Origin: an uncultured Anaerolineaceae bacterium
Lineage (GTDB): Bacteria > Chloroflexota > Anaerolineae > Anaerolineales > DRMV01
Assembly (NCBI GenBank): GCA_964435005.1
Contig: CAYSXA010000002.1
Span: 1 to 60,979 of the forward strand
Direction of reading: 5' to 3'
Length of the DNA stretch: 60,979 bases
A program made the translations under genes and the position numbers. How positions within the stretch are numbered: position 1 is the first letter of the stretch; each line of letters begins with the position of its first letter. The notes under the pieces were generated by a model. It saw nothing but the letters and a program-made list of their open reading frames with translations. It did no database searches and had not been told where the DNA came from. Of this stretch, positions 1 through 60,979 are shown one piece after another.

Positions 1-125
1 ATCTACTTTTGGCGCGTTCATGCTCCCAAGTCTACCTCAACTGCGTAACTCCTACCAGGTTTGGGAAGTTGAGAAAAGTGTCCCGCAACGGACGTCGACC
101 GTCGCACCGGCCCGCTGCGCGGGCG

Positions 126-134
126 TGATATACT
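126..134 (+). promoter_or_regulatory. candidate extended -10 box (TGATATACT) for the acyltransferase gene; possible leaderless transcript
   Basis: TGn-TATACT 9-mer. The identical 9-mer recurs at 10613-10621 upstream of argF. The hexamer ends 7 nt before the ATG at 142, with no Shine-Dalgarno in between. No convincing -35. Confidence 0.3.
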
Positions 135-141
135 CCGCCGC

Positions 142-837
142 ATGCAAAGGCTGCTTTCGTTCCTGTTTCAGCGCGTCTGGCCGGTTACGGTACAGGGCGC
201 AGAGCATCTACCGCGTCGCGGCCCGGCGGTCCTGGTCGCCAACCATGCTTCGTATCTCGACCCGCTGGTGCTGATGCACATCGCGCCGACGCCGCCGCGC
301 TTCCTGGTCTGGAAGAAGCACTACGAGACTCCCCTGCTGGGGCAACTCTACCGCGCCATGCACGCCATCCCGGTGGACATCTGGAGCGGCGGTCAGGCCA
401 TCGGACACCGGGTGTATCGCACCGCGCTGAACCATTTGCGCTCAGGGGGGATTTTGGGGGTGTTTCCCGAAGGCGGGCGCTGTCCCGAAGGGCGTTTTCT
501 GAAGTGGCGCACGGGCGCGGCGCGGCTGGCGTTGTCCAGCGGCGCGGAGGTGGTGCCGATCACGCTGAACGGCACGTATCGCGCCTGGCCAATGCACCGC
601 GCACCGCGCCGCGCGCCCATCACCGCCACGGTGCACCCGCCAGTGGACGTGCGCCGCTGGCAAGGGATGCCAGGCCGCGAAGCCGCCGCCGCACTGACCG
701 CGCACCTGCGCGCTGTGGTCGCCTCGGCCTACGTTCCCCCTGCCCCCGCCGACTTGCCGCCGCCAGACTGGGCAAATCCCTATCTGTCCGACCCGCGCTG
801 GCGCGAGGCACTGGACGACGGCTCCTTGCCTTCCTGA
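142..837 (+). CDS. 1-acyl-sn-glycerol-3-phosphate acyltransferase family protein (PlsC-like)
   Basis: 231-aa ORF with acyltransferase block NHASYLD (HX4D) and block FPEGGR in the expected order. Confidence 0.8.
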   Translation: MQRLLSFLFQRVWPVTVQGAEHLPRRGPAVLVANHASYLDPLVLMHIAPTPPRFLVWKKHYETPLLGQLYRAMHAIPVDIWSGGQAIGHRVYRTALNHLRSGGILGVFPEGGRCPEGRFLKWRTGAARLALSSGAEVVPITLNGTYRAWPMHRAPRRAPITATVHPPVDVRRWQGMPGREAAAALTAHLRAVVASAYVPPAPADLPPPDWANPYLSDPRWREALDDGSLPS

Positions 838-2261
838 ACAGCGACCGCCGCGCGGATTTCCTCCAGCACCACATCCAGGTCAGTTTCGCGCGTGCGGTGG
901 GAGACGAAGCATGCGCGTAGCGCAACTTGCCTATCAATCAGGGTATCCGAAAGGAAAACACGGCCTCGACGCCGCAGCCGAAACGCGAGCGCACGATTGA
1001 TCTCGTCCAACCGCGCAGGGTCGTCCACCTGCGGCGGGTGATAGCGAAAGGCCACGATTCCCAGGGGCGCGGGGGCCAGCACTTCAAAATCCGGCGCGGC
1101 CTCCAGGCGGCGCACGAACGCTTCTGCCAGGGCGTACTCCGCCGCGAGCGCCTGCGCCAGGGCGTCCACTCCATACGTCTTCAGAGTAAGGTAGATCTTC
1201 AACGCGCGGAAAGAGCGCGAGAGTTGAGGGCCGTAATCGCGGAAGTTGATAGGGGCATCGGGTGCGCTGTTGGGCAGGTAATCCGTGGGGGTATGAAAGG
1301 CCGCGCGCAGCGTTTCGGCGTCGCGCACCAGCGCGCAACCGGCCTCGAAGGGGATGAACAGCGTCTTGTGGGGGTCGAAGGCGAAGGAATCCGCCATCTC
1401 CAGCCCGCGCGCCAGATATTGCTTTTCGGGCACCAGGTTCACCATGCCACCGTAGGCCCCGTCCACGTGCAGCCAGACGCCCTCTGCGCGGCACACCGCG
1501 CCCACCGATTCCAGATCGTCGCACGCGCCCGTGTTCACTGTACCCAGCGTGGCAACCACTGCCAGCGGGCGGTAACCAGCGGCCCGATCCGCGCGGATAC
1601 GGTCTTTCAGCGCGGCAGCGTCCATACGCCATTGGGCATCCGTGGGGATGAACCGCAGCGCGCGGCGGCCCAGTCCCATCATCTCAGCGGCCTTAACCAC
1701 TGAGTAGTGCGTCTCCTGCGTCAGGTAGAGCGTGAAAGGGGGCGCACCCGCCAGGCCGCGCTCGCGCACCTGGGGGTCGGCGGCCTGTCGAGCAGCGAGC
1801 AGACAGGTGAAATTCGCCATCGAGCCGCCGGAGGTCAACACCCCGCCGGCGGAGAGCGGGTAGCCGCTCATCTCTTTCAACCAGTCCAGCACCAGGCGCT
1901 CCACCTCGCTGGCGGCGGGCGCGCCTTCCCACACCGCCACGGACTGATTGAGCACCGCCGCCAGCGCCTCGGCGTAGATCGCCGCCGCCAGCGGCGAGGT
2001 GCGGATCCAGGCCAGAAAGCGCGGATGCCCCACGCGCACCGACCAGGAAGCCACCTTCTGGAAAGCATCGTCCAACGCGGCATCCACCCCCTGCGGATCG
2101 CGGGGCAGCGGCTCGCGCAGCAGATCGCGCAGGCGCGCAGGTGAGAGGCCAGGTGGCACAACCGGGTCGTCGCCCACGATCGTCAAATAGCGGGTGATGA
2201 ACTCCATCACCCGCTTGCCCATGCGTTCGATTTGTTCGGATTCGAGTTCCAAATCGGCCAT
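780..2261 (-). CDS. PLP-dependent group II amino-acid decarboxylase
   Basis: Motifs SGGSMANF and HVDGAYGG, plus the PLP-lysine context FDPHKTLF. I place the start at the ATG overlapping the thiolase stop (TGATG at 2259-2263) rather than the GTG at 2276. The 3' end overlaps the convergent acyltransferase gene by 58 nt. Confidence 0.8.
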   Translation of the reverse strand: MADLELESEQIERMGKRVMEFITRYLTIVGDDPVVPPGLSPARLRDLLREPLPRDPQGVDAALDDAFQKVASWSVRVGHPRFLAWIRTSPLAAAIYAEALAAVLNQSVAVWEGAPAASEVERLVLDWLKEMSGYPLSAGGVLTSGGSMANFTCLLAARQAADPQVRERGLAGAPPFTLYLTQETHYSVVKAAEMMGLGRRALRFIPTDAQWRMDAAALKDRIRADRAAGYRPLAVVATLGTVNTGACDDLESVGAVCRAEGVWLHVDGAYGGMVNLVPEKQYLARGLEMADSFAFDPHKTLFIPFEAGCALVRDAETLRAAFHTPTDYLPNSAPDAPINFRDYGPQLSRSFRALKIYLTLKTYGVDALAQALAAEYALAEAFVRRLEAAPDFEVLAPAPLGIVAFRYHPPQVDDPARLDEINRALAFRLRRRGRVFLSDTLIDRQVALRACFVSHRTRETDLDVVLEEIRAAVAVQEGKEPSSSASRQRGSDR

Positions 2262-3481
2262 CAATCGCCAATCCACTCAAAAATGGTACTCTCGCCCTGG
2301 CCGATGCCCACGCACAGCGTCGCCAGGCCGTAGAAGGGGCGCGGCTCGCGTGGTGCACGGCGGCGCATCTCATGTACCAGCGTGGTCACGATGCGCGCAC
2401 CAGTGCATCCCAGCGGATGCCCCAGCGCAATCGCGCCGCCGTTCACGTTGGTGATCTCGTGGCGCATTCCCAATTCGCGCATCACCGCCAGCGCCTGCAC
2501 CGCGAAGGCCTCGTTCAGTTCGATCAGGCGGATGTCGTCCATGGTCAGGCCGGCGCGTTGCAACGCCTTGCGGGTGGCGGGAATCGGGCCGTAACCCATC
2601 GTGCGCGGGTTCACCCCGGCGGCGGCGCTCACCACCCAGCGCGCCATCGGCTTCAGACCAAGTTCGCGGGCTTTGGTCTCACTCATCAGCAACACCGCAG
2701 CCGCCCCGTCGTTGATGCCCGACGCGTTCCCCGCCGTGACCGTGCCGTTCTTGCGAAAGACCGGGCGCAGGCGCGCCAGTTTCTCCAGCGAGGTGTCGCG
2801 GCGCGGACGCTCGTCGGTGTCCACCAGGATCGGATCGCCTTTGCGCTGCGGCACAGGGACAGGCACAATTTCTTCAGCGAATTTGCCCGAATCGATAGCG
2901 GCGATCGCCCGCCGATGGCTTTCCAGCGCGAAGGCGTCCTGCTCCTCGCGCGAGATACCGGTCTCCTCGTAGATGTTCTCGGCGGTCTCGCCCATACCTT
3001 CCAGCGGGAACATGGCCTCCATACGCGGGTTGGGGAAGCGCCAGCCGATGGTGGTATCCCACATGGTGAGGTTGCCCCAGGGATAGGGGCGCTCCCCTTT
3101 CGGGACGGCATACGGCGCGCGGGACATGCTTTCCACACCGCCCGCGATGAACACGTCGCCTTCACCGAGCTTGATCGCCCGCGCCGCCTGGTTGATGGCC
3201 GTCAGGCTGGAAGCACACAGACGGTTGAAGGTCACACCAGCCACCGAATGCGGGAACCCGGCCAGCAGCGCAGCCATGCGGGCCACGTTGCGATTGTCCT
3301 CACCAGCCTGGTTGGCGCAGCCGAGATAAACTTCCTCAATCAGCGACGGGTCGAGGTTGTTGCGCTCCACCAGCGCACGCAACACCAACGCAGCCAGGTC
3401 GTCCGGGCGCACGGCGGCCAGCGCGCCCCCGTGGTTCCCGATTGGCGTGCGGACGGCGTCCACGATCACGGCTTCGGGCAT
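2261..3481 (-). CDS. acetyl-CoA C-acetyltransferase (thiolase II)
   Basis: 406 aa. N-terminus [15 protein letters not shown], nucleophile context NRLCASSL, C-terminal [10 protein letters not shown] and CVGIGQG. Confidence 0.9.
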
Positions 3482-3533
3482 GGCTCCCTCCTCCTCACAA
3501 GGTTTTCGGCTCCCTCATCTCTCCCCAACCCGG

Positions 3534-3568
3534 CCCCCTCCCCTCTCCCAATGGGAGAGGGGAGGGGG
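3534..3568. repeat. perfect 16-bp C-run/G-run hairpin (CCCCCTCCCCTCTCCC-aat-GGGAGAGGGGAGGGGG), member of a repeat family
   Basis: Read directly. It lies 40 nt downstream of the epimerase stop (minus strand). Outer partial arms ccctca (3512-3517) / tgaggg (3596-3601). Sister copies at 13875-13912 and 59535-59571. Confidence 0.85.
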
Positions 3569-3607
3569 AAGCGGTCACCAGGCCGCAGGGGTGGGGTGAG
3601 GGCTATG

Positions 3608-4546
3608 CTACGACGCCTCCACGAGTTGAAAGCGCGGGTCGCGTTCCAGCGTGCGGCGCAGGCCCTCTTCCAGCGAAAAGCGCGGCTGATAGTTCAACTT
3701 CTCCCGCGCGCGGGTCAAATCCGCGCACAGGCGCGGCACGCCGGAGCTTTTGTGCGGGTTGTACACCACGTTAGCGCGGCTGTCCGTCAGGCGAAGCACC
3801 ATCTCCGCCAGTTCGCGCACGCTGGTTTCCGTGCCACTGCCAATGTTGATGACCTCCTGATCCACACTCGGTGCAGTCGCAGCGGCCACCATCGCGCTCA
3901 CCACGTCATCTACATAGACGTAATCACGCGTTTGCGAGCCATCGTTATGGATAACCAGCGTTCCGCCGTTCGTCGCCTGCTGCAAGAAGTAGGGAATCAC
4001 CGGCGGATGCGAGGGCGGCAGGTGTTGTCCCGGCCCGTAGGCGTTGAACACCCGCAGGCAGACCGCCTCAATGCCGTACAGCGCGCCGATGGTACGCACG
4101 TAATACTCCGCCGAGAGCTTGCTCACCGCGTAGGGGGAGTCCGGGCGCGGCCTCAGCTCCTCGCGCACCGGCTGTTCATCCTGGCGACCGTACACCGCGC
4201 CAGAGGAGACCAGCACCACGCGGCGCACCCCCACGTCGCGCATGGCCTCCATCAGGCTGACCGTGCCGCCCACGTTCACCGCGTTGTACTCGCGCGGATA
4301 GAGCACGGACTCCGGCACGGAAACACGCGCCGCCAGGTGGTACACCACGTCCACGTCCTGGAGCAGCGTCCAGAGTTTCGGGCGGTCGTTCACGTCGCCG
4401 CGAGTGAAGAGCACATCGGGGGAAAGCGCCGCCGGATTGCCCGCCGAAAGGTCGTCCAGGCCGCGCACCTGATGCCCTTCACGTGCCAGACGGTTGGCGA
4501 GCGCGCTTCCCAGGAATCCAGCAGCGCCCGTAATCAGAAAGTTCAT
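3608..4546 (-). CDS. NAD-dependent epimerase/dehydratase (GalE-like extended SDR)
   Basis: 312 aa. Rossmann motif ITGAAGFLGS and catalytic YxxxK (YAVSK). Confidence 0.8.
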   Translation of the reverse strand: MNFLITGAAGFLGSALANRLAREGHQVRGLDDLSAGNPAALSPDVLFTRGDVNDRPKLWTLLQDVDVVYHLAARVSVPESVLYPREYNAVNVGGTVSLMEAMRDVGVRRVVLVSSGAVYGRQDEQPVREELRPRPDSPYAVSKLSAEYYVRTIGALYGIEAVCLRVFNAYGPGQHLPPSHPPVIPYFLQQATNGGTLVIHNDGSQTRDYVYVDDVVSAMVAAATAPSVDQEVINIGSGTETSVRELAEMVLRLTDSRANVVYNPHKSSGVPRLCADLTRAREKLNYQPRFSLEEGLRRTLERDPRFQLVEAS

Positions 4547-4583
4547 TGGCCTCCTGTCAGGTCAGGCTGAGGGATGATGTTTC

Positions 4584-4592
4584 ATTATAGCA
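4584..4592 (-). promoter_or_regulatory. candidate extended -10 box (TGCTATAAT on minus strand) for the epimerase-thiolase-decarboxylase operon
   Basis: attatagca on the plus strand is the reverse complement of TGCTATAAT. It lies 38 nt upstream of the epimerase ATG, back to back with the plus-strand copy at 4611-4619. Confidence 0.4.
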
Positions 4593-4610
4593 CGAGAGGA
4601 AAGACGGCTA

Positions 4611-4619
4611 TGCTATAAT
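4611..4619 (+). promoter_or_regulatory. candidate extended -10 box TGCTATAAT for the mutase gene
   Basis: Perfect TGn+TATAAT. The downstream leader carries AAGGAGAAG before the ATG at 4683. Confidence 0.4.
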
Positions 4620-4682
4620 CGCGTCTAAAGGACATGAAGGCCAGGAACGCCACCACCGGTAATTAGTTTAAGGAGAAGAGCC

Positions 4683-6368
4683 ATGGCGCTGTACGACGAG
4701 AAGACGCTGGAAGAAATCCGCCGCGCGAAGGAGCAATGGGAAGAGACCACGCTCAAGCGCACCCTGGAACGCTTCCCGGAGCGTCGCGAGGAGTTCATCA
4801 CCGCTTCGTCCGAGCCGGTGGAGCGCATCTACACCCCGCTGGACGTGGCCGACATGGACTATCTGCGCGACCTGGGGATGCCCGGCGAGTACCCCTTCAC
4901 ACGCGGCATCCACGCCACCATGCACCGGGGCAAATTGTGGACGATGCGCATGTTCGCCGGCTTCGGCACCGCCGAGGAGACCAACCAGCGCTTCAAATAC
5001 CTGCTGGAACAGGGGCAAACCGGCCTCTCCGTGGCCTTCGACCTGCCCACACTCATGGGCTACGACACTGACTCGCCGGAAGCGGAAGGCGAGTTCGGCA
5101 AGTGCGGCGTGGCCGTCTCCTCGCTCAAGGACATGGAAGTGCTGTTCGAAGGCATCCCGCTGGACAAGGTCTCGACCAGCATGACGATCAATTCGCCAGC
5201 GGCGGTAATCTGGGCAATGTACATCGCCACGGCAGAAAAGCAGGGCGTGCGCCCCGACCAGTTGCGCGGCACGATTCAGAACGACATCCTGAAAGAGTAC
5301 ATTGCGCAGAAGGAGTACATCTTCCCACCGGAGCCGTCCATGCGGCTGGTGGTGGACACCATCGAATACGGGAGCCAGCACCTGCCGCTGTGGAACACCA
5401 TCAGCATCAGCGGCTACCACATCCGCGAGGCCGGCTCTACGGCGGCGCAGGAACTGGCCTTCACCCTTTCAGACGGGCTGGAATACGTGCGCTGGGCACT
5501 GGATCGTGGGCTGGACATTGACGAGTTCGCCCCGCGCCTGTCCTTCTTCTTCAACGCACACAACGATTTCTTTGAAGAGATCGCCAAATACCGCGCTGCA
5601 CGGCGCATCTGGGCGCGCGAGATGCGCGAGACCTTTGGCGCAAAGAACCCGCGCTCCTGGCTGATGCGCTTCCACACGCAGACCGCCGGTTGCACGCTCA
5701 CCGCGCAGCAACCGGAAATCAACGTGGTGCGCGTCGCCATCCAGGCGCTGGCGGCGGTGCTCGGTGGCACGCAGTCGCTGCACACCAACAGCCTGGACGA
5801 GGCGCTGGCATTGCCTTCGGAGAAAGCGGTCACCATCGCGCTGCGCACGCAGCAAATCATCGCCGAGGAATCCGGTGTGGCGAACACCATCGACCCGCTG
5901 GGTGGCTCGTTCTTCGTCGAGGCGCTCACCAACCGCCTGGAGCGTCAGGCATACGATTACTTCCGCCGCATTGAGGAACTCGGCGGCGTGCTGCCGGCCA
6001 TCGAAAAGGGCTTCTTCCAGCAGGAGATTTCGGACGCCGCCTACCGCTACCAGATGGAAATCGATGCGAACATCCGTAAAATCGTGGGCGTGAACGCCTA
6101 CAACGACCACAAGCCGTTCGAGATTCCGCTGCTGGAGATGGATCCGCGCGGCTACGAGCGCCAGGTCTCCCGGCTGAAGCAGGTGCGCCGCGAACGCGAC
6201 AACGGGCGCGTAGGCCAGGCGCTCGACCGGTTGCGCATTGCCTGTCAGGGCACCGAGAACACCATGCCCTACATCCTGGACGCCGTGCGCGCCTACGCCA
6301 CGCTGGGCGAAATCATCGGCGTGATGAAAGAGGTGTTCGGCGTGTACGCCGAGCCGACCTGGGTGTGA
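4683..6368 (+). CDS. methylmalonyl-CoA mutase family, catalytic (large) subunit without B12-binding domain
   Basis: 561 aa. [36 protein letters not shown] and SGYHIREAG are typical of the acyl-CoA mutase barrel. No DxHxxG B12-binding module in this ORF. Confidence 0.85.
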
Positions 6369-6406
6369 GCACGCGGCGGAAAACGGGCTTTATCCCATTT
6401 CCAATC

Positions 6407-6446
6407 AGCAGACCTGACAGGTCTTGGGAGACCTGTCAGGTCTGCT
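6407..6446. repeat. perfect 18-bp inverted repeat with 4-nt loop (AGCAGACCTGACAGGTCT-tggg-AGACCTGTCAGGTCTGCT); terminator-like hairpin or double operator
   Basis: Read directly, 39 nt after the mutase stop. Each arm is itself a near-palindrome (AGACCTGnCAGGTCT). No T-tract follows. Confidence 0.6.
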
Positions 6447-6461
6447 CATTAGAAACAGACG

Positions 6462-6470
6462 TGCTATAAT
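6462..6470 (+). promoter_or_regulatory. candidate extended -10 box TGCTATAAT for ftsK
   Basis: Perfect TGn+TATAAT 21 nt upstream of the ftsK ATG; AGGAAAC Shine-Dalgarno lies between. Confidence 0.4.
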
Positions 6471-6490
6471 TTCCGCACAGGAAACAGCCC

Positions 6491-8800
6491 ATGCCGGCAA
6501 AACAATCGAAACCCAAACCGAAGAAGAAAAAATCGTCCACGAGGGGCAAGAAGGCCAGTCAGGCGAGCCGTGGTAAACGCACACGTGCGACGCGCAAGGC
6601 ACCGGCGAAAGCCACCCCGGTGTCGTTGCCTCGCGCGCCGTTGATTCAACTCTCGCCTGAGCGCAAGATGGACATCCTCGGCGTGCTGCTGGCAGTGACG
6701 GGTAGTATTGTGCTGCTCAGCCTGCTGCCCACCGGGGCCGGCCTGCTGGAGCGTTGGGCGACCTTCTGGAAACGCGCCTTCGGCTGGGGGGCATATCTCT
6801 TTCCCATCACCTTAATCCTGCTCGGCGTCTGGCTGATCCTGCGCGCGGTGGAACGCATCCCGCCACCCACCTCGGCGCGTATGCTCGGCGTGGCGCTGCT
6901 CTTCTTCGACCTGATCACCTGGCTGCACTTTTTCCTTTTCCCACAGAGCGTGGGTGAAGGGTACACGTTCGCTGCTGCCGGGCGAGGGGGCGGCTACGTG
7001 GGCGCCACCCTGGAGGGGGCGCTGGTCACCGCGCTGGGCTGGTGGGGCGCCGCGGTGGTACTGTTCGCCTTCCTGCTCATCGGGCTGGTGCTCGCGCTGG
7101 ACATCTCGGTGGTGGATCTGTTCCGCTGGATTCCGCCGCTCTGGCTGCGCCTGCAAGACGCGTGGGACGAGTGGCGCGCCACGCGCCGCAAGCGACCGGC
7201 GTACTCCGCCGGCGTCGCACCGGACGCGGCAACCACGCCGCCGCTGGATTCCCCCGCTGCCACAGCTGTGGCGCACACCGCCGACGAGCCCGCCCTGGCG
7301 GTGGAGCCGCGCTCCTGGGCTTTGCCCCCGGTGGCGGACATCCTGGATCCCGGCGACCAGATGAACGCGAGTGACGAAATCGACCGCGAGCGGGTGCGCA
7401 TCATCGAAGAGACACTGGCCTCCTTCGGCGCGCCGGCGCATGTGGTGGAAATCAACCGCGGCCCGACGATCACCCAGTTCGGCGTGGAGCCGGATTTCAT
7501 CGAGCGCGGCGGACGCCGCACGCGCGTGCGCGTGGGCAAGATCGCCGCGCTGGCCGACGACCTGGCACTGGCGCTCGCCGCCCAGCGCATCCGCATCCAG
7601 GCGCCGGTTCCCGGCAAGGGCTATGTGGGCATCGAGGTACCCAACGAGCGGATCAGCCTGGTTGCGCTGCGCGACATCATCGAAAGCGAAGCCTTCCAGC
7701 GACTGAAATCGCCGCTGCGCATCGCGCTGGGCCAGGATGTCTCCGGCAACGCGGTGGCCGCCGACCTGACCACCATGCCCCACCTGCTGGTTGCCGGTGC
7801 GACGGGGTCGGGCAAATCCGTGTGCGTGAACGCCATTGTGTGCTGCCTGCTGCTGCATAACACGCCGGACGACCTGCGCCTGCTCATGGTGGATCCCAAG
7901 CGGGTGGAACTGACCGGTTACAACGGCATCCCGCACCTGCTGGCGCCGGTGGTGGTCGAGATGGACCGCGTGATCGGCGCGCTGCAATGGGTCACCCGCG
8001 AGATGGACAGCCGCTACCAGAAGTTCGCCGAGGTTGGCGCGCGCAACCTGGCAGATTACAACGCCCGCATGGTCGCGCAAGGGCAACCCAGGCTGCCCTA
8101 CCTGGTAGTGGTGATCGACGAACTCGCCGACCTGATGATGCTCGCGCCCGACGAGACCGAGCGCACGCTCACCCGGCTGGCGCAACTGGCACGCGCCACG
8201 GGCATCCACCTGATCGTGTCCACCCAGCGCCCTTCCACGGACGTGGTGACCGGGTTGATCAAGGCGAACTTCCCGGCGCGCATCGCCTTCGCCGTGGCCT
8301 CCGGCGTGGACAGCCGCGTGATCCTCGATCAGCCGGGCGCAGAGCGGCTGCTGGGGCGCGGTGACATGCTCTTCCAGGCACCGGACGCGCCGGCGCCGGT
8401 GCGTCTGCAGGGCGCCTACGTCTCCGACAACGAGATCGCCCGCCTGGTGATGTACTGGCGCGGGTTCTCCGGCCTGGTGGAAACCACCCCGGTCGCCAGC
8501 CAGCGCCCCGTGGACGCACCGCCCAACGGCATCCCGCTGAAGCAAAAGCCGCTCTGGGAAGACATGGAGCCAAAAGAAGACCTGGATCCGCTGTTCGACG
8601 AAGCAGTAGCGCTGGTACGCCGCCAGGGACGCGCCTCGATCTCCATGCTCCAGCGCCGCCTGCGGATCGGCTACACCCGCGCCGCGCGGCTGATCGAAAC
8701 CATGGAAGACAAGGGGATTGTCAGTCCGCCGCAACCGGGCACCCATCAGCGTGAAGTGCTGGACTACGGCCCGGCCGCCCCACCTGCAGACGAAAACTGA
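6491..8800 (+). CDS. ftsK: DNA translocase FtsK
   Basis: 769 aa. Basic N-terminus and 4-5 TM helices, Walker A GATGSGKS, Walker B VVVIDELADL, C-terminal winged-helix gamma domain ISMLQRRLRIGYTRAARLIETMEDKGIV. Confidence 0.92.
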   Translation: MPAKQSKPKPKKKKSSTRGKKASQASRGKRTRATRKAPAKATPVSLPRAPLIQLSPERKMDILGVLLAVTGSIVLLSLLPTGAGLLERWATFWKRAFGWGAYLFPITLILLGVWLILRAVERIPPPTSARMLGVALLFFDLITWLHFFLFPQSVGEGYTFAAAGRGGGYVGATLEGALVTALGWWGAAVVLFAFLLIGLVLALDISVVDLFRWIPPLWLRLQDAWDEWRATRRKRPAYSAGVAPDAATTPPLDSPAATAVAHTADEPALAVEPRSWALPPVADILDPGDQMNASDEIDRERVRIIEETLASFGAPAHVVEINRGPTITQFGVEPDFIERGGRRTRVRVGKIAALADDLALALAAQRIRIQAPVPGKGYVGIEVPNERISLVALRDIIESEAFQRLKSPLRIALGQDVSGNAVAADLTTMPHLLVAGATGSGKSVCVNAIVCCLLLHNTPDDLRLLMVDPKRVELTGYNGIPHLLAPVVVEMDRVIGALQWVTREMDSRYQKFAEVGARNLADYNARMVAQGQPRLPYLVVVIDELADLMMLAPDETERTLTRLAQLARATGIHLIVSTQRPSTDVVTGLIKANFPARIAFAVASGVDSRVILDQPGAERLLGRGDMLFQAPDAPAPVRLQGAYVSDNEIARLVMYWRGFSGLVETTPVASQRPVDAPPNGIPLKQKPLWEDMEPKEDLDPLFDEAVALVRRQGRASISMLQRRLRIGYTRAARLIETMEDKGIVSPPQPGTHQREVLDYGPAAPPADEN

Positions 8801-8834
8801 CCCCAGAACCCGCCGCCAGACCACCTGCGTGAGA

Positions 8835-9857
8835 ATGGCGGGCTATTGCATCTCCATTTCGATTGCCATGCTTTCTGCCATTGACCATCGCTACCTGCAT
8901 CGGACGACTCGCGGGCTGTTGCTGACCACTTTGCTGATCCTCTCCTCGGCGTGCGCCAGCCCCGCGGTTCGCGCCTACCCGCCACCGCAGGCAACGGCTT
9001 CGCTGGCTCCACCAACCTCCACACGCATTAAGCGGTCTTCCACGCCGACACCTGCAATCAACCCCACCCCCCCGAACGACTCCGCTTCGCCCACCGCCAC
9101 CCCGACTGTCCCGGTGCCTACGCCCACTCCCACCATTGACCTGAGCGCCTGTCTGGCCGCCGGTGGGCGCATGGAACGCCACCGCCTGCGCACCGAACTG
9201 CTGCCCCAGGCACTGGAATACCGCATCTACCTGCCCCCATGCTACGACCAGCAACCCGACCGTCACTATCCAGTGCTGTATCTGATCCACGGCCAGTCTT
9301 ACACGGACGATCAATGGGATCGCCTGGGCGCAGATGACGCCGCCGACATACTGATCGGCACCGGCGAAATCCCCCCACTGATCATTGTCATGCCGCGAGA
9401 CCGCGTGTGGAAGCAACCTTCCCAAGACAACTTCGGGCGGGCGATCATCGAGCAATTAATCCCCTTTGTGGATGAGGTTTACCGCACGCTGCCGGAGCGT
9501 CGCTTCCGCGCGATCGGCGGCCTGTCGCGTGGCGCGTCCTGGGCGGTGCATCTCGGCCTCTCCCACTGGGAGTTGTTCGGTGCCATTGGCGCGCACAGCC
9601 TGCCGGTGTTCTTCGAAGACGTGGGGCGGATCGACCGCTGGCTGAACGCCATCCCGATGGAACAATGGCCACGCATCTGGCTGGACATCGGCGACCACGA
9701 CTCGGAGAACCTGCGCACCTCCACCTCCTGGTTCGAGGAACGCCTGACGGAGCACGGTATCCCCCACGAATACTACGTGTTCCCCGGCTGGCACGACGAG
9801 AAGTACTGGGGCAGCCACGTGGAACTCTACCTGCGCTGGTACGCAGCGGACTGGTAA
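8835..9857 (+). CDS. secreted/lipid-anchored putative esterase (esterase D / enterochelin-esterase-like alpha/beta hydrolase)
   Basis: The ORF track starts at 8718 inside ftsK; I trimmed it to the first ATG after the ftsK stop. Hydrophobic N-terminus with lipobox-like LSSAC, a Pro/Thr-rich linker, then YLIHGQS and [10 protein letters not shown] (GxSxG). Confidence 0.65.
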
Positions 9858-9883
9858 TGCCTTCCCCAACCAGCTAAGCAATC

Positions 9884-9911
9884 GGGGCGACCTTCTGGCC
9901 GCCCCTGTTTT
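9884..9911 (+). terminator. intrinsic terminator after the esterase gene
   Basis: GGGGCGACC-ttct-GGCCGCCCC (9-bp stem, one mismatch) followed by TGTTTT. Confidence 0.6.
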
Positions 9912-9927
9912 GCAATCGCAAACCGGC

Positions 9928-10506
9928 TTACCAGCCCGGAATCTCCTGCGCGGCGATGTACTGCAACACCGCGCGCGCCAGCCGGGTGTCCTCCAGCGCG
10001 CGGTGGCTGTTGGGGATGGGAATGCGGCATTGCCGCCCGGCCTGCTCCAGCCGCCACCAGCGATAATCGCCGGTGCGCGGATTTCGTTCCCCCTTGAAGC
10101 GCGCGTACAGTTTCATGATACAGAAGAATTCCGTGTCGGGCAACGACCAGGGCAGGCCGTACCGCGCGTTCGATTGCCGCATCAAGCGCACGTCGTAGTC
10201 CACGTTGTAAATCGCCACCACGCGCCCGCCGAGCACCCGCTGCACTTCCGGCCAGACCTGCGCCCAGGTCGGCGCTGTGCGCAGGTGCGCGTCGGTCAGG
10301 CCGTGCACGCGGCTGGCCTCCAGCGGCACACGTCCCTGCGGGCGCACCAGCGTGTTCAACAACACCTGCCCATCGTGATCCACCACGCTGATCTCAATGA
10401 TCTCGGCCCGCTCGTCCAGGCCGGTGGTTTCGGTATCCAGAAACACAGGGCGCCGCTCCAGTACCTGACGGGCTTCGCGGATGGCGTCCCAACGCACTCG
10501 GCTCAT
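9928..10506 (-). CDS. DEDDh 3'-5' exonuclease (DnaQ/epsilon-like)
   Basis: Exo [11 protein letters not shown] and Exo [13 protein letters not shown]. Start trimmed to MSRVRWD (ATG at 10506), preceded by AGGAGG. Confidence 0.75.
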
Positions 10507-10612
10507 GCACGTCCTCCTGAAAAGCGATTTCTTCATATATACCACAGCATTCCAGAGCAGGCGGAGGTTCAGGAGAGCATCGTCTTCCCCTCCCATACCC
10601 TGCCGGGCGATA

Positions 10613-10621
10613 TGATATACT
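10613..10621 (+). promoter_or_regulatory. candidate extended -10 box TGATATACT for argF-pyk
   Basis: Same 9-mer as at 126-134, 54 nt upstream of the argF ATG. Confidence 0.35.
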
Positions 10622-10674
10622 CCCGCATGGCGGCCCGTTCGCCGCATCCCCAACCCGAAACTCAGGAGTATGCC

Positions 10675-11597
10675 ATGAAACGCGACTTCCTTGCGATCGC
10701 CGACTACACGCCGGAAGCGTTACAACAAATGCTCGACCTGGCGCGTGATCTGAAGCGCGAATGGAAGGCCAGCGGGAACGCACCGATCCTGAAAGGCAAA
10801 ACGCTGGCGATGATCTTCCAGAAACCCAGCCTGCGCACGCGCGTGTCGTTCGACATGGCGATGCGTCATCTGGGCGGAGACGCGCTGTACCTCTCACCCC
10901 AGGAGATCGGTCTGGGCAAGCGCGAATCCATTGCCGACGTGGCGCGCGTGATTTCCGGCTATGTGGACGCGGTAATGGCACGCGTGTTCGACCACGAGCA
11001 CGTGGTGGAACTGGCGCGCTGGGCCAGCGTGCCAGTGATCAACGGCCTGTCGGACTACAATCATCCCTGCCAGGCGATGGCCGACGCGCTGACCATCATC
11101 GAAGAATTCGGCACGATGCAAGGCATCAACGTGACCTACGTAGGCGATGGCAACAACGTGGCACTCTCGCTGATGCACATCTGCGCCAAACTGGGTGCGA
11201 ACTTCACCATCGCCTGCCCGGAAGGCTACGACCTGCCTGAGGAGGCCGTGGCGCAGGCGCGCGAGTTTGCCGCCGCAAGCGGCGCGGCGCTGGCCTTCCT
11301 GCGCGACCCACACCAGGCCGTGCGCGAGGCGGACGTGATCTACACGGATACCTGGGTAAGCATGGGGCAGGAAGAAGAAGCCCGCCGCCGCGAGCGGGTC
11401 TTCCCGCCTTATCAGGTGAATGCACAACTGGTGAGCGAGGCACGCGAGCACGTGATCGTGATGCACTGCCTGCCCGCGCACCGCGGCCAGGAGATCACCG
11501 ACGAGGTGGCCGACGGGCCGCACTCGCGTCTGTTCCCGCAGGCGCACAACCGGCTCCACGCACAAAAAGCGGTGCTGGTGGAATTGCTGAGCGAAGC

Positions 11598-11601
<4 letters not shown>
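10675..11601 (+). CDS. argF: ornithine carbamoyltransferase
   Basis: 308 aa after trimming the 563-aa ORF to [11 protein letters not shown]. Motifs: carbamoyl-phosphate site [13 protein letters not shown], then [21 protein letters not shown]. Confidence 0.9.
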
Positions 11602-13061
<1,460 letters not shown>

Positions 13062-13074
13062 TCCGAGGTCTGAC

Positions 13075-13836
13075 ATGAGCGAACAACGCGTGGTATTGAT
13101 CACCGGTGCCGCGGGCGGTATTGGCCGCGCGACGGTGGCCCACTTCGCCGCCCAGGGCTGGCGCGTGATCGGCGTGGATCGCGCCCCCTTCGGCGAAAGC
13201 TTTCCCGAAGGCGGGCTGTTCATCCGGGGCGACATCTCCGGCCCCAGTCAGTGGCAGGCCATCTTCGCCCAGGCGCGCGCGTCCACGTCCGTGCTGCACG
13301 CGCTGGTCAACAACGCCGCGATGCAAATCGCCAAACCGTTGCTGGAGACCACGGTCGAGGAGTGGGACGCGGTGATGGCCTCGAATCTGCGCTCCGTCTT
13401 CCTGGGCGTGAAGATGGCCTACCCGCTGCTGAAGGCCGCCGGCGAGAGCGCGATTGTGAACGTCTCCTCGGTGCACGCCATCCAGACTTCGGCGAACATC
13501 GCGGCCTACGCGGCGAGCAAAGGCGGCCTGCTGGCGCTCACCCGCGCGATGGCAATTGAGTTCGCTCCGGACAACATCCGCGTGAACGCCATCCTACCCG
13601 GCGCGGTGGACACGCCCATGCTACGCGCCGGTCTGAACCGCGGCCACGTGGACGGCGAGGACATCCACCAGCGGCTGGAAAACCTGGCGCGCAAAACGGT
13701 CAACGGGCGGGTGGGCCGCCCAGAAGAGATCGCCCGCGCCATCTACTTCCTGGCCGACGGCACGCAGTCTTCCTTTATGACCGGCCAGGCGCTGGTGGTG
13801 GACGGCGGCGCCACGGCGCGATTGAGCACAGAATGA
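13075..13836 (+). CDS. classical SDR oxidoreductase
   Basis: 253 aa. Motifs TGAAGGIGRA, NNAA, and catalytic S...YAASK. Confidence 0.85.
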   Translation: MSEQRVVLITGAAGGIGRATVAHFAAQGWRVIGVDRAPFGESFPEGGLFIRGDISGPSQWQAIFAQARASTSVLHALVNNAAMQIAKPLLETTVEEWDAVMASNLRSVFLGVKMAYPLLKAAGESAIVNVSSVHAIQTSANIAAYAASKGGLLALTRAMAIEFAPDNIRVNAILPGAVDTPMLRAGLNRGHVDGEDIHQRLENLARKTVNGRVGRPEEIARAIYFLADGTQSSFMTGQALVVDGGATARLSTE

Positions 13837-13874
13837 TCCCCTCACCCTTCCCCCCAGGGCCTGCAAGGCCGCTT

Positions 13875-13912
13875 CCCCCCTCCCCTCTTCCATATGGAAG
13901 AGGGGAGGGGGG
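13875..13912. repeat. perfect 17-bp C-run/G-run hairpin (CCCCCCTCCCCTCTTCC-atat-GGAAGAGGGGAGGGGGG), same family as 3534-3568
   Basis: Read directly, 39 nt after the SDR stop. Outer arms cctcaccct (about 13840) and agggtgagg (about 13920) give a nested inverted repeat. Confidence 0.85.
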
Positions 13913-13949
13913 GCTGAGGAGGGTGAGGTGAGGACACGAGACTACCCTG

Positions 13950-14756
13950 ATGCAAGCTCTAAAACACACCTTCCTCTGGAACCTGGCCCGCTGGGGGTAC
14001 TTCCACCTGCGCCATCTGCCTGACTGGCCCTCGGCGTACCTGCACCCCTGGCGGCGGCAATCCATCGCCCGCCTGGCAGCGTGGAAAGGCCGCTACCGTG
14101 GCAAGCGGTGCTTCGTGATCGGCAACGGCCCCAGCCTGCGCCACACGGACGTCTCTCGTCTGAAGGGCGAGTACACCTTCGGCATGAACCGCATCTACCT
14201 GGCCTTCGAGGACTGGGGCTTCACCACCACCTTCCTGGTCTCGATCAACGACCTGGTGATCGAGCAGTGCGTGGACGACTTCCTGGCGCTGGACGTGCCA
14301 CGCTTCTTCTCCTGGCGCGCGCGCCGCTTCTTCCAGGACAAGCCGGTCCCCGCTGGACAGGAACCGACCTTCCTCTACACCACCTACGACGGCCCAACCT
14401 TCGCCCGCGACGCCCGTTACCGCCTCTGGGAAGGCGCGACCGTGACCTACGTCTGCCTGCAACTGGCCTTCCACATGGGCTTCGAGGAGGTCATCCTGAT
14501 CGGCGTGGATCACAGTTTCCAGACCAAAGGCGAGGCGAACAAAACGGTGGTTTCCGACGGTGACGATCCCAACCACTTCGACCCGCGCTATTTCGGCAAG
14601 GGATTCCGCTGGCAACTACCCGACCTGGAGACTTCGGAGATGGCCTACCGCCTGGCACGCGCGGCCTACGAACAGGCCGGTCGGCGCGTGGTGGATGCGA
14701 CCATCGGCGGCAAATTGACCGTGTTTCCTAAAGTGAACTATGATGACCTCTTTTGA
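13950..14756 (+). CDS. DUF115/MptE-like domain protein (sialyltransferase-like GNGPS motif), putative glycan-modifying enzyme
   Basis: 268 aa. CFVIGNGPSL near the N-terminus, LIGVDHSF, and HFDPRYF. The family assignment is from memory of the DUF115/CstII-like motif only. Confidence 0.45.
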   Translation: MQALKHTFLWNLARWGYFHLRHLPDWPSAYLHPWRRQSIARLAAWKGRYRGKRCFVIGNGPSLRHTDVSRLKGEYTFGMNRIYLAFEDWGFTTTFLVSINDLVIEQCVDDFLALDVPRFFSWRARRFFQDKPVPAGQEPTFLYTTYDGPTFARDARYRLWEGATVTYVCLQLAFHMGFEEVILIGVDHSFQTKGEANKTVVSDGDDPNHFDPRYFGKGFRWQLPDLETSEMAYRLARAAYEQAGRRVVDATIGGKLTVFPKVNYDDLF

Positions 14757-14798
14757 GGCCCCTGAGTCAGGCAGAGACCGAATACGCACGAGGAAACC

Positions 14799-16283
14799 AT
14801 GATCCTCTCCCGCCGTTTGGAACGCGGATTGCTGACCCTGCTCCTGCTGCTGGGGCTGGGATTGCGGCTGTACGACCTGACGGACGCACCGCTGGACTTC
14901 CACCCTACCCGGCAATTGCGCGGCGCGATCATCGCCCGCGCGATCTATTATCGCATGCTGCCGAACGCCGATCCCGAAAAACGCGCCCTTGCCGAAGCCA
15001 TGGCGCGCATACCGGCGCGCTTTGAGCCGCCCATCCTGGAGACCCTGACCGCATTGGGCTACCTGGTCGCCGGTGGCGAGCACCTCTGGATCGCACGGCT
15101 GGTCAACACCGCACTCTGGCTGCTCGGCGGTTTAGGATTGTACGCACTGGCACGAGCAATCACGGGCCCATTCGGCGCACTGCTTTCACTGGGCTACTAC
15201 CTGGTATTGCCCTTTGGGGTGACCGCCAGCCGTTCGTTCCAACCCGACCCAGGGATGACTGTCTGGATGGTGCTCAGCGTATGGGCGCTGTACCGCTGGC
15301 GCGAAGCGCCGTCCTGGCGACGGGCGCTGATCGCCGGCGCGCTCGGCGGTCTGGCCGCGCTGACCAAAGTGGTGATCGCTCCTATGATTGGCATCGCTGC
15401 GCTGGTGGTTGTGCTCCAGGTTTTCGGCTGGCGACGCTTTTGGCGGCAGGCCCAGGTGTGGGGAATGGCCGGGTTGATGATCGTGCCAGCAGCATGGCAT
15501 TATATCCTCGCCAGCCCGGGCAACGCAGGGGAGTACACACTGGCCTGGGGAGTGAAATTGTGGTCTCTCCTGCGCGATCCTGGCTTCTACGTGCGCTGGC
15601 TGAGCTTCGAGTCTTCACAGATGGGCTTTACCATGCTCATCCTGGCTGCGCTGGGATTGTTGCTCTTCCATCCGCGTGACCGCTTGCTGGTCGCTGGTCT
15701 ATGGGTAGGGTTCGTGCTCTACGGCCTTGCCCTGCCGCACCAGATCACCACCCACAATTATTACCACATCCAGTTCGTGCCAGTGGTCGCGCTTTCGCTG
15801 GCGCCAATCGGAGAGATTGGCGCCGCAGCGCTGGGGAAGCGAGACCGCCTGGCTCGGGCACTGGCTCCACTCGTGATGCTCGTCGCCCTGGCCTACCCAG
15901 CCATCCTGGTGCGCAACCAGATGGCCGTGAAGGACTACCGCCAGGAAGGCGCCGCCTGGGCCACCCTCGCCACGCAAATCCCCGACGGCAGGGTCATCGC
16001 ACTCACTCAATCCTACGGTTATCCTCTGATGTATTATGGCTGGCGACGAGTGGATTTATGGCCTGTTCTGGCGGAACGCAAACTCGCCACATTGCGCGGA
16101 CGGGAATCGGATACAGAGTTCCAGGAGTTCTTCAAAAACCGAACCAGAGATGCCGATTACTTCGTGATCACGTTCATCAACGATCTGGAACGCCAGAGCG
16201 ACCTGAAAGCTTATCTGGAAGCGCACTACCCGCTCATTGTAGATCAACCTGGCCTGAAGATCTACCGTCTGAGAGACAAGTAA
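14799..16283 (+). CDS. GT-C fold membrane glycosyltransferase (GT39/ArnT/PMT_2-like), copy A
   Basis: 494 aa with about 11 hydrophobic helices, N-terminal LRLYDLTDAPLDFHPTRQ loop, soluble C-terminal about 100 aa. No clear DE motif in loop 1. Confidence 0.55.
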   Translation: MILSRRLERGLLTLLLLLGLGLRLYDLTDAPLDFHPTRQLRGAIIARAIYYRMLPNADPEKRALAEAMARIPARFEPPILETLTALGYLVAGGEHLWIARLVNTALWLLGGLGLYALARAITGPFGALLSLGYYLVLPFGVTASRSFQPDPGMTVWMVLSVWALYRWREAPSWRRALIAGALGGLAALTKVVIAPMIGIAALVVVLQVFGWRRFWRQAQVWGMAGLMIVPAAWHYILASPGNAGEYTLAWGVKLWSLLRDPGFYVRWLSFESSQMGFTMLILAALGLLLFHPRDRLLVAGLWVGFVLYGLALPHQITTHNYYHIQFVPVVALSLAPIGEIGAAALGKRDRLARALAPLVMLVALAYPAILVRNQMAVKDYRQEGAAWATLATQIPDGRVIALTQSYGYPLMYYGWRRVDLWPVLAERKLATLRGRESDTEFQEFFKNRTRDADYFVITFINDLERQSDLKAYLEAHYPLIVDQPGLKIYRLRDK

Positions 16284-16286
16284 GGT

Positions 16287-17267
16287 ATGGCAAAGCCGCT
16301 GGTAAGCATTGTCACGCCCTCATACAACCAGGCGACCTACCTGGAGCACACCATCCGCTCAGTGTTGGGGCAGGATTACCCCCACGTCGAGTACATCGTG
16401 GTGGACGGTGGCTCCACGGACGGCAGTGTGGAGATCATCCGCCGTTACGAAGACCGGCTGGCCTGGTGGGTCTCCGAGCCAGACGCCGGGCAGGCAGACG
16501 CGATCAACAAGGGGTTGGCGCGGGCACAGGGCGAGATCGTGGCCTGGCTGAACTCAGACGACCTGTATCGCCCCGACGCGGTGCGCGAGGCGGTGCAGGC
16601 CTTGCAGGCACACCCTGAAGCCGGGCTAGCCTTCGCCAACGCCACTTCGATTGACGCTCAGGGACGCCCGCTGAACGACATGACCTTTGGAGCGTGGGGG
16701 CTGGCCGACCTGCTGGCCTTTCGGATCATCTGTCAACCAGCAGTGTTCATGCGGCGCGCTGTCTTCGAGCAGGCCGGCGGGCTTTCCACGGAGTACCACT
16801 TTCTGCTGGATCACCACCTCTGGATACGCATGGCGCGGCTGGCTCCGATGATCTACGTGCCGTCCTTCTGGGCGTTCGCGCGCCACCACCCGGCGGCCAA
16901 GAACGTAGCGCAGGCGGTGCGCTTCGGCGAGGAAGCGTTCCGCATCCTGGCATGGGCCGAAACGCAACCCGACCTGCAACCGCTGCTGAGACAGCAGCGG
17001 CGGCGCGTCCAGGCTGGGGCGCACCGCTTTGCCGCCCGCTACCTGCTCGACGGCGGGCAGCCGCGCCAAGCGCTGGCGCATTATCTGCGCGCCCTGGGAT
17101 GGCACCCGCGCACCGCGCTCGCAGAAGGCCACCGCATGGTCTTTGCCGCGCTCAGCCTGCTGGGGTTGGGCTTCCTGGGCGACGCTTACTATCACTGGAA
17201 AGGACGACACCGGCCACAGTCCACGCAGCGAGAGGGGATAGAGAATGCCGACAGCCTCTACGCGTGA
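16287..17267 (+). CDS. family 2 glycosyltransferase, copy A
   Basis: Motifs [37 protein letters not shown] (DxD-type). Confidence 0.85.
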
Positions 17268-19017
17268 GCACCACCGTTGGGGGATAGTCGCATTGGGGCT
17301 GCTACCAGGTGTCTTTCTGCTCTGGGCTGCCATGCAGCCGTTCGATGTAGTCAAGCCACTGGTGGATGCCTGGATGCCGGACGGGGAGTTCGAGCTGCTC
17401 ACCCCGGCGACTTTTGTGCTGTTAAACAGGGGCTTGTGGTTGGCAGGGGCATCTTTCCTCGTACTGGGCATCGCCAGTGTGCTTCACCCACAGGCAACAC
17501 AGCAGTGGCTTGCGATGACGCAGGCCAGGGTCCGGTTGCAGGCACATCTGTGGCTGCACGCCAGTCAGGCACTACTACAGGCTATATGGCCCGCCAGAGA
17601 AGAGCGCATGTACGCCGCCGGGCTGGGCCTCGCGGTCACACTGGCCGTGGCAGCCCGTCTCCCCTGGCTCAACCGTCCGATGAGCCACGACGAAGCGTAC
17701 ACCGTGATGGTCTTCGCCCGCCCCGGCTGGTGGACAGCGCTCACGGATTACCATCTACCAAATAACCACATCCTCAACAGCCTGCTGGTCAGCCTGATCC
17801 TGCGATGGGGGGGATACCAGCCCTGGATGGTCCGCTTGCCGGTCTTCCTGGCATCGCTCGGCGTGGTAGTCGCAGTGTATCTCGTCGGGCGAGAGATGTA
17901 CTCCCCTGCGGTGGGGCTGGGCGCAGCGCTGGCGCTCGCCGCGCTCCCGGCGATGCGCGAGTATGCCACCAACGCGCGCGGTTACATGTTCATCGCCTTG
18001 TTCACTCTGGGGATGTTATGGAGCGGCCTGATCGTGATAAGGCAGCGCAACCGCGCCGCCTGGATGCTGCTGGTCTTGAACGGCGTGCTGGGGTTGTTTT
18101 CTGTACCCGTGATGCTGATTCCGTGGGGCATGATCATGCTCTGGCTGGGGGCGACGGCTCTGTGGGAGCCAGTGGAAACCCGCTATGGGTCGAAGCGCGC
18201 CTTCTGGCTGCGATGGGCGCTGTCCGGAATACTGACCGCGGCGATAACGCTGGTGCTGTATCTGCCAGCAATCACCCAATCGGGTGGTAAGGCTATCTTT
18301 GCCAATCCCTTTGTACAACCGGTGGCGCGTGAAGTGTACGGCGAGGTGTTGCGCTCGCGCCTGCGAGCAACCTGGAACGAATGGACAGCGAACGTACCTC
18401 TCTGGATACAGATCCTGTGGGTCGTCGGCTTACTCGCCGCGTGGATGCTGGATCACCGTCTCAGCCGTCGGCGCGTGCCCTTGTGGGTGGCAGGCGGGTT
18501 GTGGATATCGCTTTTCCTTTTTGTGCGTCGCCCAAATCCCTGGCCGCGCATCTGGTATTTTGCTCTGCCCCTCGCCGCGCTGTGGGGCACTGCCGGCTGG
18601 TGGGGGTTGTTGCAGCACCGGCGGCACAGCGTCCGCGGCCTGCTGGTCGCACTTATGCTGATCGCGCTGCTGGGCTCCTGGCGCGAAGTCGCTGCGCTAC
18701 CGAACCGATGGAACAGCCAGGGAGCAGATGAGCGAGCCGTGGTTTTCTTACAAGGACGCATCTTATCAACAGACATCCTCGTGGTGGACTCGCCGGACAG
18801 CGCGCCAGTGTGGTATTATTCGCTGCTATACGGTCTTCCCTCGGATATGTTACGCACCGATCGATCTTTTACCAGGGCGTTTATCCTGGTCAACACGAAA
18901 GAAGGCCAGACCGTGGAAGGCGTCTGGCAGGCACGCATCCCGCAATCTTCTACCTGCCTGCAAACCGCCCATCAAATTGGCAAGATCGGCTATCTTCAGG
19001 TGTTTGAATGCCCATGA
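17245..19017 (+). CDS. GT-C fold membrane glycosyltransferase (GT39/ArnT-like), copy B
   Basis: 590 aa, polytopic. First extracytoplasmic loop carries MSHDEAYTV (ArnT/PMT-type DE motif). Overlaps the previous gene by 23 nt. Confidence 0.65.
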
Positions 19018-19787
19018 ACGATCCCCTGGTGACCATCGTCACCCCTTCATACAACCAGGCAGAGTTTCTGGAAGAAACCATCCAATCAGTGTTCGCACAG
19101 GATTACCCGCACATCGAGTACATTGTGATCGATGGCGGCTCCACCGATGGCAGCGTGGAGATCATCCGGCGCTACGAAGACCGGCTGGCCTGGTGGGTTT
19201 CCGAACCAGACCAAGGTCAGACGGACGCCATCAACAAGGGATTCGCCCGCGCGCAGGGCGAAATCCTGGCCTGGCTGAACTCGGACGACACCTACGAGCC
19301 GCACGCGGTTTCAGAAGCGGTGGCCTTTTTGCTGGCACACCCCGAAGTCGGGCTGGTGTACGGCGACGCCAATTACATCGACGAACAAGGACGTGTGCTG
19401 GGGCGTTTCCCCGCGGCGCAGACCGACTACCGTCGCCTGCGCCGTGGCTACGTCCACATCCCGCAACAGGCAGCCTTCTTCCGCGCCGACTTGTGGCGCC
19501 AAGTTGGGCCGCTCGACCCTTCATTTTACTTCGCGATGGACTACGATCTGTGGGTGCGGCTGGCGCGTGTCTCAGAGCTTCGCTACGTGCCGCGCCTGTG
19601 GGCGAACTTCCGCATCCACCGCAACGCCAAGACGCATAAGGACGACGACCGTTGCTGGCCGGAGATGCTGCGCGTGCACTACCGCGATGGTGGCAGCGTG
19701 TTCTCCGTCATCGTGCTCAAATACCTGATTCGCCGCGCCTTGGGGCCGCTCTGGGTGCGCTGGCGGGAGCGCAAAATCGGCGTGTGA
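19008..19787 (+). CDS. family 2 glycosyltransferase, copy B (paralog of 16287-17267)
   Basis: By hand alignment, 83 of the first 100 aligned residues are identical to copy A. This includes the 27-aa block [27 protein letters not shown]. The C-terminal halves diverge. Confidence 0.85.
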
Positions 19788-19809
19788 TTATCTTTCCAGG
19801 AGGATAGCA

Positions 19810-20694
19810 ATGAAAGGTATCATTCTGGCAGGCGGCAAAGGTACCCGCCTCTACCCGCTGACAATTTCTGTAAGCAAGCAACTGCTGCCGGTGTACGATA
19901 AGCCCATGGTGTACTACCCGCTCTCCATGTTGATGCTGGCCGGCATTCGGGAGATTCTGGTCATCAGCACCCCGGAGGCACTGCCTGCCTTTCGCAAGCT
20001 TCTGGGAAGCGGGGAACAGTGGGGATTGCGCTTCACCTATGCAGAGCAGGCAGAGCCGCGTGGACTGGCAGATGCTTTCCTGGTCGGCAGTGAGTTTGTG
20101 GGAAACGATCCTGTTTGCCTGATCCTGGGCGACAACATCTTCTTCGGCCACGGCCTGCCAGACAAACTGCGCGCCGCAGCGAAATTGACGCACGGTGCGC
20201 GTGTCTTCGCCTACCCGGTCAAAGACCCTGAACGTTACGGCGTGGTGGAGTTCGACGAGCAGGGACGGGCGCTGAGCATCGAAGAAAAGCCCAAACAGCC
20301 CAAATCCCGTTACGCTGTGCCAGGAATCTATTTCTACGATGGGCGCGTGGTAGAATTTGCCCGGGGATTGCGCCCCTCGGCACGCGGCGAATTAGAGATC
20401 ACTGATCTGAACAACGTTTATTTGCAACGCGGCGAACTGACCGTAGAAGTGCTGGGGCGTGGTGTGGCCTGGCTGGATGCAGGCACCCACGAATCGCTGC
20501 TCCAGGCAGCCAGTTTCGTCCAGGCGGTGGAGGAACGACAGGGGATGATGATCTCCTGCCCGGAAGAGATCGCTTTTCGTCTGGGCTACATCACGGCAGA
20601 AGAACTGAAAGCACTGGCGATGAAGATGAAGAACAACCACTACGGGCAGTATCTGTTGCAGATAGCAGAAGATTCCATAACTGTTGAGGCATAA
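19810..20694 (+). CDS. rfbA: glucose-1-phosphate thymidylyltransferase
   Basis: 294 aa. [18 protein letters not shown] and LGDNIF, with full-length RmlA-like layout. Confidence 0.92.
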
Positions 20695-20699
20695 ACGCA

Positions 20700-21578
20700 A
20701 TGCGCGTGCTGTTGTTGGGAAAGATCGGTCAGGTCGGATGGGAATTGCAGCGCACGCTGGCGCCGCTGGGTGAAGTGATCGCGCTCGATTATCCAGAAGT
20801 GGACTTTTTGCAACCCGAAACGCTGCGATCGGTTGTACGGCGTACTCGACCGGAAGTGATCGTCAACGCGGCAGCCTACACCGCCGTCGATCGTGCCGAA
20901 GAAGAGCCGGAGAAGGCGCACGCAATCAACGCTGAAGCGCCGCGCGTGTTGGCCGAAGAAGCCCATGCGCTGGACGCGGCGTTGATACACTATTCCACCG
21001 ATTTTGTGTTCGACGGCACAAAGGGCGCGCCCTACACTGAAGCCGACACACCCAACCCGATCAACGAATATGGGCGAAGCAAACTGGCTGGTGAGCAGGC
21101 CATTCAGCAAGTAGGCAGTGCGTATCTCATCTTCCGCACCAGTTGGGTGTACAGCCTGCGGCGGCCCTGCTTCGTGACCAAAGTGCTGGGCTGGGCACGG
21201 CAGCACGACACCCTGCGCATCGTGGACGACCAGATCGGCAGCCCAACCTGGTGCCGCATGCTGGCCGAGGTCACCGCGCAGGTACTGGCGCAGGGAGCGC
21301 TCAATGTACGCGATTTCGTGTCCGAGCGACAGGGCGTGTACCATCTAGCCGGCACGGGTGCGGTCTCCCGCTTCGAGTGGGCACAGGCCATCCTGGCGCT
21401 GACAAAGGACGATCAGCGCCGCGTACGACAGGTGCTGCCTGCCCGTAGCACGGACTTCCCCACCCCAGCGAGCCGTCCGGCGTTCAGCGCTCTGGACGTG
21501 AGCGCCTTCCACCACACGTTTGGCATCGGCCTGCCAGACTGGCGAGACGCATTGCAACTGGCGGTGAACCATGGGTGA
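20700..21578 (+). CDS. rfbD: dTDP-4-dehydrorhamnose reductase
   Basis: 292 aa. MRVLLLGKIGQVGWEL and NAAAYTAVDRAE, with STDFVFDG typical of RmlD. Confidence 0.88.
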   Translation: MRVLLLGKIGQVGWELQRTLAPLGEVIALDYPEVDFLQPETLRSVVRRTRPEVIVNAAAYTAVDRAEEEPEKAHAINAEAPRVLAEEAHALDAALIHYSTDFVFDGTKGAPYTEADTPNPINEYGRSKLAGEQAIQQVGSAYLIFRTSWVYSLRRPCFVTKVLGWARQHDTLRIVDDQIGSPTWCRMLAEVTAQVLAQGALNVRDFVSERQGVYHLAGTGAVSRFEWAQAILALTKDDQRRVRQVLPARSTDFPTPASRPAFSALDVSAFHHTFGIGLPDWRDALQLAVNHG

Positions 21579-22419
21579 GCGCCTTTGGGCGGAATCCGCC
21601 GCCGCGCCACTGGAATACGATTCGGCTTCCCTGACGATTGCGCCCGTTCAGGAAATCCGCGAACTGTGGCGCTACCGTGATCTGTTGCGCCTGCTGGTGG
21701 CGAACAGCATCAAGACGCGCTACAAACGCTCTATGCTGGGCGTGGTATGGACGTTGCTCAACCCGCTGCTGAACACTCTGGTGCTCACCATCGCACTTTC
21801 GGCGCTGTTCCGCTTCAACGTTAAAAATTATCCCATCTATATCCTGATTGGCTTGCTGGCGTGGAACTTCTTTTCCCAAACCGTCACCATGTCCATGCAC
21901 ACACTGGTGTGGGGCAGCAGCCTGCTGAAGCGCATCTACGTGCCGCGCTCCATCTTCGCCCTTTCCGTGCTGGGCAACGGACTGGTCAACCTGGGGCTGG
22001 CCTTCATCCCTCTGCTGCTGATCATGGCCGGGATGCGCCACCCCATCCGCTGGACGCTGCTCTTTGTGCCCGTGTCGGTTTCCCTGATGGCGCTGTTCAC
22101 GTTGGGGTTGTCGTTGCTGCTGTCCACACTGGCAGTCTTCTTCGCCGATGTGGTGGACATGGTCAGCATCCTGCTTTCCGCCTGGTTCTACCTGACGCCA
22201 ATCATCTACCCGCTGGACATCATCCCTGAGACATTTCGCCCATACATTCGCTGGAATCCGCTCACCGTGTTCGTTGAATTGTTCCACGCCCCTGTTTATG
22301 AGGGTCGCCTGCCCGATCCCCTGACGCTGGGCGTGGCGGTGGCGCTGGCATTTGGCACGGTGCTGCTTGGCTGGTGGGTGTTCACAAGGAAATCGGATGA
22401 GTTTGCGTACCGCATTTGA
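21571..22419 (+). CDS. wzm: ABC-2 type polysaccharide export permease
   Basis: 282 aa, 6 TM. N-terminal RELWRYRDLLRLLVANSIKTRYKRSMLGVVW is typical of Wzm/TagG. Confidence 0.8.
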   Translation: MGERLWAESAAAPLEYDSASLTIAPVQEIRELWRYRDLLRLLVANSIKTRYKRSMLGVVWTLLNPLLNTLVLTIALSALFRFNVKNYPIYILIGLLAWNFFSQTVTMSMHTLVWGSSLLKRIYVPRSIFALSVLGNGLVNLGLAFIPLLLIMAGMRHPIRWTLLFVPVSVSLMALFTLGLSLLLSTLAVFFADVVDMVSILLSAWFYLTPIIYPLDIIPETFRPYIRWNPLTVFVELFHAPVYEGRLPDPLTLGVAVALAFGTVLLGWWVFTRKSDEFAYRI

Positions 22420-23704
22420 GCATTCTGCGTCTGAAGATCTGGATGAACCGGTGATCCGGCTGGAAGGTGTGTCGGTGCGCTATCGCGTGCCGCACGAGCG
22501 CATCCCGTCTTTCAAAGAATATGCGATCCGCCGTTTGAAAGGCCAGGTGCAGTACCATCACTTCTGGGCGCTGAAGGACGTCAGCCTGGAGGTCTATCCA
22601 GGTGAAGTGGTGGGGATCATCGGGCCAAACGGCGCAGGCAAGAGCACACTACTCAAGGTAGTGGCGCGGGTGCTACGCCCCACGCGCGGACGGGTACAGG
22701 TGCGCGGACGGGTCTCGCCGCTGCTGGAACTGGGCGCAGGCTTTGACCCCGAACTGACCGGGCGCGAGAACGTGTATCTGAACGGGATGATCCTGGGACG
22801 CTCGCGTCGCCAGATCGACGAACGGTTCAACCACATCGTGGCCTTCGCCGGGCTGGAGGATTTCATTGACGCGCCGCTGCGCACCTACTCCACCGGCATG
22901 GTCGCCCGGCTGGGCTTCGCGGTCGCCACAGACGTGCGCCCGGAAATCCTGATCGTGGACGAGATCCTGGGCGTGGGCGACGCGGACTTCCAGACGCGCT
23001 CCTTCGAGCGCATCCAATCCTTCCAGGCAGCAGGCACCACGATCTTGCTGGTCTCTCATAGCCTGGAGCGGGTGCAGGAGATGTGCTCGCGCGTGGTGTG
23101 GCTGGACAAGGGGCAGGTAAAGGCCATTGGCACACCGGAGCAGGTGATTCACCATTATCTGGAACAGGTGAGTGAGCAAGAGGCTAAACGCCTGTCCGCC
23201 TCCATGGAAGAAACTTCTTCTACAACGTCAGAAGAAACCCCTCACCGATGGGGTACCGGCGTGGTGGAAATCACTCGCGTGCAGATCACCGACGCCAATG
23301 GCTCACCTAAGACAATCTTCCAGACCGGCGAACCGCTGTGCCTGCACATGGATTTCATCGCACACCACCCCGTGGAGTCGCCGGTGTTCGGCGTGGCGAT
23401 CCACCGCAACGATGGCGTGCACATCACCGGGCCGAACACCGCCTTCGCCGGCCTGACACTGCCGACCATCTCCGGCCCCGGAGAGGTCATCTACAAAATC
23501 CCTGCACTTCCGTTGCTGGAGGGCAAATATTTCTTCTCGGTGGCCGTGGTCAGCCAGGATGACACGGAATTGTACGACTACCACGATCGGTTGTACCCTT
23601 TTCGCGTGCAGAATCACAGTACAGAGATTCCGGAAAAATATGGGTTGATGACAATGCAAGGGCACTGGCAAGTGATCACTGAGACAGCAACGATCGAGGA
23701 GTAG
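22397..23704 (+). CDS. wzt: polysaccharide export ABC ATPase with C-terminal glycan-binding extension (Wzt-like)
   Basis: Walker A GPNGAGKST, signature YSTGM, Walker B ILIVDE. A C-terminal beta-rich extension of about 170 aa (VEITRVQITDANG...FGVAIHRNDGVHI) resembles the Wzt C-terminal carbohydrate-binding domain. Start trimmed to the ATG at 22397. Confidence 0.85.
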   Translation: MSLRTAFEHSASEDLDEPVIRLEGVSVRYRVPHERIPSFKEYAIRRLKGQVQYHHFWALKDVSLEVYPGEVVGIIGPNGAGKSTLLKVVARVLRPTRGRVQVRGRVSPLLELGAGFDPELTGRENVYLNGMILGRSRRQIDERFNHIVAFAGLEDFIDAPLRTYSTGMVARLGFAVATDVRPEILIVDEILGVGDADFQTRSFERIQSFQAAGTTILLVSHSLERVQEMCSRVVWLDKGQVKAIGTPEQVIHHYLEQVSEQEAKRLSASMEETSSTTSEETPHRWGTGVVEITRVQITDANGSPKTIFQTGEPLCLHMDFIAHHPVESPVFGVAIHRNDGVHITGPNTAFAGLTLPTISGPGEVIYKIPALPLLEGKYFFSVAVVSQDDTELYDYHDRLYPFRVQNHSTEIPEKYGLMTMQGHWQVITETATIEE

Positions 23705-23707
23705 TTC

Positions 23708-26700
23708 ATGGCCAACAGGCACCTTTTTGACGAATACTATTTCGCCCACAATTGCGGGCGACCATACCAACGAGACGAGCACTGGCTCAATTTTTTTGAT
23801 GGGATTGCAAAACGTATTATTGAAGAGTTTCAGCCACAAAGCGTTTTAGACGCTGGATGCGCCTGGGGATTCCTGGTCGAGGCTTTCCGCAAACGCGGTG
23901 TAGAGGCCTACGGCGTAGATATCTCAGAATATGCCCTCCAAAACGTGCATCCCGATATCAAACCTTACTGCTGGGTCGGATCAATCACTCAGCCTTTTGG
24001 CCGCAAATTCGATCTGATCACCTGTATCGAGGTATTGGAGCATCTGCTCCCGGACGAAGTCCCGAAGGCTATTGAAAACCTGTGTCAGCACGCCAATCAA
24101 ATCATCTTTTCCTCAACCCCCTTTGATTTCAAGGAAGCAACGCACTTTAGCGTCCACGATCCGGAATACTGGGCTGCACAGTTTGCCCGTCATGGCTTCT
24201 ATCGAGACTTAGACACAGATCTCTCTTACATCACCCCCTGGGCAGTTCGCTTTGTGAATACGCAAATGAGCCCAATGAGGCTTGTGCAGGCTTATGAGCG
24301 CAGGCTCTGGCTCCTGACGAAAGAAAACGTTGATTTACGGCAGGCTTCAGTTGAGGGCGAAGCGCAGGTGAGAGATCTGAGAAAACAGGTACAGCAACGA
24401 GGCCAGGAGATATCTGTGCTCTCCGCCCACATCAAAGAAAAAGAGCGGGAAATCGGTACGCTTGCAGAGCAGGTAAAAGAGAAAGACGGGGCAATACTCG
24501 CACTCTCTAACCAGATACATGAAATTATGGAGAGCGAGGCTTGGCTGCTCAGCAGGCTGCTGACTCGCATATTATCCCCGTTTGCCCCGCCAGGCAGCAA
24601 ACGAAACCGTATTGCAAAACGACTTGCAAAGGTAGCATGGACATGGCGCTCTAGAGGCAGAAAAGAGGCTCTCAAACTCCTTTCGCACTCGTGGCAGCAG
24701 GCGTTCTCACGCATCACAGACCGAGATGACTACCAGCGCTGGCAATTAGCGAACGAACCCAAACCCTCGGCACTGGCGCGCCAGCACAAGGAATGGAAAA
24801 ACTTCTCTTACCAACCCCTGATCAGCATCATCACACCGGTTTACAACCCTCCCCCTGCCGCACTTCGCGACACTATTGAATCCGTGTTGGCACAGACGTA
24901 CCCGCATTGGGAACTCTGGCTCATCGACGGCAAATCTACCTTATCGGAAGTGCGAGAGTTGTTAGAGGAAGTCGAGAAAAAAGATCAGAGAATCCACGTC
25001 GTGTTTCTGGAAGAGAATCTGGGGATATCCGGAAACACAAACGAAGGTTTGAAAAGAGCACAGGGGGATTTCGTTGCGTTCCTCGACCACGATGACCTGT
25101 TAGCGCCCAACATGCTTTACGAGGTCGTCGATGCTCTCAACCAGGATCCCCATACAGACATTGTTTACTTTGACGAAGATAAAATTTCTGCAGACGGACA
25201 GGTACGTAAAGACCCCTGGTTCAAGCCCCGGGCCTGGTCTCCCGACTTGCTGCTATCCGTGAACTATTTAATGCACTCGGTATTCCGCCGCTCTTTGTTG
25301 CAGGAAGTTGGTGGCTTCGACCCTCAGATGGACGGTGCTCAAGATTGGGACTTGGCACTCCGCTGCACAGAAAAGACACAGAAGATCCGCCACATCCCCA
25401 AAGTCCTTTACCATTGGCGACAGGTTCCCGGCTCAGCCGCCGCAGCAGCCGATGCCAAACCCTGGGCTTTCCGCGCACAGATAAATTGCGTCCAATCCCA
25501 TTTACAGCGCCTGGGTGTTCAGGATGCACAGGTTGTCTCCCCCAGCTTAGGACAAATTCGCGTATTATGGCCTGCCACGCACGCGAAAGTGTCGATTATC
25601 ATCCCTACAAAAGACAAAGTGGGGCTTTTACACGCCTGCCTCTCCTCGCTTTTGACGATAACTTCTTATCCAGACTACGAAATCATCCTTGTGGATACAG
25701 GGAGCGTTGAAAACGACACATGGCAATACTATGACTCCCTGGACGACCCCCGCGTAAAAATCGTCAAATTCAAAGAAGAGTTCAACTACTCCAAAGCGAA
25801 CAATTTCGGTGTACAACACGCTTCGGGAGAAATTCTTCTCTTCCTCAACAACGATACGCAAATTCTCGCCGCCGACTGGTTAACGGAACTGGCCGGCTGG
25901 GCAAGCCGCCCCGAAGTCGGCGCCGTGGGATGTAAATTGCTGCGCCCTGACGGTACAATCCAACACGCGGGGATCATAATCGGCCTGGAAGGCCATGGAA
26001 GCCATGTTTTTGAAGGTAACCCGGAATCCTATTACGGGCCTTTCGGGTCATCAGAGTGGTATCGAGATTACCAGGCAGTCACTGGTGCCTGCATGTGCAT
26101 GCGACGGGAAGTTTTCGAGCAAGTCAACGGCTTTGACCCTGCATATCAGATCGGCTATGGCGACATTGATCTGTGCCTACGGGTCAGGGAAAAGGGCTAT
26201 CGTGTCGTATATACACCTTTTGCCCGCCTGTTGCACCACGAAGGTGGCACTCGCGGTCTCTCGCTGCCAGCCAGTGACGTTCTTCGCGCATCAATCAAGA
26301 TGTATGACTTGATTTGCGCCGGTGACGCTTACTTCAACCCGAACCTCTCCTACATGAAGCGCAAGACGGCTATCGCCTTACCCGACGAGGAAACTCGAGA
26401 GGAACGATTGTTTCGTATCTTAACGCAATATGGCTTGGTTAACCCGAATACCCCCCACACAAGCCTTGAGCCAGGCGACATCCCGGATCGTGATTCCTTC
26501 GCTGCCGCTTCGCCGAATCTGCTATTCATCACTCACGACCTCAGCAGAAGCGGGGCCCCGATCCTGTTGCACGCTCTGGGGCGAAAGCTATCCGAAAGCT
26601 ATCAAATAACCGTGCTCTCTCCCGTCGATGGCCCCTTGAAAGAAGAGTTTCTTCGCAATGGCATCAACGTTGTGGTACATCCCGCCGCGTTGGACGACGC

Positions 26701-27586
26701 CCGTGTCATCGCCCAAGTCGCAAAGGAATACGACTGCGTAGTAGCAAACACCATTCTGGCCTGGCGTGCTATATACGCTGCCCTGGCCATGGAACGTCCT
26801 TGTATATGGTGGATTCACGAATCCCGTTTCGGCGCGAAACTGGCAACCGAAAACAGACAGGTTGGCAATGCTTTCAAAGCTGCCAGCAAAGTGATCTTCC
26901 CCGCAAACAAGGTCGCCGACTTGTACCGACCATTCCTCCCCACAAACGAGAAATTTGTCTGCCTTCCCTTCTTTGACCTGGAGTATTTGCAAGACAGACA
27001 GCAGTTCCCTCAAATTCTCGACAAACAACCTGATCGCAAGTACGTGGTATGTATTGGGAGTATAGAGCCGCGCAAAGGGCAAGACATCTTGCTGGAAAGC
27101 CTCAGCTTGCTGCCAGAACATACGCGCTCTAAACTGGAGGTCTATTTCATAGGCCGCACTCTGGCAAAATCTTATTATCATCGACTTGTCCGTCAATCTA
27201 GAAAGTGGAAGAACGTCCATTTCATTGGAGAAGTACCTCATGAGACCGCGCTCGCGTACCTTGCACAAGCAGACATCTTCGTCCTTCCTTCCCGAGATGA
27301 AGTCTTGCCGGTAACGTTGCTTGAGGCCATGTTCTTCGGAAAAACGATCATAGCTAGCAACGTCGGGGGCATTGGGGAGGTGATTACCCATGGAAACAAC
27401 GGATTGCTGGTCGAACCTGGCAATCCGCAATCCCTGGCGGACCAACTCACTTTCTTATGCAGCGAGGAGGCCAAAAGACATGCGTTGGGTAAGCGGGCAC
27501 AAACTACCATCCACCACCTTACTGAAGAAACAGACCATGAGTTCATCAAGATACTTGAAACGGTTTGCTCCCATAACCCTGCGTAG
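23708..27586 (+). CDS. 1292-aa multidomain enzyme: SAM methyltransferase / coiled coil / GT2 / GT2 / GT4(GT-B)
   Basis: - aa 40-130: VLDAGCAWGFL...FDLITCIEVLEHL (class I methyltransferase).
- aa ~192-280: heptad-rich segment (RDLRKQVQQRGQEISVLSAHIKEKEREIGTLAEQVKEKDGAILALSNQIHEIMESE).
- aa 371-600: ISIITPVYN...FLDHDD (GT2).
- aa 625-870: VSIIIPTKD...LFLNNDT (GT2).
- aa 935-1292: EPRKGQD...PSRDEVLPVTLLEAMFFGKTIIASNVGG (GT4 EX7E). Confidence 0.85.
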   Translation: MANRHLFDEYYFAHNCGRPYQRDEHWLNFFDGIAKRIIEEFQPQSVLDAGCAWGFLVEAFRKRGVEAYGVDISEYALQNVHPDIKPYCWVGSITQPFGRKFDLITCIEVLEHLLPDEVPKAIENLCQHANQIIFSSTPFDFKEATHFSVHDPEYWAAQFARHGFYRDLDTDLSYITPWAVRFVNTQMSPMRLVQAYERRLWLLTKENVDLRQASVEGEAQVRDLRKQVQQRGQEISVLSAHIKEKEREIGTLAEQVKEKDGAILALSNQIHEIMESEAWLLSRLLTRILSPFAPPGSKRNRIAKRLAKVAWTWRSRGRKEALKLLSHSWQQAFSRITDRDDYQRWQLANEPKPSALARQHKEWKNFSYQPLISIITPVYNPPPAALRDTIESVLAQTYPHWELWLIDGKSTLSEVRELLEEVEKKDQRIHVVFLEENLGISGNTNEGLKRAQGDFVAFLDHDDLLAPNMLYEVVDALNQDPHTDIVYFDEDKISADGQVRKDPWFKPRAWSPDLLLSVNYLMHSVFRRSLLQEVGGFDPQMDGAQDWDLALRCTEKTQKIRHIPKVLYHWRQVPGSAAAAADAKPWAFRAQINCVQSHLQRLGVQDAQVVSPSLGQIRVLWPATHAKVSIIIPTKDKVGLLHACLSSLLTITSYPDYEIILVDTGSVENDTWQYYDSLDDPRVKIVKFKEEFNYSKANNFGVQHASGEILLFLNNDTQILAADWLTELAGWASRPEVGAVGCKLLRPDGTIQHAGIIIGLEGHGSHVFEGNPESYYGPFGSSEWYRDYQAVTGACMCMRREVFEQVNGFDPAYQIGYGDIDLCLRVREKGYRVVYTPFARLLHHEGGTRGLSLPASDVLRASIKMYDLICAGDAYFNPNLSYMKRKTAIALPDEETREERLFRILTQYGLVNPNTPHTSLEPGDIPDRDSFAAASPNLLFITHDLSRSGAPILLHALGRKLSESYQITVLSPVDGPLKEEFLRNGINVVVHPAALDDARVIAQVAKEYDCVVANTILAWRAIYAALAMERPCIWWIHESRFGAKLATENRQVGNAFKAASKVIFPANKVADLYRPFLPTNEKFVCLPFFDLEYLQDRQQFPQILDKQPDRKYVVCIGSIEPRKGQDILLESLSLLPEHTRSKLEVYFIGRTLAKSYYHRLVRQSRKWKNVHFIGEVPHETALAYLAQADIFVLPSRDEVLPVTLLEAMFFGKTIIASNVGGIGEVITHGNNGLLVEPGNPQSLADQLTFLCSEEAKRHALGKRAQTTIHHLTEETDHEFIKILETVCSHNPA

Positions 27587-29495
27587 AACGGGGCAGGCGC
27601 TGGCGTTCACTCTGGTGGCACTCGTGATCCTTTGGGGTGCCACGCGTTCCCTGGCTGTTGCCCTCCCCGCATCCATCACCGTGCCATCAACCGCCCAACC
27701 AGAAGGTCTTGACTTTGCTTCACTCTATTTACGAGACCCCTGGGACATGTCTGAGTTTTCAGATGTCTCCCAATATTTGAATGAGTCTGGCCAACGAAAT
27801 CTGGTGACCAACATCAATGTCTCCAACGGTGTTTTCAGTGGAACGTCTGTCGGGGATGCCCTCAGCGGTAACGCCTATTTCTTCCCCCTCTTCCCCGGCT
27901 ACCTGGGTGCGATCCAGGTTGGGAAGGTTGGAAGCCGGTATCCCATTCCAAAGGACACGTTCAAATGTCTCTACATCGCCATGAAAGTGGATTCAGGGCC
28001 AGCCAACAAATTCGGGCCCGACCAATACAGGGTGTTCTGGTTTGCCGATGAGCACCTTACCAACGGTTCCTGGGGACAATCCTATGGCCAGCCACTCTAT
28101 CCGGAAGCCGGTGCTGGGCAACCTGTGCACAGCTGGCGCTTGTATTCCATAGACTTATCCACAGCCCCCTTATTTGATGGCAACACCACGTGGAATAACA
28201 TGCCCAGTGTAGAGGGGATCCGTATCGATCCCACCATTAATGCAAATGTCAACTTCGCAGTGGACTGGGTGCGTCTAACTGACTGCAATCCAGTGGATGT
28301 TACAATCACCTGGACTGGAGGAACCTCCGCCGACACGGCCATCTGGCTGCGGCCAGTGAACACCAACCGCGACATCCGAGTAGCAACGGGGGTTGACGGC
28401 ACAGCGGGCTGGTACACGCTGGACGTACAGGGCATTGCCCCCGGCTCCTATTACGTGGGTCTGGGAACGGATACCACCTGCTGTTCCCAGATGAATACGG
28501 CTCAACCCCTGGTGATTCAACAGACTCCCATTGTCTCTTTCACGCGCCCTTCTTTCCTGAGCGGAACAGACTATGCAAGCTCAGCAGGCAATCAATGGGA
28601 TTTTGGGGACAGCAGCGATGTGGTTGACACCCGAAACTTTAAGAGTGTGTCCTTGCAAAACGGGGAATTAGTCATGGTCACGGCTTCAGGCCCCCAACCT
28701 GCTGGAGTAGATGCCCAGGTAGTCCTTAACACCCCTGCGCCTATTGACACTTCGACTTACCGCTATCTCTCGTTCCGCATGTCCACCCAGAACGGTTCAG
28801 CTCCCTGGCAAAATGTAGTGGACGGGATGATCGCCCGTCTGGTGTGGTCGATCCAGGGTTCCAGTGGCAGGCCCGGTTATCGGTGTAACCTGGTCAGCCA
28901 AGACATTCCCTATGACGTGGGCTACCACACCTACACAATCGACTTGCATGACGCGTTCAGCGGATCAGCAGAGGAAGTCCAGGGCGAATGCACCGGATAC
29001 CCATGGAGATGGCAACAAACCCTGCCGGTGTTAGAGCTCAGATTTGATCCGAACGAAAACATCACCTGCAACCCTCAATCAGGGAGTTCCTTTATTATTT
29101 CGACCTGCGGAGACTTCGTGCAGAACCTGGACTGGATTCGTCTAACAGCCATAGATCAGGTGAAACGGGGAACACCCTATCTTATTGAAACAATCGTGAC
29201 CCCCCTGGAAAGCGGAATGGCCATTGATTTCTTCTATACAACCGACAGGAACAATCCCACCCAATTTCTGGCGGAACAATACTACGCTGCCCCACCTATC
29301 GGTAGTTTCCAGGTGTTTTTACCCGTGGTGGTGAACAGCCTCTCCAACTCTGACACAACCCCTGAAAGCAATTATACTTACCTGTGGGATACCTCAAATG
29401 TACCTCCCGGCACCTACTACATCTGTGCAAGGTACACCGGATTCCAAACTGTCACTTATTGCAGCGAAGCTCCTGTAAAGGTAACTTCCCCTTGA
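27537..29495 (+). CDS. exported/N-terminally anchored protein of unknown function with two internally repeated beta-rich modules
   Basis: 652 aa from the ATG at 27537 (the ORF track starts at 27390 inside the previous gene). One N-terminal TM (ALAFTLVALVILWG). Repeated landmarks: VDWVRLTDCNP / LDWIRLTAIDQ, IRIDPT / LRFDPN, YSIDL / YTIDL, APGSYYV / PPGTYYI. Confidence 0.6.
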   Translation: MSSSRYLKRFAPITLRRTGQALAFTLVALVILWGATRSLAVALPASITVPSTAQPEGLDFASLYLRDPWDMSEFSDVSQYLNESGQRNLVTNINVSNGVFSGTSVGDALSGNAYFFPLFPGYLGAIQVGKVGSRYPIPKDTFKCLYIAMKVDSGPANKFGPDQYRVFWFADEHLTNGSWGQSYGQPLYPEAGAGQPVHSWRLYSIDLSTAPLFDGNTTWNNMPSVEGIRIDPTINANVNFAVDWVRLTDCNPVDVTITWTGGTSADTAIWLRPVNTNRDIRVATGVDGTAGWYTLDVQGIAPGSYYVGLGTDTTCCSQMNTAQPLVIQQTPIVSFTRPSFLSGTDYASSAGNQWDFGDSSDVVDTRNFKSVSLQNGELVMVTASGPQPAGVDAQVVLNTPAPIDTSTYRYLSFRMSTQNGSAPWQNVVDGMIARLVWSIQGSSGRPGYRCNLVSQDIPYDVGYHTYTIDLHDAFSGSAEEVQGECTGYPWRWQQTLPVLELRFDPNENITCNPQSGSSFIISTCGDFVQNLDWIRLTAIDQVKRGTPYLIETIVTPLESGMAIDFFYTTDRNNPTQFLAEQYYAAPPIGSFQVFLPVVVNSLSNSDTTPESNYTYLWDTSNVPPGTYYICARYTGFQTVTYCSEAPVKVTSP

Positions 29496-29511
29496 AAGGA
29501 ACGCTCTATCC

Positions 29512-30501
29512 GTGACTACCCTGGTGTCTGTTCTTTTGGTGACCTTTAACAGCGCGGCATATTTGTCGCGCTGTCTGACACATCTGAGCCAACAGACCTT
29601 CCGGGATTTTGAATTAATCATCGTAGATAACGGATCTACGGATAAGTCTTTAGAAACGCTAAACACACTGGACACTGCACGGGCGTTTCCTGCTCTACGA
29701 CTCATACGCTTAGATCACAATGCTGGATTCGCTGTTGCAAACAACGTAGCCGCACGTCTTGCCCACAGTCCCTGGCTGGCGTTGCTCAACCCTGATGCCT
29801 TTCCTGCTCCAACCTGGCTGGAACATCTAGTTGAGGCTGCGAAGCAGCATCCGGAGTACCATTTCTTTGCTTCACGCCTGATCCAGGCCCAACAACCAAA
29901 CCTGCTAGACGGCGCCGGCGATGTGTATCACGTAAGCGGCTTAGCCTGGCGACGCTTCCACAACATGCCTGCCGATCAATTCGGCTTGGAGAAAGAGGAA
30001 GTTTTTGGCCCCTGCGGGGCAGCAGCCATGTACAGCCGCCAAGCGTTCCTGGAAGCAGGTGCCTTCGACGAAGACTTCTTCAGCTACCACGAAGACGTAG
30101 ACTTGGCCTTTCGCCTTCGGTTAAGAGGCCACCGATGCCTTTACGTACCAGCCGCCGTCGTCCATCACATAGGTTCCGCCAGTACGGGCGTTAAAAGCAA
30201 TTTTGCTGTGTATCACGGGCACCGCAACCTGGTCTGGACTTTCATCAAAAACATGCCTGCCCCCCTGCTGATCAAATACTGGCCATTGCACCTGCTGTTT
30301 ACGGTAATACAGTGGGGTTACTACATTGGCAGAGGGCAAGGCCGCGCCTTTGCACGTGCCAAAAAAGACGCTTTTCGCCGCCTCCCCCTGATGTGGCAAA
30401 AGCGCAAAGACATCCAGACCGAATCCCGCGTGACAGCGCAGGAGATAACCCAACACCTCTCACGAAACCTGTTGGCCCCTTTGAAATCGCGAAAAGTGTA
30501 A
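29512..30501 (+). CDS. family 2 glycosyltransferase (rhamnosyltransferase-like)
   Basis: GTG start. Motifs VSVLLVTFNSAAYL, IIVDNGSTD, LLNPDAF. Confidence 0.85.
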   Translation: MTTLVSVLLVTFNSAAYLSRCLTHLSQQTFRDFELIIVDNGSTDKSLETLNTLDTARAFPALRLIRLDHNAGFAVANNVAARLAHSPWLALLNPDAFPAPTWLEHLVEAAKQHPEYHFFASRLIQAQQPNLLDGAGDVYHVSGLAWRRFHNMPADQFGLEKEEVFGPCGAAAMYSRQAFLEAGAFDEDFFSYHEDVDLAFRLRLRGHRCLYVPAAVVHHIGSASTGVKSNFAVYHGHRNLVWTFIKNMPAPLLIKYWPLHLLFTVIQWGYYIGRGQGRAFARAKKDAFRRLPLMWQKRKDIQTESRVTAQEITQHLSRNLLAPLKSRKV

Positions 30502-30505
30502 TTCG

Positions 30506-31393
30506 ATGCAACTGTCCATTTGCATTGTCTCTTTCAACACCAAAAGCTACCTGCATGATTGCTTATACTCCATTGTGGAAAACATCCACATCCCTCATGA
30601 AGTCATCGTGGTGGACAATGGTTCCACAGATGGCACGGCAGAGATGCTGACGGCAGAGTTCCCTCAGGTGCGTTTCTTTCCTGGCTCGACCAACGAGGGC
30701 TTCAGCCGCCCGATGAACCGGGCTCTGCGTGCTGCGCAGGGAGAATATCTGGTATTGCTCAACCCGGACACCGTGGTGCTGGAAAAGGCTTTCGACCAAC
30801 TCGTGGCATTCATGGAAGCCCATCCGGAGGTCGGCATCTGTGGCCCAAAGGTGCTCAACCCGGACGGCACACTGCAAGGCCCTTGCCGGCGTGGCGAGTC
30901 GCGCCCCTGGGCGGTGATCAGTTACTTCCTGGGGCTGTACCGTCTGTTCCCCCGCTCGAAACGCTTTGGTGGTTATTTGCTGAATTACCTGGATGAGGAT
31001 GAAATCGCAGAAGTGGGCGGCGTCTCAGGTTCCTGTATGATGATCCGCCGCGCAGTCATCGAGGACATCGGCTACTTGGACGAACGTTTCTTCGCCTATC
31101 AGGAAGACGCCGATTATTGCTTTCGTGCGCGGCAGGCAGGTTGGAAGGTCTATTACGTCCCCACGGCGCGGATCATCCACTACGGCGGGCAGGGCGGCTC
31201 ACACGCCGCTCCCTGGCGAGCCATCATAGAGTGGCACCGCTCGTACTGGCTGTACTATCGAAAAAACCTAGCACGTGACTACTTCTTCCTGTTCAACTGG
31301 GTATATTACAGTCTGATGCTGTTGAAACTGTGCTTTACCCTGGCGACGAACCTCTTCCGCCACAAAAAGAATCCCGGCCACGGCAAAAGGTGA
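30506..31393 (+). CDS. family 2 glycosyltransferase (rhamnosyltransferase-like)
   Basis: Motifs LSICIVSFNTKSYL, VIVVDNGSTDGT, LLNPDTV. Confidence 0.85.
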   Translation: MQLSICIVSFNTKSYLHDCLYSIVENIHIPHEVIVVDNGSTDGTAEMLTAEFPQVRFFPGSTNEGFSRPMNRALRAAQGEYLVLLNPDTVVLEKAFDQLVAFMEAHPEVGICGPKVLNPDGTLQGPCRRGESRPWAVISYFLGLYRLFPRSKRFGGYLLNYLDEDEIAEVGGVSGSCMMIRRAVIEDIGYLDERFFAYQEDADYCFRARQAGWKVYYVPTARIIHYGGQGGSHAAPWRAIIEWHRSYWLYYRKNLARDYFFLFNWVYYSLMLLKLCFTLATNLFRHKKNPGHGKR

Positions 31394-31405
31394 GATAATT
31401 GGCTC

Positions 31406-32179
31406 ATGTCTTCTCCAAAACCTGCTGAAAACTGGTGGATGGGCTGGCAGGTACTGACTATCTGCACCCTGTTCGGCGCGGTCGTCGGTTTCCTGGTCCA
31501 TCGCCAGCGCCCGCCAGTGTACGAAGCCCAGGTCACCTTCAACATCTTCCTGGACATGGCACGCACCGGCTCTCTGGACGAGCGCGAGACGGATCATGTA
31601 CTGGGTACAGCTGGCTGGTTGCTGACCGCTGGATCGGTGATTCCCCAGGCCGCACAACGAGCCCAGGCACAAGGCTGGCCGATCGACACAGCAACGCTGG
31701 CCAGTCACGTGTTCGTCGAACGCCTGCAAAATCGCTGGGCAGTGCGAGTCCGCGACACGAACCCACAACGCGCAGCTCAACTGGCGAACTGGATCGGCGA
31801 ACTTGGCCTGCAACAATTGCAAGATGCCTACAGCCACGCATTGAAAGCACACATGCTGCGCCGCCACATGGACCACCTGGAACGCTGCCTGGAGGCAGCG
31901 CCCTCGCTAAGCCCCGCAGCACCACCCCCGTGCAATTTGAAATCCCTGCCCCAGCTACAAGCGGACATGGAAGCCACCGCGGCCCAGTTGACCGCCGAAG
32001 CTTTGGCCTCGCATGGGCTGGTGCCCGCGCTAACTTTCGGCGTGCTCGCCTGGGCCACACCGCCAACGCAGCCTGTGCTCTACGGGCGGACGACCTCCAT
32101 TCTGGTCGGTACAGCGATTGGCATCTGGGTGGGGCTATCCTGGCTGGTCATCATTGCACGGAGAGAGATCCATGCTTGA
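31406..32179 (+). CDS. polysaccharide co-polymerase-like (Wzz-type topology) protein
   Basis: 257 aa. N-terminal TM followed by PPVYEAQVTF (Wzz-like PxYxA), a helical central part, a Pro-rich segment (ATPPTQPVLYG), then a C-terminal TM. Confidence 0.5.
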   Translation: MSSPKPAENWWMGWQVLTICTLFGAVVGFLVHRQRPPVYEAQVTFNIFLDMARTGSLDERETDHVLGTAGWLLTAGSVIPQAAQRAQAQGWPIDTATLASHVFVERLQNRWAVRVRDTNPQRAAQLANWIGELGLQQLQDAYSHALKAHMLRRHMDHLERCLEAAPSLSPAAPPPCNLKSLPQLQADMEATAAQLTAEALASHGLVPALTFGVLAWATPPTQPVLYGRTTSILVGTAIGIWVGLSWLVIIARREIHA

Positions 32180-33647
32180 ACGCTGGGAACGGCTGGGGGA
32201 GCGCATAGCGCCTGTTCTGTGGGCAGCATTGCTCATCTCCCTGCCTGTGACCAGTTTCCGACCACTTTCGCGACTGCTGGGCGGGCCAATGGTTGCCCCG
32301 CTGGCCATGGTGCCGATGGGCATGCTGCTCGTGGTCTGGGTCGCACCACATCTGCTACGACAACGGTGCCTGCCGCGCCTGACCTGGCCTTTCTTCGCCT
32401 TTGTCTGGGTGGCGTTGCTCGCTTCGCTGGCGGCCTTCTTCCTGCCCATCCCTCCCTATCGATCCCACACGATACTGACAAGCGAATTCAGCGCCTGGGC
32501 CACACTGGGCATCGGTGGTGGCTTTTACCTGACCACCATTACCTGGCTTCGAGACGAAAAACACCTGCGCAACGCGCTCTACTGGCTTAACCTGTCGGCA
32601 ATCGTACTGTTCACCTGGTCGGCGATACAAGGCTACTATGTGTTCGTGCGCAGCGCAAATCCGTCCTGGCTGATCACGGCACAGCGATGGATCAGTCTGC
32701 GTGGGCTGTTTCCGCACCGTCTGAACGGCCTGGCGTTTGAACCGTCGTGGCTGGCGCATGTGCTGAACATGGCTTACTTTCCCTGGTGGATCGCCGCCGT
32801 GACTCGACGACAGTCGGTGTATCGCTGGCGGCTGGGCCCGATCCTGGCGGAAGACCTGCTACTGGCCGTTGGGTTGCTCGTCCTGTTGTACTCGTTCTCG
32901 CGCATTGGCTTGATTTCCGTCCTTTTGATGACGGGCTACCTCAGCCTGCGATTGAACCTCTGGCTGGGGGAGCGTATCCACGTCTGGCTGCGTCGGCGGT
33001 TGCCCGCAGGCCGGGTTGTATCCATCATGCTGGGGGGCGGACTCTTCTTTGCCTTTCTGCTCTTTTACGCAGCGGTTTTGTACACCCTGATCCGTTTTGG
33101 TGCGCGCTACGATGTCCGTATCGCGGCCATGTTTGAGATCACTGCCGCCGATTTCACCAGCCCCTGGAATCTGGTGAATCGCCTGTTCTTCGCCGAACGA
33201 ATGGTTTACTGGGTGGCTGCCCTGCGCGTGTTCGGTCGTTTCCCCTGGCTGGGCGTAGGGTTGGGGAACGTGGGCTACTTTCTCCCTCAAACCCTGCCCG
33301 ATTTTGGCTGGTGGCTGCCGGAAGTCAACGATGTGTTGCTACGCTTCGCCTTTTTGCCCAACGCCAAGAACCTGTGGGTGCGTCTGCTGGCTGAAACCGG
33401 CGTTATGGGATGGACGGCTGTTCTGGTCTGGGTGTGGGGATTGTGGCGTGCGGCGCGGTCTCTGGAGCGAAAAACACCCGTGTCGCCGTTGATCAACCTG
33501 CTTGGGCTGGGCGGCCAGTTGATGTTGATCGCCTGGTTCTCCGAGGGGTTCAGCCTGGATACGTTTGGCCTGCCGTATTACTGGCTGGGGCTGGGAATAC
33601 TCACCGCCGCCGTGGCGGTGGGGGCACAGGAGGAATCGTTTTCATGA
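32172..33647 (+). CDS. O-antigen ligase / Wzy_C family polytopic membrane protein
   Basis: 491 aa, about 11-12 TM. HRLNGLAFEPSWLAHVL and FSRIGLISVLLM resemble the Wzy_C signature. Start ATG at 32172 overlaps the previous stop (ATGCTTGA). Confidence 0.7.
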   Translation: MLERWERLGERIAPVLWAALLISLPVTSFRPLSRLLGGPMVAPLAMVPMGMLLVVWVAPHLLRQRCLPRLTWPFFAFVWVALLASLAAFFLPIPPYRSHTILTSEFSAWATLGIGGGFYLTTITWLRDEKHLRNALYWLNLSAIVLFTWSAIQGYYVFVRSANPSWLITAQRWISLRGLFPHRLNGLAFEPSWLAHVLNMAYFPWWIAAVTRRQSVYRWRLGPILAEDLLLAVGLLVLLYSFSRIGLISVLLMTGYLSLRLNLWLGERIHVWLRRRLPAGRVVSIMLGGGLFFAFLLFYAAVLYTLIRFGARYDVRIAAMFEITAADFTSPWNLVNRLFFAERMVYWVAALRVFGRFPWLGVGLGNVGYFLPQTLPDFGWWLPEVNDVLLRFAFLPNAKNLWVRLLAETGVMGWTAVLVWVWGLWRAARSLERKTPVSPLINLLGLGGQLMLIAWFSEGFSLDTFGLPYYWLGLGILTAAVAVGAQEESFS

Positions 33648-35647
33648 AGACCCGACAATGGCCCTGGATTGCTATCGCTGCCGGTTGTGCGTTGCTTCTG
33701 CTGGCCTGCACCTGTACCCTGATCCTGGGTGCCAGCGTGGTCACGCTGGGAAGATGGCTGACCGATGCCCCGTTGGACATTCCGGTGACCGTTGCCGTCG
33801 CCACGCCGGTTCGCGTACCAACCATCCCGGCGGCGCAGTTACCCGAACTCTGGCAAGCGGCACAGGAAACACGTCAACAGTTAGAGAACACGCTGGTACC
33901 CGAGAATGACCCGCTGGACCTGGCCGTGCGGCTGGGGCAGGCCCCCGAGCCTGTCCCCTCGGTCGTCCCCAGCGGGCCGTACCAGGTAGGCGACCGCCAG
34001 GAATTCTGGGTCACGAACACAGACACCAACAAGACCAGCCGCGTTTCCGCCACCCTGCGCTATGTGACCGACCACCTGTACTTCTGGATCGCGGACGATG
34101 TAGATTACGACAAGCAGGCTCTGGCGCGTCTGGCGCAGTCCTTCGAGGAACACATCTACCCCACCGTGCGCAGCTTCTTCGGCAGCGAGTGGACACCCGG
34201 CATTGACGGTGATCCGCATCTGTATGTGCTCTACACCCACGGCATGGGAAATTCTGTGGCCGGCTACTTCTCCTCGGCGGACGAAGTGCCGCCGCTGGCG
34301 CACGAGTACTCCAACGCCCACGAGATGTTCTTCCTCAGTGCGGACAACGTGGCTCTGGACGAGGATTTCACCTACGGCGTGCTGGCGCACGAATTCCAGC
34401 ACATGATCCACTGGTATCGGGACCGCAACGAGACCTCCTGGCTGAACGAGGGCTTTTCAGAACTTGCGGCTTTCCTGGCCGGCTTCGACATAGGCCGCTT
34501 CGACTACGTTTACCTGCGTGCCCCCGATCTGCAACTGAACACCTGGCCCAGCAGCCAGCAGGCAGACACCAGCCCACATTACGGCGCGGGATTTCTCTTC
34601 GTTACCTACTTCCTGGACCGTTTCGGCGAGCAGGCCACGCGTGCGCTGGTGGCCGAGCCGCAAAACGGCCTGGTCAGCGTGGACCGCGTGCTCGCCGACC
34701 TCAACGCCACCGATCCGCTCACAGGCAAACTGTATCGCGCCGATGATTTCTTCCAGGACTGGACGATTGCCAACCTGCTGCGCGATGAGCATGTGGCTGA
34801 CGGGCGCTATACCTACCTGACATACCCCGACGTATCCAAGCCAAATGACACAGAGCACATCCACCGCTGTCCGTCCGACACGCCGCTGACAACCACAGTG
34901 CACCAGTACGGCGTGGACTACATCCGCATTACCTGCCGCGGTGACTACACGCTGCACTTTGAAGGTACGCCTTTTGTATCCGTGTTGCCGGTGGATCCGC
35001 ACTCCGGCGAGTTTGTCTTCTGGTCAAATCGCGGGGACGAATCCGACATGACGCTCACACGGCAATTCGATTTCACCGGTCTGGATTCGGTCACACTGAC
35101 GTACTGGATGTGGTACGATATCGAGCAGGATTACGACTACGTGTACCTGGAAGCCTCTACAGACGGCGAGCACTGGACGATCCTCACCACACCGTCTGGT
35201 ACGGGCGAAGACCCCAGCGGCAACAGCTACGGCTGGGCATATAACGGCCAGACGGGGCAATGGGTACAAGAGCGCGTGGATCTCTCGCCGTTCGCAGGGC
35301 AGCAGGTGTACCTGCGCTTCGAGTACGTCACCGATGCGGCGGTCAACGGAGAAGGCTTCCTGTTAGACGATATCGCCATCCCAGAACTCGGCTACCTGAC
35401 CGATTTCGAACAAGACGACGGCGGCTGGCAGGCAGCAGGCTTCGTCCGCTTACGCAATCGCCTGCCGCAAACTTACCGTGTGGCACTGGTCACCTTCGGC
35501 AAGGACACCACGGTACAGAAATGGGCGCTGAGCGGAGATCAGCCCCTCGACGTGCCCCTGCACCTGGAAGAGGACGCCGTGTTCGTCGTGAGCGGCACTA
35601 CACGCTTCACCCTGCAGCCCGCCGTGTACACCCTGGACATTCGCTAG
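33644..35647 (+). CDS. secreted/lipoprotein zinc metalloprotease (gluzincin HEFQH...WLNEGFSE), paralog A
   Basis: 667 aa from the ATG at 33644 (ATGA overlap with the ligase-like gene). Signal peptide with LLLACTC. Motifs VLAHEFQHMIHW + WLNEGFSE, GIDGDPHLYVLY, YLEASTDGEHWT, LDDIAIPELGY. Family (M30/M6-like) not resolved by eye. Confidence 0.7.
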   Translation: MKTRQWPWIAIAAGCALLLLACTCTLILGASVVTLGRWLTDAPLDIPVTVAVATPVRVPTIPAAQLPELWQAAQETRQQLENTLVPENDPLDLAVRLGQAPEPVPSVVPSGPYQVGDRQEFWVTNTDTNKTSRVSATLRYVTDHLYFWIADDVDYDKQALARLAQSFEEHIYPTVRSFFGSEWTPGIDGDPHLYVLYTHGMGNSVAGYFSSADEVPPLAHEYSNAHEMFFLSADNVALDEDFTYGVLAHEFQHMIHWYRDRNETSWLNEGFSELAAFLAGFDIGRFDYVYLRAPDLQLNTWPSSQQADTSPHYGAGFLFVTYFLDRFGEQATRALVAEPQNGLVSVDRVLADLNATDPLTGKLYRADDFFQDWTIANLLRDEHVADGRYTYLTYPDVSKPNDTEHIHRCPSDTPLTTTVHQYGVDYIRITCRGDYTLHFEGTPFVSVLPVDPHSGEFVFWSNRGDESDMTLTRQFDFTGLDSVTLTYWMWYDIEQDYDYVYLEASTDGEHWTILTTPSGTGEDPSGNSYGWAYNGQTGQWVQERVDLSPFAGQQVYLRFEYVTDAAVNGEGFLLDDIAIPELGYLTDFEQDDGGWQAAGFVRLRNRLPQTYRVALVTFGKDTTVQKWALSGDQPLDVPLHLEEDAVFVVSGTTRFTLQPAVYTLDIR

Positions 35648-35665
35648 GTCATCAAAACAAGCCTC

Positions 35666-35695
35666 GATCACGGATGTGAGTCCTCATCCGTGATC
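35666..35695 (+). terminator. 11-bp perfect hairpin between the two protease genes (GATCACGGATG-8nt-CATCCGTGATC), no T-tract
   Basis: Read directly, 19 nt after the stop at 35647. Confidence 0.4.
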
Positions 35696-35729
35696 CATCA
35701 CAACCCAATTTCCCGTTACGGAGGAACTC

Positions 35730-37805
35730 ATGCACTATCGCCGTTTCCCCCTTCTCCTGCTGCTGGTGTTGGCGCTGCTCGTGAGCGCCTGCGGAAAGGC
35801 CGCCACACCAACACCAACCAGCGCCCCCCCAACCCAGGCACCGACCAAAGCACCCACACAGCCCCCCACGGCGGCACCGTCGGCCACGCCGACCGTGGAA
35901 CCGACGCCCGCCTGGCCAGAGCCGATCGCGCCGGAGGAAGACCTCAGCCGTTCCCCGGTCAGCGCGGTTGAACAGGCCACCTTTGACACCCTCGCCAGTC
36001 TGGACTTCGTGGAGAACGATCCCATCGGCCTGGCTGTCGCAATTAAAGGCGTGGAAGGCCCGGTGAACCCCGTAGCGGCGACCGAAGCCCCTACTCTGAA
36101 AGAAGGCACCGTGCAGACCTTCTGGGTGCACAACACGGACACCAACGAATGGAGTCAGGTGGAAGCCCGTCTGGAGCGCGTCACCGAACACGCCTACCTG
36201 TGGTTCGATACCAGCCGTGAACTGGTGCAGAAGGATGCCATCGACAAAGCTGCAGAGGCCTTCGAGAGCATGTACGAAGCCGATCGCGCCATCTACGGCA
36301 GCGAATGGAACCCCGGCATCGACGGCGATCCTCATGTCTATGTCCTGCACGCCGCCGCCACCGCGCTGTGCAACGTGACTGAGAGCACCGCCCACCAGTG
36401 CTCGCTGCTGGGCTATTTCTCCACCACGGACGAGTTGCCTGTGGCCGTAGAGCCGCACTCCAACCAGCATGAGATGTTCATCATGAACATGGATAAAGCG
36501 ATCGGCGGCGAGCAGTACCTCACCACCCTGATTCACGAATTCCGCCACATGATCGAGCACAATTACGACCGCCACGACGACGACTGGGAAGTGGAAGGCA
36601 CGGCGGTGATGGCGGAAGACCTGCTCGGCTACCCCAAGGTCGCAGGCGGCTACGGCAACGCGTTCACCGGCAACACCACCGACCTGCAACTGAACGTCTG
36701 GTCGCAGGGCGCCTCCGCCATTCAGCACTACGGCCAGGGTTATGTCTTTGCCCGCTACATCTACGACCGCCTGGGCCGTGATTTCTACTCGGCCTGGGTG
36801 CAGCACCCCGACCGCGGTTTCCTCGCCCTGGACGCCGTGTTGCAAGAGCAGGGGTACGATTTCAACGCCCACGACCTCTGGCTGGACTGGGCAACCGCCG
36901 TGGCGTTGCTGGGCTTCGACAACACCGCCATGCCTTACGCCTTCGGTGAGAACTTTTACGTCAAGCCGCCCAAGCGCACGCCGATCAACAAATTCCCCAA
37001 GACCATCAAGGACACGGTCAATCAGTACGCATTTGACGTGTACGACGTACGCGGCAAGGCACCAGTGCAGATCAACTTCACCGGCACGACCAAGGTCGCC
37101 GTGCTGGAGAACCTGCTTCCCGCTTCGGGCCAGTACATGTGGTGGTCGGGTCGCGCCAACCAGAGCGACATGAACCTGACCCGCGAGGTGGACCTGACCG
37201 GCGTGGACCAGGCCACCCTGGAGTACGACGTGTACTACAGCCTGGAGCGCGGCTACGACTTCGCTTATGTGCTGGTTTCGACCGACGGGGGCCAGACCTG
37301 GCAGTCGCTGGTCTCGGAAAACATGCAGGGCGAGAAAGCCAGCGACGATCCGGGCGACAACGCGCTCACCGACCGCTTCTACACCGGGCGCACGAAAGGC
37401 TGGGTGCATGAGAGCATCGACCTGAGTGACTACGCCGGGCAAAAAGTGCTCCTCCGCTTCCAGTACATCACCGACGCCATCTTCACCGGTCCCGGCATGG
37501 CGCTGGACAACATCGCCATCCCCGAAATCGGCTTCTACGACGACGCAGAAAGCCTGGCAGACGGCTGGCAGGCGCAGGGCTTCACCCGCGTGACGGCCTA
37601 CGAACCGCAGCGCTTCCACCTTGTGCTGGTCACCTTCGACGCAGACGGCGTGCCGCAAGTGCAGCGCATCGCCCTGGCCGACGACAACACGGCTTCCTTT
37701 GAAGTGCCGTTGAGCGAGGACAGCAGCCGCGCGTTGCTCATCGTGGCAGCGTCTAACCCACTGATCATGACGCCCGCACACTATCAGATCGAAGCCAGTC
37801 AGTAG
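35730..37805 (+). CDS. lipoprotein zinc metalloprotease (HEFRH...WEVEGTA), paralog B
   Basis: 691 aa. Lipobox LLVSAC, a 44-aa Pro/Thr/Ala linker, LIHEFRHMIEH + WEVEGTAVMAE, GIDGDPHVYVLH, YVLVSTDGGQTW, LDNIAIPEIGF. Collinear with paralog A. Confidence 0.7.
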   Translation: MHYRRFPLLLLLVLALLVSACGKAATPTPTSAPPTQAPTKAPTQPPTAAPSATPTVEPTPAWPEPIAPEEDLSRSPVSAVEQATFDTLASLDFVENDPIGLAVAIKGVEGPVNPVAATEAPTLKEGTVQTFWVHNTDTNEWSQVEARLERVTEHAYLWFDTSRELVQKDAIDKAAEAFESMYEADRAIYGSEWNPGIDGDPHVYVLHAAATALCNVTESTAHQCSLLGYFSTTDELPVAVEPHSNQHEMFIMNMDKAIGGEQYLTTLIHEFRHMIEHNYDRHDDDWEVEGTAVMAEDLLGYPKVAGGYGNAFTGNTTDLQLNVWSQGASAIQHYGQGYVFARYIYDRLGRDFYSAWVQHPDRGFLALDAVLQEQGYDFNAHDLWLDWATAVALLGFDNTAMPYAFGENFYVKPPKRTPINKFPKTIKDTVNQYAFDVYDVRGKAPVQINFTGTTKVAVLENLLPASGQYMWWSGRANQSDMNLTREVDLTGVDQATLEYDVYYSLERGYDFAYVLVSTDGGQTWQSLVSENMQGEKASDDPGDNALTDRFYTGRTKGWVHESIDLSDYAGQKVLLRFQYITDAIFTGPGMALDNIAIPEIGFYDDAESLADGWQAQGFTRVTAYEPQRFHLVLVTFDADGVPQVQRIALADDNTASFEVPLSEDSSRALLIVAASNPLIMTPAHYQIEASQ

Positions 37806-37826
37806 CCATTTGACCGCCTCTCTTCA

Positions 37827-37868
37827 AGAACGACGCACCGGTCCGGTCGGTGCGTCGTTCTTTCTTCC
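37827..37868 (+). terminator. intrinsic terminator closing the glycan/protease operon
   Basis: 14-bp perfect stem AGAACGACGCACCG-gtccggt-CGGTGCGTCGTTCT followed by TTCTTCC. Confidence 0.7.
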
Positions 37869-37922
37869 CCGCCACCCGGTGCTGCTGCCGCCAAACGCCG
37901 TGCCCCGCAAAATCCACGCGGA

Positions 37923-37950
37923 TTGACATTTATCCAGAATCGACTACACT
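37923..37950 (+). promoter_or_regulatory. candidate sigma-70-type promoter (TTGACA-16 nt-TACACT)
   Basis: Consensus -35 hexamer and an acceptable -10, 34 nt upstream of the ATG at 37984, which has a GGAGG Shine-Dalgarno. Confidence 0.45.
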
Positions 37951-37983
37951 TAGGATGGGTTTCACAGAAACTTGGAGGCAACC

Positions 37984-38208
37984 ATGCTTGACGACCTGCG
38001 CAACGAAGCGACAACCAACACCTTCTTCGAGGATGACGATGCCGACTTCTTGCTGGAAGGAGCACCGGTCCGAGAGAGGGGGAACTTCCTTGGCATGACC
38101 GCTTTGCAGCGCTTCATCCTTTCCATGATGCTGTTGTTTTCGGTATGCCTGTTGGGTTCGCTATGCCTGCTGGTAACCCAACGGCTGGTCCCGCCGGGGT
38201 TGTACTGA
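37984..38208 (+). CDS. small acidic N-terminus / single-TM membrane protein, unknown function
   Basis: 74 aa. GGAGG lies 5 nt upstream of the ATG. C-terminal hydrophobic helix FILSMMLLFSVCLLGSLCLLV. Confidence 0.4.
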   Translation: MLDDLRNEATTNTFFEDDDADFLLEGAPVRERGNFLGMTALQRFILSMMLLFSVCLLGSLCLLVTQRLVPPGLY

Positions 38209-38277
38209 CCCACTTTCCTCCAGCGATCCACCGAACCGAACAGGGTAAATCAGAGACGGCTACACGAAACCCTTTTG

Positions 38278-38306
38278 TTGACGCCGGCTCCGCTCCGTGT
38301 TATCCT
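38278..38306 (+). promoter_or_regulatory. candidate promoter TTGACG-17 nt(TGT)-TATCCT giving a leaderless M23 peptidase mRNA
   Basis: The -10 hexamer ends 6 nt before the ATG at 38313. No Shine-Dalgarno is present. Confidence 0.35.
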
Positions 38307-38312
38307 TGCGCC

Positions 38313-39524
38313 ATGAGCGAAGAACAACCTCTTCCAGACGACCGCCTGCGCCCGCCGGACGCTCGTCCGGTGCGCGACTGGTGGAGCAACCTTTGGGAAG
38401 AAATCCATCAGGCGGGGTGGACGGGTGCCGTACAACGCGCACTCACGCCGCTGATCTTTTTCATCACCGTGCTGCTCATGGTCTGGGTGCTGCGCCTGGG
38501 TGCCGGCCGCCTGCAGGCCAGACTGCCGGACGTGGCTCCGCCAGCCGCCCAAGACGCGCTGGCCGCGCCAGCCCAGACAGCCACGCAGGAAGTCTCCCAA
38601 ACGACCGCCATCACGCTGCCGCCCCTGACGGCCGCCGGAGCAGCGTGGGGCGGCATCCCCCGCTTTGCCCTGCTGCACACCACCATCCCCACCCGACCGC
38701 GCGTGGAGGTGATCACGTACACCGTGCAACCAGGGGACACGGTGTTCGGCATCGCCGAGAAGTTCGGCCTGCGCCCGGAAACCATCCTGTGGGGCAACTA
38801 CGAGGTGCTGCAAGACAACCCCCACGTGCTGCGCCCCGACCAGGTGCTCAACATCCTGCCGGTGGACGGCGTATACCACAAGTGGCGCGAGGGCGAGAAC
38901 TTCCGTAAGGTAGCACGGTTCTACGGCGTGGACCCCCAGGCGATCATCGAGTGGCCGGGTAACCACCTGCCGCTGGACTTCGACCCGGACAACCCGAACA
39001 TCGAACCGGGGACATACCTGATCATCCCGGGTGGCTCACGCCCGCTGCGCGACTGGGGCCCGCCGTCCATCGTGCGCACCAACCCCGCCGTCGCCTCGAC
39101 CTACGGCCCCGGCTTCTGCGGCAAGATCTACGAAGGCGCGGTGGGTACAGGCACGTTCATCTGGCCAACGCCACTGCACTACCTGTCTGGCTACGATTAC
39201 AACTCGAACATCCACCCCGGCATCGACATCGCCGGCGACTACGGCCACGCGATCTACGCCACCGACGCTGGCGTGGTGGTGTATGCAGGCTGGAGCAATT
39301 ACGGCTACGGCAACCTGATCGTGATCGACCACGGCAACGGCTGGCAATCGCTCTACGCTCACCTTCAGTCTGTTTATGTGGGCTGCGGCCAGTCGGTCTT
39401 CCAGGGCGATGTGATCGGCGAGATGGGCAGCACAGGCAATTCCACCGGTCCGCACCTGCACTTCGAACTGCGGCATTCCCAATGGGGCAAGGTGAACCCC
39501 TGGAACTTCCTGCCACCGCCCTGA
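38313..39524 (+). CDS. membrane-anchored LysM + M23 (LytM-type) peptidoglycan endopeptidase
   Basis: TM segment LIFFITVLLMVWVL, LysM-like YTVQPGDTVFGIAEKFGL, and M23 motifs HPGIDIAG and GPHLHFEL. Confidence 0.85.
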   Translation: MSEEQPLPDDRLRPPDARPVRDWWSNLWEEIHQAGWTGAVQRALTPLIFFITVLLMVWVLRLGAGRLQARLPDVAPPAAQDALAAPAQTATQEVSQTTAITLPPLTAAGAAWGGIPRFALLHTTIPTRPRVEVITYTVQPGDTVFGIAEKFGLRPETILWGNYEVLQDNPHVLRPDQVLNILPVDGVYHKWREGENFRKVARFYGVDPQAIIEWPGNHLPLDFDPDNPNIEPGTYLIIPGGSRPLRDWGPPSIVRTNPAVASTYGPGFCGKIYEGAVGTGTFIWPTPLHYLSGYDYNSNIHPGIDIAGDYGHAIYATDAGVVVYAGWSNYGYGNLIVIDHGNGWQSLYAHLQSVYVGCGQSVFQGDVIGEMGSTGNSTGPHLHFELRHSQWGKVNPWNFLPPP

Positions 39525-39528
39525 TGCG

Positions 39529-40761
39529 ATGACCCAACTGTCCTTCCTGGCCTGGACGGTGACCGACCTCACCCGCTACCTGCGCGACCTGCTGGAGAGC
39601 GACTTCAACCTGCAGGACGTGTGGGTGGAGGGTGAGGTCTCCAATTTCTCCCAGCCCCGTTCGGGGCACGTGTACTTCACGCTCAAGGACGACCGCGCCG
39701 CGCTGCGTTGTGTGATGTGGCGCAGCGTGGTGGCGCGCCAGGCATACCTGCCCCGCGATGGCGAGGCCGTGCTGGTGCACGGCAAGGTGAGCGTGTACGA
39801 GGCGGGCGGTCAATACCAGTTGTACGCCGACCGCATCCAGCCGGTGGGCACGGGGGCGCTCTTCCAGGCCTTCCTGGAACTCAAAGCGCGCCTGCAGGCC
39901 GAAGGACTGTTCGACGAGGACCGCAAGCGTCCGATTCCGGCCTGGCCGCGCCGCATCGGCGTGGTGACCTCACCCACTGGCGCCGCGCTGCGCGACATAC
40001 TGAACACCATTCGCCGCCGGTATCCGCTGGCCGAGGTGGTGCTCGCCCCCACCTCCGTGCAGGGCATAGAGGCCCCGCCAGGCATCGTGGCTGCGCTGGA
40101 GGCGCTGCAGCGCCTCGCCCCGCCCCCCAACGTGATTCTGGTGGCGCGTGGCGGCGGCTCACTGGAAGACCTGTGGGCGTTCAACGACGAGCGCGTGGTG
40201 CGCGCAGTGGCCGCCTGCCGCGTGCCGGTGATCAGCGGGGTGGGACACGAGACGGATTTCACGCTGACCGACTTCGCCGCAGACCGACGCGCGCCCACCC
40301 CGACCGCCGCCGCCGAACTCGCCACGCCCGACCAGGCCGACCTGCGTGCCACGCTGGCGGAACGCCACGCGCGGCTGATTCGGGCAGTACAACGCGCGCT
40401 GGAAGCGGAGCGCATTGCGCTGCACGCCATATACCAGCGGCTGGCGCGACACGCACCGCTCACCCGCATCCGATCCGACCAGCAGCGGCTGGACGAATGG
40501 TCACTGCGTATGAAGCGCGCGCTGACCCACCGCGTGACGCTGGAGCGTGCCCGGCTGACCGCCCTGCAATCGCACCTGGACGCGCTCAGCCCGCTGGCCG
40601 TGCTCCGACGCGGCTACGCGCTGGTCACCGACGCACAAGGACGGGTGGTGCACAGCGTGCGACAGGTGCGACCCGGCAACCGGCTCTCGGTGCGCGTGCA
40701 GGACGGTGCGTTCCCGGCTCAGGTGTTGGAGGAAACCGATGGCGAACGAGAAGCCCGTTGA
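39529..40761 (+). CDS. xseA: exodeoxyribonuclease VII large subunit
   Basis: 410 aa. OB-fold VWVEGEVSNFSQPRSGHVYFTLKD, catalytic region ARGGGSLEDLWAFNDE, C-terminal coiled coil. Confidence 0.9.
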   Translation: MTQLSFLAWTVTDLTRYLRDLLESDFNLQDVWVEGEVSNFSQPRSGHVYFTLKDDRAALRCVMWRSVVARQAYLPRDGEAVLVHGKVSVYEAGGQYQLYADRIQPVGTGALFQAFLELKARLQAEGLFDEDRKRPIPAWPRRIGVVTSPTGAALRDILNTIRRRYPLAEVVLAPTSVQGIEAPPGIVAALEALQRLAPPPNVILVARGGGSLEDLWAFNDERVVRAVAACRVPVISGVGHETDFTLTDFAADRRAPTPTAAAELATPDQADLRATLAERHARLIRAVQRALEAERIALHAIYQRLARHAPLTRIRSDQQRLDEWSLRMKRALTHRVTLERARLTALQSHLDALSPLAVLRRGYALVTDAQGRVVHSVRQVRPGNRLSVRVQDGAFPAQVLEETDGEREAR

Positions 40762-40966
40762 GGAACTGACCTACGAACAGGCGATGGCCGAACTGGAGGC
40801 CGTGGTCGCCGCGCTGGAGGCCAACGAACACACGCTGGAAGAATCCCTGCGGTTGTTCGAGCGCGGCCAGGCGTTGCTGCAACGCTGTGCCGCGCTGCTC
40901 GACCAGGCCGAACTCCGCGTGCAGCAACTGGTGGAAGGGAAATTGCAGCCATTCGAGGAAACGTAG
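40739..40966 (+). CDS. xseB: exodeoxyribonuclease VII small subunit
   Basis: 75 aa from the ATG at 40739. LTYEQAMAELEAVVAALE...LEESLRLFERGQAL. Overlaps the xseA end. Confidence 0.85.
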   Translation: MANEKPVEELTYEQAMAELEAVVAALEANEHTLEESLRLFERGQALLQRCAALLDQAELRVQQLVEGKLQPFEET

Positions 40967-41117
40967 CAGTCGAGGTATGGAAAGGGGGAAACCCAACCAC
41001 GGATGTGCACAGAGGCACACAAATTTCGCCCGCCAGGGCATGACGGGTGCCCATTACGAAGTTGTCTGGAAGCCCCCCTGGGGGGAAGTTTCGGGAGGGG
41101 AGGATTCTGCGCCACCC

Positions 41118-42986
41118 TCAGCCCAGATGCGCCTTAATCGCCTGGGCTAACGCTTCGGTGATGCCCGGCACCTGCTGCAACTCCTCCAGGCTGGCCTGGC
41201 GGATGGCATCCAGCGAACCGAAGTGCTGGAGCAGCCGCTTGCGGCGCGTCGGGCCGATGCCGGGCACGGCTTCCAGCGTGGAAGCCAATCCCAATCTGTC
41301 ACGGCGACGGCGGTGGGCGGTGATGGCAAAACGGTGTGCTTCGTCGCGCAGCCGTTGCAGCAGGTACAGCCCCTGCGAATCGCGCGGCAGGCGCAGCGGC
41401 TCGCTTTGCTCCGGCAGGAAGATTTCTTCGTGGCGCTTCGCCAGCCCGGCCACCGGCACCCGCTCACGCAGACCAAAGCGCTCCAGCACGGCCACCGCAC
41501 GGCTCAACTGCCCCTTGCCGCCGTCCACAATCAGCAGGTCGGGGAGCATCCCAAACGCCTCGTCCTTGCGCTTGCCGGGCGTATCCCCTTGCTCCTGAAG
41601 CGCCTGCCAGCGGCGGAAGCGACGCGTGAGCACCTCCTCCATGCTGGCGAAGTCGTCCGGGCCGCTCACCGTGCGGATGTTGAAGCGGCGGTAGAGCGAC
41701 TTCTTCGGCACACCCTGCACGAAGACCACCATGCTGCCCACCGCCGCCGTGCCCTGGGTGTTCGAGATGTCGTAGCACTCGATGCGGTTCGGCGGGCGCT
41801 CCAGGCCGAAGGCGCGTTGCAGGTCGGCCAGCGCCTCGCTCTGACGGTGACGCTCACTCTCCCACTGCCGGCGAAGCATCCGCAGCGTCTCGGCGGCGTT
41901 CTGCGCCGCCAGGGCGACGAGTTCCTGCTGCATCCCCTCGCGCGGGATGCGGATTTCCACCGTCTGCTCCCGCTGGCGCAGCCATTGCTGGATGATTTGC
42001 ATCTCCTCAATCGTTTCGGGGAGCAACACCTCTTCCGGGAGATGGGGCGCTTCGGCGTAAAACTGCTTCAGGAACTCCGCCAGCACCTCGGCGTCCGGCG
42101 TATCCTCCGCCCCTTCGAGCAGGAAATATTCCCGCCCGATCAGTTTGCCGCCGCGCACGAAGAAGACCTGCACGCAGGCTTCCCGCTCATCGCGCGCCAG
42201 GGCAATCACATCGGAGTCCACGTAATCTGGCGAGACCACCTTCTGCCGCTCCACGATGGTTTCAATCGCCTTGATCTGGTCACGCAACGCCGCCGCGCGT
42301 TCGAACTTCAGTTCCTGCGCCGCCTGGCGCATCTCCTGTTGCAGGCGCGCCACAATGGGCTCCGTGCGCCCGGCGAGGAAATCGCACAGGTCGGCAATCA
42401 TCTGGCGGTAGTCCTCCTGGCTCACCGCACCGATGCAGGGCGCAGCGCACAGGCGGATGTCGTGGTACAGACAGGCGCGCGCATCCTGGCCGGTGATCGT
42501 GCGGTCGCAGGTCAGGTAGGGGAAGATGCGCCGCAGCACGTCCAGCGTCTTGTGCACCGCCCACACACTGGTGTAGGGGCCGAAGTAGCGCGAACCGTCC
42601 TGCTCCATGCGTCGCGTGACGGTCACTTTGGGGAACGGGTCGCTCCAATGCACCTTGATGTAGGGATACCGCTTGTCGTCCTTCAGCCGCACGTTGTAGC
42701 GCGGGCGATGCCGCTTGATCAGGTTCATTTCCAGGATCAGGGCTTCCAGTTCAGAATCCACCACGATCCATTCGATGTCCGCGATGCGGCGCACCATTTG
42801 ACGCGTCTTGGGGCTGTGCCCTGCACTGCGGTGGAAGTACGAGCGCACACGATGGCGCAGGTTGACCGCCTTGCCCACGTAAATCACCTCACCCTGGGCG
42901 TCCTTCATCAGGTAGCACCCAGGTTTGTTGGGAAGCGCGTCCAGCCGCGCCTGCAGATGAGGAGAAACGGACGGGTTGCGGCTCAT
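41118..42986 (-). CDS. uvrC: excinuclease ABC subunit C
   Basis: GIY-YIG GCYLMKDAQGEVIYVGKAVNLRHRVRSYF, a UVR domain, and C-terminal (HhH)2 LEAVPGIGPTRRKRLLQHFGS. Start trimmed to MSRNPS (42986). Confidence 0.92.
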   Translation of the reverse strand: MSRNPSVSPHLQARLDALPNKPGCYLMKDAQGEVIYVGKAVNLRHRVRSYFHRSAGHSPKTRQMVRRIADIEWIVVDSELEALILEMNLIKRHRPRYNVRLKDDKRYPYIKVHWSDPFPKVTVTRRMEQDGSRYFGPYTSVWAVHKTLDVLRRIFPYLTCDRTITGQDARACLYHDIRLCAAPCIGAVSQEDYRQMIADLCDFLAGRTEPIVARLQQEMRQAAQELKFERAAALRDQIKAIETIVERQKVVSPDYVDSDVIALARDEREACVQVFFVRGGKLIGREYFLLEGAEDTPDAEVLAEFLKQFYAEAPHLPEEVLLPETIEEMQIIQQWLRQREQTVEIRIPREGMQQELVALAAQNAAETLRMLRRQWESERHRQSEALADLQRAFGLERPPNRIECYDISNTQGTAAVGSMVVFVQGVPKKSLYRRFNIRTVSGPDDFASMEEVLTRRFRRWQALQEQGDTPGKRKDEAFGMLPDLLIVDGGKGQLSRAVAVLERFGLRERVPVAGLAKRHEEIFLPEQSEPLRLPRDSQGLYLLQRLRDEAHRFAITAHRRRRDRLGLASTLEAVPGIGPTRRKRLLQHFGSLDAIRQASLEELQQVPGITEALAQAIKAHLG

Positions 42987-43045
42987 CGTTTCGATTGTAC
43001 CAGAAGCCATTTGACGAACCACCGGCGGCGGGATACAATCCCGAC

Positions 43046-43504
43046 ATGCCCTACCTGATCGACGGCCACAACCTGATCCCGCACGTGCGCGGGCTGTCGC
43101 TCTCTCAGATCGACGACGAGCAGCGGCTGATTGAACGCCTGCAGGCGTTCTGCCATCGGGAGCGCGTCGCGCGGATCGAGGTGTACTTCGACCAGGCGCC
43201 GCCGGGGATGAGCGGCACGCGTCGCTTTGGCGCGGTGACGGCGCACTTCGTGCGCCAGGGCACCACCGCCGATCAGGCCATCCGCCGCCATCTGGGACGA
43301 CTGGGGCGTGAGGCGCGCAACTGGACGGTGGTCACTTCTGACCGCGCGGTGCAGGTTGCGGCACGCGCGGCGCACGCCAGGGTGATCAGCAGCGAAGCCT
43401 TCGCCGCCCGCCTGGACGCCCCCGCTTTACCCGACGACGAAGAAAAACCACCCCCAGACGAAGACATCGAAACCTGGCTGCGCCTGTTTGGGGAAGGAGA
43501 ATAG
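43046..43504 (+). CDS. NYN/PIN-like YacP (Rae1-type) domain protein
   Basis: 152 aa. MPYLIDGHNLIPH...VTSDRAVQ is typical of DUF901/YacP. Confidence 0.65.
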   Translation: MPYLIDGHNLIPHVRGLSLSQIDDEQRLIERLQAFCHRERVARIEVYFDQAPPGMSGTRRFGAVTAHFVRQGTTADQAIRRHLGRLGREARNWTVVTSDRAVQVAARAAHARVISSEAFAARLDAPALPDDEEKPPPDEDIETWLRLFGEGE

Positions 43505-43513
43505 TCCTCTGCC

Positions 43514-44125
43514 ATGAACAAACGCGTGCTCTCTCCTGAAATCCTGTTCCTCGGCTGCGTGGCGGTGATCGCCGCGCTGGTGTCGATCGGCCCGGCGGAG
43601 AAATCGCTGGGCGTGAACGTACGGGTGGTGTACCTGCACGGCGCCTGGGTGTGGACGGCGCTGGCCGGCTTCCTGGCGGCGGCGGGGGCTGGGTTGGCCG
43701 CCTTTGCCCTGCGCCGCGAAAGCCTACACCGCTGGTCGCGTGCGCTGGGGCGCACCGGCCTGTTCTTCTGGGTCACCTACCTGCCGATTTCGCTGTGGGC
43801 GATGCAGACCAACTGGAACGGCCTGTTCCTGGCCGAACCGCGCTGGCGGCTGGCGTTGACCTTTGCGGTGGTCGGGCTGCTGGCGCAAACCGGCCTGACG
43901 CTGATCGAAGACCCGCGCTGGGCTTCAGGTGTGAACATCGGCTACGCGGCGGCGCTGTTGTGGGGCTTGCAGCACACCGAAAAAGTGATGCATCCGCCCT
44001 CGCCCATCCTGAGTTCGGATGCAGTGCGCATCCAGGCCTTCTTCGCCCTGCTGATGGTCTTCACCCTGCTGAGTGGCTGGCAGGTGGCACGCTGGTGGCA
44101 CCGCCGCGAATGCGTCGCCAGTTAG
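43514..44125 (+). CDS. six-TM membrane protein with CcmC-like (heme-handling, WWD-family) landmarks; tentative
   Basis: - Loop 1: RVVYLHGAW (compare E. coli CcmC RIIYLHVPAA, as I recall it).
- Loop 2: Trp-rich SLWAMQTNWNGLFLAEPRW.
- Loop 3: His-containing LQHTEKVMHPP.
- Predicted topology is the same as CcmC. Confidence 0.4.
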   Translation: MNKRVLSPEILFLGCVAVIAALVSIGPAEKSLGVNVRVVYLHGAWVWTALAGFLAAAGAGLAAFALRRESLHRWSRALGRTGLFFWVTYLPISLWAMQTNWNGLFLAEPRWRLALTFAVVGLLAQTGLTLIEDPRWASGVNIGYAAALLWGLQHTEKVMHPPSPILSSDAVRIQAFFALLMVFTLLSGWQVARWWHRRECVAS

Positions 44126-45252
44126 CCCTGTTCACCGCCGTGCGGACGGCCTTCAACACGGCCTACCGCATGGCCTACCCCTTCCTGAGCACGTTCGCGC
44201 GCGGCGTGGGCGTCCCGCCGGAGACGCTGGCGCTGGCGTTGACCGCGCGCTCCGTGCTGGGCGCGCTGGGGCCGTTCCTGGCCGCGATTGCCGACCGCGT
44301 GGGGCGACGCGCGGGGATGCGCTTCGGCCTGGTATTGTTCGTCGTCGGCCTGGCGCTGGTCTCCCTCTGGCCGACCTTCCCTGCGCTCTTCCTGGCGCTC
44401 ACCCTGGTCACGCTGGGGAAATACGTCTTCGACCCATCCATGCAGGCCTACCTGGGGGATCGCGTGCGCTACGAGCGGCGCGGCACGGCGATTGCAGTCA
44501 CCGAGGTTGGCTGGTCGCTAGCCTTCCTGCTGGGGATGCCGCTGGTCGGCTGGGTGATGGGACGCTGGGGCTGGCGCGCACCGTTCCCGCTGTTGGCGGC
44601 GGTGGGGGTGCTCGCCCTGCTCGCACTGCAACGCACCGTACCGCCCGACCCGCCCGTGACCGCCGCGCCGCCGTCCGTGCTGCACAACCTGCGGGCAGTG
44701 CTCACGCACCCGGCGGCGTGCTTCGGCCTGCTGGTGGGGCTGACGGCCAGCGCCGCAAACGAAGCGGTCAACCTGGTCTTCGGCCTGTGGCTGGAAGATG
44801 CCTTTGGGCTGAAACTGCTTGCGCTGGGCGGCGCGGCGGCGGTGATTGGCCTCTCGGAGTTGGGCGGCGAGGCGCTGGTCGGCGGTTTTACCGACCGCAT
44901 GGGCAAGCGCCGCGCCATCGCCCTGGGGCTGCTGACCAACAGCCTGGCGGCGCTGGCGCTGCCGTTGCTGGGCCGCACCTCGAACGGTGCGCTGCTCGGC
45001 CTGTTCCTGTTCTACATCACCTTCGAATTCACCCTGGTAAGCAGCATTCCGCTGATGACCGAAGTGCTGCCCCAGGCGCGCGCCACGGTGATGGCGGCCA
45101 ACGTGGCCGCGCTCTCGCTGGGGCGGGCGCTTGGCGCGGGCATCGCGCCGCCGCTGTACGCCTTCGGCATCCTGGGGAGCGTGCTCGGCGCGGTGGCGCT
45201 CAACCTGATCGCCCTGACTGCGCTCACGCGCGTGGCGGTGCAGCAGCCGTAG
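44110..45252 (+). CDS. MFS transporter
   Basis: 380 aa from the ATG at 44110 (the ORF track starts at 43651). About 12 TM. ADRVGRR (MFS motif A-like) between TM2 and TM3. Confidence 0.7.
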   Translation: MRRQLALFTAVRTAFNTAYRMAYPFLSTFARGVGVPPETLALALTARSVLGALGPFLAAIADRVGRRAGMRFGLVLFVVGLALVSLWPTFPALFLALTLVTLGKYVFDPSMQAYLGDRVRYERRGTAIAVTEVGWSLAFLLGMPLVGWVMGRWGWRAPFPLLAAVGVLALLALQRTVPPDPPVTAAPPSVLHNLRAVLTHPAACFGLLVGLTASAANEAVNLVFGLWLEDAFGLKLLALGGAAAVIGLSELGGEALVGGFTDRMGKRRAIALGLLTNSLAALALPLLGRTSNGALLGLFLFYITFEFTLVSSIPLMTEVLPQARATVMAANVAALSLGRALGAGIAPPLYAFGILGSVLGAVALNLIALTALTRVAVQQP

Positions 45253-45282
45253 AGGATGGTACAATCTCGACAGGAGAAGACC

Positions 45283-46542
45283 ATGCTCGTTCATTCGGCC
45301 TCACAATTGCTCACCATCCCCGGCCCGCCGCAGCGCGGGCGCGAGCTGGGGAACCTGGGGATCATCACCGACGGCGCGGTGCTGATCCGCGACGGACGCA
45401 TTGCAGCGGTCGGCACCTCGGCGGAACTGCTGGCAGCCTACCCCGACGAGGAACGCCTGGACGCCGCCGGACGCGTGGTGATGCCCGGCTTCGTTGACCC
45501 GCACACCCACCTGCTCTGGGTTGGCGACCGCGCAGCGGAGTTCGAGATGCGCCTGCAGGGGAAAACCTACCTGGAAATCCTGCAGGCGGGCGGCGGCATC
45601 CTGAATACGGTGCGCGCTACACGCGCCGCGACCGTGCCCGACATGGTGGCTGCCACGCTGCCGCGTCTGCAGACAGCCTTCGCCCACGGCACGACCACGG
45701 CGGAGGTCAAGACAGGGTATGGCCTGCAAACCGCCGCCGAACTGCGCATGATGGCTGCGCTGCTGGTGCTCGACGAGCGCGCGCCGCTGGACGTCGTCCC
45801 GACCTTCCTCGGCGCGCACGCCATCCCGCCCGAATTCCAGGACAACGCCGACGGCTACACCGACCTGATCTGCCACGAGATGCTGCCCCTGCTCCGCGAG
45901 TGGTGGGAGAGCAACGGCGGCGACCGCCCGCTGCCGTTCGTGGACGTGTTCTGCGAAACCGGCGCGTTCGACCTGGCGCAATCCCGCCGCATCCTGGAGA
46001 CCGCCCGCGACCTGGGTTTCCCACTGAAGATTCACGCCGACGAGTTCGACAACCTGGGCGGCGCGGCGCTGGCCGCTTCGCTCGGCGCCGCTTCGGCGGA
46101 TCATCTGGTAGCGACCCCTGAGGAAGACATCCGCGCACTGGCGCAGTCGGACACGGTGGCCGTAGCACTGCCCTGTACGCCCTTCGGCCTGGCAGAGACG
46201 CACTACACCCCCGCCCAACAGATTCTGGACGCCGGCGGCCTGCTCGCCCTGGCGACGGACTGCAACCCCGGCACAGCCTGGTGTGAGAACATACAGTTCG
46301 CCATCGCACTGGCCTGCCGCGCCATGAAACTGACGCCCGCGCAGGCCATCGTGGCGGTCACGCTGAACGCCGCCGCCGCCGTGGGCCGTGCCGATCAGAT
46401 CGGCTCGATCGAGGTCGGCAAACAGGCCGACCTGCTCATCCTGAACGTGCCAGACTACCGACATCTGGGGTATCGCTTCGGCGTCAACCTGGTGCACACG
46501 GTCATCAAGCGCGGTGTGAAACACGTCCTGGCACAAGATTGA
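45283..46542 (+). CDS. hutI: imidazolonepropionase
   Basis: 419 aa. Amidohydrolase FVDPHTHL, then KTGYGL, IHADE, ATDCNPGT, typical of HutI. Confidence 0.8.
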   Translation: MLVHSASQLLTIPGPPQRGRELGNLGIITDGAVLIRDGRIAAVGTSAELLAAYPDEERLDAAGRVVMPGFVDPHTHLLWVGDRAAEFEMRLQGKTYLEILQAGGGILNTVRATRAATVPDMVAATLPRLQTAFAHGTTTAEVKTGYGLQTAAELRMMAALLVLDERAPLDVVPTFLGAHAIPPEFQDNADGYTDLICHEMLPLLREWWESNGGDRPLPFVDVFCETGAFDLAQSRRILETARDLGFPLKIHADEFDNLGGAALAASLGAASADHLVATPEEDIRALAQSDTVAVALPCTPFGLAETHYTPAQQILDAGGLLALATDCNPGTAWCENIQFAIALACRAMKLTPAQAIVAVTLNAAAAVGRADQIGSIEVGKQADLLILNVPDYRHLGYRFGVNLVHTVIKRGVKHVLAQD

Positions 46543-46561
46543 CGCGCCACCAGGAGGAACC

Positions 46562-46771
46562 ATGCTCAACGTGCTGTTGCTCACCTCGCAACCTATCGAC
46601 CCGTTCGTGCGTATTGTGCTCATCCTGGTCGGCCTGGTGCTGGCCTGGGTGCTGATCAAGTTGCTGCTCCGCCTGGCGATCAAGGTGTTCACCTGCGGCT
46701 GCGGAGTGATCGTGCTCATCGGCGTAGTGATGATCGCCGCCGAACTGCTTTCCAAGCGAGGTGGGCCGTGA
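46562..46771 (+). CDS. small two-TM membrane protein
   Basis: 69 aa. AGGAGG lies 5 nt upstream. Its stop overlaps the GTG start of the HD-domain gene. Confidence 0.5.
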   Translation: MLNVLLLTSQPIDPFVRIVLILVGLVLAWVLIKLLLRLAIKVFTCGCGVIVLIGVVMIAAELLSKRGGP

Positions 46772-47439
46772 AGCCGATCTCGCTGGATGAGGCGCGTCGC
46801 TGGTATCCCAACGACGCGGTGCACGGCTTCGACCACATTTTGCGCGTGCTGCGCATGGCGGAACGCATCGCCCAGGCGGAAGGTGCCGATCTGGCGATCG
46901 TGCGCGCAGCGGCGCTGCTGCACGATGCCGAAGGGAGCGACGGCGAGCTGACGTCCGCTGCGCGGAGCGACCACCACCACGCCTCAGCGGACTTCGCCCG
47001 GCGCGTGCTGCGCGAGCACGGCTGGCCGGAAGCGCACATCGCCGCCGTGGAGCACTGCATCCGCGCCCATCGCTTCCGTGACCCGCAGGAACCGCCGCGC
47101 ACGCTGGAGGCCAAGGTGCTGTTCGACGCAGACAAACTGGACGCGCTCGGCGCGATTGGCGTGGTGCGCGCGCTGGCCTACGCGGTGCAGCACGGCTCGC
47201 CGGTGGTGGCGCGCCCGTCCGAGCGCTTCCTGCGCACCGGCGAACGCGAACCGGACGAGCTGCACAGCGCCTACCACGAGTACCTGTTCAAATTGCGACG
47301 CCTGCCGGAGCGGTTACACACCTCCACCGCGCGCGCCATCGCCGCGCAACGCATGGCCTTCATGGACACTTTCTTCAACCAGTTACTAGAGGAAACCGGC
47401 GTTGACCTCTCGCCAGTTTCGGATACAATGAGCGTATGA
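46768..47439 (+). CDS. HD-domain metal-dependent phosphohydrolase
   Basis: HGFDHILRV ... ALLHDAEG (H...HD) ... DADKLDALG. Confidence 0.8.
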   Translation: MKPISLDEARRWYPNDAVHGFDHILRVLRMAERIAQAEGADLAIVRAAALLHDAEGSDGELTSAARSDHHHASADFARRVLREHGWPEAHIAAVEHCIRAHRFRDPQEPPRTLEAKVLFDADKLDALGAIGVVRALAYAVQHGSPVVARPSERFLRTGEREPDELHSAYHEYLFKLRRLPERLHTSTARAIAAQRMAFMDTFFNQLLEETGVDLSPVSDTMSV

Positions 47440-48122
47440 ACGTTCCCTACGGCCCCATCCTGATCGTCGAGGATGTCGAGCACATCCTGAAATTCCTGGA
47501 AGTCACGCTGCGTTTCAAAGGCTATCCCGTGGCCATGGCGCGCAACGGCCAGGAAGCGCTGGAGTACATCGCCAGGGAGCACCCCTCGCTGGTAGTCACG
47601 GACATCCTGATGCCCAAACTGGACGGCTACGCGCTGGCCTATCACCTGCGCTCCAATCCGCGCACACAGGACATCCCGATCATCTTCCTCTCCGCGACCT
47701 ACGTCACCCCGGAGGACAAGGAATTTGCGCTCAGCCTGGGCGCGGTGCGCTTCCTGGAGAAGCCGGTGGACACAGAGGAGTTTCTGCTCACTGTGGCCGA
47801 GGTGCTCACGCAGGGGCCGGGCGACCTGCCCCAGCCGCTCGACCGCCGCACCTTCTACGAAGGCTACCGCCAGCGGCTGGAGACCAAGTTGCAGCACAAA
47901 CTGACCCAGATCACGCGCACCGAGCGCCTGCTGGAGACCCTGCCCGAAGACCAGCGAGCGCCCTTCCAGTCCATGCTCACCGAGGCCTGCATGCACCGCG
48001 ATGAAATTATGGCCGAATTGCAGACGGTAAACCAGCGCCTGGCCGAACTGGAGGCCGAAAACGCAGCGTTGGAGTCGGATTCCGGGCACGACCCTGACCA
48101 GGAGCCCGATTCCGACGACTAG
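47436..48122 (+). CDS. stand-alone response-regulator receiver with C-terminal coiled coil and acidic tail
   Basis: ILIVEDVEH...VVTDILMPKLDG...FLEKP (REC), then a heptad-like segment ending LAELEAENAALESD. ATGA overlap with the HD gene. Confidence 0.85.
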   Translation: MNVPYGPILIVEDVEHILKFLEVTLRFKGYPVAMARNGQEALEYIAREHPSLVVTDILMPKLDGYALAYHLRSNPRTQDIPIIFLSATYVTPEDKEFALSLGAVRFLEKPVDTEEFLLTVAEVLTQGPGDLPQPLDRRTFYEGYRQRLETKLQHKLTQITRTERLLETLPEDQRAPFQSMLTEACMHRDEIMAELQTVNQRLAELEAENAALESDSGHDPDQEPDSDD

Positions 48123-48189
48123 TGCGTTGTTGCCTGTTGACAACGGATTCCGTCCCGCAGGAGACTGCGGGCGTTTTTTTGGAGAAGCG

Positions 48190-48984
48190 ATGAAACCCAC
48201 CCTGAACGACCTGGAGACCCTGGCGCGGCTTGCGGGCCGCATTTTACGCGAAGGTTACGGTCGGCGACATCAGATTGACTACAAAGGCGTGATCGACCTG
48301 GTGACCGAGGTTGACCGGCAATCCGAGGCGCTGCTGCTGAGTGAGATCAGGCACCGCTTTCCCGGCCACCGCGTAGTCGCCGAAGAATCCGGCGGGCTGG
48401 ACGGCGCAGACGGCGACCTGTGGTTCGTCGATCCGCTGGATGGCACGGTGAACTACGCCCACGGCGTGCCCATCTTCACGGTGTCCATCGCCTACGCCCA
48501 CCAGGGGAAAGTGCGCCTGGGTGTGGTGTACGACCCGATGCGCGACGAGTGCTTCGCCGCCGAGCGAGGTCGCGGTGCCTGGTTGAACGGTGAACCGATT
48601 CGGGTCTCCCCCACCGACGACCTCAACCGCAGCCTGCTGGTGACCGGCTTCCCCTACGACATCCGCACCAATCCGCAGAACAACCTCGACCTGTTCGCCA
48701 CATTCGCGCTACGCACCCACGGTGTGCGACGGCTGGGGTCTGCGGCGCTTGACCTGTGCTACGTGGCCGCCGGACGATTCGATGGCTACTGGGAAATTCG
48801 CCTGAACCCGTGGGACGTGGCCGCCGGCGGGCTGATCGCAGAAGAAGCCGGCGCAAAGGTCACCAACCTGGGTGGCGAGGCGGATTACCTCTCGCCGCCG
48901 CAGTCCATCCTGGCCGCGAATCCAATCATCCACGCCCAGATACTCAACGTCATTCAAGAAGTGAAAGGAACAAGGAACGAGTAA
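48190..48984 (+). CDS. inositol monophosphatase family protein (SuhB-like)
   Basis: VAEESG, WFVDPLDGTVNYAHG, and WDVAAG motifs. Confidence 0.85.
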   Translation: MKPTLNDLETLARLAGRILREGYGRRHQIDYKGVIDLVTEVDRQSEALLLSEIRHRFPGHRVVAEESGGLDGADGDLWFVDPLDGTVNYAHGVPIFTVSIAYAHQGKVRLGVVYDPMRDECFAAERGRGAWLNGEPIRVSPTDDLNRSLLVTGFPYDIRTNPQNNLDLFATFALRTHGVRRLGSAALDLCYVAAGRFDGYWEIRLNPWDVAAGGLIAEEAGAKVTNLGGEADYLSPPQSILAANPIIHAQILNVIQEVKGTRNE

Positions 48985-49018
48985 GTCCCCCCGATCTCCC
49001 TCATGCACATCATGTCGT

Positions 49019-49051
49019 GGGGCACAACCCATCCCAAGGGCGTTGTGCCCC
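49019..49051. terminator. hairpin between convergent genes (GGGGCACAAC-13 nt-GTTGTGCCCC)
   Basis: 10-bp perfect stem, extendable with a bulge. Followed by GCTTTCATT on the plus strand. Confidence 0.5.
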
Positions 49052-49055
49052 GCTT

Positions 49056-49739
49056 TCATTCTAAAGAGACCAGCCCTGTACGAATGGCAAACTTCACCAG
49101 TTCGGTGCGAGAATGCAGGTTCAGCTTCGCCATGATGCGTTCGCGGTGACGGGCTACGGTCTTCGGGCTGATGCCCAACCGCTCGCCGACCTGAGAATTG
49201 GTCAGTCCTTCCGCTACCAGTTCGAGCACCTGACGCTCGCGTTCAGTGAGCACCTCCAAGCCCGGATGCGGTTCATCCTTTTCCCTGGACAAAGCCGCCC
49301 GCTCGCTCAGGCGGCGGTAGTCTTCCAGCAACCAGCGCGCCAGCGAGGGTTGCAGGTAAACATGCCCTGCAGCCACAGCCCGGATAGCGTTGACCAGCTC
49401 ATCTGGCGCAGCACGCTTGGAAAGGTAACCCGATGCACCAGCGGCCAGCATCTCAAAGAAGTATTGCTTGTCCTCGTGCACGGTGAGCGCCAGCACCGGA
49501 CACTGGGCACCCATCTCCCGCAACCGTCGTGTGACCTGGATGCCATCCAGCTCCGGCATGGTAATGTCCATCAGGATCACGTCCGGACAGACCTCTGTAG
49601 CGACCTGTAAAGCTTCGACACCGCTGGCCGCCTCAGCGACCACGACGATCTCCTCGTGGGTTTCCAGGAAGGTACGCAATCCGGCACGCACCACCTCATG
49701 GTCGTCCACCAGCATCACGCGGATGGGTTCTTCCGTCAT
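49056..49739 (-). CDS. NarL/FixJ (LuxR-type HTH) response regulator
   Basis: REC domain VMLVDDHE...ILMDITMPELDG. C-terminal LTERERQVLELVAEGLTNSQVGERLGISPKTVARHRERIMAKL. Confidence 0.9.
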   Translation of the reverse strand: MTEEPIRVMLVDDHEVVRAGLRTFLETHEEIVVVAEAASGVEALQVATEVCPDVILMDITMPELDGIQVTRRLREMGAQCPVLALTVHEDKQYFFEMLAAGASGYLSKRAAPDELVNAIRAVAAGHVYLQPSLARWLLEDYRRLSERAALSREKDEPHPGLEVLTERERQVLELVAEGLTNSQVGERLGISPKTVARHRERIMAKLNLHSRTELVKFAIRTGLVSLE

Positions 49740-51214
49740 TCACCTTCCTCCTCGATCGGCTCCAGCCGGGCGGGAAGCCTGGCGCGGATGCGTGTTCCCC
49801 GTCCGGGAGCACTGTCCACCTCCAGCGTACCGCCGACTGCTTCCACTCGTTCCTGCATGCCCATTAACCCCCAACTCCACTCCGAACGCGGCTTTTGCTC
49901 CAGGTCAAAGCCAACGCCCTGATCACGCACTTCCAATTGTACTTCGTCTTCGCCGAACACAAGGCACACCTCCGCCTGATCCGTGCCCGCGTGGCGCACC
50001 ACGTTGGTCAGCGCCTCCTGTACGACACGGAAGATCACCGTTTCCAGTGTGGGATCGATCCGTCGGGATGCCTTCTGGACGTTCAGAGCGGTGCGCAAAC
50101 CGAGGTGGTAGTGCAGGTCTTCAACCAGACACTCCAGCGCGGGGATCAGACCCAGGTCGTCCAGTTGCGCCGGGCGCAGATCGTGCACCAGGTGCTGCAG
50201 GCGGCGGGCAACCTGATCGCCCAATGTACGGGCTTGTTGCAGATGATACGTCGCGGCCAGATTGTCCTTCACATGGTTTTGCAAGGCCGCCAGATGCAGG
50301 CTGAAGGCGGTCAGCGTCTGGGCAGTCTCGTCGTGCAACTCGCGCGCAATGCGAGCGCGTTCGTCTTCCTGCGCCTGGACGATGCGGCGTAGCAGTTCAC
50401 GACGCAGCGCCTCGCGGTGCACCAGTTCTCGCAGGCGCGCCTGCTGCGCCTCTTCCATCGCCTGACGGCGCTCCTGCTCGGCAGCCTGAATGGCATGCAA
50501 CAAACCGAGCGCCATGCCTGCCGCCAACACCGTCCGCACCACTTCCATCCGCATCCGCAGGATCTTCCCAATGCCGATCGCGTTCAACCAATCGGGAGAC
50601 TGCCAGCGCCCAGGCTGGACAAGCACCTGAGAGAGCGCGTACAACGCAAAGCAGAGCGCCGCCCACAGCAAACCTCGAGCCAGGGACGCGCGATTCTCGG
50701 CGATCAGCTCGCGGGCGCGGTGGCGCAGGGCAAACGCCGCCAGCAACGCCCCCGGCGCACCCAGACCGTAGCGCGCCAGACGATCAGCCTGGAGAAGCAA
50801 AGCCTCTGGTGGGAGCGGCTTCAGCAACGCAATTCCCAGCAGGACAGCCAGGTAAAAGAAAAGCAACCCAACGCCCACCCAGACGTCCCGCGCAGCGAGG
50901 CGGCGCGGCGGGTAGAGCACCTGCACTCCATAGGCCACCAGCGAGAGGAATGAAAGCACCAGCATGCCCACACGTAGCCAGGGTAACCAGGGAGGAAGGA
51001 ACCAACCCTGCCCCGGCTCCAGTTGCAACGCCAGCTCCACCCACTCGTGCAACCCATGCAATGCACCGAACACCGCCAGCGGCAAGAGGACACGCGCAGC
51101 GGCCAACCGGGGCGCGCGTCCCATTTCCAGCCCGAGCAGCGTGCCCAGCAGGACGAACGCCAGCCCGTAGGCCAGATAGATCGCAAACATGGTGGGGGAT
51201 AAGACGGCTTCCAT
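49736..51214 (-). CDS. membrane-embedded sensor histidine kinase (HisKA_3 / NarX-DesK type)
   Basis: About 6-7 N-terminal TM helices with only short loops, H-box RIARELHDETAQTL, HATPase_c (VVQEALTNVVRHA ... DQGVGF). ATGA overlap with the regulator gene. Confidence 0.85.
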   Translation of the reverse strand: MEAVLSPTMFAIYLAYGLAFVLLGTLLGLEMGRAPRLAAARVLLPLAVFGALHGLHEWVELALQLEPGQGWFLPPWLPWLRVGMLVLSFLSLVAYGVQVLYPPRRLAARDVWVGVGLLFFYLAVLLGIALLKPLPPEALLLQADRLARYGLGAPGALLAAFALRHRARELIAENRASLARGLLWAALCFALYALSQVLVQPGRWQSPDWLNAIGIGKILRMRMEVVRTVLAAGMALGLLHAIQAAEQERRQAMEEAQQARLRELVHREALRRELLRRIVQAQEDERARIARELHDETAQTLTAFSLHLAALQNHVKDNLAATYHLQQARTLGDQVARRLQHLVHDLRPAQLDDLGLIPALECLVEDLHYHLGLRTALNVQKASRRIDPTLETVIFRVVQEALTNVVRHAGTDQAEVCLVFGEDEVQLEVRDQGVGFDLEQKPRSEWSWGLMGMQERVEAVGGTLEVDSAPGRGTRIRARLPARLEPIEEEGE

Positions 51215-51253
51215 TTGTACTCATTGTACCCCATTCACAACACAGGAAAATGT

Positions 51254-51286
51254 GTCAAATGTCCTGCCATCAATAGGACATTTGAC
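51254..51286. promoter_or_regulatory. perfect 12-bp inverted repeat GTCAAATGTCCT-9 nt-AGGACATTTGAC; candidate operator
   Basis: Read directly in the 234-nt, visibly AT-richer divergent intergenic region between the kinase gene and the first cytochrome gene. Confidence 0.4.
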
Positions 51287-51448
51287 CCTCTCATCTATCT
51301 TTAATGTCGGGTATGATAGTTGTGGATTGGGTTATTTACCCCATCACCCAAGTGGGTCCTGTTCAAAGGAGGTGAAGTATAACCAGACTTTGACAATCCC
51401 TCGAACCACTTTGCACCACAAGTTTTTCGTTGAGAAGGAGAATGCCGT

Positions 51449-52720
51449 ATGAAGACCAAATGGTTCCTGTTCCTTGTGTTACTGGTGGCTGGCGCGCTGG
51501 TGTTCAGCGCGTGTGCTGGCCCCCAGGGGCCGGAAGGCCCACAAGGCCCCGCTGGTCCGCCCGGGCCGCAGGGCCCCGCTGGTCCGCCAGGCAAGGACGC
51601 CACGGCGGCTCAGCAATACGTTGGCTCCGAGAAGTGTGGCGAATGTCATGAGGCCGAGTACGAGAAGTTCGTGAAGTCCGGCCACCCCTACAAGCTGACC
51701 AAGATCGAAAACGGTCAGCCGCCGGAGTATCCCTTTGACGCAATCACTGGCGGCGTGCCCACCCCGCCGGAAGGGTACACCTGGGCCGACATCTCCTACG
51801 TGATCGGCGGCTTCGGCTGGAAGGCGCGCTTCCTGGACAAGGAAGGTTACATCATCACCGGGCCCCCGGGCACGCGTGGGGACAAGGCCGCGGCGGAGGG
51901 CTACGTCAACCAGTACAACTTCGCCAACGAGGTGGTCGGTAAAGAGGCTGGCTGGGTGCAGTACCACATCGGCGATGAAAAGCCCTACACCTGCGGCACC
52001 TGCCACACCACCGGCTACGATCCCGAGGGGCACCAGGATGACCTGCCCGGCATCGTGGGCACCTGGGCCTTCCCTGGCGTCCAGTGCGAAGAGTGCCACG
52101 GCCCTGGTAGCCTGCACAGCGAAGACCCCTACGGTGTGCCCGTTGTCGTGGAGCGCGCCTCGCAATTGTGCGGACGCTGCCACCTGCGCGGCGACCCGGC
52201 AGAGATCGACGCCAAGGGCGGCTTCGAGAAACACCACGAGCAATACGAAGACCTGCTGAACTCGAAGCACTTCGCGATCTCCTGCGTGACCTGCCACGAT
52301 CCGCACGCCTCGGCGATCTATGCCGACCCGAACGTCAACCCGAACAAGTCCATTCGCCAGACGTGTGATACCTGCCACTGGCAAAGCGCCAAATACCAGA
52401 AGACTGACAAGCACACCGGCGTGCAGTGCTACGAGTGCCACATGCCGCCAATGGCGAAGTCGGCCTGGGGCAATACGGACACCCTCACCGGGGACATCCA
52501 CTCCCATCAGTTCTCCATCAACACGGATCCCAACGATCCCCAGTTCACCGAGGATGGCAAGTACGTGATGCCATACATCACCCTGGCCTACGCCTGCCAG
52601 TGGTGCCACGATGGCGACAAGGCCTCCACGCAGGACCTGACCACCCTGGCCGATATGGCAAAGGGCTACCACATGCCGCCGGTTGAGACCGCGCCGACCA
52701 CTGAAACTACAACACCGTAG
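51449..52720 (+). CDS. octaheme c-type cytochrome lipoprotein with collagen-like N-terminal stalk
   Basis: 423 aa. Signal peptide with lipobox-like VFSAC. Eight CxxCH: CGECH, CGTCH, CEECH, CGRCH, CVTCH, CDTCH, CYECH, CQWCH. Thr/Pro-rich C-terminal tail. GAAGGAGA Shine-Dalgarno. Confidence 0.85.
   Translation: MKTKWFLFLVLLVAGALVFSACAGPQGPEGPQGPAGPPGPQGPAGPPGKDATAAQQYVGSEKCGECHEAEYEKFVKSGHPYKLTKIENGQPPEYPFDAITGGVPTPPEGYTWADISYVIGGFGWKARFLDKEGYIITGPPGTRGDKAAAEGYVNQYNFANEVVGKEAGWVQYHIGDEKPYTCGTCHTTGYDPEGHQDDLPGIVGTWAFPGVQCEECHGPGSLHSEDPYGVPVVVERASQLCGRCHLRGDPAEIDAKGGFEKHHEQYEDLLNSKHFAISCVTCHDPHASAIYADPNVNPNKSIRQTCDTCHWQSAKYQKTDKHTGVQCYECHMPPMAKSAWGNTDTLTGDIHSHQFSINTDPNDPQFTEDGKYVMPYITLAYACQWCHDGDKASTQDLTTLADMAKGYHMPPVETAPTTETTTP
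51518..51598 (+). repeat. nine uninterrupted Gly-X-Y (collagen-like) triplets; 9-nt periodic DNA with a 17-nt exact direct repeat
   Basis: GPQ GPE GPQ GPA GPP GPQ GPA GPP GKD (aa 24-50). ggccccgctggtccgcc occurs at 51545-51561 and again at 51572-51588. Confidence 0.85.
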
Positions 52721-52742
52721 CTCTGGCGGCTACACACCATAT

Positions 52743-52780
52743 GATGCGGGGGGGGCGGGCACACCCCACCCCCCCGCATC
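52743..52780 (+). repeat. G-run/C-run hairpin between cytochrome genes 1 and 2
   Basis: GATGCGGGGGGG ... CCCCCCCGCATC: a 12-bp perfect stem with a 14-nt loop that can pair further (ggg/ccc). Confidence 0.6.
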
Positions 52781-52800
52781 TGGTTCCAGGAAAGGTGCCT

Positions 52801-53946
52801 ATGGTGCAAGCAACAAAATCCCGGCTGTGGCTGCTACTGATCCCTCTGCTTCTGGTGGGATTGGGGCGCGTGTCGCAGGCGCGGGCTGAAGGCGAAGGGC
52901 CGTTGCCACCGATTCCTCTGCCGACCAGTGTCCCGATGAGCAACGACCAGTGTCTGTCATGCCACATCACACCCTTCATGTATCGCACCCTGCCCGATGG
53001 ATCGCAGATCAACCTGACGCTGGATCGAATCCTGTTCAACACCTCGGTACACGGGCGAGAAGGGCTGTCCTGCGTGCAGTGTCACACAGAAATCACCGGC
53101 TTCCCACATCCGGAGCTCACGGTGGAGAGCCAGCGGGAACTGACCATTCAGTTGAACCGCGCCTGCGCGACCTGTCACGTCGGTGAAGCAGAACGTTACC
53201 GACAGGGCGATCATGCCCGCTTGCTGACAGAAGGGAACACAGACGCCGCCGTGTGCTCCGATTGCCACGGAGCACACCACCTGGAGGAATTCGGCGGTGC
53301 ACGCAGCAAAATCTCAGCCGCATGTCGGCAATGCCATGCCGAGATTTACGATGTGTACCGGGACAGCGTGCACGGCAAAGCGCTGATCGAAGAATTCAAC
53401 CCGGACGTGCCCACCTGCATAGATTGCCATAGCAACCACGCGAACGCAGGGCCAGCACAGCGGTCCTCTTTCCTCCTGTTCTCTCCGCAGATTTGCGCCC
53501 GATGCCATGCGGACGAAGAACTCATGGCGCGCTACGAGATCAACACCAACGTCTTTGAGACTTACGTGGCCGATTTCCATGGCACCACGGTGACCATCTT
53601 CGAGCAGATCGCGCCGGATCAGATCGTGAACAAGCCCGTATGTGTGGACTGTCACGGCGTGCACAACATCCTGCCACCTACCGACGAGAACAGCTCGGTG
53701 ATGAAAGACAACCTGGTGGAGACCTGCCGCCGCTGTCATCCAGAAGCCAATCTGAACTTCCCGGATGCCTGGATGAGCCATTACACACCTGACTGGAAAC
53801 ACACCCCGCTGGTCACGCTGGTGCAGTGGTTCTACAACATCGTGATCCCGCTCACCATCGGTGGGATGACTCTCTTCGTGGTCACCCATGCATGGCGCAC
53901 CCGCGTCCGTCGCCGAGTGGATACCCGGAAGGAGGGAGGCTCATGA
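52801..53946 (+). CDS. nonaheme c-type cytochrome with C-terminal membrane anchor
   Basis: 381 aa from the ATG at 52801. Signal peptide ending SQARA. Nine CxxCH: CLSCH, CVQCH, CATCH, CSDCH, CRQCH, CIDCH, CARCH, CVDCH, CRRCH. C-terminal TM WFYNIVIPLTIGGMTLFVV. Confidence 0.85.
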   Translation: MVQATKSRLWLLLIPLLLVGLGRVSQARAEGEGPLPPIPLPTSVPMSNDQCLSCHITPFMYRTLPDGSQINLTLDRILFNTSVHGREGLSCVQCHTEITGFPHPELTVESQRELTIQLNRACATCHVGEAERYRQGDHARLLTEGNTDAAVCSDCHGAHHLEEFGGARSKISAACRQCHAEIYDVYRDSVHGKALIEEFNPDVPTCIDCHSNHANAGPAQRSSFLLFSPQICARCHADEELMARYEINTNVFETYVADFHGTTVTIFEQIAPDQIVNKPVCVDCHGVHNILPPTDENSSVMKDNLVETCRRCHPEANLNFPDAWMSHYTPDWKHTPLVTLVQWFYNIVIPLTIGGMTLFVVTHAWRTRVRRRVDTRKEGGS

Positions 53947-55103
53947 GCGTCCCGGAGAAATTCGAGCGCTTTTCGCCCATTCGACGCTTTGAGCATTGGG
54001 TGATGGTGGCCTCGTTCACCGCCCTGGCATTCACTGGCCTGCCGCAGAAGTACATGGACTTGCCGATCTCGCTGGCGGTCCTGCGCGCGGTAGGCGGACT
54101 GGAGACCGCACGCGTGATCCACCGCGTGGCCGCGGTGATCTTGATGCTGATCTCCATGGTACACATCGGTTCGGTGCTACACGACTGGTATGTGAAGCGC
54201 CTTCGGGCGTCCATCATGCTGGGGAAGCAGGATCTGATCGACGCGATCGAGTATCTGCGCTACAACCTGGGACTGCGTCCCGAACCACCCAAGATGGGTT
54301 GGTTCACCTTTGACGAAAAAATCGAATACTGGTCGTTGATGTGGGGCACCCTGATCATGGTGCTGACCGGCTTCTTCCTCTGGAATCCGATCACGGCAGC
54401 TCGCCTTTTTCCTGGCGAATGGATCCCGGCAGCCAAGACCGCGCACGGATCCGAGGCGCTGCTGGCGGTACTGGCGATCCTGATCTGGCACACCTACCAC
54501 GTGCACCTCAAGCACTTCAACAAAAGCATGTTCACCGGTTACTTGACGCGGGAAGAGGTAGCCCAAGAACACCCGCTGGTGCTGGAACACCCACCGCAGC
54601 CCGCACCGTTCCCGGCAACCGAGCGGCACAAACGGCAACGCACCTTCCTGGCAGTGTACCTCATCCTGTGTCTGCTGTGGCTGGGCGGGGTGACCTGGTT
54701 CGTCACGGTCGAGCAAACGGCGACCAGTGCGCCAGAGCCGATCCCCGACATCGCTCAGGTCGAAGCTTTCGCGCAACTCACCCCCACGCCGCTCCCTCAG
54801 CCAGCGAATCTGGAGGAAGCCACCGCCCGTTACGGCACCACCTGGGAGGGCGGCATCGGCGCGTTGCTCAGCAGTAAGTGTGGTCGTTGCCATACGCCGC
54901 GCCTGGGTGCTCGTCATCTGGATTTAACCACCTACGCCGGCGCACTGGCCGGCGGCGATTCAGGGCCGGCGGTTGTCCCCAACTCCCCTGGCAGCAGCCT
55001 GGTGCTGATCTGGCCGAACCTGGAAGACCATCCGGCCCACTTAACCCCGCTGGAACGCGCCGCCGTCTGGAGATGGATCGTTCACGGCGCGCCCGAACGT
55101 TGA
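53943..55103 (+). CDS. FdnI/HydC-type b cytochrome (4 TM) fused to a fifth TM and an extracytoplasmic monoheme c domain (PSCyt1-like)
   Basis: - ATGA overlap with the previous gene.
- RFSPIRRFEHWVMVASFTALAFTGLP is typical of prokaryotic cytochrome b561 / formate dehydrogenase gamma.
- Conserved His in TM1, TM2 and TM4.
- C-terminus LLSSKCGRCH...GGDSGPAVVPNSPGSSL...WIVHGAPER. Confidence 0.8.
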   Translation: MSVPEKFERFSPIRRFEHWVMVASFTALAFTGLPQKYMDLPISLAVLRAVGGLETARVIHRVAAVILMLISMVHIGSVLHDWYVKRLRASIMLGKQDLIDAIEYLRYNLGLRPEPPKMGWFTFDEKIEYWSLMWGTLIMVLTGFFLWNPITAARLFPGEWIPAAKTAHGSEALLAVLAILIWHTYHVHLKHFNKSMFTGYLTREEVAQEHPLVLEHPPQPAPFPATERHKRQRTFLAVYLILCLLWLGGVTWFVTVEQTATSAPEPIPDIAQVEAFAQLTPTPLPQPANLEEATARYGTTWEGGIGALLSSKCGRCHTPRLGARHLDLTTYAGALAGGDSGPAVVPNSPGSSLVLIWPNLEDHPAHLTPLERAAVWRWIVHGAPER

Positions 55104-55107
55104 GCCC

Positions 55108-55155
55108 CTTCCCCCGGTGCTGACCGAGGCAGGCCGCACCGGGGGAGGACTTTTT
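55108..55155 (+). terminator. terminator-like hairpin with T5 tract between the b-cytochrome and NapC-like genes
   Basis: 13-bp stem (one G-U) CTTCCCCCGGTGC ... GCACCGGGGGAGG followed by ACTTTTT. The AGGAGGAGG Shine-Dalgarno of the next gene follows. Confidence 0.55.
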
Positions 55156-55169
55156 AGGAGGAGGACACC

Positions 55170-56873
55170 ATGGCGCTGAAATCACTGTGGGAGGTAATGA
55201 AGAAAGGCCAGATCTGGCTGCGCCTGGCGCCGTTCATCGCCCTGGCCGCGATCCTGGCAGTAGTGCTGTATGGCGGTATTTACGCCTGGACGTACACCAA
55301 CTCAGCGGAATTTTGCGGCAGCACCTGTCACACCATGCCGCCAGAGTACAGCGCCTATCAGCGGTCGCCGCACGCGCGGGTGCAGTGCGTCGAGTGTCAT
55401 CTAGGGCGCGACATCGTGACCAAACAGTTCACGCGCAAGGCCGGCGACCTGCGGCATGTGCTCGCCACCCTGACGCGCGACTACGAGTTCCCCATCTTCG
55501 CCAAAGAGATGCGCCCGGCGCGGGAGACCTGCGAGAAATGTCACTACCCGGAAAAATTCTCAGACGACAGCCTGCGAGAAATCCAGCGTTACCTACCCAA
55601 CGAGGAGAACGACCACGAAAGCATCTTCCTCATCCTGAAGACAGGCGGCGGGTCGAAGCGCGAGGGGCTGGGCAAAGGGATCCACTGGCACATCGAGAAT
55701 CCCATCCTTTTCCTGGCCACCGACGAATTGCAGCAAAACATCCCTTACGTGCGGGTGGTGCACGAAGACGGCACGTTCACCGAATACTACGACGTGACCT
55801 CAGGGTTCACACCTTACGACGTGGAACGCAAGCCGCTGCAACGCATGGACTGCATCACCTGCCACAACCGGGTGACACACCGCATCCTCGCACCCGATGA
55901 CGCGGTCGATCAGGCGTTGAGCAAGGGACTACTCCCCAAACTCCCCGACATCCGTCGTCAGGCGGAGAACTGGCTGCGTCAGCCGTTCACTTCGGTAGAC
56001 GAAGCGCAGGCAACTCTGGCGGAGCAGGTGCCAGCTTTCTATCAGCAACATTACCCTGATGTGAGCGCCGAGGATGTGCAACAGGCCGTCTCTGTGCTGC
56101 AAGAGATGTACGCCCGCCTGTACTTCCCGGAACAGAAAACGGACTGGCAAACGCACCCGGACAACCTGGGGCACCGCACATCGCCGGGTTGTTTTCGCTG
56201 CCACGACGGCAAACACATGACCGCCACCGGCGAAGCCATTCGACTGGAATGCAACCTGTGCCACTCCGTGCCAGTGATTTCCCAGGAAGGGGAACGGGTG
56301 GCCCGAATCGAGATCGTGCGCGGCCCGGAGCCGGTCTCGCACACCCACTCCAGCTGGATCAGCCTGCACGGCCAGGTGCTCGACTCGTCCTGTCAGGAAT
56401 GTCACCCGCCAGCCAGTCCGGATGTGGATTACATCCAGCTGGAAGGAAAACTGCCCTCGGACGGTTCCTTCTGCGGCAATCCGATGTGTCATGATCGGAA
56501 CTGGCAATATGCCGCCTTCGATGAGCCCGCCTTGCAGCCGTTATTGGATCAACAACTGTACATCCTGCTGAACACCAGCCCTTACCTGTTGGAAGGCGTG
56601 CCGCGCACCTACGAAGGCACCTTCAAGGCAATCTTCGACGGGCGCTGTGTTTTCTGTCACAGCGAGCCGGACGCTAAGGCCGACCTGGACATGAGCACCT
56701 ACGAAGGCATCCTGAGAGGGGGCAAAAACGGCCCTGGGATCGCACCCGGTGACCTGAAGGCCAGCCTGATCTGGCAACGCCAGACGCGCCGCAAGGCGCA
56801 CTTCGGTCAGATGCTGGACGACGAATTGGAAGCCCTGCGTGACTGGATTCTGGCCGGCGCGCCGGAAAGATAA
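55170..56873 (+). CDS. NapC/NirT-like membrane-anchored multiheme cytochrome with C-terminal PSCyt1-like domain
   Basis: 567 aa. N-terminal TM. NapC-like EFCGSTCHTM (CxxxCH) + SPHARVQCVECH + CEKCH + CITCH, then CFRCH, CNLCH, CQECH, CGNPMCH (CxxxxCH), CVFCH. C-terminal end is WILAGAPER. Confidence 0.8.
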   Translation: MALKSLWEVMKKGQIWLRLAPFIALAAILAVVLYGGIYAWTYTNSAEFCGSTCHTMPPEYSAYQRSPHARVQCVECHLGRDIVTKQFTRKAGDLRHVLATLTRDYEFPIFAKEMRPARETCEKCHYPEKFSDDSLREIQRYLPNEENDHESIFLILKTGGGSKREGLGKGIHWHIENPILFLATDELQQNIPYVRVVHEDGTFTEYYDVTSGFTPYDVERKPLQRMDCITCHNRVTHRILAPDDAVDQALSKGLLPKLPDIRRQAENWLRQPFTSVDEAQATLAEQVPAFYQQHYPDVSAEDVQQAVSVLQEMYARLYFPEQKTDWQTHPDNLGHRTSPGCFRCHDGKHMTATGEAIRLECNLCHSVPVISQEGERVARIEIVRGPEPVSHTHSSWISLHGQVLDSSCQECHPPASPDVDYIQLEGKLPSDGSFCGNPMCHDRNWQYAAFDEPALQPLLDQQLYILLNTSPYLLEGVPRTYEGTFKAIFDGRCVFCHSEPDAKADLDMSTYEGILRGGKNGPGIAPGDLKASLIWQRQTRRKAHFGQMLDDELEALRDWILAGAPER

Positions 56874-56891
56874 CCACGTCTACAAAACCGC

Positions 56892-56933
56892 ACAGGGCAC
56901 AGAGGGTGGTACTCTGTGCCCTGTCTTTATTTT
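56892..56933. terminator. bidirectional intrinsic terminator between convergent genes
   Basis: 13-bp perfect stem ACAGGGCACAGAG-ggtggta-CTCTGTGCCCTGT followed by CTTTATTTT. On the other strand it is followed by GCGGTTTTGT. Confidence 0.75.
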
Positions 56934-58495
56934 GTCTCCAGCTTGAACGTCCAGGGGACGTCCGGGTCGTAATGGATAATCCGCCGGTCGGGGAAGGCAT
57001 CCGCCAGCGCGGCGTCGGCGGACGAGCCGCGACTGACAGCAAAGATGAACGGCGTAGTCAGGTAGGGGTCTTCCAGGTCGAGCAGCGCGCCGTACTTCGT
57101 CCAGTGATTCGCGTGCACGATGACCAGCGCCGGCGTGAGCGCCCGCGCTTCGGCGGTGCGGAAGGGCATCAGCCGTTCCGCCGAGATGCCGTACAGACCG
57201 GCCATGCTCTCCAGGCGAGCAGGGAGATAGCCCACCAGGTTTACCGCAAACAGCAGTGCAAGAAATGCGAAGGTCGCCAGAGGGCGCACCTTGCGCCAGC
57301 CACGGCGCGGAGCAGGGACGTCGGTGAGGCGCAGCGGCCACCCCGCCAGCCGCACGAACCCCAGCGCCGTCAGCAGACTGACGCCAAACAGTCCCTCGTA
57401 ATAGTATCGCGGCCCAAACAGCCATGCTCCCACCCAATAGGCCAGGTACACCACCACCAACGAAAGAGGCACCGACGCGGCCAGCAACACCCTTCGCCAG
57501 CGACGGTGGTCGAGCAACCCCGCTGCCAGCGGGATCAGGGTCAACGGCCCCCAGCCGAGCACGTCCCACAAGCCGACCTGCAGGCTGAAGCGCGTGTTCA
57601 CCCAGGCCTGGTGCAGCGTGTGACCTTCGGGACGCACGCCCACGCCCGGCCCAAAGCCCACCGTGTCATACGGCCACCACAGGGTGTACGGATTCCGGAA
57701 AGGGTCTCCGGTCAACGCCCCCTGCCAGACCAGATGGAAGAAAGCCAGCATCAGCGCCAGCGCACCGACCAGCGCTACCCGCCCGCGCACCGCCGGGCGG
57801 CGCAGCAGCAGCCACAACCCATGCAGCGCGAAGGGCAACGCCACGCCCACGGCAGTCAACGGGCGGGTGAGCGCCAACAACCCCAACGCCATCCCGGAGA
57901 CCACCGCCGGCAACCAGGCGTGCACGCCACACCGCTGCCCGTCGGAGGCGTCCAGCCAGCCGATCACGAAGATCAGCGTAAGCGCCAGCCCCCACGGATG
58001 CGAGAGCAGTGAACCGCTGTTCATCAGGAAGAAGGGCGAGGTCAGGGTGACCAGCGCGGCGAGCAGCCCGACAGTCTCACCAAACAGTTTTTCCCCCAGG
58101 CGGAAAATCAACCACACGGCCAGCCCGCCGAGCAGCGGGTTGACCAGCCAGCGCCACCCCAGGCGCACGCCCAGCGAGAGCAACGCCGGCCAGCCAAGCG
58201 GATACTTGCCAAACCGCTGACCCTGGTAGTCCACCACGAACGGCACCATGAAACTTTTGGGGTGCGGCGGCGAAGGGATGGTCAGGTCGCCGTGCGCCAG
58301 CGTCCGCGCCTGCCAGACGAAAGCGACCTCGTCTTCAATGTGCGGGATGCGCTCGAACACCCGCGCGGTGACCCAGGCGCCCATCAGGGCGGCGAGGGCG
58401 GCGAGGAAGAGGGCAAGCCAGAGCGTTGGTTGGCTGGTTGCCTGGTTATCTGGTTGCACTGGTTGGGTTGGTTGTGCTGGTTGCGGTGGTTGCAC
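56927..58495 (-). CDS. GT-C fold membrane glycosyltransferase (GT39/ArnT-like), third copy, with N-terminal QPx repeat
   Basis: 522 aa from a GTG start. Polytopic. The loop-1 motif IPHIEDEVAFVWQA (DE) is typical of ArnT/PMT families. N-terminus QPPQPAQPTQPVQP. Confidence 0.7.
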   Translation of the reverse strand: MQPPQPAQPTQPVQPDNQATSQPTLWLALFLAALAALMGAWVTARVFERIPHIEDEVAFVWQARTLAHGDLTIPSPPHPKSFMVPFVVDYQGQRFGKYPLGWPALLSLGVRLGWRWLVNPLLGGLAVWLIFRLGEKLFGETVGLLAALVTLTSPFFLMNSGSLLSHPWGLALTLIFVIGWLDASDGQRCGVHAWLPAVVSGMALGLLALTRPLTAVGVALPFALHGLWLLLRRPAVRGRVALVGALALMLAFFHLVWQGALTGDPFRNPYTLWWPYDTVGFGPGVGVRPEGHTLHQAWVNTRFSLQVGLWDVLGWGPLTLIPLAAGLLDHRRWRRVLLAASVPLSLVVVYLAYWVGAWLFGPRYYYEGLFGVSLLTALGFVRLAGWPLRLTDVPAPRRGWRKVRPLATFAFLALLFAVNLVGYLPARLESMAGLYGISAERLMPFRTAEARALTPALVIVHANHWTKYGALLDLEDPYLTTPFIFAVSRGSSADAALADAFPDRRIIHYDPDVPWTFKLETK

Positions 58496-58526
58496 TGGTT
58501 TCCTGGTTACATTGGTTAGCCTGGTT
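58427..58526 (-). repeat. 12 tandem units of an 8-9-nt repeat with invariant AACCA core
   Basis: TGGTT on the plus strand at 58427, 58435, 58443, 58451, 58460, 58469, 58478, 58487, 58496, 58504, 58513 and 58522. The array spans the stop of the upstream nucleotidase gene, the 29-nt spacer and the first 23 codons of the GT39-like gene. Confidence 0.9.
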
Positions 58527-59514
58527 ATGCGCCGATGGCGCGCAGGGCGGCGAGCACGGCGTCGTGCAGGTGGCCGTTGGTGGCGAGCACACCGCGATTG
58601 CGCGCCAGCGTGCGCCCGGCGGTGAAATCCAGTGGCTTCCCGTCCAGATCAGTGACGCGTCCGCCGGCCTCCTCCACCACCAGCGAACCGGCGGCCTGAT
58701 CCCAGATTTTCTCACGATAGTCCGGCTTCTTCGGCGAGAGCAGGCGCACCAGCACCTCGCCGGCGCCAGCGGCCAGCAGCGCGTACTTCGCCTGGCTGTC
58801 CATGGGCACCGGGTCGGCCTGCGTGCCCAGCGACTCGGCCAGCGCGCCGACCTGCCCGACGTTCGTGTGCCCGGCTTCCCAGGAACGCAACAGGCGCGCC
58901 TGCGCCGGGTCGCGGCGGTCGGAAACGCGCAGGCGGGTGAACGCGGGCGCTTCGGCGGCCAGCGGCGCGTACCAGGTGCCGCCGCCGCGCACGGCGACCA
59001 CCAGCGAGCCCGCCCCGCCGACCTCAGTGCGACGGGCTTCCACCAGATTGGGGCAACCCAGCACCCCGATCTGCACCTGGCTGTCCTCGATCAGCGCCAG
59101 CGCCACGGCGAACTGGTCGCCGCGCAGGAAGCCTTTGGTGCCGTCGATCGGGTCGAGCGTCCAGAAGCGCCCCTGTGGCGCGCCCGCGCCCCGGTCGATC
59201 CAAGCACAGACCTGTTCCGCGTCCGCTTGCGGGCGGAATCGCTGCACAAAACGCGTGACCTGTGCCAGCGTCTCCGCCTGAGCCGGGTCGCGCAGCGCGG
59301 CGGCGTCTTCCTCGCCAACCAGCGGGTCATTCGGGAACGCCTCGTCCAGCGCGGCGGCGATCAGCGCCTGCGAGGCGAAATCGGCCACCGTGACCGGCGA
59401 TCGGTCGTCTTTGGTGAGCGCCTGGCCGGCGAGCGCGCTCTGCACCGCGCGCACGGCCAGCGCCGCCTGACGGACGGCGGACAGGGCGAATTGGACTTCG
59501 GGAGCGTTCAGCAT
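58525..59514 (-). CDS. 3'(2'),5'-bisphosphate nucleotidase (HAL2/CysQ-type, IMPase superfamily)
   Basis: FWTLDPIDGTKGFLRGDQFAVALALIE and WDQAAG. Start trimmed to MLNAPEV (59514) so that the gene does not run into the hairpin at 59535-59571. Confidence 0.75.
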   Translation of the reverse strand: MLNAPEVQFALSAVRQAALAVRAVQSALAGQALTKDDRSPVTVADFASQALIAAALDEAFPNDPLVGEEDAAALRDPAQAETLAQVTRFVQRFRPQADAEQVCAWIDRGAGAPQGRFWTLDPIDGTKGFLRGDQFAVALALIEDSQVQIGVLGCPNLVEARRTEVGGAGSLVVAVRGGGTWYAPLAAEAPAFTRLRVSDRRDPAQARLLRSWEAGHTNVGQVGALAESLGTQADPVPMDSQAKYALLAAGAGEVLVRLLSPKKPDYREKIWDQAAGSLVVEEAGGRVTDLDGKPLDFTAGRTLARNRGVLATNGHLHDAVLAALRAIGA

Positions 59515-59534
59515 GGGGGCTTCTCCAAATCTCT

Positions 59535-59571
59535 CTCCCACCCCTTCCCCCAGTGGGGGAAGGGGTGGGAG
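59535..59571. repeat. perfect 17-bp C-run/G-run hairpin (CTCCCACCCCTTCCCCC-agt-GGGGGAAGGGGTGGGAG)
   Basis: Read directly, 6 nt downstream of the rimO stop (minus strand). Same architecture as 3534-3568 and 13875-13912 but with a diverged arm sequence. Confidence 0.85.
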
Positions 59572-59576
59572 GGAGG

Positions 59577-60905
59577 CTAATGTACCGGCACACCGGTCAG
59601 GTCGTAAGGCATGGCGCCGGTGATGCGCACCGGGACGATCTCACCAATGGGCAGGTCGCCCTCCACAATCACCAGCCCGTCGATTTCGGGCGCGTCGCGG
59701 TACGATCGCCCCAGCGAGAGGCCATCGCCCTGACCTTCAATCAGCACGTCCAGCGTGCGCCCGACGAACGACTGGTTGATCTCCAGGGAAATGCGCTGCT
59801 GACGTTCCATTAGGCGCTCCCAGCGCTCCTGCTTGACCTCCGGCGGGATGGGGTCTCCAAGCGGCTCACTGGCCGTGCCGGGTTCGAACGAAAACTGGAA
59901 GGCGCCCACGCGGTCAAAGCGGATGTCTTCGATGAAATCCAGCAGCGCCTGGAACTCTTCTTCGGTCTCGCCGGGATAACCCACGATGAAGGTGGTACGC
60001 AGCGCCAGGTTGGGGATGGCGGCGCGCATGGTCTCCAGCGTACGATATACCCAGTCCACATTCGCCGGTCGTCGCATACGGCGCAGCGTTTGCGGATGAG
60101 CGTGCTGCAACGGCATATCCAGGTAGGGCACGATCTGCTCGTGGGCAGCCATCACCTCAATCAGGCGCGGCGTGACGTAGCCGGGGTAGGCGTACAGCAC
60201 GCGAATCCAGTCCACGTCGGGCACGGCCTGCACCAGGTTCTCCAGCAGCACAGCCAGGCCGTCCTTCAACCCCAGGTCATGGCCGTAGTCCGTGGTGTCC
60301 TGGGCGATCAGGATAATCTCGCGCACGCCGTGGTCACGCAGCACGCGCGCCTCGTGCAGGATAGCCTCCATCGGGCGGCTGACCAGCGTACCCTTGATGT
60401 TCGGGATGGAGCAGAAGGCGCACGGGCGGCGGCAGCCGTCGGCGATCTTCAGGTAAGCACTGGCGCCCTGCACAGCAACGCGCAGCGTATCGCCCTCATC
60501 GCGCCCCACGGTGGGCGTCTCCGGCAGGTGATAGATCGGTTCGGGGTGTTTACGCGCCCGCAGTTTGTGGATCACGTCCAGGATGTCCATCCAGCGGCGC
60601 GTGCCCAGGACACCGTCCACGCCGGGTACCTGGCGGACGACCTCCGCGCCATACCGCTGGGTAAGACAGCCTGCGGCGATCAGGAACTGGTCTGCGCGCT
60701 TGGATTGGGCCAGTTCGCGCAGCACCTGGAGCGACTCCTCGCGCGCCGGGCCGATGAAGCCGCAGGTATTCACGATCAGCACCCCGGCTTCCTCCGGCGT
60801 GGCTGTCGGGAGGTAGCCTTCCTGTCCCAGCAACTGCGCCATCGACTCGGAGTCCACCGTGTTCTTGGCGCAACCCAGGGAGACCAGATGAAATGTCTTC
60901 TTCAT
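59577..60905 (-). CDS. rimO: ribosomal protein S12 methylthiotransferase
   Basis: 442 aa from MKKTFHLVSLGCAKNTVDSE. Radical-SAM motif CRRPCAFC and C-terminal TRAM domain. Confidence 0.9.
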   Translation of the reverse strand: MKKTFHLVSLGCAKNTVDSESMAQLLGQEGYLPTATPEEAGVLIVNTCGFIGPAREESLQVLRELAQSKRADQFLIAAGCLTQRYGAEVVRQVPGVDGVLGTRRWMDILDVIHKLRARKHPEPIYHLPETPTVGRDEGDTLRVAVQGASAYLKIADGCRRPCAFCSIPNIKGTLVSRPMEAILHEARVLRDHGVREIILIAQDTTDYGHDLGLKDGLAVLLENLVQAVPDVDWIRVLYAYPGYVTPRLIEVMAAHEQIVPYLDMPLQHAHPQTLRRMRRPANVDWVYRTLETMRAAIPNLALRTTFIVGYPGETEEEFQALLDFIEDIRFDRVGAFQFSFEPGTASEPLGDPIPPEVKQERWERLMERQQRISLEINQSFVGRTLDVLIEGQGDGLSLGRSYRDAPEIDGLVIVEGDLPIGEIVPVRITGAMPYDLTGVPVH

Positions 60906-60970
60906 GCAACCTGTATCCTGTAACCTGATTACCTGACACAAAATCATGTGAAGTAAGGGAATGGGCGTAA

Positions 60971-60979
60971 ATTATAGCT
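60971..60979 (-). promoter_or_regulatory. possible -10 box (AGCTATAAT on minus strand) upstream of rimO, at the window edge
   Basis: attatagct is the reverse complement of AGCTATAAT. Upstream context is cut off by the window end. Confidence 0.25.

Follow-up and report, generated by a model that had tools for sequence, protein, structure and literature searches.

The window analysed here, a stretch of 60,979 nucleotides, carries at positions 23708-27586 (+) a single uninterrupted reading frame encoding a protein of 1292 aa. A GAGGAG ribosome-binding site precedes the frame, whose start lies 4 nt past the stop codon of wzt. Directly upstream lie rmlA (19810-20694, +; NTP_transferase, E 8e-73), rmlD (20700-21578, +; RmlD_sub_bind, E 3e-99), the ABC-2 permease gene wzm (21571-22419, +; ABC2_membrane, E 2.1e-16), whose end overlaps the start of wzt, and wzt itself (22397-23704, +), encoding a 435-aa ABC-transporter ATPase with ABC_tran and Wzt_C domains. 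Junctions throughout this series overlap or abut. rmlA and rmlD represent two of the four dTDP-L-rhamnose synthesis genes; rmlB and rmlC were not found in the cluster. The C-terminal carbohydrate-binding domain of Wzt (about 23243-23626, +) matches Wzt_C with an E value of 2.6e-31 (Pfam), and an alignment with Aquifex aeolicus Wzt (7k2t/8dku; E 2e-68) extends over its nucleotide-binding as well as its carbohydrate-binding domain, bearing out an earlier note on this DNA that had credited the adjacent Wzt with a C-terminal extension. The order rmlA-rmlD-wzm-wzt-methyltransferase/GT is repeated in three further loci (L011, L012 and L014), and the same rmlA-rmlD-wzm-wzt order was seen in Chloroflexota and in one Oscillospiraceae genome.

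Downstream, two stand-alone GT2 genes (29512-30501 and 30506-31393, both +; PF00535, E about 4e-27 each) are candidates for adaptor synthesis or for extra linkages. Of these, the latter shares 60% identity with its syntenic counterpart in loci L084 and L085. A polytopic, multi-pass hydrophobic protein (32118-33647, +) resembles Wzy_C at an E value of 1.1e-5, under the Pfam cut-off, and has a syntenic Wzy_C counterpart in L084; it could be the ligase or O-oligosaccharyltransferase that acts on the exported glycan. Beyond the 1292-aa protein, the operon has four GT2 genes and a pair of GT-C genes (Pfam). No initiating phosphoglycosyl transferase was found among cluster ORFs of at least 200 aa scanned against Pfam.

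The reading frame, Pfam matches and an AlphaFold2 (AF2) model (monomer, 55-sequence alignment, mean pLDDT 90.5) agree on a methyltransferase, a coiled coil, a hinge and three glycosyltransferase modules, assigned by Pfam to GT2, GT2 and GT4, thereby confirming the earlier proposal that these modules form one 1292-aa chain. In other genomes the methyltransferase-coil part and the GT2-GT2-GT4 part are each separate genes, as would be expected if mis-assembly, or read-through joining separate methyltransferase and GT genes, had produced the long frame here. We consider such an artefact highly improbable. The identical 1292-aa protein is encoded by two contigs assembled independently of each other (Logan SRR5189948 and JGI 3300009408), the same fused order recurs in 43 relatives from many samples, and a conserved hinge runs continuously into the leader of the first GT2 module. 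The methyltransferase-coil-GT2-GT2-GT4 layout is real.

The N-terminal domain (aa 1-188; 23708-24271, +) is a class I SAM-dependent methyltransferase, which we propose to be a chain-terminating O-methyltransferase. Methyltransf_23 covers aa 39-162 (E 1.5e-13), Methyltransf_11, Methyltransf_12 and Methyltransf_25 also match (Pfam), and the AF2 model displays alternating strands and helices of a Rossmann-like fold. Motif I (VLDAGCAWG), the acidic residue D71 and an IEVLEH motif align with solved methyltransferases, and D48, G50, C51, A52, G54, E58, D71, E108, E111 and H112 are invariant across 55 relatives. The SAM-binding residues are thus both present and conserved. Sequence matches to WbdD (E 0.013-0.019) and to CgnL (7pd7; E 0.033) are marginal. 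Pfam and NCBIfam scans of the protein found no kinase family; moreover, the methyltransferase reaches to about aa 188 and a helix begins at aa 189, so that no unassigned folded domain, and no room for a kinase, is left between them. A cap made here would be plain methyl rather than methyl-phosphate. The methyltransferase occupies the terminator position, predicted to be distal to the membrane, and would end the chain from there.

Residues 189-274 (24272-24529, +) form one continuous helix in the model, with pLDDT of about 88-92. At about 0.148 nm per residue, its 86 residues correspond to a length of about 12.8 nm, in close agreement with the earlier estimate of a heptad-rich segment of ~85 aa and ~13 nm. 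A single unbroken heptad register spans the entire helix, with position a occupied by V L N S V V I I I V I I and position d by P Y L L G L R L K L K L I. Hydrophobic residues fill 18 of the 25 core positions, versus 12.6 +/- 1.2 in shuffled sequences (p = 0.0002). Together, model and register identify a confident long helix with heptads, not a disordered segment. Because the model is monomeric, the oligomeric state and parallel packing of the coil are assumptions.

Comparison with relatives shows that no other portion of the protein is as poorly conserved or as variable in length as the coil. The initial ~25 residues of the stalk (YERRLWLLTKENVDLR) are conserved and the remainder is variable. 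The coil has a median identity to relatives of 34%, whereas the flanking methyltransferase and GT2 domains reach about 60%. The spacer between methyltransferase and GT2 ranges from 107 to 309 aa among relatives, its length correlates with the longest proline-free run (r = 0.72), and tandem duplications of a heptad, 14 residues and 21 residues are visible. In a pooled set of 116 SKAW-tailed relatives (84 stand-alone and 32 fused), 81 base-to-tail distances fell into one mod-7 class, with values of 52, 59, 66, 73, 80, 87 and 101 residues (p about 7e-41); the protein under study has 80. This quantisation was not evident in the 32 fused SKAW-tailed proteins taken alone, nor in relatives with the other distal motif, QKNEHI...GRVMR. 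Coil length therefore appears to shift by whole heptads in the stand-alone relatives, and across relatives the coil seems to behave like a spacer, variable in length between conserved ends.

The coil leads into a hinge (aa 277-337; 24536-24718, +) comprising, in order, an amphipathic helix (EAWLLSRLLTRIL), a Pro-rich turn and a basic, Trp-containing helix (KRNRIAKRLAKVAWTWRSRGRK) with a net charge of +6/+7. The model places helices at residues 277-289, 298-316 and 318-337 with lower pLDDT, and the hydrophobic moment is about 0.5. The counterpart of the hinge is the conserved C-terminal tail SKAWKLVTVIRKIRVWLIPKDSHRERLAKK that closes stand-alone methyltransferase-coil proteins. By analogy with WbdD (PMC5082667), the hinge is a candidate membrane-docking element.

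The first GT2 module (aa 341-600; 24728-25507, +; PF00535 at aa 373-533) opens with a conserved DxYQxW...EP leader, adopts a GT-A fold with a DHDD motif, and resembles GT-A enzymes including K4CP and the TDP-rhamnose-binding RmlT (AF2 and Foldseek). The second (aa 616-870; 25553-26317, +) is another PF00535 stretch, matching Glyco_trans_2_3 at aa 710-842 and Glyco_transf_7C at aa 783-838. Both have counterparts in proteins encoded by Enterococcus, Paenibacillus and Lysobacter rhamnan loci: the first module shares 45-52% identity with GT2 modules there, and the second shares 38-44% with the second GT2 in these proteins. The pair as a whole is 38-52% identical to proteins of the E. faecalis epa region, E. 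asini, Paenibacillus and Lysobacter. These homologues adjoin an ABC-transporter ATPase in all four cases, and rml genes in E. asini and Paenibacillus. The E. faecalis match (L062) probably lies in EF2181/EF2180, for which homology with the C-terminal domain of WsaE has been reported (PMC7188991). Rhizobium tumorigenes encodes a 958-aa methyltransferase-coil-GT2-GT2 protein beside an ABC transporter, a 'rhamnan synthesis F' gene and rfbABCD. Rhamnose is the likely substrate of the polymerising modules.

The C-terminal module (aa 935-1292; 26510-27586, +; PF16994 and PF00534) belongs to the retaining family GT4 and has a GT-B fold (pLDDT 94.5), with Glyco_trans_4_5 at aa 937-1041, Glycos_transf_1 at aa 1096-1265 and the E-x7-E motif EVLPVTLLE. 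Its best Foldseek matches were HepE, PglA and BshA, with TM scores of about 0.75. A WsaF-type beta-1,2-rhamnosyltransferase was considered and rejected, as the module matched neither WsaF_N nor WsaF_C (PF21374, PF22772; Pfam) and WsaF was not among its top 50 Foldseek matches. Those two families do turn up in a neighbouring gene of locus L085.

The probable explanation, in our judgement, is that the 1292-aa protein is a cytoplasmic assembly protein for an ABC-transporter-dependent, rhamnose-containing surface glycan with ruler-type methyl capping in a Chloroflexota-type bacterium. The GT2-GT2(-GT4) modules would extend a polyprenol-linked chain at the membrane using dTDP-L-rhamnose (the GT4 donor excepted), with the basic amphipathic hinge docking the protein there. 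The coiled coil, if parallel, would keep the SAM methyltransferase about 13 nm off, within reach of sufficiently long chains only. O-methylation at the non-reducing end would then halt elongation, and the methylated end would be recognised by the carbohydrate-binding domain of Wzt for export via Wzm/Wzt. As far as sequence analysis reaches, this logic of terminator, ruler, polymerase and cap-reading transporter is the best-supported reading.

This one protein may not make the whole polymer. The earlier claim that a single protein suffices is too strong in an operon holding the additional GT2 and GT-C genes described above, and it is a real possibility, if one falling somewhat short of an even chance, that the three GT modules are a partial polymerase whose repeat unit also needs the stand-alone GT2 enzymes. 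One module, most likely GT4, would then add an adaptor, a side branch or a non-rhamnose residue, consistent with the resemblance of GT4 to UDP-sugar enzymes (HepE, PglA and BshA) rather than to WsaF. A fused GT4 is missing from 41 of the top 119 database relatives, and the Klebsiella pneumoniae O7 polymer requires a separate ribofuranosyltransferase (PMC11231755). On the other hand, 43 of the 119 carry the exact five-module layout including GT4, and the 35 without a methyltransferase keep GT2-GT2-GT4 as a unit, which suggests joint action of all three. Adaptor synthesis of the WsaC/WsaD kind (PMC2943079) would be an equally good role for the stand-alone GT2 genes. Because one GT2 module of the O7 protein adds two residues, module count need not equal linkage count (PMC11231755).

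Ruler-type capping itself could be questioned if the methyltransferase acted on internal sugars or a non-glycan substrate, the helix merely oligomerised and chain length were set otherwise. WsaE methylation in vitro is independent of chain length (PMC2943079), in one syntenic Anaerolineales locus the methyltransferase is a separate protein of 251 aa with nearly no coil, and the Wzt of the Rhizobium relative has no carbohydrate-binding domain. Methyltransferase, coil and cap-reading Wzt are therefore not obligatorily coupled, and similarity to WbdD is marginal. We nonetheless judge this reading unlikely. The Wzt_C domain present here is a hallmark of capped-glycan systems (PMC11231755), the succession of terminator, coil and basic amphipathic tail matches the layout of WbdD (PMC5082667), and a three-fold length range with conserved ends is unexpected for a pure oligomerisation domain.

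The earlier note knew of no description of an architecture of this kind with a methyltransferase cap. WsaE (2008) and Klebsiella O7 ORF6 (2024) precede it, and the abundance of the layout in public data undercuts the claim further: the layout is already known (WsaE, Klebsiella O7 ORF6, WbbB) and is common in Chloroflexota, and the methyltransferase-coil module is additionally found on its own in hundreds of proteins of ~300 aa. The fused GT4 and absent kinase are the only differences from known systems. New in this analysis are the variability of the coil, its apparent whole-heptad length changes in stand-alone relatives, and the GT2-GT2 match to rhamnan loci, which links the protein to loci from Enterococcus to Rhizobium.

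Several characterised terminators share part of this design. WbdD (E. coli O9a/O8; K. pneumoniae O3/O5) likewise has an N-terminal methyltransferase, a coil and then a C-terminal amphipathic region, an arrangement that the stand-alone ~300-aa relatives reproduce exactly. Its coil is a parallel ruler, for which ruler experiments have been reported, and its C-terminal region binds the membrane; counterparts of both are predicted here. The WbdD coil is trimeric and about 20 nm long (PMC5082667), compared with about 13 nm here. Unlike our protein with its fused GTs, WbdD recruits a separate polymerase, WbdA. The O9a form contains a kinase, absent here, whereas the O8/O5 form makes a methyl-only cap like that predicted here. 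WbbB (Klebsiella O12/Raoultella terrigena) similarly joins an N-terminal distal terminator, a coiled coil and polymerising GTs in one chain, but its terminator is a beta-Kdo glycosyltransferase (GT99) and its cap a sugar, in place of a methyltransferase. Overall, the locus combines a putative terminator domain, an extended coil, Wzm/Wzt with Wzt_C and C-terminal fused GTs, as in systems of the WbdD, WbbB and O7 ORF6 type, and lacks the kinase beside the methyltransferase that marks the methyl-phosphate terminators WbdD O9a and O7 ORF6.

K. pneumoniae O7 ORF6, biochemically characterised by Kelly et al. 2024, combines a methyltransferase-kinase, a coiled coil and two GT2 rhamnosyltransferase modules in one chain, and conforms to a general principle by which a coiled coil carries the terminator at its distal end (PMC11231755). 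Our protein has the same N-terminal methyltransferase, central coiled coil and two C-terminal GT2 modules in a single polypeptide, and its locus again has rml genes and encodes a pathway that depends on an ABC transporter. Orthologues of ORF6 occur with and without fused GT modules (PMC11231755), and the relatives described here are likewise split into fused and unfused forms. ORF6 differs in placing a kinase and an Ig-like binding module between methyltransferase and coil, in its methyl-phosphate cap and in lacking a GT4 module.

WsaE of Geobacillus stearothermophilus NRS 2004/3a, which acts on an S-layer glycan rhamnan, was characterised by Steiner et al. 2008 (summarised in PMC2943079). It comprises an N-terminal methyltransferase and two rhamnosyltransferase domains and makes a 2-O-methyl cap that the Geobacillus Wzt is proposed to read (PMC2943079). 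The protein described here has this WsaE-type layout in architecture and neighbourhood: a methyltransferase followed by two GT2 rhamnosyltransferase-type domains within a single soluble protein, a wzm-wzt pair immediately upstream whose junctions overlap, and a cluster that also includes rml genes and a Wzy_C-type transferase (WsaB in Geobacillus, a candidate here). Both hosts are without lipopolysaccharide, and the predicted cap is again methyl and not methyl-phosphate. A coiled coil is present here, and the sources consulted on WsaE mention none. Further differences are the Chloroflexota-like phylum and the fused GT4, as the Geobacillus GT4 enzyme WsaF is a separate protein of a different family. 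Judged by architecture and context, the protein belongs with WsaE and K. pneumoniae O7 ORF6.

The open reading frame at 23708-27586 (+) runs uninterrupted for 1292 aa, starting 4 nt past the stop of the upstream gene and preceded by a GAGGAG ribosome-binding site. Two contigs assembled independently of each other (Logan SRR5189948 and JGI 3300009408) encode the identical protein; thus, the fusion is not an assembly artefact. Pfam bore out the methyltransferase, GT2, GT2 and GT4 domains listed in the earlier note: Methyltransf_23 at aa 39-162, a first GT2 stretch at aa 373-533 (GT2a), a second matching Glyco_trans_2_3 at aa 710-842 (GT2b), and a GT4/GT-B unit composed of Glyco_trans_4_5 (aa 937-1041) and Glycos_transf_1 (aa 1096-1265). 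The best-supported mechanism, which we consider probable, is that this protein acts in the assembly of an exported, rhamnose-containing glycan as its terminator, spacer and polymerase, where we infer the cap, the ruler (a coil setting glycan chain length) and membrane docking.

The N-terminal domain is a SAM enzyme. Motif I (VLDAGCAWG), the acidic D71 at the end of strand 2 and the FDLITCIEVLEH motif line up with solved class I methyltransferases, and D48, G50, C51, A52, G54, E58, D71, E108, E111 and H112 are invariant in 55 relatives. The SAM methyltransferase proposed earlier therefore possesses its SAM-binding residues. A Foldseek search with a model of aa 1-620 returned top matches only to the GT2 domain, none informative on the methyltransferase, and was replaced by a sequence search with the methyltransferase domain alone. 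Similarity was marginal both to Escherichia coli WbdD (E 0.013-0.019) and to CgnL (E 0.033), the reported closest structural relative of the methyltransferase in Klebsiella pneumoniae O7 ORF6.

The AlphaFold2 model of aa 1-620, based on an alignment of 55 relatives (mean pLDDT 90.5), places one unbroken helix at aa 189-274 (pLDDT about 88-92). Its 86 residues, at about 0.148 nm each, give a length of about 12.8 nm, matching the earlier estimate of roughly 13 nm for this heptad segment. A single heptad register spans the entire helix, with V L N S V V I I I V I I at position a and P Y L L G L R L K L K L I at position d. Hydrophobic residues occupy 18 of 25 core positions versus 12.6 +/- 1.2 expected (5000 shuffles, p = 0.0002). 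Disorder and a chance pattern are thus both rejected for the segment, and the coiled coil originally read there stands. With leucine at d and beta-branched residues at a, the helix would fit a parallel dimer, although this is only suggestive.

Beyond the coil, AlphaFold2 predicted shorter and less confident helices at aa 277-289, 298-316 and 318-337, which form a hinge (aa 277-337) leading to GT2a. The first (EAWLLSRLLTRIL) is an amphipathic helix; after a Pro-rich turn, the second (aa 298-316, KRNRIAKRLAKVAWTWRSR) contains tryptophans and has a net charge of +6 to +7. The N-terminal 340 aa found their best database matches in stand-alone proteins of about 270-330 aa (50-62% identity) rather than in fusions. 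These stand-alone proteins consist of the methyltransferase, a conserved helix base (YERKFWQLRKENFDLR) and a variable coil, and terminate on a conserved tail (SKAWKLVTVIRKIRVWLIPKDSHRERLAKK). Their coils are often made up of a 14-residue unit, for example VAEKEQSVQALTAQ, in 2-5 copies (proteins P0121-P0240) and vary among themselves by whole heptads between the conserved ends. One stand-alone methyltransferase-coil relative carries a Nanoarchaeota MAG label. This head-coil-tail order is like that of WbdD, in which a catalytic head is followed by a coiled coil and a membrane-binding C-terminal region (PMC5082667). The hinge of the 1292-aa protein is the same element as the conserved tail and, by analogy with the WbdD layout, would dock on the membrane beside the GT modules.

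Across relatives, the coil seems to act as a spacer of adjustable length. In the 119 top relatives, identity to the 1292-aa protein had a median of 62% for the methyltransferase, 61% and 59% for the GT2 modules, 40% for GT4 and 34% for the coil, which in many of these proteins gave no BLAST match whatsoever. The spacer between methyltransferase and GT2 is 180 aa long here; in relatives it measured 107-309 aa, apart from an outlier of 709, and its length correlated with the longest proline-free run (r = 0.72). Several relatives display recent tandem duplications of 7, 14 or 21 residues; a 14-residue periodicity is evident in the coil at the protein level only, no tandem repeats being found in its DNA. 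Periodicity of 3.5 residues over entire spacers reached z > 3 in 19 of 85 by Fourier analysis, a measure too blunt because the spacer includes the hinge and register shifts, and explicit register counting and anchor-to-anchor distances were used instead. In a pooled set of 116 mostly stand-alone proteins (84 stand-alone, 32 fused), the distance from helix base to SKAW tail fell in one mod-7 class in 81 (p about 7e-41, the proteins being mutually related), with values of 52, 59, 66, 73, 80, 87 and 101 residues; the 1292-aa protein, at 80, lies within the series. The 32 fused proteins bearing the SKAW tail showed no evident quantization in whole heptads. Quantization was likewise absent (not significant) in fused proteins with another distal motif (QKNEHI...GRVMR), for which the small HMM also caught spurious sites within GT domains (distances > 300). 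Quantization is therefore claimed only for the pooled, mostly stand-alone set and not for fused proteins.

The GT2 modules link the protein to rhamnan loci. A DHDD motif is present in GT2a, as is a conserved DxYQxW...EP leader, and GT2a-GT2b are 38-52% identical to tandem GT2 modules in the Enterococcus faecalis epa region (L062), E. asini (L070), Paenibacillus (L080) and Lysobacter (L052). In all four loci the GT2 pair is flanked by an ABC-transporter ATPase, and in E. asini and Paenibacillus by rml genes as well. The E. faecalis match presumably falls in EF2181/EF2180, genes whose products resemble the C-terminal rhamnosyltransferase domain of Geobacillus WsaE (PMC7188991). In the cultured Rhizobium tumorigenes, plasmid pRt932 (L083, 8995-13537) encodes a 958-aa methyltransferase-coil-GT2-GT2 protein, annotated merely as 'glycosyltransferase', beside an ABC transporter, 'rhamnan synthesis F', a GT4 and rfbABCD. 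The neighboring ATPase, at only 251 aa, lacks a cap-binding domain; thus, terminator and Wzt binding module are not always paired. The GT4 module has a confident fold (pLDDT 94.5) and is a retaining GT-B enzyme with an E-x7-E motif whose closest structures by Foldseek are HepE, PglA and BshA. A fusion of WsaE with WsaF was considered but is not supported for GT4: the 1292-aa protein had no Pfam match to WsaF_N or WsaF_C, and WsaF was not among the top 50 Foldseek matches of the module.

The gene lies in a stretch (~13950-33647) where every gene is on the + strand and tightly packed. An MptE-like (DUF115) protein (13950-14756) is encoded just upstream of two pairs of a polytopic, PMT_2-like GT-C and a small GT2 (14799-16283 with 16287-17267; 17245-19017 with 19008-19787). 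These pairs look like machinery adding side-chain sugars outside the membrane from polyprenol-phosphate donors. Then come rmlA (19810-20694), rmlD (20700-21578), wzm (21571-22419) and wzt (22397-23704). Together with the GT2 matches to rhamnan loci, the position of rmlA and rmlD directly upstream makes a rhamnose-based polymer the best inference for the product. The order rmlA-rmlD-wzm-wzt-methyltransferase/GT recurs in Chloroflexota and in one Oscillospiraceae genome. The C-terminal extension ascribed earlier to Wzt is present (Wzt_C, about aa 283-410, E 2.6e-31), and the match to Aquifex aeolicus Wzt spans both nucleotide-binding and carbohydrate-binding domains (E 2e-68). A Pfam scan of window ORFs of at least 200 aa judged likely genes found no initiating phosphoglycosyl transferase, rmlB or rmlC in the cluster; the sole candidate dehydratase/epimerase among the ORFs scanned is a 312-aa product encoded about 15 kb upstream (3608-4546, -). 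Chloroflexota is not known to make lipopolysaccharide, and a protein- or wall-linked glycan, as for WsaE, is therefore more likely than an O antigen.

Downstream, a gene probably at 27537-29495 (+) overlaps the end of the polymerase gene by 50 nt. Its 652-aa product is anchored in the membrane at the N terminus, has a large extracytoplasmic part and gave no Pfam, NCBIfam or PDB match. In L084, a syntenic Anaerolineales locus, a full-length homologue (45% identical) is found at the equivalent position (11095-12996), and the related loci L006, L012, L014 and L057 have weaker homologues (26-35%). The protein looks like a conserved, uncharacterized partner of this pathway. Two GT2 genes (29512-30501 and 30506-31393), a Wzy_C-like membrane protein (32118-33647) and two InhA-like metalloproteases, paralogues that carry MAM domains (33410-35647 and 35730-37805), follow, all on the + strand. 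Wzy_C is also followed by InhA_MAM in L084 (17417-19069), and the two proteases could have a part in the glycan system, perhaps as glycoproteins that accept the glycan or as enzymes of processing. G+C content over 24-30 kb (the polymerase and 652-aa protein genes) is 52-53% versus 62-68% in the flanks, which fits either horizontal acquisition or the low G+C typical of serotype-specific and surface-glycan genes. Unrelated to the glycan locus, 51449-56873 (+) holds genes for multihaem c-type cytochromes (MtrC/MtrF-like, NapC/NirT-like) and a cytochrome b561-like protein.

A full-length search retrieved 1112 proteins at E <= 1e-20. Layouts among the top 119 were methyltransferase-GT2-GT2-GT4 (43), methyltransferase-GT2-GT2 (41) and GT2-GT2-GT4 (35). 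Named relatives with all five modules came from Chloroflexales, Roseiflexaceae, Anaerolineales, Ca. Chloroploca and Ca. Viridilinea. HMMER, run exhaustively on the N-terminal 340 aa, gave at least 825 clusters (50% identity) at E <= 1e-30; the best 150 comprised 82 at <=500 aa and 50 at >=800 aa. The syntenic L084 is a split version, containing rmlCBAD, a separate 251-aa methyltransferase (61% identical) with almost no coil, and a 1022-aa GT2-GT2-GT4 protein about 60% identical over the two GT2 and 43% over GT4, along with a PF00953 initiating transferase, Wzy_C and an InhA-like protease.

In the most integrated form of the pathway, terminator, ruler, membrane dock and three linkage-forming transferases would reside in one chain producing a methyl-capped rhamnan with a trisaccharide repeat, a reading we regard as tentative and rather unlikely. 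If true, GT-family stereochemistry would assign alpha linkages to the GT2 modules and, provided dTDP-L-Rha is also its donor, a beta linkage to GT4, and such integration would occur in a phylum not known to make lipopolysaccharide. The family's coils, stepping in heptads from 52 to >100 residues between conserved ends, would then constitute a natural allelic series of about 1-nm glycan-length steps. Other GT genes in the operon, and the lack of an assigned GT4 donor sugar, leave the earlier proposal of a polymer made by a single protein unestablished.

The strategy of capping combined with a coiled-coil ruler and an ABC transporter that reads the cap is already established, and methyltransferase-GT fusions have been characterized, so conceptually little is new; rather, a large uncharacterized Chloroflexota family, with its methyltransferase module in at least 825 clusters, is placed within this strategy. 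The coil lengths that differ by whole heptads point to a natural series, usable for testing the ruler model outside Enterobacteria and for designing glycans of defined length. A bioinformatic census of such systems was reportedly published in 2019 by Mann, Kimber and Whitfield (Glycobiology 29:822). Fusion of the polymerase modules varies among the systems (PMC11231755). The earlier note had taken this architecture with a methyltransferase cap to be undescribed, but it has precedents. WsaE combines a methyltransferase with two rhamnosyltransferase domains and produces a 2-O-methyl cap, with Wzt proposed as reader (PMC2943079); O7 ORF6 has the order methyltransferase, kinase, binding module, coiled coil, GT2, GT2 (PMC11231755). 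Only three differences remain: the 1292-aa protein adds a fused GT4, comes from another phylum and, unlike O7 ORF6, has no kinase, and a plain methyl cap is therefore predicted. Fused, split and coil-less versions are all found in syntenic loci; thus, fusion, coil and transporter module are shuffled within one family, the same pattern that Kelly et al. describe in Klebsiella (PMC11231755).

Follow-up and report, generated by a model that had tools for sequence, protein, structure and literature searches.

What is the role of four co-directional cytochrome genes that have no catalytic partner within the window, that is, within the whole 60,979-nucleotide stretch of DNA from an uncultured Anaerolineaceae bacterium that we analyzed? 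The genes c1 (51449..52720), c2 (52741..53946), b3 (53943..55103), and c4 (55170..56873) lie on the plus strand, divergent from the minus-strand genes for the response regulator RR (49056..49739) and the sensor histidine kinase HK (49736..51214), and are followed by a bidirectional intrinsic-terminator-like hairpin (56892..56924) with 8 G-C pairs in its 13-bp stem, a 7-nt loop, and T-runs on both strands. Together, c1, c2, b3, and c4 contain 25 CxxCH motifs, one CxxxCH, and one CxxxxCH (27 haem c motifs), and 25 of the 26 CxxCH motifs found in a six-frame translation of the 61-kb window fall inside them; no CxxCK or CX11-17CH was present in the motif count of the four proteins. The genes around the operon, followed from ~41 kb up to where the window stops, are of the housekeeping type (UvrC, amidohydrolase, HD, inositol phosphatases, PMT_2-like, and RimO/MiaB-like proteins) and carry no molybdopterin, Fe-S, copper, or hydrogenase domains. 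The ORFs, Pfam matches, hydropathy, and motif counts bear out the six genes, the 25 + 2 motifs, the membrane topologies, and the terminator described in the first-pass annotation, and the flanking domains and the lack of CxxCK agree with its statement that no molybdopterin, Fe-S, copper, hydrogenase, or NrfA-type subunit is adjacent. We conclude that c1-c2-b3-c4 is a real, regulated four-gene operon of an Anaerolineae-type bacterium. Its most likely function, favored with slightly better than even confidence, is the oxidation of menaquinol via two alternative entry modules that feed a lipid-anchored surface cytochrome.

The first candidate entry module is c4, a putative quinol dehydrogenase of the NapC/NirT/NrfH superfamily. 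Pfam searches gave Cytochrom_NNT (46 bits) and PSCyt1 (37 bits) in c4 and PF01292 (63.4 bits) and PSCyt1 (27.7 bits) in b3. The c4 protein has one N-terminal TM helix and carries seven CxxCH motifs plus CGSTCH and CGNPMCH, arranged as a CX3CHxM first haem, six CxxCH motifs at ImcH spacing, the CX4CH motif, and a PSCyt1 monohaem domain (~56607-56870). All nine motifs, together with M56 and K90, are invariant; the two variant motifs are not chance occurrences, because both are invariant in 24 homologues. Profile searches matched c4 to NrfH (2j7a_C, 3e-6) and FoxE (5mab, 4e-5). NrfH aligns with the c4 N-terminus including the CH-x-M motif, and the invariant K90 is close to the position of the NrfH quinol-site Lys82; however, no NrfA (CxxCK) accompanies c4 as it does in NrfH-NrfA, and the NCBIfam NrfH score of 68.7 is below the equivalog cut-off of 134.2.

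Judged by motif and TM layout drawn from a published table, not by alignment, c4 appears to have the layout of ImcH (GSU3259), the inner-membrane quinol oxidase of G. sulfurreducens for high-potential extracellular acceptors. In both proteins, no more than ~10 residues separate the membrane anchor from the first haem motif, an atypical CX3CH; six further CxxCH motifs come after it, and both have an NrfH-like tetrahaem N-terminal core. The spacing of the first six haem motifs is nearly identical: 23, 48, 107, 113, and 20 in c4, compared to 24, 49, 106, 117, and 20 in ImcH and 23, 49, 107, 116, and 20 in the Anaerolinea thermophila homologue, which was already catalogued in 2018 (PMC6295460). 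In contrast to the three TM helices of ImcH, c4 has one, which is also the number reported for the homologues in A. thermophila and Intrasporangium; c4 has an NrfH-like CH-x-Met where a Gln distal ligand was modelled in ImcH, and ~150 extra C-terminal residues with the CX4CH haem and PSCyt1. Unlike ImcH, c4 is genomically paired with c1.

The second candidate module consists of c2 and b3. The c2 protein starts with a signal peptide, carries nine CxxCH motifs, and has a TM helix near its C-terminus with a basic tail behind it; all nine motifs are kept in 42 homologues, among which a histidine within the TM helix is not conserved. An alternative c2 start may lie at 52801. The most likely b3 start is at 53943; its ATG shares bases with the stop codon of c2 (ATGA), an overlap that suggests translational coupling of the two genes. 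The b3 protein is an FdnI/HydC-type dihaem cytochrome b with four TM helices, extended by a fifth TM helix and an outward-facing PSCyt1 monohaem domain (~54840-55100) with one CxxCH. It matched FdnI of formate dehydrogenase-N (1kqf_C) with an E-value of 1.2e-6 in a profile search, aligning across all four haem-ligand histidines, and these FdnI-type residues (H18, H60, H168, and H183) are 100% conserved. The single C-terminal TM helix of c2 beside the four-TM cytochrome b mirrors FdnH/FdnI, although neither an Fe-S nor a molybdopterin subunit occurs with c2-b3, and the NCBIfam FdnI score of 54.5 is below the equivalog cut-off of 115.9.

Taken together, c2 and b3 comprise nine c-haems in c2 and six TM helices and appear to have the layout of CbcL (GSU0274) from G. 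sulfurreducens, again on the basis of published motif and TM positions, not an alignment. CbcL likewise combines nine c-haems, a TM helix, and an FdnI/HydC-type dihaem b domain, with six TM helices in total, and shares with c2+b3 the two histidines in the fifth TM helix. CbcL is one protein, whereas the window has two genes; the first three haem intervals of c2 (40, 31, and 30) exceed those of CbcL (23, 25, and 23), and b3 has the additional PSCyt1 haem domain. Natural c2-b3-type fusions were found in Anaerolineae, Dehalococcoidia, and Schekmanbacteria, and a 2021 preprint (bioRxiv 10.1101/2021.04.15.440034) had mentioned fusions of the cbc type in Chloroflexi. One natural fusion, P0391, joins a c2-like part (48% identity) to a b3-like domain, with TM offsets of 0, 65, 111, 178, 212, and 288 compared to 0, 66, 114, 192, 226, and 304 in CbcL. 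CbcBA, an analogue of CbcL encoded by two genes, also resembles c2-b3 in the C-terminal TM helix of its c-haem subunit and in the position of that gene directly upstream of the b subunit gene, but it has seven haems instead of nine, differs from b3, which holds all four b-haem histidines, and has a sigma-54/BccR-type rather than a two-component regulator.

The remaining cytochrome, c1, is a 423-residue lipoprotein of the OcwA/OmhA clade with eight CxxCH motifs, a lipobox Cys22, and a Pro/Thr-rich tail; all motifs and Cys22 are invariant in 28 homologues. Directly after the lipobox cysteine, a collagen-like Gly-Pro-X repeat begins (51518..51592, plus strand; eight triplets, residues 24-48). The Pfam Collagen match is weak; Gly at every third stalk position is invariant in the 28 homologues, some of which have up to ~17 triplets. 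Such a stalk after the lipobox cysteine was not found in the literature searched. The c1 family profile matched OcwA (6i5b, E = 7.3e-20), OmhA (6qvm, 3.5e-12), and MccA (1e-7) in the PDB, so that the closest solved relative by profile similarity is OcwA, a surface terminal reductase of the monoderm Thermincola potens. OcwA (6I5B) and OmhA of Carboxydothermus ferrireducens (6QVM) both come from Gram-positive iron reducers, where they are cytochromes of the cell surface. They share with c1 significant homology across the N-terminal c554-like tetrahaem and beta-sheet region, an extracytoplasmic location in a single-membrane organism, and the lack of CxxCK. Unlike them, c1 has eight haems rather than 9 or 11, a C-terminal half of ~180 rather than ~330 residues that instead matches an MtrC domain II/IV profile, and a lipid anchor via the collagen-like stalk. 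The first-pass annotation would have been overturned by the signatures of a catalytic octahaem enzyme, and c1 does not show them: it has no CxxCK or CX15/17CH, and apart from the lipobox residue and the 16 cysteines of its haem motifs it has none that could serve an MccA-type copper site.

The two candidate quinol modules have a further feature in common. The PSCyt1 domains of b3 and c4 are 37% identical (E = 1e-18), which identifies them, at the level of sequence, as paralogous C-terminal domains; in the literature searched, we found no description of a paralogous PSCyt1 monohaem domain on both quinol modules.

A c4 homologue was detected in 488 species-level genomes, and among the 80 matches listed from these almost all are Chloroflexota. 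In related loci, c1 is directly upstream of c4 in 34 of 81, the order c2-b3-c4 occurs in 19 of 81, and the full four-gene order, for which a synteny search had been proposed, was found in 4 of 81; ccm haem-maturation genes lie nearby. The module is thus a modular, widespread Anaerolineae system rather than a one-off. A 733-residue lipoprotein multihaem cytochrome stands alongside c4 in 47 of 83 loci, and because it is absent from the window, the electron chain encoded there may be incomplete. In 22-24 related loci, the genes downstream of c4 and on its strand encode a complex of Rieske protein, cytochrome b, and a PetD-type subunit that has five cytochrome c domains and ends in PSCyt1.

We propose that the operon would carry electrons outward in a Chloroflexota cell with a single membrane, from the menaquinol pool in that membrane to the outer face; Anaerolineae have been reported to lack an outer membrane. 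The first haem of c4 (CX3CH-x-Met) would sit just outside the single TM helix, and by analogy with ImcH and NrfH, c4 would oxidize menaquinol at the outer face in an electroneutral reaction that releases protons outside. The b3 protein and the C-terminally anchored c2 probably form a 1:1 complex equivalent to a split CbcL, in which electrons would cross the membrane through two b haems. The PSCyt1 domain that ends each module probably gives the two a common output or docking site, from which both would feed the OcwA-like c1. Held off the membrane by a stalk of ~7 nm, c1 may pass electrons to acceptors that are insoluble or lie outside the cell, for example Fe(III)/Mn(IV) oxides, humics, electrodes, or partner cells; electrode and iron reduction are known in Ardenticatena maritima (Chloroflexi). 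Two AlphaFold models were poor (pLDDT 54 and 49.6), and expression, localization, or phenotype data for family members were not found in the literature searched. The likeness in layout to ImcH and CbcL and the homology to OcwA uphold the original picture of two quinol-interacting modules, many outward haems, and a lipid-anchored terminal cytochrome. The accompanying claim that the set matches no described conduit was overstated, as c4 resembles ImcH, c2+b3 resemble CbcL, and c1 resembles OcwA; the operon is probably a Chloroflexi version of a known electron-export system.

The tight c1-c4 pairing, the most conserved among the related loci, also resembles an enzyme pair of the NrfH-NrfA type, and c1 could instead provide the catalysis in a reductase that draws on quinol and acts on a soluble extracytoplasmic substrate (for instance a sulfur oxyanion, or nitrite, hydroxylamine, or NO detoxification), with c4 as its dedicated NrfH-like donor and c2-b3 as a second feed-in. 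Catalysis is common in the OcwA/MccA/c554/NrfA superfamily, nitrite and hydroxylamine are in vitro substrates of OcwA itself, the NrfH-like N-terminus of c4 retains CH-x-M, and NarL-class systems are those of nitrate/nitrite sensing. However, nitrite turnover by OcwA is just 1 per minute, c1 lacks the catalytic motifs and copper site noted above, and in profile searches against the PDB it had no significant similarity to HAO or OTR and had weak, local matches to NrfA and ONR. Eight conserved non-motif His and two Met residues could make all eight c1 haems six-coordinate, and HK has no periplasmic ligand-binding domain. We therefore consider such an enzyme unlikely.

Electron export as preferred here has its reverse in an inward flow, in which c1 would accept electrons supplied by Fe(II), reduced humics, a cathode, or a partner cell for delivery to menaquinone, and b3 would work as in formate dehydrogenase-N, where quinone is reduced on the inner side and proton-motive force is generated. 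The full FdnI histidine pattern and topology of b3, the quinone-reducing direction in Fdh-N, the cathodic as well as anodic electron transfer of A. maritima, and the implication of CymA and CbcL/MtoC-type proteins in both directions are consistent with this flow. The PSCyt1 domains are also similar to the two haem domains of FoxE, an Fe(II) oxidase, but the similarity does not extend beyond a generic monohaem domain. So far, quinol oxidation is the only role in which ImcH has been implicated, and at neutral pH, Fe(II) is a thermodynamically demanding source of electrons for menaquinone reduction. These points make inward flow rather improbable. Equally, the Rieske/cytochrome b loci, the NrfD/Fe-S/multihaem modules that cluster nearby in ~30 loci, and the aerobic and denitrifying respiration encoded by many Anaerolineae could point to quinol:cytochrome c oxidoreductases feeding ordinary terminal enzymes (haem-copper oxidase, NirS/NirK, or Nor). 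Yet no terminal oxidase or reductase is linked in the window or the inspected loci, and 27 haem c motifs with a stalked, lipid-anchored, OcwA-type octahaem cytochrome far exceed the needs of a soluble or membrane oxidase, so this internal branch seems quite improbable.

Expression of the electron-export operon would be controlled by the divergent two-component system. HK is a putative membrane-embedded sensor with HisKA_3 and HATPase_c domains (Pfam) and approximately six hydrophobic, presumably TM, segments that lack a large external loop by hydropathy; its gene overlaps that of RR by 4 nt. RR is a NarL-class, LuxR-type regulator with receiver (Response_reg, 3.7e-32) and LuxR/GerE HTH (GerE, 1.5e-22) domains. 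A perfect 12-nt inverted repeat in the HK/c1 intergenic region (51254..51286), GTCAAATGTCCT-N9-AGGACATTTGAC, is a candidate operator, although its sequence is not conserved across related loci. An FGxxHGxHEWxE motif in the HK membrane domain is kept in 35 homologues. Of 81 related loci, 31 have an RR homologue (at least 45% identity) no more than 10 kb from c4, and 9 have an HK homologue that is divergent from and adjoins c1 or c4.

The ORF listing and Pfam scans confirmed the gene arrangement proposed in the first-pass annotation, with two minus-strand genes diverging from four co-directional plus-strand genes. The minus-strand genes encode a response regulator, RR (49056-49739), and a sensor histidine kinase, HK (49736-51214). 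The plus-strand genes encode the octahaem lipoprotein c1 (51449-52720), the nonahaem cytochrome c2 (52741-53946), the cytochrome b protein b3 (likeliest start at 53943, end at 55103), and the multihaem protein c4 (55170-56873). The c2 stop and the b3 start overlap as ATGA with GGAGG upstream, and this overlap suggests that the two genes are translationally coupled. The CxxCH motif occurs 8 times in c1, 9 times in c2, once in b3, and 7 times in c4, which additionally contains CGSTCH and CGNPMCH, in agreement with the earlier count of 25 canonical and 2 variant motifs. Six-frame translation of the 61-kb window yielded 26 CxxCH motifs in total, of which 25 fall within these proteins, and a motif count detected neither CxxCK nor CX11-17CH in any of the four. 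A terminator-like hairpin with a 13-bp stem and T-runs on both strands (56892-56924) closes the block, as expected for the strong bidirectional terminator noted before. The claim that no catalytic subunit is adjacent also held, as the flanks are housekeeping genes without molybdopterin, Fe-S, copper, or hydrogenase domains. An Rfam scan of the window gave no RNA family match. Genes of the inositol-monophosphatase family lie on either side of the cytochrome module, at 48127-48984 (plus strand) and 58525-59541 (minus strand).

The c4 protein matches NapC/NirT in Pfam (46 bits) and NrfH of D. vulgaris (3e-6), and has a single transmembrane (TM) helix at residues 15-39. Its first haem motif, C49-GST-C53-H54, lies approximately 10 residues past this helix and is conserved without exception in 24 homologues; both variant motifs, CGSTCH and CGNPMCH, are invariant in these 24 sequences (58-65% identity). 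As defined by Zhong and Shi, ImcH homologues have an N-terminal membrane domain, an adjacent atypical CX3CH, and six CxxCH (PMC6295460). The c4 protein likewise has a CX3CH first haem directly after the membrane anchor and six further CxxCH at the family spacing, a likeness that was established, as was that to CbcL described below, by comparing published motif and TM coordinates and not by sequence alignment. The motif intervals are 23, 48, 107, 113, 20, and 47 in c4; 24, 49, 106, 117, 20, and 38 in GSU3259, the ImcH of Geobacter sulfurreducens; and 23, 49, 107, 116, and 20 in A. thermophila WP_013560589 (Table S3, PMC6295460). The Geobacter-type ImcH has three N-terminal TM helices, whereas c4 has one; a one-TM ImcH homologue is listed for Anaerolinea thermophila (PMC6295460), and the literature reports one-TM variants from A. 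thermophila as well as Intrasporangium calvum. The c4 protein extends past its seven-haem core by a CX4CH haem and, at the C terminus, a PSCyt1 monohaem domain. On these motif positions, c4 is assigned the ImcH layout. The CH-x-Met element of NrfH is kept in c4 (M56), within the CX3CH variant, and we infer that the lysine of an invariant RKAGD motif, located near the position of the NrfH quinol-site Lys82, is its equivalent. Assignment of c4 as an NrfH proper was rejected, as it scored 68.7 bits against the 134.2-bit cut-off of TIGR03153 and has nine haem motifs instead of being tetrahaem, with no CxxCK protein present. The OTR model was matched by c4 only (E 0.0065), and the AlphaFold2 model of c4 from a 24-sequence alignment was poor (pLDDT 54).

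The b3 protein belongs to the b cytochromes of the FdnI/HydC type (63.4 bits for PF01292, whose cut-off is 30.1) and aligns with FdnI (1kqf_C, 1.2e-6). It has four TM helices with H18, H60, H168, and H183, the counterparts of the four FdnI haem ligands, which are 100% conserved in 26 homologues, followed by one additional TM helix. The NCBIfam FdnI equivalog was not reached by b3, and no dehydrogenase partner is present. Basic residues precede the fifth TM helix, indicating that the C-terminal PSCyt1 domain lies outside the cell, a placement consistent with c-type haem attachment. All nine CxxCH of c2 are conserved, and a basic tail follows its C-terminal TM helix; a histidine within this helix is not conserved. 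Together, c2 and b3 comprise nine c-haems and six TM helices, the fifth of which bears two histidines, and CbcL has been described with nine c-haems, six TM helices, and two FdnI-like histidines in TM5. Both systems thus combine a nine-haem domain with a six-TM dihaem b domain, although CbcL is a single fused polypeptide, whereas c2 and b3 are two overlapping genes. The last five haem intervals agree (23, 31, 26, 49, and 28 in c2 vs 24, 29, 28, 43, and 28 in GSU0274, the CbcL of G. sulfurreducens), whereas the first three do not.

Natural c2-b3 fusions were found in Anaerolineae, Dehalococcoidia, and Candidatus Schekmanbacteria. Four of these (P0391, P0341, P0356, and P0380) have 603-689 aa and combine 7-9 CxxCH with a b domain. 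The 689-aa protein P0391 from Anaerolineae shares 48% identity with c2 and likewise 48% with b3; it contains 9 CxxCH, and its six TM helices lie at offsets of 0, 65, 111, 178, 212, and 288 vs 0, 66, 114, 192, 226, and 304 in GSU0274. At source, the annotation of such fusions goes no further than "cytochrome c3 family" or "formate dehydrogenase gamma subunit". The b-domain search of representatives returned only unnamed or Chloroflexota-like clusters. The two-gene analogue CbcBA consists of CbcB and a seven-haem CbcA, whose C-terminal TM helix provides the fourth b-haem histidine, and is under sigma-54/BccR regulation, in contrast to the LuxR-type two-component system found here. It was rejected as the best match because c2 has nine haems instead of seven, all four histidines reside in b3, and the c2 TM histidine is not conserved. 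Judged by haem number and helix arrangement, c2 and b3 together are assigned the CbcL layout, split into two genes.

The PSCyt1 domains of b3 (54840-55100) and c4 (56607-56870) are paralogous monohaem domains with 37% identity (E 1e-18), both ending in WI..GAPER. The c4 domain is similar to each of the two haem domains in FoxE. The same domain terminates a PetD-type five-cytochrome-c subunit (for example, L058:13474-15588), which, together with Rieske and cytochrome b genes, is encoded directly downstream of c4 in 22-24 related loci and is absent from the window. We take the PSCyt1 haem to be the probable common output of both quinol modules.

The best solved relative of c1 is 6I5B (E 1.6e-12 for the single sequence), which is OcwA, the terminal reductase on the cell surface of Gram-positive Thermincola potens. 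With the c1 family profile, the match to OcwA reached an E value of 7.3e-20 (c1 residues 48-240 vs OcwA 7-198), followed by OmhA of Carboxydothermus ferrireducens (3.5e-12) and MccA (1e-7); c1 is thus homologous to OcwA in sequence. The reference architecture used for the OcwA/OmhA clade comprises nine haems, an NrfA-like C-terminal pentahaem module, a three-helix bundle, and five-coordinate haems 2 and 5. In contrast to the nine haems of OcwA, c1 has eight, and its short C-terminal half gives weak local matches only; this half also matches the MtrC domain II/IV profile. The AlphaFold2 model of c1 from 28 sequences was poor (pLDDT 49.6). The first-pass annotation had raised the possibility of a catalytic octahaem enzyme of the OTR, ONR, or HAO type, which the c1 sequence does not bear out. 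The active-site CxxCK of ONR and NrfA is absent, and there is no family-level similarity to HAO or OTR, HAO not being among the matches. MccA was rejected for lack of CX15/17CH and of spare copper-binding cysteines: of the 17 cysteines in c1, 16 belong to haem motifs and the remaining one is the lipobox Cys22, which excludes an MccA-type copper site. Directly after Cys22, a Gly-Pro-X repeat of eight triplets (residues 24-48; 51518-51592) has glycines that are invariant in 28 homologues, some of which extend it to approximately 17 triplets; it is not noted in the first-pass annotation. The repeat would form a stalk, either collagen-like or of polyproline type, with a length of roughly 7 nm, and may imply a trimer.

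The HK and RR proteins belong to the NarL/LuxR class by their Pfam domains, HisKA_3 and HATPase_c in the kinase and receiver and GerE in the regulator, and reached no equivalog model in NCBIfam. This two-component system would make the operon conditional. Hydropathy analysis of HK revealed approximately six hydrophobic segments without a large external loop. An FGxxHGxHEWxE motif in its membrane domain (residues 49-60; ~51035-51070) is kept in 35 homologues and is covered by no Pfam domain; it could serve to sense haem, a metal, or quinone. The AT-richer divergent region between HK and c1 contains a 12-nt perfect inverted repeat, GTCAAATGTCCT-N9-AGGACATTTGAC (51254-51286). Its role as a conserved operator was rejected because the sequence is not kept in seven related divergent intergenic regions. 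These seven regions have palindromes of their own.

Homologues are numerous, with more than 7,400 clusters for c4 and approximately 2,600 for c1, and a scan that took a single genome for each species located c4 relatives in 488 genomes. Among the best 80 loci, 78 are labelled as Chloroflexota lineages (Ardenticatenaceae, Promineifilaceae, and Anaerolineales). The remaining two contigs come from one bin labelled Candidatus Zixiibacteriota (DASRZI01), which is probably mis-binned since every other top match is from Chloroflexota; both contigs are short, and their c4 homologues are 60% identical to c4 of the window. The system is modular: c1 lies directly upstream of c4 in 34 of 81 loci, the c2-b3 pair occurs in 40, and c2-b3-c4 in 19, and a synteny search recovered the full c1-c2-b3-c4 order in four, plus one locus, L065, where a gap interrupts it. 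Nine of the 81 loci have a divergent kinase and 31 a related regulator.

Several further modules recur near the related loci and are absent from the window. A ~733-aa multihaem cytochrome, a lipoprotein that is internally duplicated and contains a Pro-rich linker, adjoins c4 in 47 of 83 loci (e.g., L072:11890-14091 and L001:11819-14068). A set of NrfD, 4Fe-4S, and ~320-aa multihaem cytochrome proteins, a third type of module that interacts with quinone, occurs in the vicinity of the cluster in approximately 30 loci (L001:1-7158, L004:6772-7749, and L077:19617-20864); in L001, it is followed by Hdr-like CCG, Fe-S, and FAD proteins. Haem-maturation (ccm) genes also recur. In L084:1-9800, the c1-c4 pair diverges from a 663-aa multi-cytochrome c protein and from a System I cluster for cytochrome c maturation that is complete (CcmABC-like, E, F, H, and thioredoxin). 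The c1 homologue of this genome is among the closest (77% identity), with no c2-b3 between c1 and c4.

The domain comparisons support the presence of two quinol-interacting entry modules. In the proposed mechanism, menaquinol would be oxidized either by c4, an entry of the NrfH/ImcH type, or by c2-b3, an entry of the dihaem b type in which electrons would be carried across the membrane. Both modules would deliver through their terminal PSCyt1 haem, and c1, as a lipid-anchored, stalked, OcwA-like protein, would likely end the chain as the surface cytochrome of a cell with a single membrane. ImcH, whose definition includes a requirement for it in extracellular electron transfer above -0.1 V, has been shown to work electroneutrally with protons released outside, and transmembrane electron movement in CbcL and CbcBA has been proposed to allow the use of lower-potential acceptors at lower energy yield. 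We lean slightly towards outward transfer of electrons from quinol to an extracellular acceptor by c1-c2-b3-c4. Alternatively, c1 and c4, which are neighbours at many loci, might form a reductase pair for a soluble substrate, a role for which we see a minor chance. Inward electron uptake through the same chain appears rather improbable, and use of the two quinol modules in an internal respiratory branch improbable.

A more specific form of the outward-transfer reading, which we put forward tentatively and consider doubtful as a whole, is an Anaerolineae-specific envelope conduit. It would consist of a collagen-stalked, possibly trimeric OcwA-like octahaem lipoprotein reaching through the wall, served by interchangeable ImcH-like, split CbcL-like, and, in some genomes, Rieske/cytochrome b feeds that all end in a PSCyt1 docking haem. 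If true, extracellular respiration or electron transfer between species would have a potential-adaptive gearbox, and the genes would be a usable marker of this capacity in several hundred uncultured species. Complexes of the Desulfovibrio Hmc/Tmc/Ohc/Nhc type, alternative complex III, and porin-cytochrome conduits involve Fe-S/NrfD/CCG subunits or a beta-barrel porin. They were rejected as models, as no such subunit or porin is encoded at this locus.

The earlier claim that the module matches no described conduit is overstated: its parts are of the known ImcH, CbcL, and OcwA types, although the set as such is undescribed in the literature searched. An ImcH homologue in Anaerolinea (PMC6295460) and cbc-type fusions in Chloroflexi (bioRxiv 10.1101/2021.04.15.440034) have been mentioned in passing. 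The literature searched contained no description of an ImcH-like, split CbcL-like, and OcwA-like set in one operon, of shared PSCyt1 domains, of the family breadth across Anaerolineae, of OcwA homologues in Chloroflexi, or of collagen-like repeats in multihaem cytochromes, and no expression or phenotype report for the family. Sediments, aquifers, anaerobic digesters, anammox granules, and anode biofilms all count Anaerolineae among their most abundant bacteria, and these have often come under suspicion of reducing iron or of direct interspecies electron transfer. No molecular route is known to have been defined for these single-membrane filaments. The operon and its relatives offer a concrete, conserved candidate for such a route, built from recognizable parts. 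If confirmed, it would supply marker genes by which extracellular electron transfer could be recognized in Chloroflexota, and the two-quinol-oxidase arrangement by which Geobacter addresses different acceptor potentials would recur in an unrelated phylum with two added design elements, the shared PSCyt1 output haem and the collagen-like stalk on a cytochrome.

Elsewhere in the window, a low-GC stretch at 24000-30000 (52-53% vs ~64% elsewhere) may be an acquired polysaccharide-synthesis island. A 1292-aa multidomain protein with methyltransferase, GT2, and GT4/GT1 domains is encoded at 23708-27586, and the stretch also holds a 701-aa ORF without a Pfam match. Two adjacent large proteins at 33410-35647 and 35730-37805, each with an InhA-like MAM domain, resemble tandem paralogues of a protease-like protein that is secreted.

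What the first reader, a model, noticed from the sequence alone, without database searches (positions are those of the whole stretch)
51518..51598. Collagen-like Gly-X-Y stalk between the lipid anchor and the heme domain of an octaheme cytochrome
Two residues after the lipobox-like Cys22, the protein has nine uninterrupted triplets: GPQ GPE GPQ GPA GPP GPQ GPA GPP GKD.

Bacterial collagen-like proteins (Scl1/Scl2, BclA) use such repeats to trimerise and form rigid stalks. I know of no multiheme cytochrome with one.

If triple-helical, 27 residues at about 0.29 nm rise would give a 7-8 nm spacer. That would hold a trimer of 8-heme domains away from the membrane, roughly a cell-wall thickness.

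The DNA is 9-nt periodic with an exact 17-nt direct repeat 27 nt apart. Repeat number could therefore vary by slippage without frameshift.
Basis: partly seen in the sequence, partly recalled or inferred. Interest (0 to 1): 0.68.

Follow-up and report, generated by a model that had tools for sequence, protein, structure and literature searches.

The report
Collagen-like stalk on octaheme cytochrome
A membrane-anchored eight-heme respiratory protein carries a short collagen-type repeat whose glycines are as strictly conserved as its heme-binding residues across more than a hundred relatives, which suggests, but does not prove, a three-chain stalk that groups these proteins and holds them off the membrane.

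Summary
**Observation: confirmed.**
- ORF 51449-52720 (+) encodes a 423-aa protein.
- It has a signal peptide, a lipobox Cys22, nine uninterrupted Gly-X-Y triplets (aa 24-50, nt 51518-51598) and eight CxxCH motifs.

**The repeat is a conserved module, not a generic Pro/Gly linker.**
- In 88 aligned homologs (57-81% identity), Gly30 to Gly48 are invariant (88/88) and the stalk has no gaps.
- Position X is Pro in 80-88 of 88 sequences for five of the seven core triplets. Position Y varies.
- Across species genomes, 39 of 48 Chloroflexota loci carry lipobox plus at least 6 triplets (6-22).
- None of 32 loci from other phyla do, although a Myxococcota variant turned up in a wider search.
- Longer-stalk relatives pass Pfam's Collagen threshold. 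The window protein scores 21 bits against a cut-off of 27.2.

**The heme domain** belongs to the OcwA/OmhA/MccA/c554 clade. The gene sits with an NrfH-like quinol dehydrogenase.

**Best reading (about 0.6):** a lipid-anchored collagen triple helix that trimerises the cytochrome and acts as a 6-8 nm spacer. Triple-helix formation and the trimer are inferred, not shown.

**No paper in the searched library links collagen-like repeats with multiheme cytochromes.** I rate it a new variant of known kinds.

The parts
51435..51440 (+). Shine-Dalgarno-like AAGGAG, 8 nt before the ATG
   Evidence: Read from the sequence
51449..51514 (+). Signal peptide with lipobox (VFSA-C); Cys22 is the predicted lipid-modified first residue of the mature protein
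   Evidence: for the translation. Cys22 is invariant in 88/88 homologs, which mostly have L-[AVT]-[AG]-C.
51518..51598 (+). Nine uninterrupted Gly-X-Y triplets (aa 24-50): the collagen-like stalk
   Evidence: Pfam Collagen PF01391 scores E 2.8e-4 and 21 bits, below the 27.2 cut-off. It is the longest such run in the window and exceeds all shuffles.
51536..51598 (+). Core of seven triplets (aa 30-50) with invariant glycines and constant length across the close family
   Evidence: G30, G33, G36, G39, G42, G45 and G48 are 88/88 with no gaps. P46 is 88/88 and A35 is 85/88.
51545..51561 (+). First copy of the exact 17-nt repeat GGCCCCGCTGGTCCGCC (encodes GPAGPP)
51572..51588 (+). Second copy of the 17-nt repeat, 27 nt downstream
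51599..51634 (+). Conserved 12-residue connector (ATAAQQYVGSEK) between the stalk and heme 1; the last stalk Gly is 15 residues before the first heme Cys
   Evidence: The AlphaFold2 model has pLDDT below 50 at aa 48-52.
51635..52672 (+). Octaheme domain (aa 63-408, eight CxxCH) of the OcwA/OmhA/MccA/c554 clade
   Evidence: Sequence matches to OcwA 6i5b: E 1.6e-12 and profile E 5.3e-21. Foldseek: MccA 4rkm E 2.1e-13 with TM 0.58, OcwA 7.2e-13, OmhA 6qvm 1.5e-9. AlphaFold2 mean pLDDT is 86.
52673..52720 (+). C-terminal Pro/Thr-rich tail (aa 409-423) plus stop; an ordinary low-complexity tail that serves as an internal contrast to the stalk
   Evidence: Its length and gaps vary in the alignment. 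In 507-513-aa homologs it leads to an extra cytochrome c domain.
52801..53946 (+). Nine-CxxCH cytochrome with a signal sequence and a C-terminal membrane helix (the ORF could also start at 52741)
   Evidence: It is called as 381 aa in L083. The same gene order occurs in L001 and L002.
53943..55103 (+). Membrane cytochrome b (Ni_hydr_CYTB / formate dehydrogenase gamma-like) fused to a PSCyt1 c-heme domain; its ATG overlaps the previous stop (ATGA)
   Evidence: Homologs in L001 and L002 are 384-385 aa.
55170..56873 (+). NrfH/NapC-like membrane quinol dehydrogenase (N-terminal helix, CGSTCH plus seven CxxCH, C-terminal PSCyt1); the most constant neighbour of the octaheme gene
   Evidence: Pfam Cytochrom_NNT E 5.7e-12 and TIGR03153 NrfH E 5.3e-19. 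It is present in L001, L002 and L084. In L084 it directly follows the octaheme gene.
49736..51214 (-). Divergently transcribed membrane histidine kinase (HisKA_3 type), a candidate regulator of the cluster
   Evidence: Pfam families are listed for the same gene in L083. The same arrangement occurs in L002.
49056..49739 (-). LuxR/NarL-type response regulator paired with the kinase
   Evidence: Its counterpart in L002 has Response_reg plus GerE.

Best explanation
The gene encodes an extracytoplasmic octaheme c-type cytochrome that is a lipoprotein.

**Proposed mechanism**
1. After export and signal-peptide cleavage, Cys22 is lipid-modified and anchors the protein in the cytoplasmic membrane.
2. 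Residues 24-50 of three copies wind into a collagen-type triple helix. This is one Gly per three residues with Pro at X: seven invariant triplets plus two less conserved ones.
3. The helix does two things.
   - It makes the protein a trimer, giving 24 hemes as three globular heme domains on short 12-residue connectors, like the heads of BclA or C1q.
   - It acts as a stiff spacer of about 6-8 nm (21-27 residues at about 0.29 nm each) between the membrane and the heme domains.
4. Electrons come from the quinol pool through the co-encoded NrfH-like quinol dehydrogenase. In this window they may also pass through the cytochrome b and the membrane-anchored nine-heme cytochrome.
5. The octaheme trimer is the distal or terminal member of the chain. 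It acts either as a cell-surface reductase like its relatives OcwA and OmhA, or as a reductase of small N or S compounds.

**Shown**
- The sequence anatomy.
- Strict family-wide conservation of the Gly register and of stalk length.
- The link between lipobox and stalk.
- The phylogenetic distribution.
- The fold family of the heme domain.
- The conserved gene neighbourhood.

**Inferred**
- Lipidation.
- Triple-helix formation and the trimer.
- The spacer role.
- The direction and partners of electron flow.
For: **Anatomy**
- Searches give the ORF, signal peptide, stalk and heme motifs.

**Gly register conserved like the catalytic residues**
- In 88 homologs of 57-81% identity, G30, G33, G36, G39, G42, G45 and G48 are invariant, alongside the CxxCH Cys and His.
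- The stalk has no gaps. X is Pro in 80-88/88 at five of the seven core triplets, while Y varies among A, P, V, Q, M and E.
- The protein's own C-terminal Pro/Thr tail shows no such constraint.

**Prevalence and length**
- 110 of the 120 best homologs have 7-15 uninterrupted triplets right after the lipobox Cys.
- The run is interrupted in only one locus seen (L018). Run length differs between homologs from 6 to 41 triplets.

**Residue usage fits a non-hydroxylated triple helix**
- X is 71% Pro. Y is mainly Ala, Pro, Val, Gln and Glu.
- Ten of the 18 X/Y positions in the window stalk are Pro.

**Selection acts on the protein, not on a DNA repeat**
- All four Gly and all four Pro codons are used about evenly in 32 stalks.

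**Collagen model**
- Longer-stalk family members pass Pfam Collagen's curated cut-off: P0135 72 bits, P0138 49.3, P0152 36.8, P0085 33.8.

**Distribution**
- 39/48 Chloroflexota loci have lipobox plus at least 6 triplets, against 0/32 loci of other phyla. One Acidimicrobiaceae MAG has 5.
- Homologs in the other phyla (typically two-membraned bacteria, plus the archaeon Methanoperedens) start 'xEYVGSxxCxxCH' directly after the signal peptide.

**Heme domain**
- OcwA/OmhA/MccA clade (PMC9250108).
- OcwA and OmhA are cell-surface cytochromes of single-membrane Firmicutes (PMC6703420, PMC9250108).
- MccA is a homotrimer (my own knowledge of Hermann et al. 2015; not verified here).

**Gene cluster**
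- Conserved with an NrfH-like quinol dehydrogenase.
Against: - No structural evidence exists for a triple helix or a trimer. The AlphaFold2 monomer simply leaves aa 23-59 without secondary structure, at pLDDT about 78 falling to 53. The tool cannot model oligomers.
- Seven to nine triplets without hydroxyproline are at the edge of stability as free peptides (established knowledge of (Pro-Pro-Gly)n peptides). Folding would need help from membrane tethering or from contacts between the heme domains.
- The window protein itself scores below Pfam Collagen's cut-off, 21 against 27.2 bits.
- The closest solved relative by sequence, OcwA, is a monomer/dimer mixture, not a trimer (PMC6703420).
- The stalk is not strictly confined to single-membrane phyla. 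A variant with 16 triplets occurs in Myxococcota. This weakens the 'spans the cell wall of a monoderm' reading.
- Stalk length does not track the heme number of the downstream partner cytochrome, so a simple 'matched ruler' is not supported.
- Some core Y positions are conserved more tightly than a generic collagen helix needs (A35 85/88, V32 65/88). This could point to a specific binding surface instead.
Confidence: 0.6

Rival explanations
1. The Gly-X-Y segment is a single-chain, extended polyproline-II-type spacer. It holds a monomeric cytochrome away from the membrane, with no triple helix and no trimer.
For: - The stalk is short, at 7-9 triplets.
- The AlphaFold2 monomer shows an extended, unstructured segment.
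- OcwA, a relative, is a monomer/dimer.
- Pro-rich linkers are common in lipoproteins (general knowledge), and this protein has one at its C terminus.
Against: - A single-chain spacer does not need Gly at every third residue. Yet seven Gly columns are 88/88 invariant with no gaps, while the Y positions drift.
- Only one interrupted run was seen (L018), and run length ranges from 6 to 41 triplets across homologs.
- The protein's own Pro/Thr tail shows what an unconstrained linker looks like: variable length and no fixed columns.
- Longer relatives match the curated collagen model.
Confidence: 0.2
2. The Gly-X-Y segment is mainly a docking element. Either it forms mixed triple helices with other stalked cytochromes of the same cell, or it binds a specific envelope component. 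Its main job is then neither homotrimerisation nor spacing.
For: - Some genomes carry several stalked cytochromes close together.
  - L008 (9 triplets) and L024 (12) lie on one contig.
  - L011 and L019 have a second, stalked octaheme gene just downstream.
  - L028 has a further stalked cytochrome 3 kb downstream.
- Sequence-specific conservation goes beyond Gly and Pro (A35, V32, P46).
Against: - Paralogs on one contig have stalks of different length, which fits mixed helices poorly.
- The window holds only one stalked protein in 61 kb.
- No candidate binding partner was identified.
Confidence: 0.12
3. The repeat is a neutral low-complexity product of GC-rich sequence and replication slippage, with no structural role.
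For: - The window is 62% G+C.
- There is an exact 17-nt repeat 27 nt apart.
- The three closest sequences (the window protein, P0002 and P0003) show a 9-residue super-period, GPxGPxGPQ.
Against: - No tandem repeat is detectable.
- Codon usage in the stalk is diverse.
- The Gly columns and the stalk length are invariant over 88 sequences down to 57% identity.
- Shuffles never reach 9 triplets.
Confidence: 0.02

Closest known systems
BclA of the Bacillus anthracis exosporium, and C1q/collectin-type proteins
   Same: The order of parts is the same: an N-terminal anchor, then a collagen-like Gly-X-Y stalk, then a C-terminal globular head. In these proteins the stalk is a trimer, its length sets how far the head stands from the surface, and triplet number differs between strains (established knowledge).
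   Different: - The head here is an eight-heme redox domain, not a C1q/TNF-like jelly roll.
- The anchor is a lipid-modified Cys in the cytoplasmic membrane.
- The stalk is much shorter (7-10 triplets in the close family, against 17-91 in BclA), and its length is fixed within the close family.
- The trimer is not demonstrated.
Streptococcal collagen-like proteins Scl1/Scl2 (NCBIfam NF038329)
   Same: Both are bacterial cell-surface proteins with a Gly-X-Y region that lacks hydroxyproline. There is weak sequence similarity: E 0.0016 over aa 24-53.
   Different: - Scl proteins are LPXTG wall-anchored at the C terminus, have an N-terminal variable domain, carry tens of triplets, and act in adhesion.
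- The window protein scores 17 bits against a cut-off of 325. It is not a member.
OcwA (Thermincola potens, PDB 6i5b) and OmhA (Carboxydothermus ferrireducens, PDB 6qvm)
   Same: The heme domain is the same fold family. All are extracytoplasmic multiheme cytochromes of bacteria without an outer membrane. OcwA and OmhA serve as cell-surface terminal reductases (PMC6703420, PMC9250108).
   Different: - OcwA has nine hemes and OmhA eleven; this protein has eight.
- PMC6703420 mentions neither a lipoprotein nor an anchor for OcwA, and PMC9250108 mentions no collagen-like region or lipoprotein for either protein.
- OcwA is a monomer/dimer mixture with C-terminal helices. The model here shows only short C-terminal helices.
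- Sequence identity is about 18%.
MccA, octaheme sulfite reductase of Wolinella succinogenes (PDB 4rkm)
   Same: It is the best structural match (Foldseek E 2.1e-13, TM 0.58 normalised to the query). It has eight hemes and is a homotrimer (my own knowledge; not verified here).
   Different: - MccA is a soluble periplasmic enzyme of about 660-730 aa with a copper site and a CX15CH eighth heme motif (PMC9250108).
- The eighth motif here is an ordinary CQWCH.
- MccA has no lipid anchor and no Gly-X-Y region.
NrfHA-type quinol:cytochrome modules
   Same: A membrane NrfH/NapC-family quinol dehydrogenase is encoded next to a multiheme cytochrome of the NrfA superfamily.
   Different: - The NrfH-like protein here is 567 aa with extra hemes and a PSCyt1 domain.
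- The partner is an octaheme lipoprotein on a stalk.
- The substrate is unknown.

Membership tests
Collagen triple helix repeat proteins (Pfam PF01391; bacterial collagen-like proteins) | Uninterrupted (Gly-X-Y)n | tested here: met
   The window protein has nine triplets at aa 24-50. Homologs have 7-41.
Collagen triple helix repeat proteins (Pfam PF01391; bacterial collagen-like proteins) | Score at or above the curated Pfam cut-off (27.2 bits) | tested here: not met
   The window protein scores 21 bits, E 2.8e-4, because the stalk covers less than half of the 60-position model. Longer-stalk family members do pass: 72, 49.3, 36.8 and 33.8 bits.
Collagen triple helix repeat proteins (Pfam PF01391; bacterial collagen-like proteins) | Gly register under purifying selection, with length changing by whole triplets | tested here: met
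   Seven Gly columns are 88/88 with no gaps. Runs are uninterrupted, with one exception (L018), and range from 6 to 41 triplets.
Collagen triple helix repeat proteins (Pfam PF01391; bacterial collagen-like proteins) | Formation of a parallel three-chain helix (trimer, CD maximum near 220-225 nm, cooperative melting) | not testable with these tools
   Only a monomer could be modelled. This needs an oligomer prediction or experiment.
Collagen triple helix repeat proteins (Pfam PF01391; bacterial collagen-like proteins) | An adjacent domain or tether that brings three chains into register | tested here: inconclusive
   Candidates are the lipid anchor 1-8 residues upstream and the heme domain, whose best structural match MccA is a trimer (the trimer is from my own knowledge). 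However, OcwA is a monomer/dimer.
Bacterial lipoproteins (Lgt/Lsp substrates) | Signal peptide ending in a lipobox with an invariant Cys | tested here: met
   The window has VFSA-C22. Phe at position -3 is unusual. Homologs mostly have L-[AVT]-[AG]-C, and the Cys is 88/88.
Bacterial lipoproteins (Lgt/Lsp substrates) | Lipid modification of the Cys, and presence of lgt and lsp in the genome | not tested
   I did not look for these genes. The window is only part of a genome.
OcwA/OmhA/MccA/c554 clade of the NrfA-HAO multiheme cytochrome superfamily | Sequence and fold similarity of the heme domain | tested here: met
   OcwA E 1.6e-12 and profile E 5.3e-21. Foldseek: MccA 2.1e-13, OcwA 7.2e-13, OmhA 1.5e-9.
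OcwA/OmhA/MccA/c554 clade of the NrfA-HAO multiheme cytochrome superfamily | MccA-specific features: CX15CH eighth heme motif and copper-binding Cys pair | tested here: not met
   The eighth motif is CQWCH. The protein is 423 aa, against about 660-730 for MccA. It is not an MccA orthologue.
OcwA/OmhA/MccA/c554 clade of the NrfA-HAO multiheme cytochrome superfamily | OcwA-specific features: nine hemes and two penta-coordinated hemes with distal His-His pairs | tested here: inconclusive
   There are eight hemes, not nine. A conserved 'HHEQ' occurs at aa 261-264 (H262 at 90% or more), but I could not align it to OcwA H281/H282.
OcwA/OmhA/MccA/c554 clade of the NrfA-HAO multiheme cytochrome superfamily | Three long C-terminal helices that form the oligomer interface | tested here: inconclusive
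   The model shows only short helices after aa 379, at 379-383 and 397-404. I made no residue-level superposition.

The most novel reading that the evidence does not exclude
A lipid-anchored collagen triple helix is the conserved assembly and spacing device of a large, undescribed family of respiratory octaheme cytochromes. The family is mainly in Chloroflexota, with a variant in Myxococcota.

On this reading:
- The helix builds 24-heme 'bouquets' that stand a set distance above the cytoplasmic membrane. That distance is about 6-8 nm for 7-10 triplets and up to about 35 nm for 41.
- Paralogs with different stalk lengths in one cell work at different heights in the envelope.

Collagen would then act as a molecular ruler for electron transfer outside the cytoplasm in bacteria that lack an outer membrane.
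Probability: 0.35. Interest if true: 0.8.

Novelty: new variant of a known kind. Interest (0 to 1): 0.68.

Why it matters
**The open question**
- How bacteria without an outer membrane place redox proteins across or on their cell envelope is poorly understood.
- The few studied cases, OcwA and OmhA in Firmicutes, are described in the papers read here with no lipoprotein or membrane anchor for OcwA and no collagen-like region.

**If the stalk is a triple helix**
- It would be the first collagen-type oligomerisation and spacer element described on a multiheme cytochrome.
- It would imply trimeric 24-heme assemblies at a defined height above the membrane.
- It would apply to a whole family of environmental Chloroflexota, which are abundant in sediments, soils and wastewater sludge.

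**Wider use**
- It would give a compact natural example of a very short, hydroxyproline-free collagen helix stabilised by membrane tethering. That is of interest to collagen biophysics and protein design.
- The hypothesis is directly testable with one recombinant protein.

Tried and rejected
- **DNA tandem repeat or slippage array.** TRF and the repeat finder found nothing. Codon usage is diverse and internal exact repeats are short across 32 stalks. Rejected as the explanation. The 17-nt repeat is real, and may be the trace of an old three-triplet duplication.
- **Chance product of GC-rich sequence.** Rejected by shuffles and by conservation.
- **Downstream start codon.** Rejected. There is no in-frame start between the repeat and heme 1, the protein needs the upstream signal peptide, and there is a good ribosome-binding site.
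- **'Ruler' test.** I compared stalk length with the heme number and length of the downstream partner cytochrome in 46 loci and found no clear relation. Partners of 7, 8-9 and 13-14 hemes occur with both short and long stalks.
- **'Only in single-membrane phyla'.** This holds in the species-genome scan. It is broken by a Myxococcota variant found through the representative search.
- **General Chloroflexota lipoprotein feature?** In about 0.9 Mb of held DNA, every real ORF with at least 6 triplets is a cytochrome of this kind or a neighbouring cytochrome. The rest are antisense images. The sample is biased to these loci, so the question stays open.
- **Curated family names.** NCBIfam gave only sub-threshold hits.
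- **Promoter and terminator scan of 51150-51500.** Nothing found.
- **Literature.** Five searches combining collagen terms with cytochrome or Chloroflexi terms found nothing relevant.
- **MccA oligomeric state.** I tried to confirm it from open papers and failed. The statement rests on my own knowledge.
Full report
**1. The observation**

ORF 51449-52720 on the + strand encodes a 423-aa protein.
- It starts with a typical signal peptide that ends in VFSA-Cys22.
- After one Ala come nine uninterrupted Gly-X-Y triplets: GPQ GPE GPQ GPA GPP GPQ GPA GPP GKD.
- Eight CxxCH heme-binding motifs follow, at aa 63, 182, 213, 241, 279, 306, 327 and 383.

The 17-nt exact repeat GGCCCCGCTGGTCCGCC is present at 51545 and 51572. 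Tandem Repeats Finder (minimum score 30) and the repeat finder report no repeat family. The '9-nt periodicity' is therefore the coding pattern GGN-CCN-NNN and not a DNA array.

The run of nine triplets is the longest in all six frames of the window. In 200 shuffles of the window, the longest run was 4-7.

The start codon is sound.
- AAGGAG lies 8 nt upstream.
- There is no in-frame start codon between the repeat and the first heme motif.
- A c-type cytochrome needs the upstream signal peptide for export.

**2. The repeat is conserved, not a generic linker**

A protein search found 2584 homologs at E of 1e-5 or better. I fetched the best 120.
- 110 of them have 7-15 uninterrupted Gly-X-Y triplets directly after a lipobox Cys. 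In 42 of these the count includes the Gly that precedes the lipobox Cys, so they have one triplet fewer after the Cys.
- The first heme Cys sits about 41 residues after the lipid-anchor Cys in most.

In an alignment of 88 single-module homologs at 57-81% identity:
- The invariant columns are the heme Cys and His residues, Cys22, and Gly30, 33, 36, 39, 42, 45 and 48.
- There is no gap anywhere in the stalk.
- Position X is Pro in 80-88 of 88 sequences at five of the seven core triplets.
- Position Y drifts among Ala, Pro, Val, Gln, Met and Glu.
- The two N-terminal triplets are looser: Gly24 is 58/88 and Gly27 is 80/88.

The protein's own C-terminal Pro/Thr-rich tail is a useful contrast. It varies in length and has no fixed columns.

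Over 1027 triplets from the family, X is 71% Pro. Y is Ala 30%, Pro 18%, Val 13%, Gln 10% and Glu 9%. This fits what is known of residue preferences in non-hydroxylated triple helices (my own knowledge of host-guest peptide work). In the window stalk, 10 of the 18 X/Y positions are Pro.

At the DNA level, 32 stalks from different genomes use all four Gly codons and all four Pro codons about evenly, and have only short internal exact repeats. The constraint is on the protein.

**3. Distribution**

A scan of one genome per species found 326 loci encoding a relative and kept the best 80. I reconstructed the N termini of those 80.
- Of 48 loci labelled Chloroflexota, 39 have lipobox plus at least 6 triplets, ranging from 6 to 22. 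The labels cover Anaerolineae, Ardenticatenaceae, Promineifilaceae, Caldilineae, 'Chloroflexia', Dehalococcoidales and Candidatus Aquidulcis. Taxonomy for two of these was checked.
- None of 32 loci from other phyla do. These phyla are Nitrospirota, Zixiibacteriota, Calditrichota, Ignavibacteria, Desulfobacterota, Spirochaetes and the archaeon Methanoperedens, among others.
- Those homologs begin 'xEYVGSxxCxxCH' right after the signal peptide, or have a lipobox with a short non-repetitive linker.
- One Acidimicrobiaceae MAG has five triplets.

An exhaustive profile search of 1.84 billion cluster representatives found 389 clusters at E of 1e-30 or better.
- Among the top 149, about 26 have a lipobox and at least 6 triplets before heme 1, with up to 41 triplets in P0135.
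- These longer stalks pass Pfam's curated Collagen cut-off of 27.2 bits: P0135 72 bits, P0138 49.3, P0152 36.8, P0085 33.8.
- The window protein scores 21 bits.
- One such cluster (P0152, 16 triplets) is named Myxococcota by NCBI. The stalk is therefore not strictly limited to bacteria with a single membrane.

Tandemly duplicated 16-heme forms lack the stalk, as does a 32-heme form.

**4. The rest of the protein and its neighbours**

An AlphaFold2 monomer built on the 88-sequence alignment has mean pLDDT 86. It leaves aa 23-59 without secondary structure.

The heme domain's best structural matches are:
- MccA octaheme sulfite reductase (4rkm, E 2.1e-13, TM 0.58).
- OcwA of Thermincola (6i5b, E 7.2e-13).
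- The S-layer undecaheme OmhA of Carboxydothermus (6qvm, E 1.5e-9).

By sequence the best hit is OcwA: E 1.6e-12 and profile E 5.3e-21. These proteins form 'clade 3' of the NrfA/HAO superfamily (PMC9250108). OcwA and OmhA are cell-surface reductases of Gram-positive bacteria (PMC6703420; PMC9250108). No curated NCBIfam model claims the protein.

It is neither MccA nor OcwA.
- The eighth heme motif is an ordinary CQWCH, not MccA's CX15CH.
- It has eight hemes, not OcwA's nine.

Downstream lie three genes:
- A nine-CxxCH cytochrome with a C-terminal membrane helix (52801-53946).
- A membrane cytochrome b fused to a PSCyt1 heme domain (53943-55103, start overlapping the previous stop).
- A 567-aa NrfH/NapC-like quinol dehydrogenase (55170-56873).

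The same four-gene order occurs around homologs of 63% identity (L001, L002). Around the 77%-identical P0003, the octaheme gene is followed directly by the NrfH-like gene and sits next to cytochrome c maturation genes. The NrfH-like protein is thus the most constant partner.

A divergent histidine kinase and LuxR-type regulator pair (49056-51214, minus strand) is also found in L002.

**5. Most likely mechanism**

The pattern is what a collagen triple helix demands and what a single-chain spacer does not:
- Gly fixed at every third residue as strictly as the heme ligands.
- Pro at X.
- A free Y position.
- Length differing between homologs with almost no interruptions.
- Constant placement right after a lipid-anchor Cys.

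I therefore read the stalk as a lipid-tethered triple helix that makes the cytochrome a trimer. Three heads with 24 hemes would sit on 12-residue connectors, held about 6-8 nm from the membrane (21-27 residues at about 0.29 nm rise; established geometry). Electrons would arrive from quinol through the NrfH-like protein, and here possibly also through the cytochrome b and the nine-heme cytochrome.

I put this at about 0.6. The steps shown are the anatomy, conservation, distribution, fold family and gene context. The steps inferred are lipidation, helix formation, the trimer, the spacing role and the electron path.

Points against:
- There is no structural evidence.
- The stalk is short and lacks hydroxyproline, so it would be marginally stable on its own.
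- OcwA is a monomer/dimer.
- A Myxococcota variant exists.
- Stalk length does not track the size of the partner cytochrome.
- Some Y positions are conserved beyond what a generic helix needs.

**6. Rivals**
- **A monomeric extended spacer (0.2).** This is hard to square with the invariant Gly register.
- **A docking or mixed-helix element (0.12).** This is suggested by several stalked cytochromes per genome (L008/L024, L011, L019, L028). However, these stalks differ in length.
- **A neutral slippage product (0.02).** This is contradicted.

**7. Comparison with what is known, and novelty**

In layout (anchor, collagen stalk, globular head) the closest analogues are BclA of the Bacillus exosporium and C1q/collectins. 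In redox biology the closest are OcwA and OmhA.

The combination of a lipoprotein anchor, a collagen-like stalk and a multiheme cytochrome is not described in any paper I could find.
- No paper holds both 'collagen-like' and 'multiheme cytochrome'.
- The other four searches gave nothing relevant.
- The library covers open-access papers only.

The domain combination is already visible in databases as unremarked Pfam hits on a few homologs. I rate it a new variant of known kinds.

The exceptions are the slippage idea, which is not supported, and the implied uniqueness, since this is a whole family.

**8. Verdict**

This is a real, strongly conserved and apparently undescribed feature, with a clear and testable structural hypothesis. 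Interest 0.68.

Noticed in passing
window 51479-52672 (minus strand); stalk image at 51514-51585: A 397-aa antisense ORF mirrors the cytochrome gene. It carries its own 8-triplet Gly-X-Y run (GPAGPCGPGGPAGPCGPSGPWGPA), because GGN-CCN reads as Gly-Pro on both strands. Similar antisense images occur in many related loci. This is a trap for ORF callers and for collagen-repeat scans.
   Followed up: partly
window 52673-52717; homologs P0014, P0044, P0045, P0049, P0072, P0078: The protein ends in a Pro/Thr-rich tail. In 507-513-aa homologs the same tail links to an extra C-terminal monoheme cytochrome c domain (PF13442/PF00034). In L028 it links to a different 90-aa C-terminal domain.
   Followed up: no
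P0004, P0006, P0008, P0033, P0093, P0121; loci L045, L062, L064: There are tandem fusions of the octaheme module: 16 hemes in about 720 aa, and one protein of 1398 aa with 32 CxxCH. Partial copies lie in Zixiibacteriota and Calditrichota loci. All have a lipobox-like Cys but no Gly-X-Y stalk.
   Followed up: partly
P0144, P0145, P0152, P0159, P0176, P0208 (P0152 cluster named Myxococcota): In these relatives the Gly-X-Y stalk is followed by a Cys-bounded acidic module. An example is CWDLNGNGEPDADSEDLNADGAVDIYDC, which resembles calcium-binding Dx[DN]xDG repeats. The module sits before the heme domain and Pfam does not name it. It could be a trimerisation or calcium-binding knot.
   Followed up: partly
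L008 and L024 (same contig WYBM01000035.1); L011 at about 7437-7527; L019 at about 2209-2287; L028 at about 10313; L003 minus strand at about 2108: Several genomes carry two or more stalked cytochromes close together, with different stalk lengths (for example 9 and 12 triplets on one contig). L028 has a further lipoprotein with 16 triplets followed by a CxxCH motif (ETCATCH). That ORF is cut off at the end of the locus, so I could not tell whether it belongs to this family.
   Followed up: partly
window 53943-53946: The likely ATG of the cytochrome b gene overlaps the stop codon of the nine-heme cytochrome gene (ATGA), with GGAGG upstream. This suggests translational coupling. The mechanical ORF start at 53826 (GTG) is probably too far upstream.
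   Followed up: partly
window 55311-55328 (aa 48-53 of the NrfH-like protein): The first heme motif of the NrfH-like protein reads CGSTCH, with three residues between the Cys, instead of CxxCH.
   Followed up: no
window 49056-51214 (minus strand) and intergenic 51215-51448: A membrane histidine kinase (HisKA_3) and a LuxR-type regulator are transcribed divergently from the cytochrome cluster. The same pairing occurs in L002. No sigma-70-like promoter was found in the 234-nt intergenic region.
   Followed up: partly
window 33410-35647 and 35730-37805: Two adjacent large ORFs (745 and 691 aa) each carry an InhA-like MAM domain. A 1292-aa multi-glycosyltransferase/methyltransferase lies at 23708-27586.
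   Followed up: no
aa 261-264 of the octaheme protein (window 52229-52240): A conserved His-His-Glu-Gln (H262 at 90% or more in 88 homologs) recalls the non-ligating distal His-His pairs above the open-coordination hemes of OcwA. If equivalent, the protein has a substrate-binding heme. I could not establish the alignment.
   Followed up: partly
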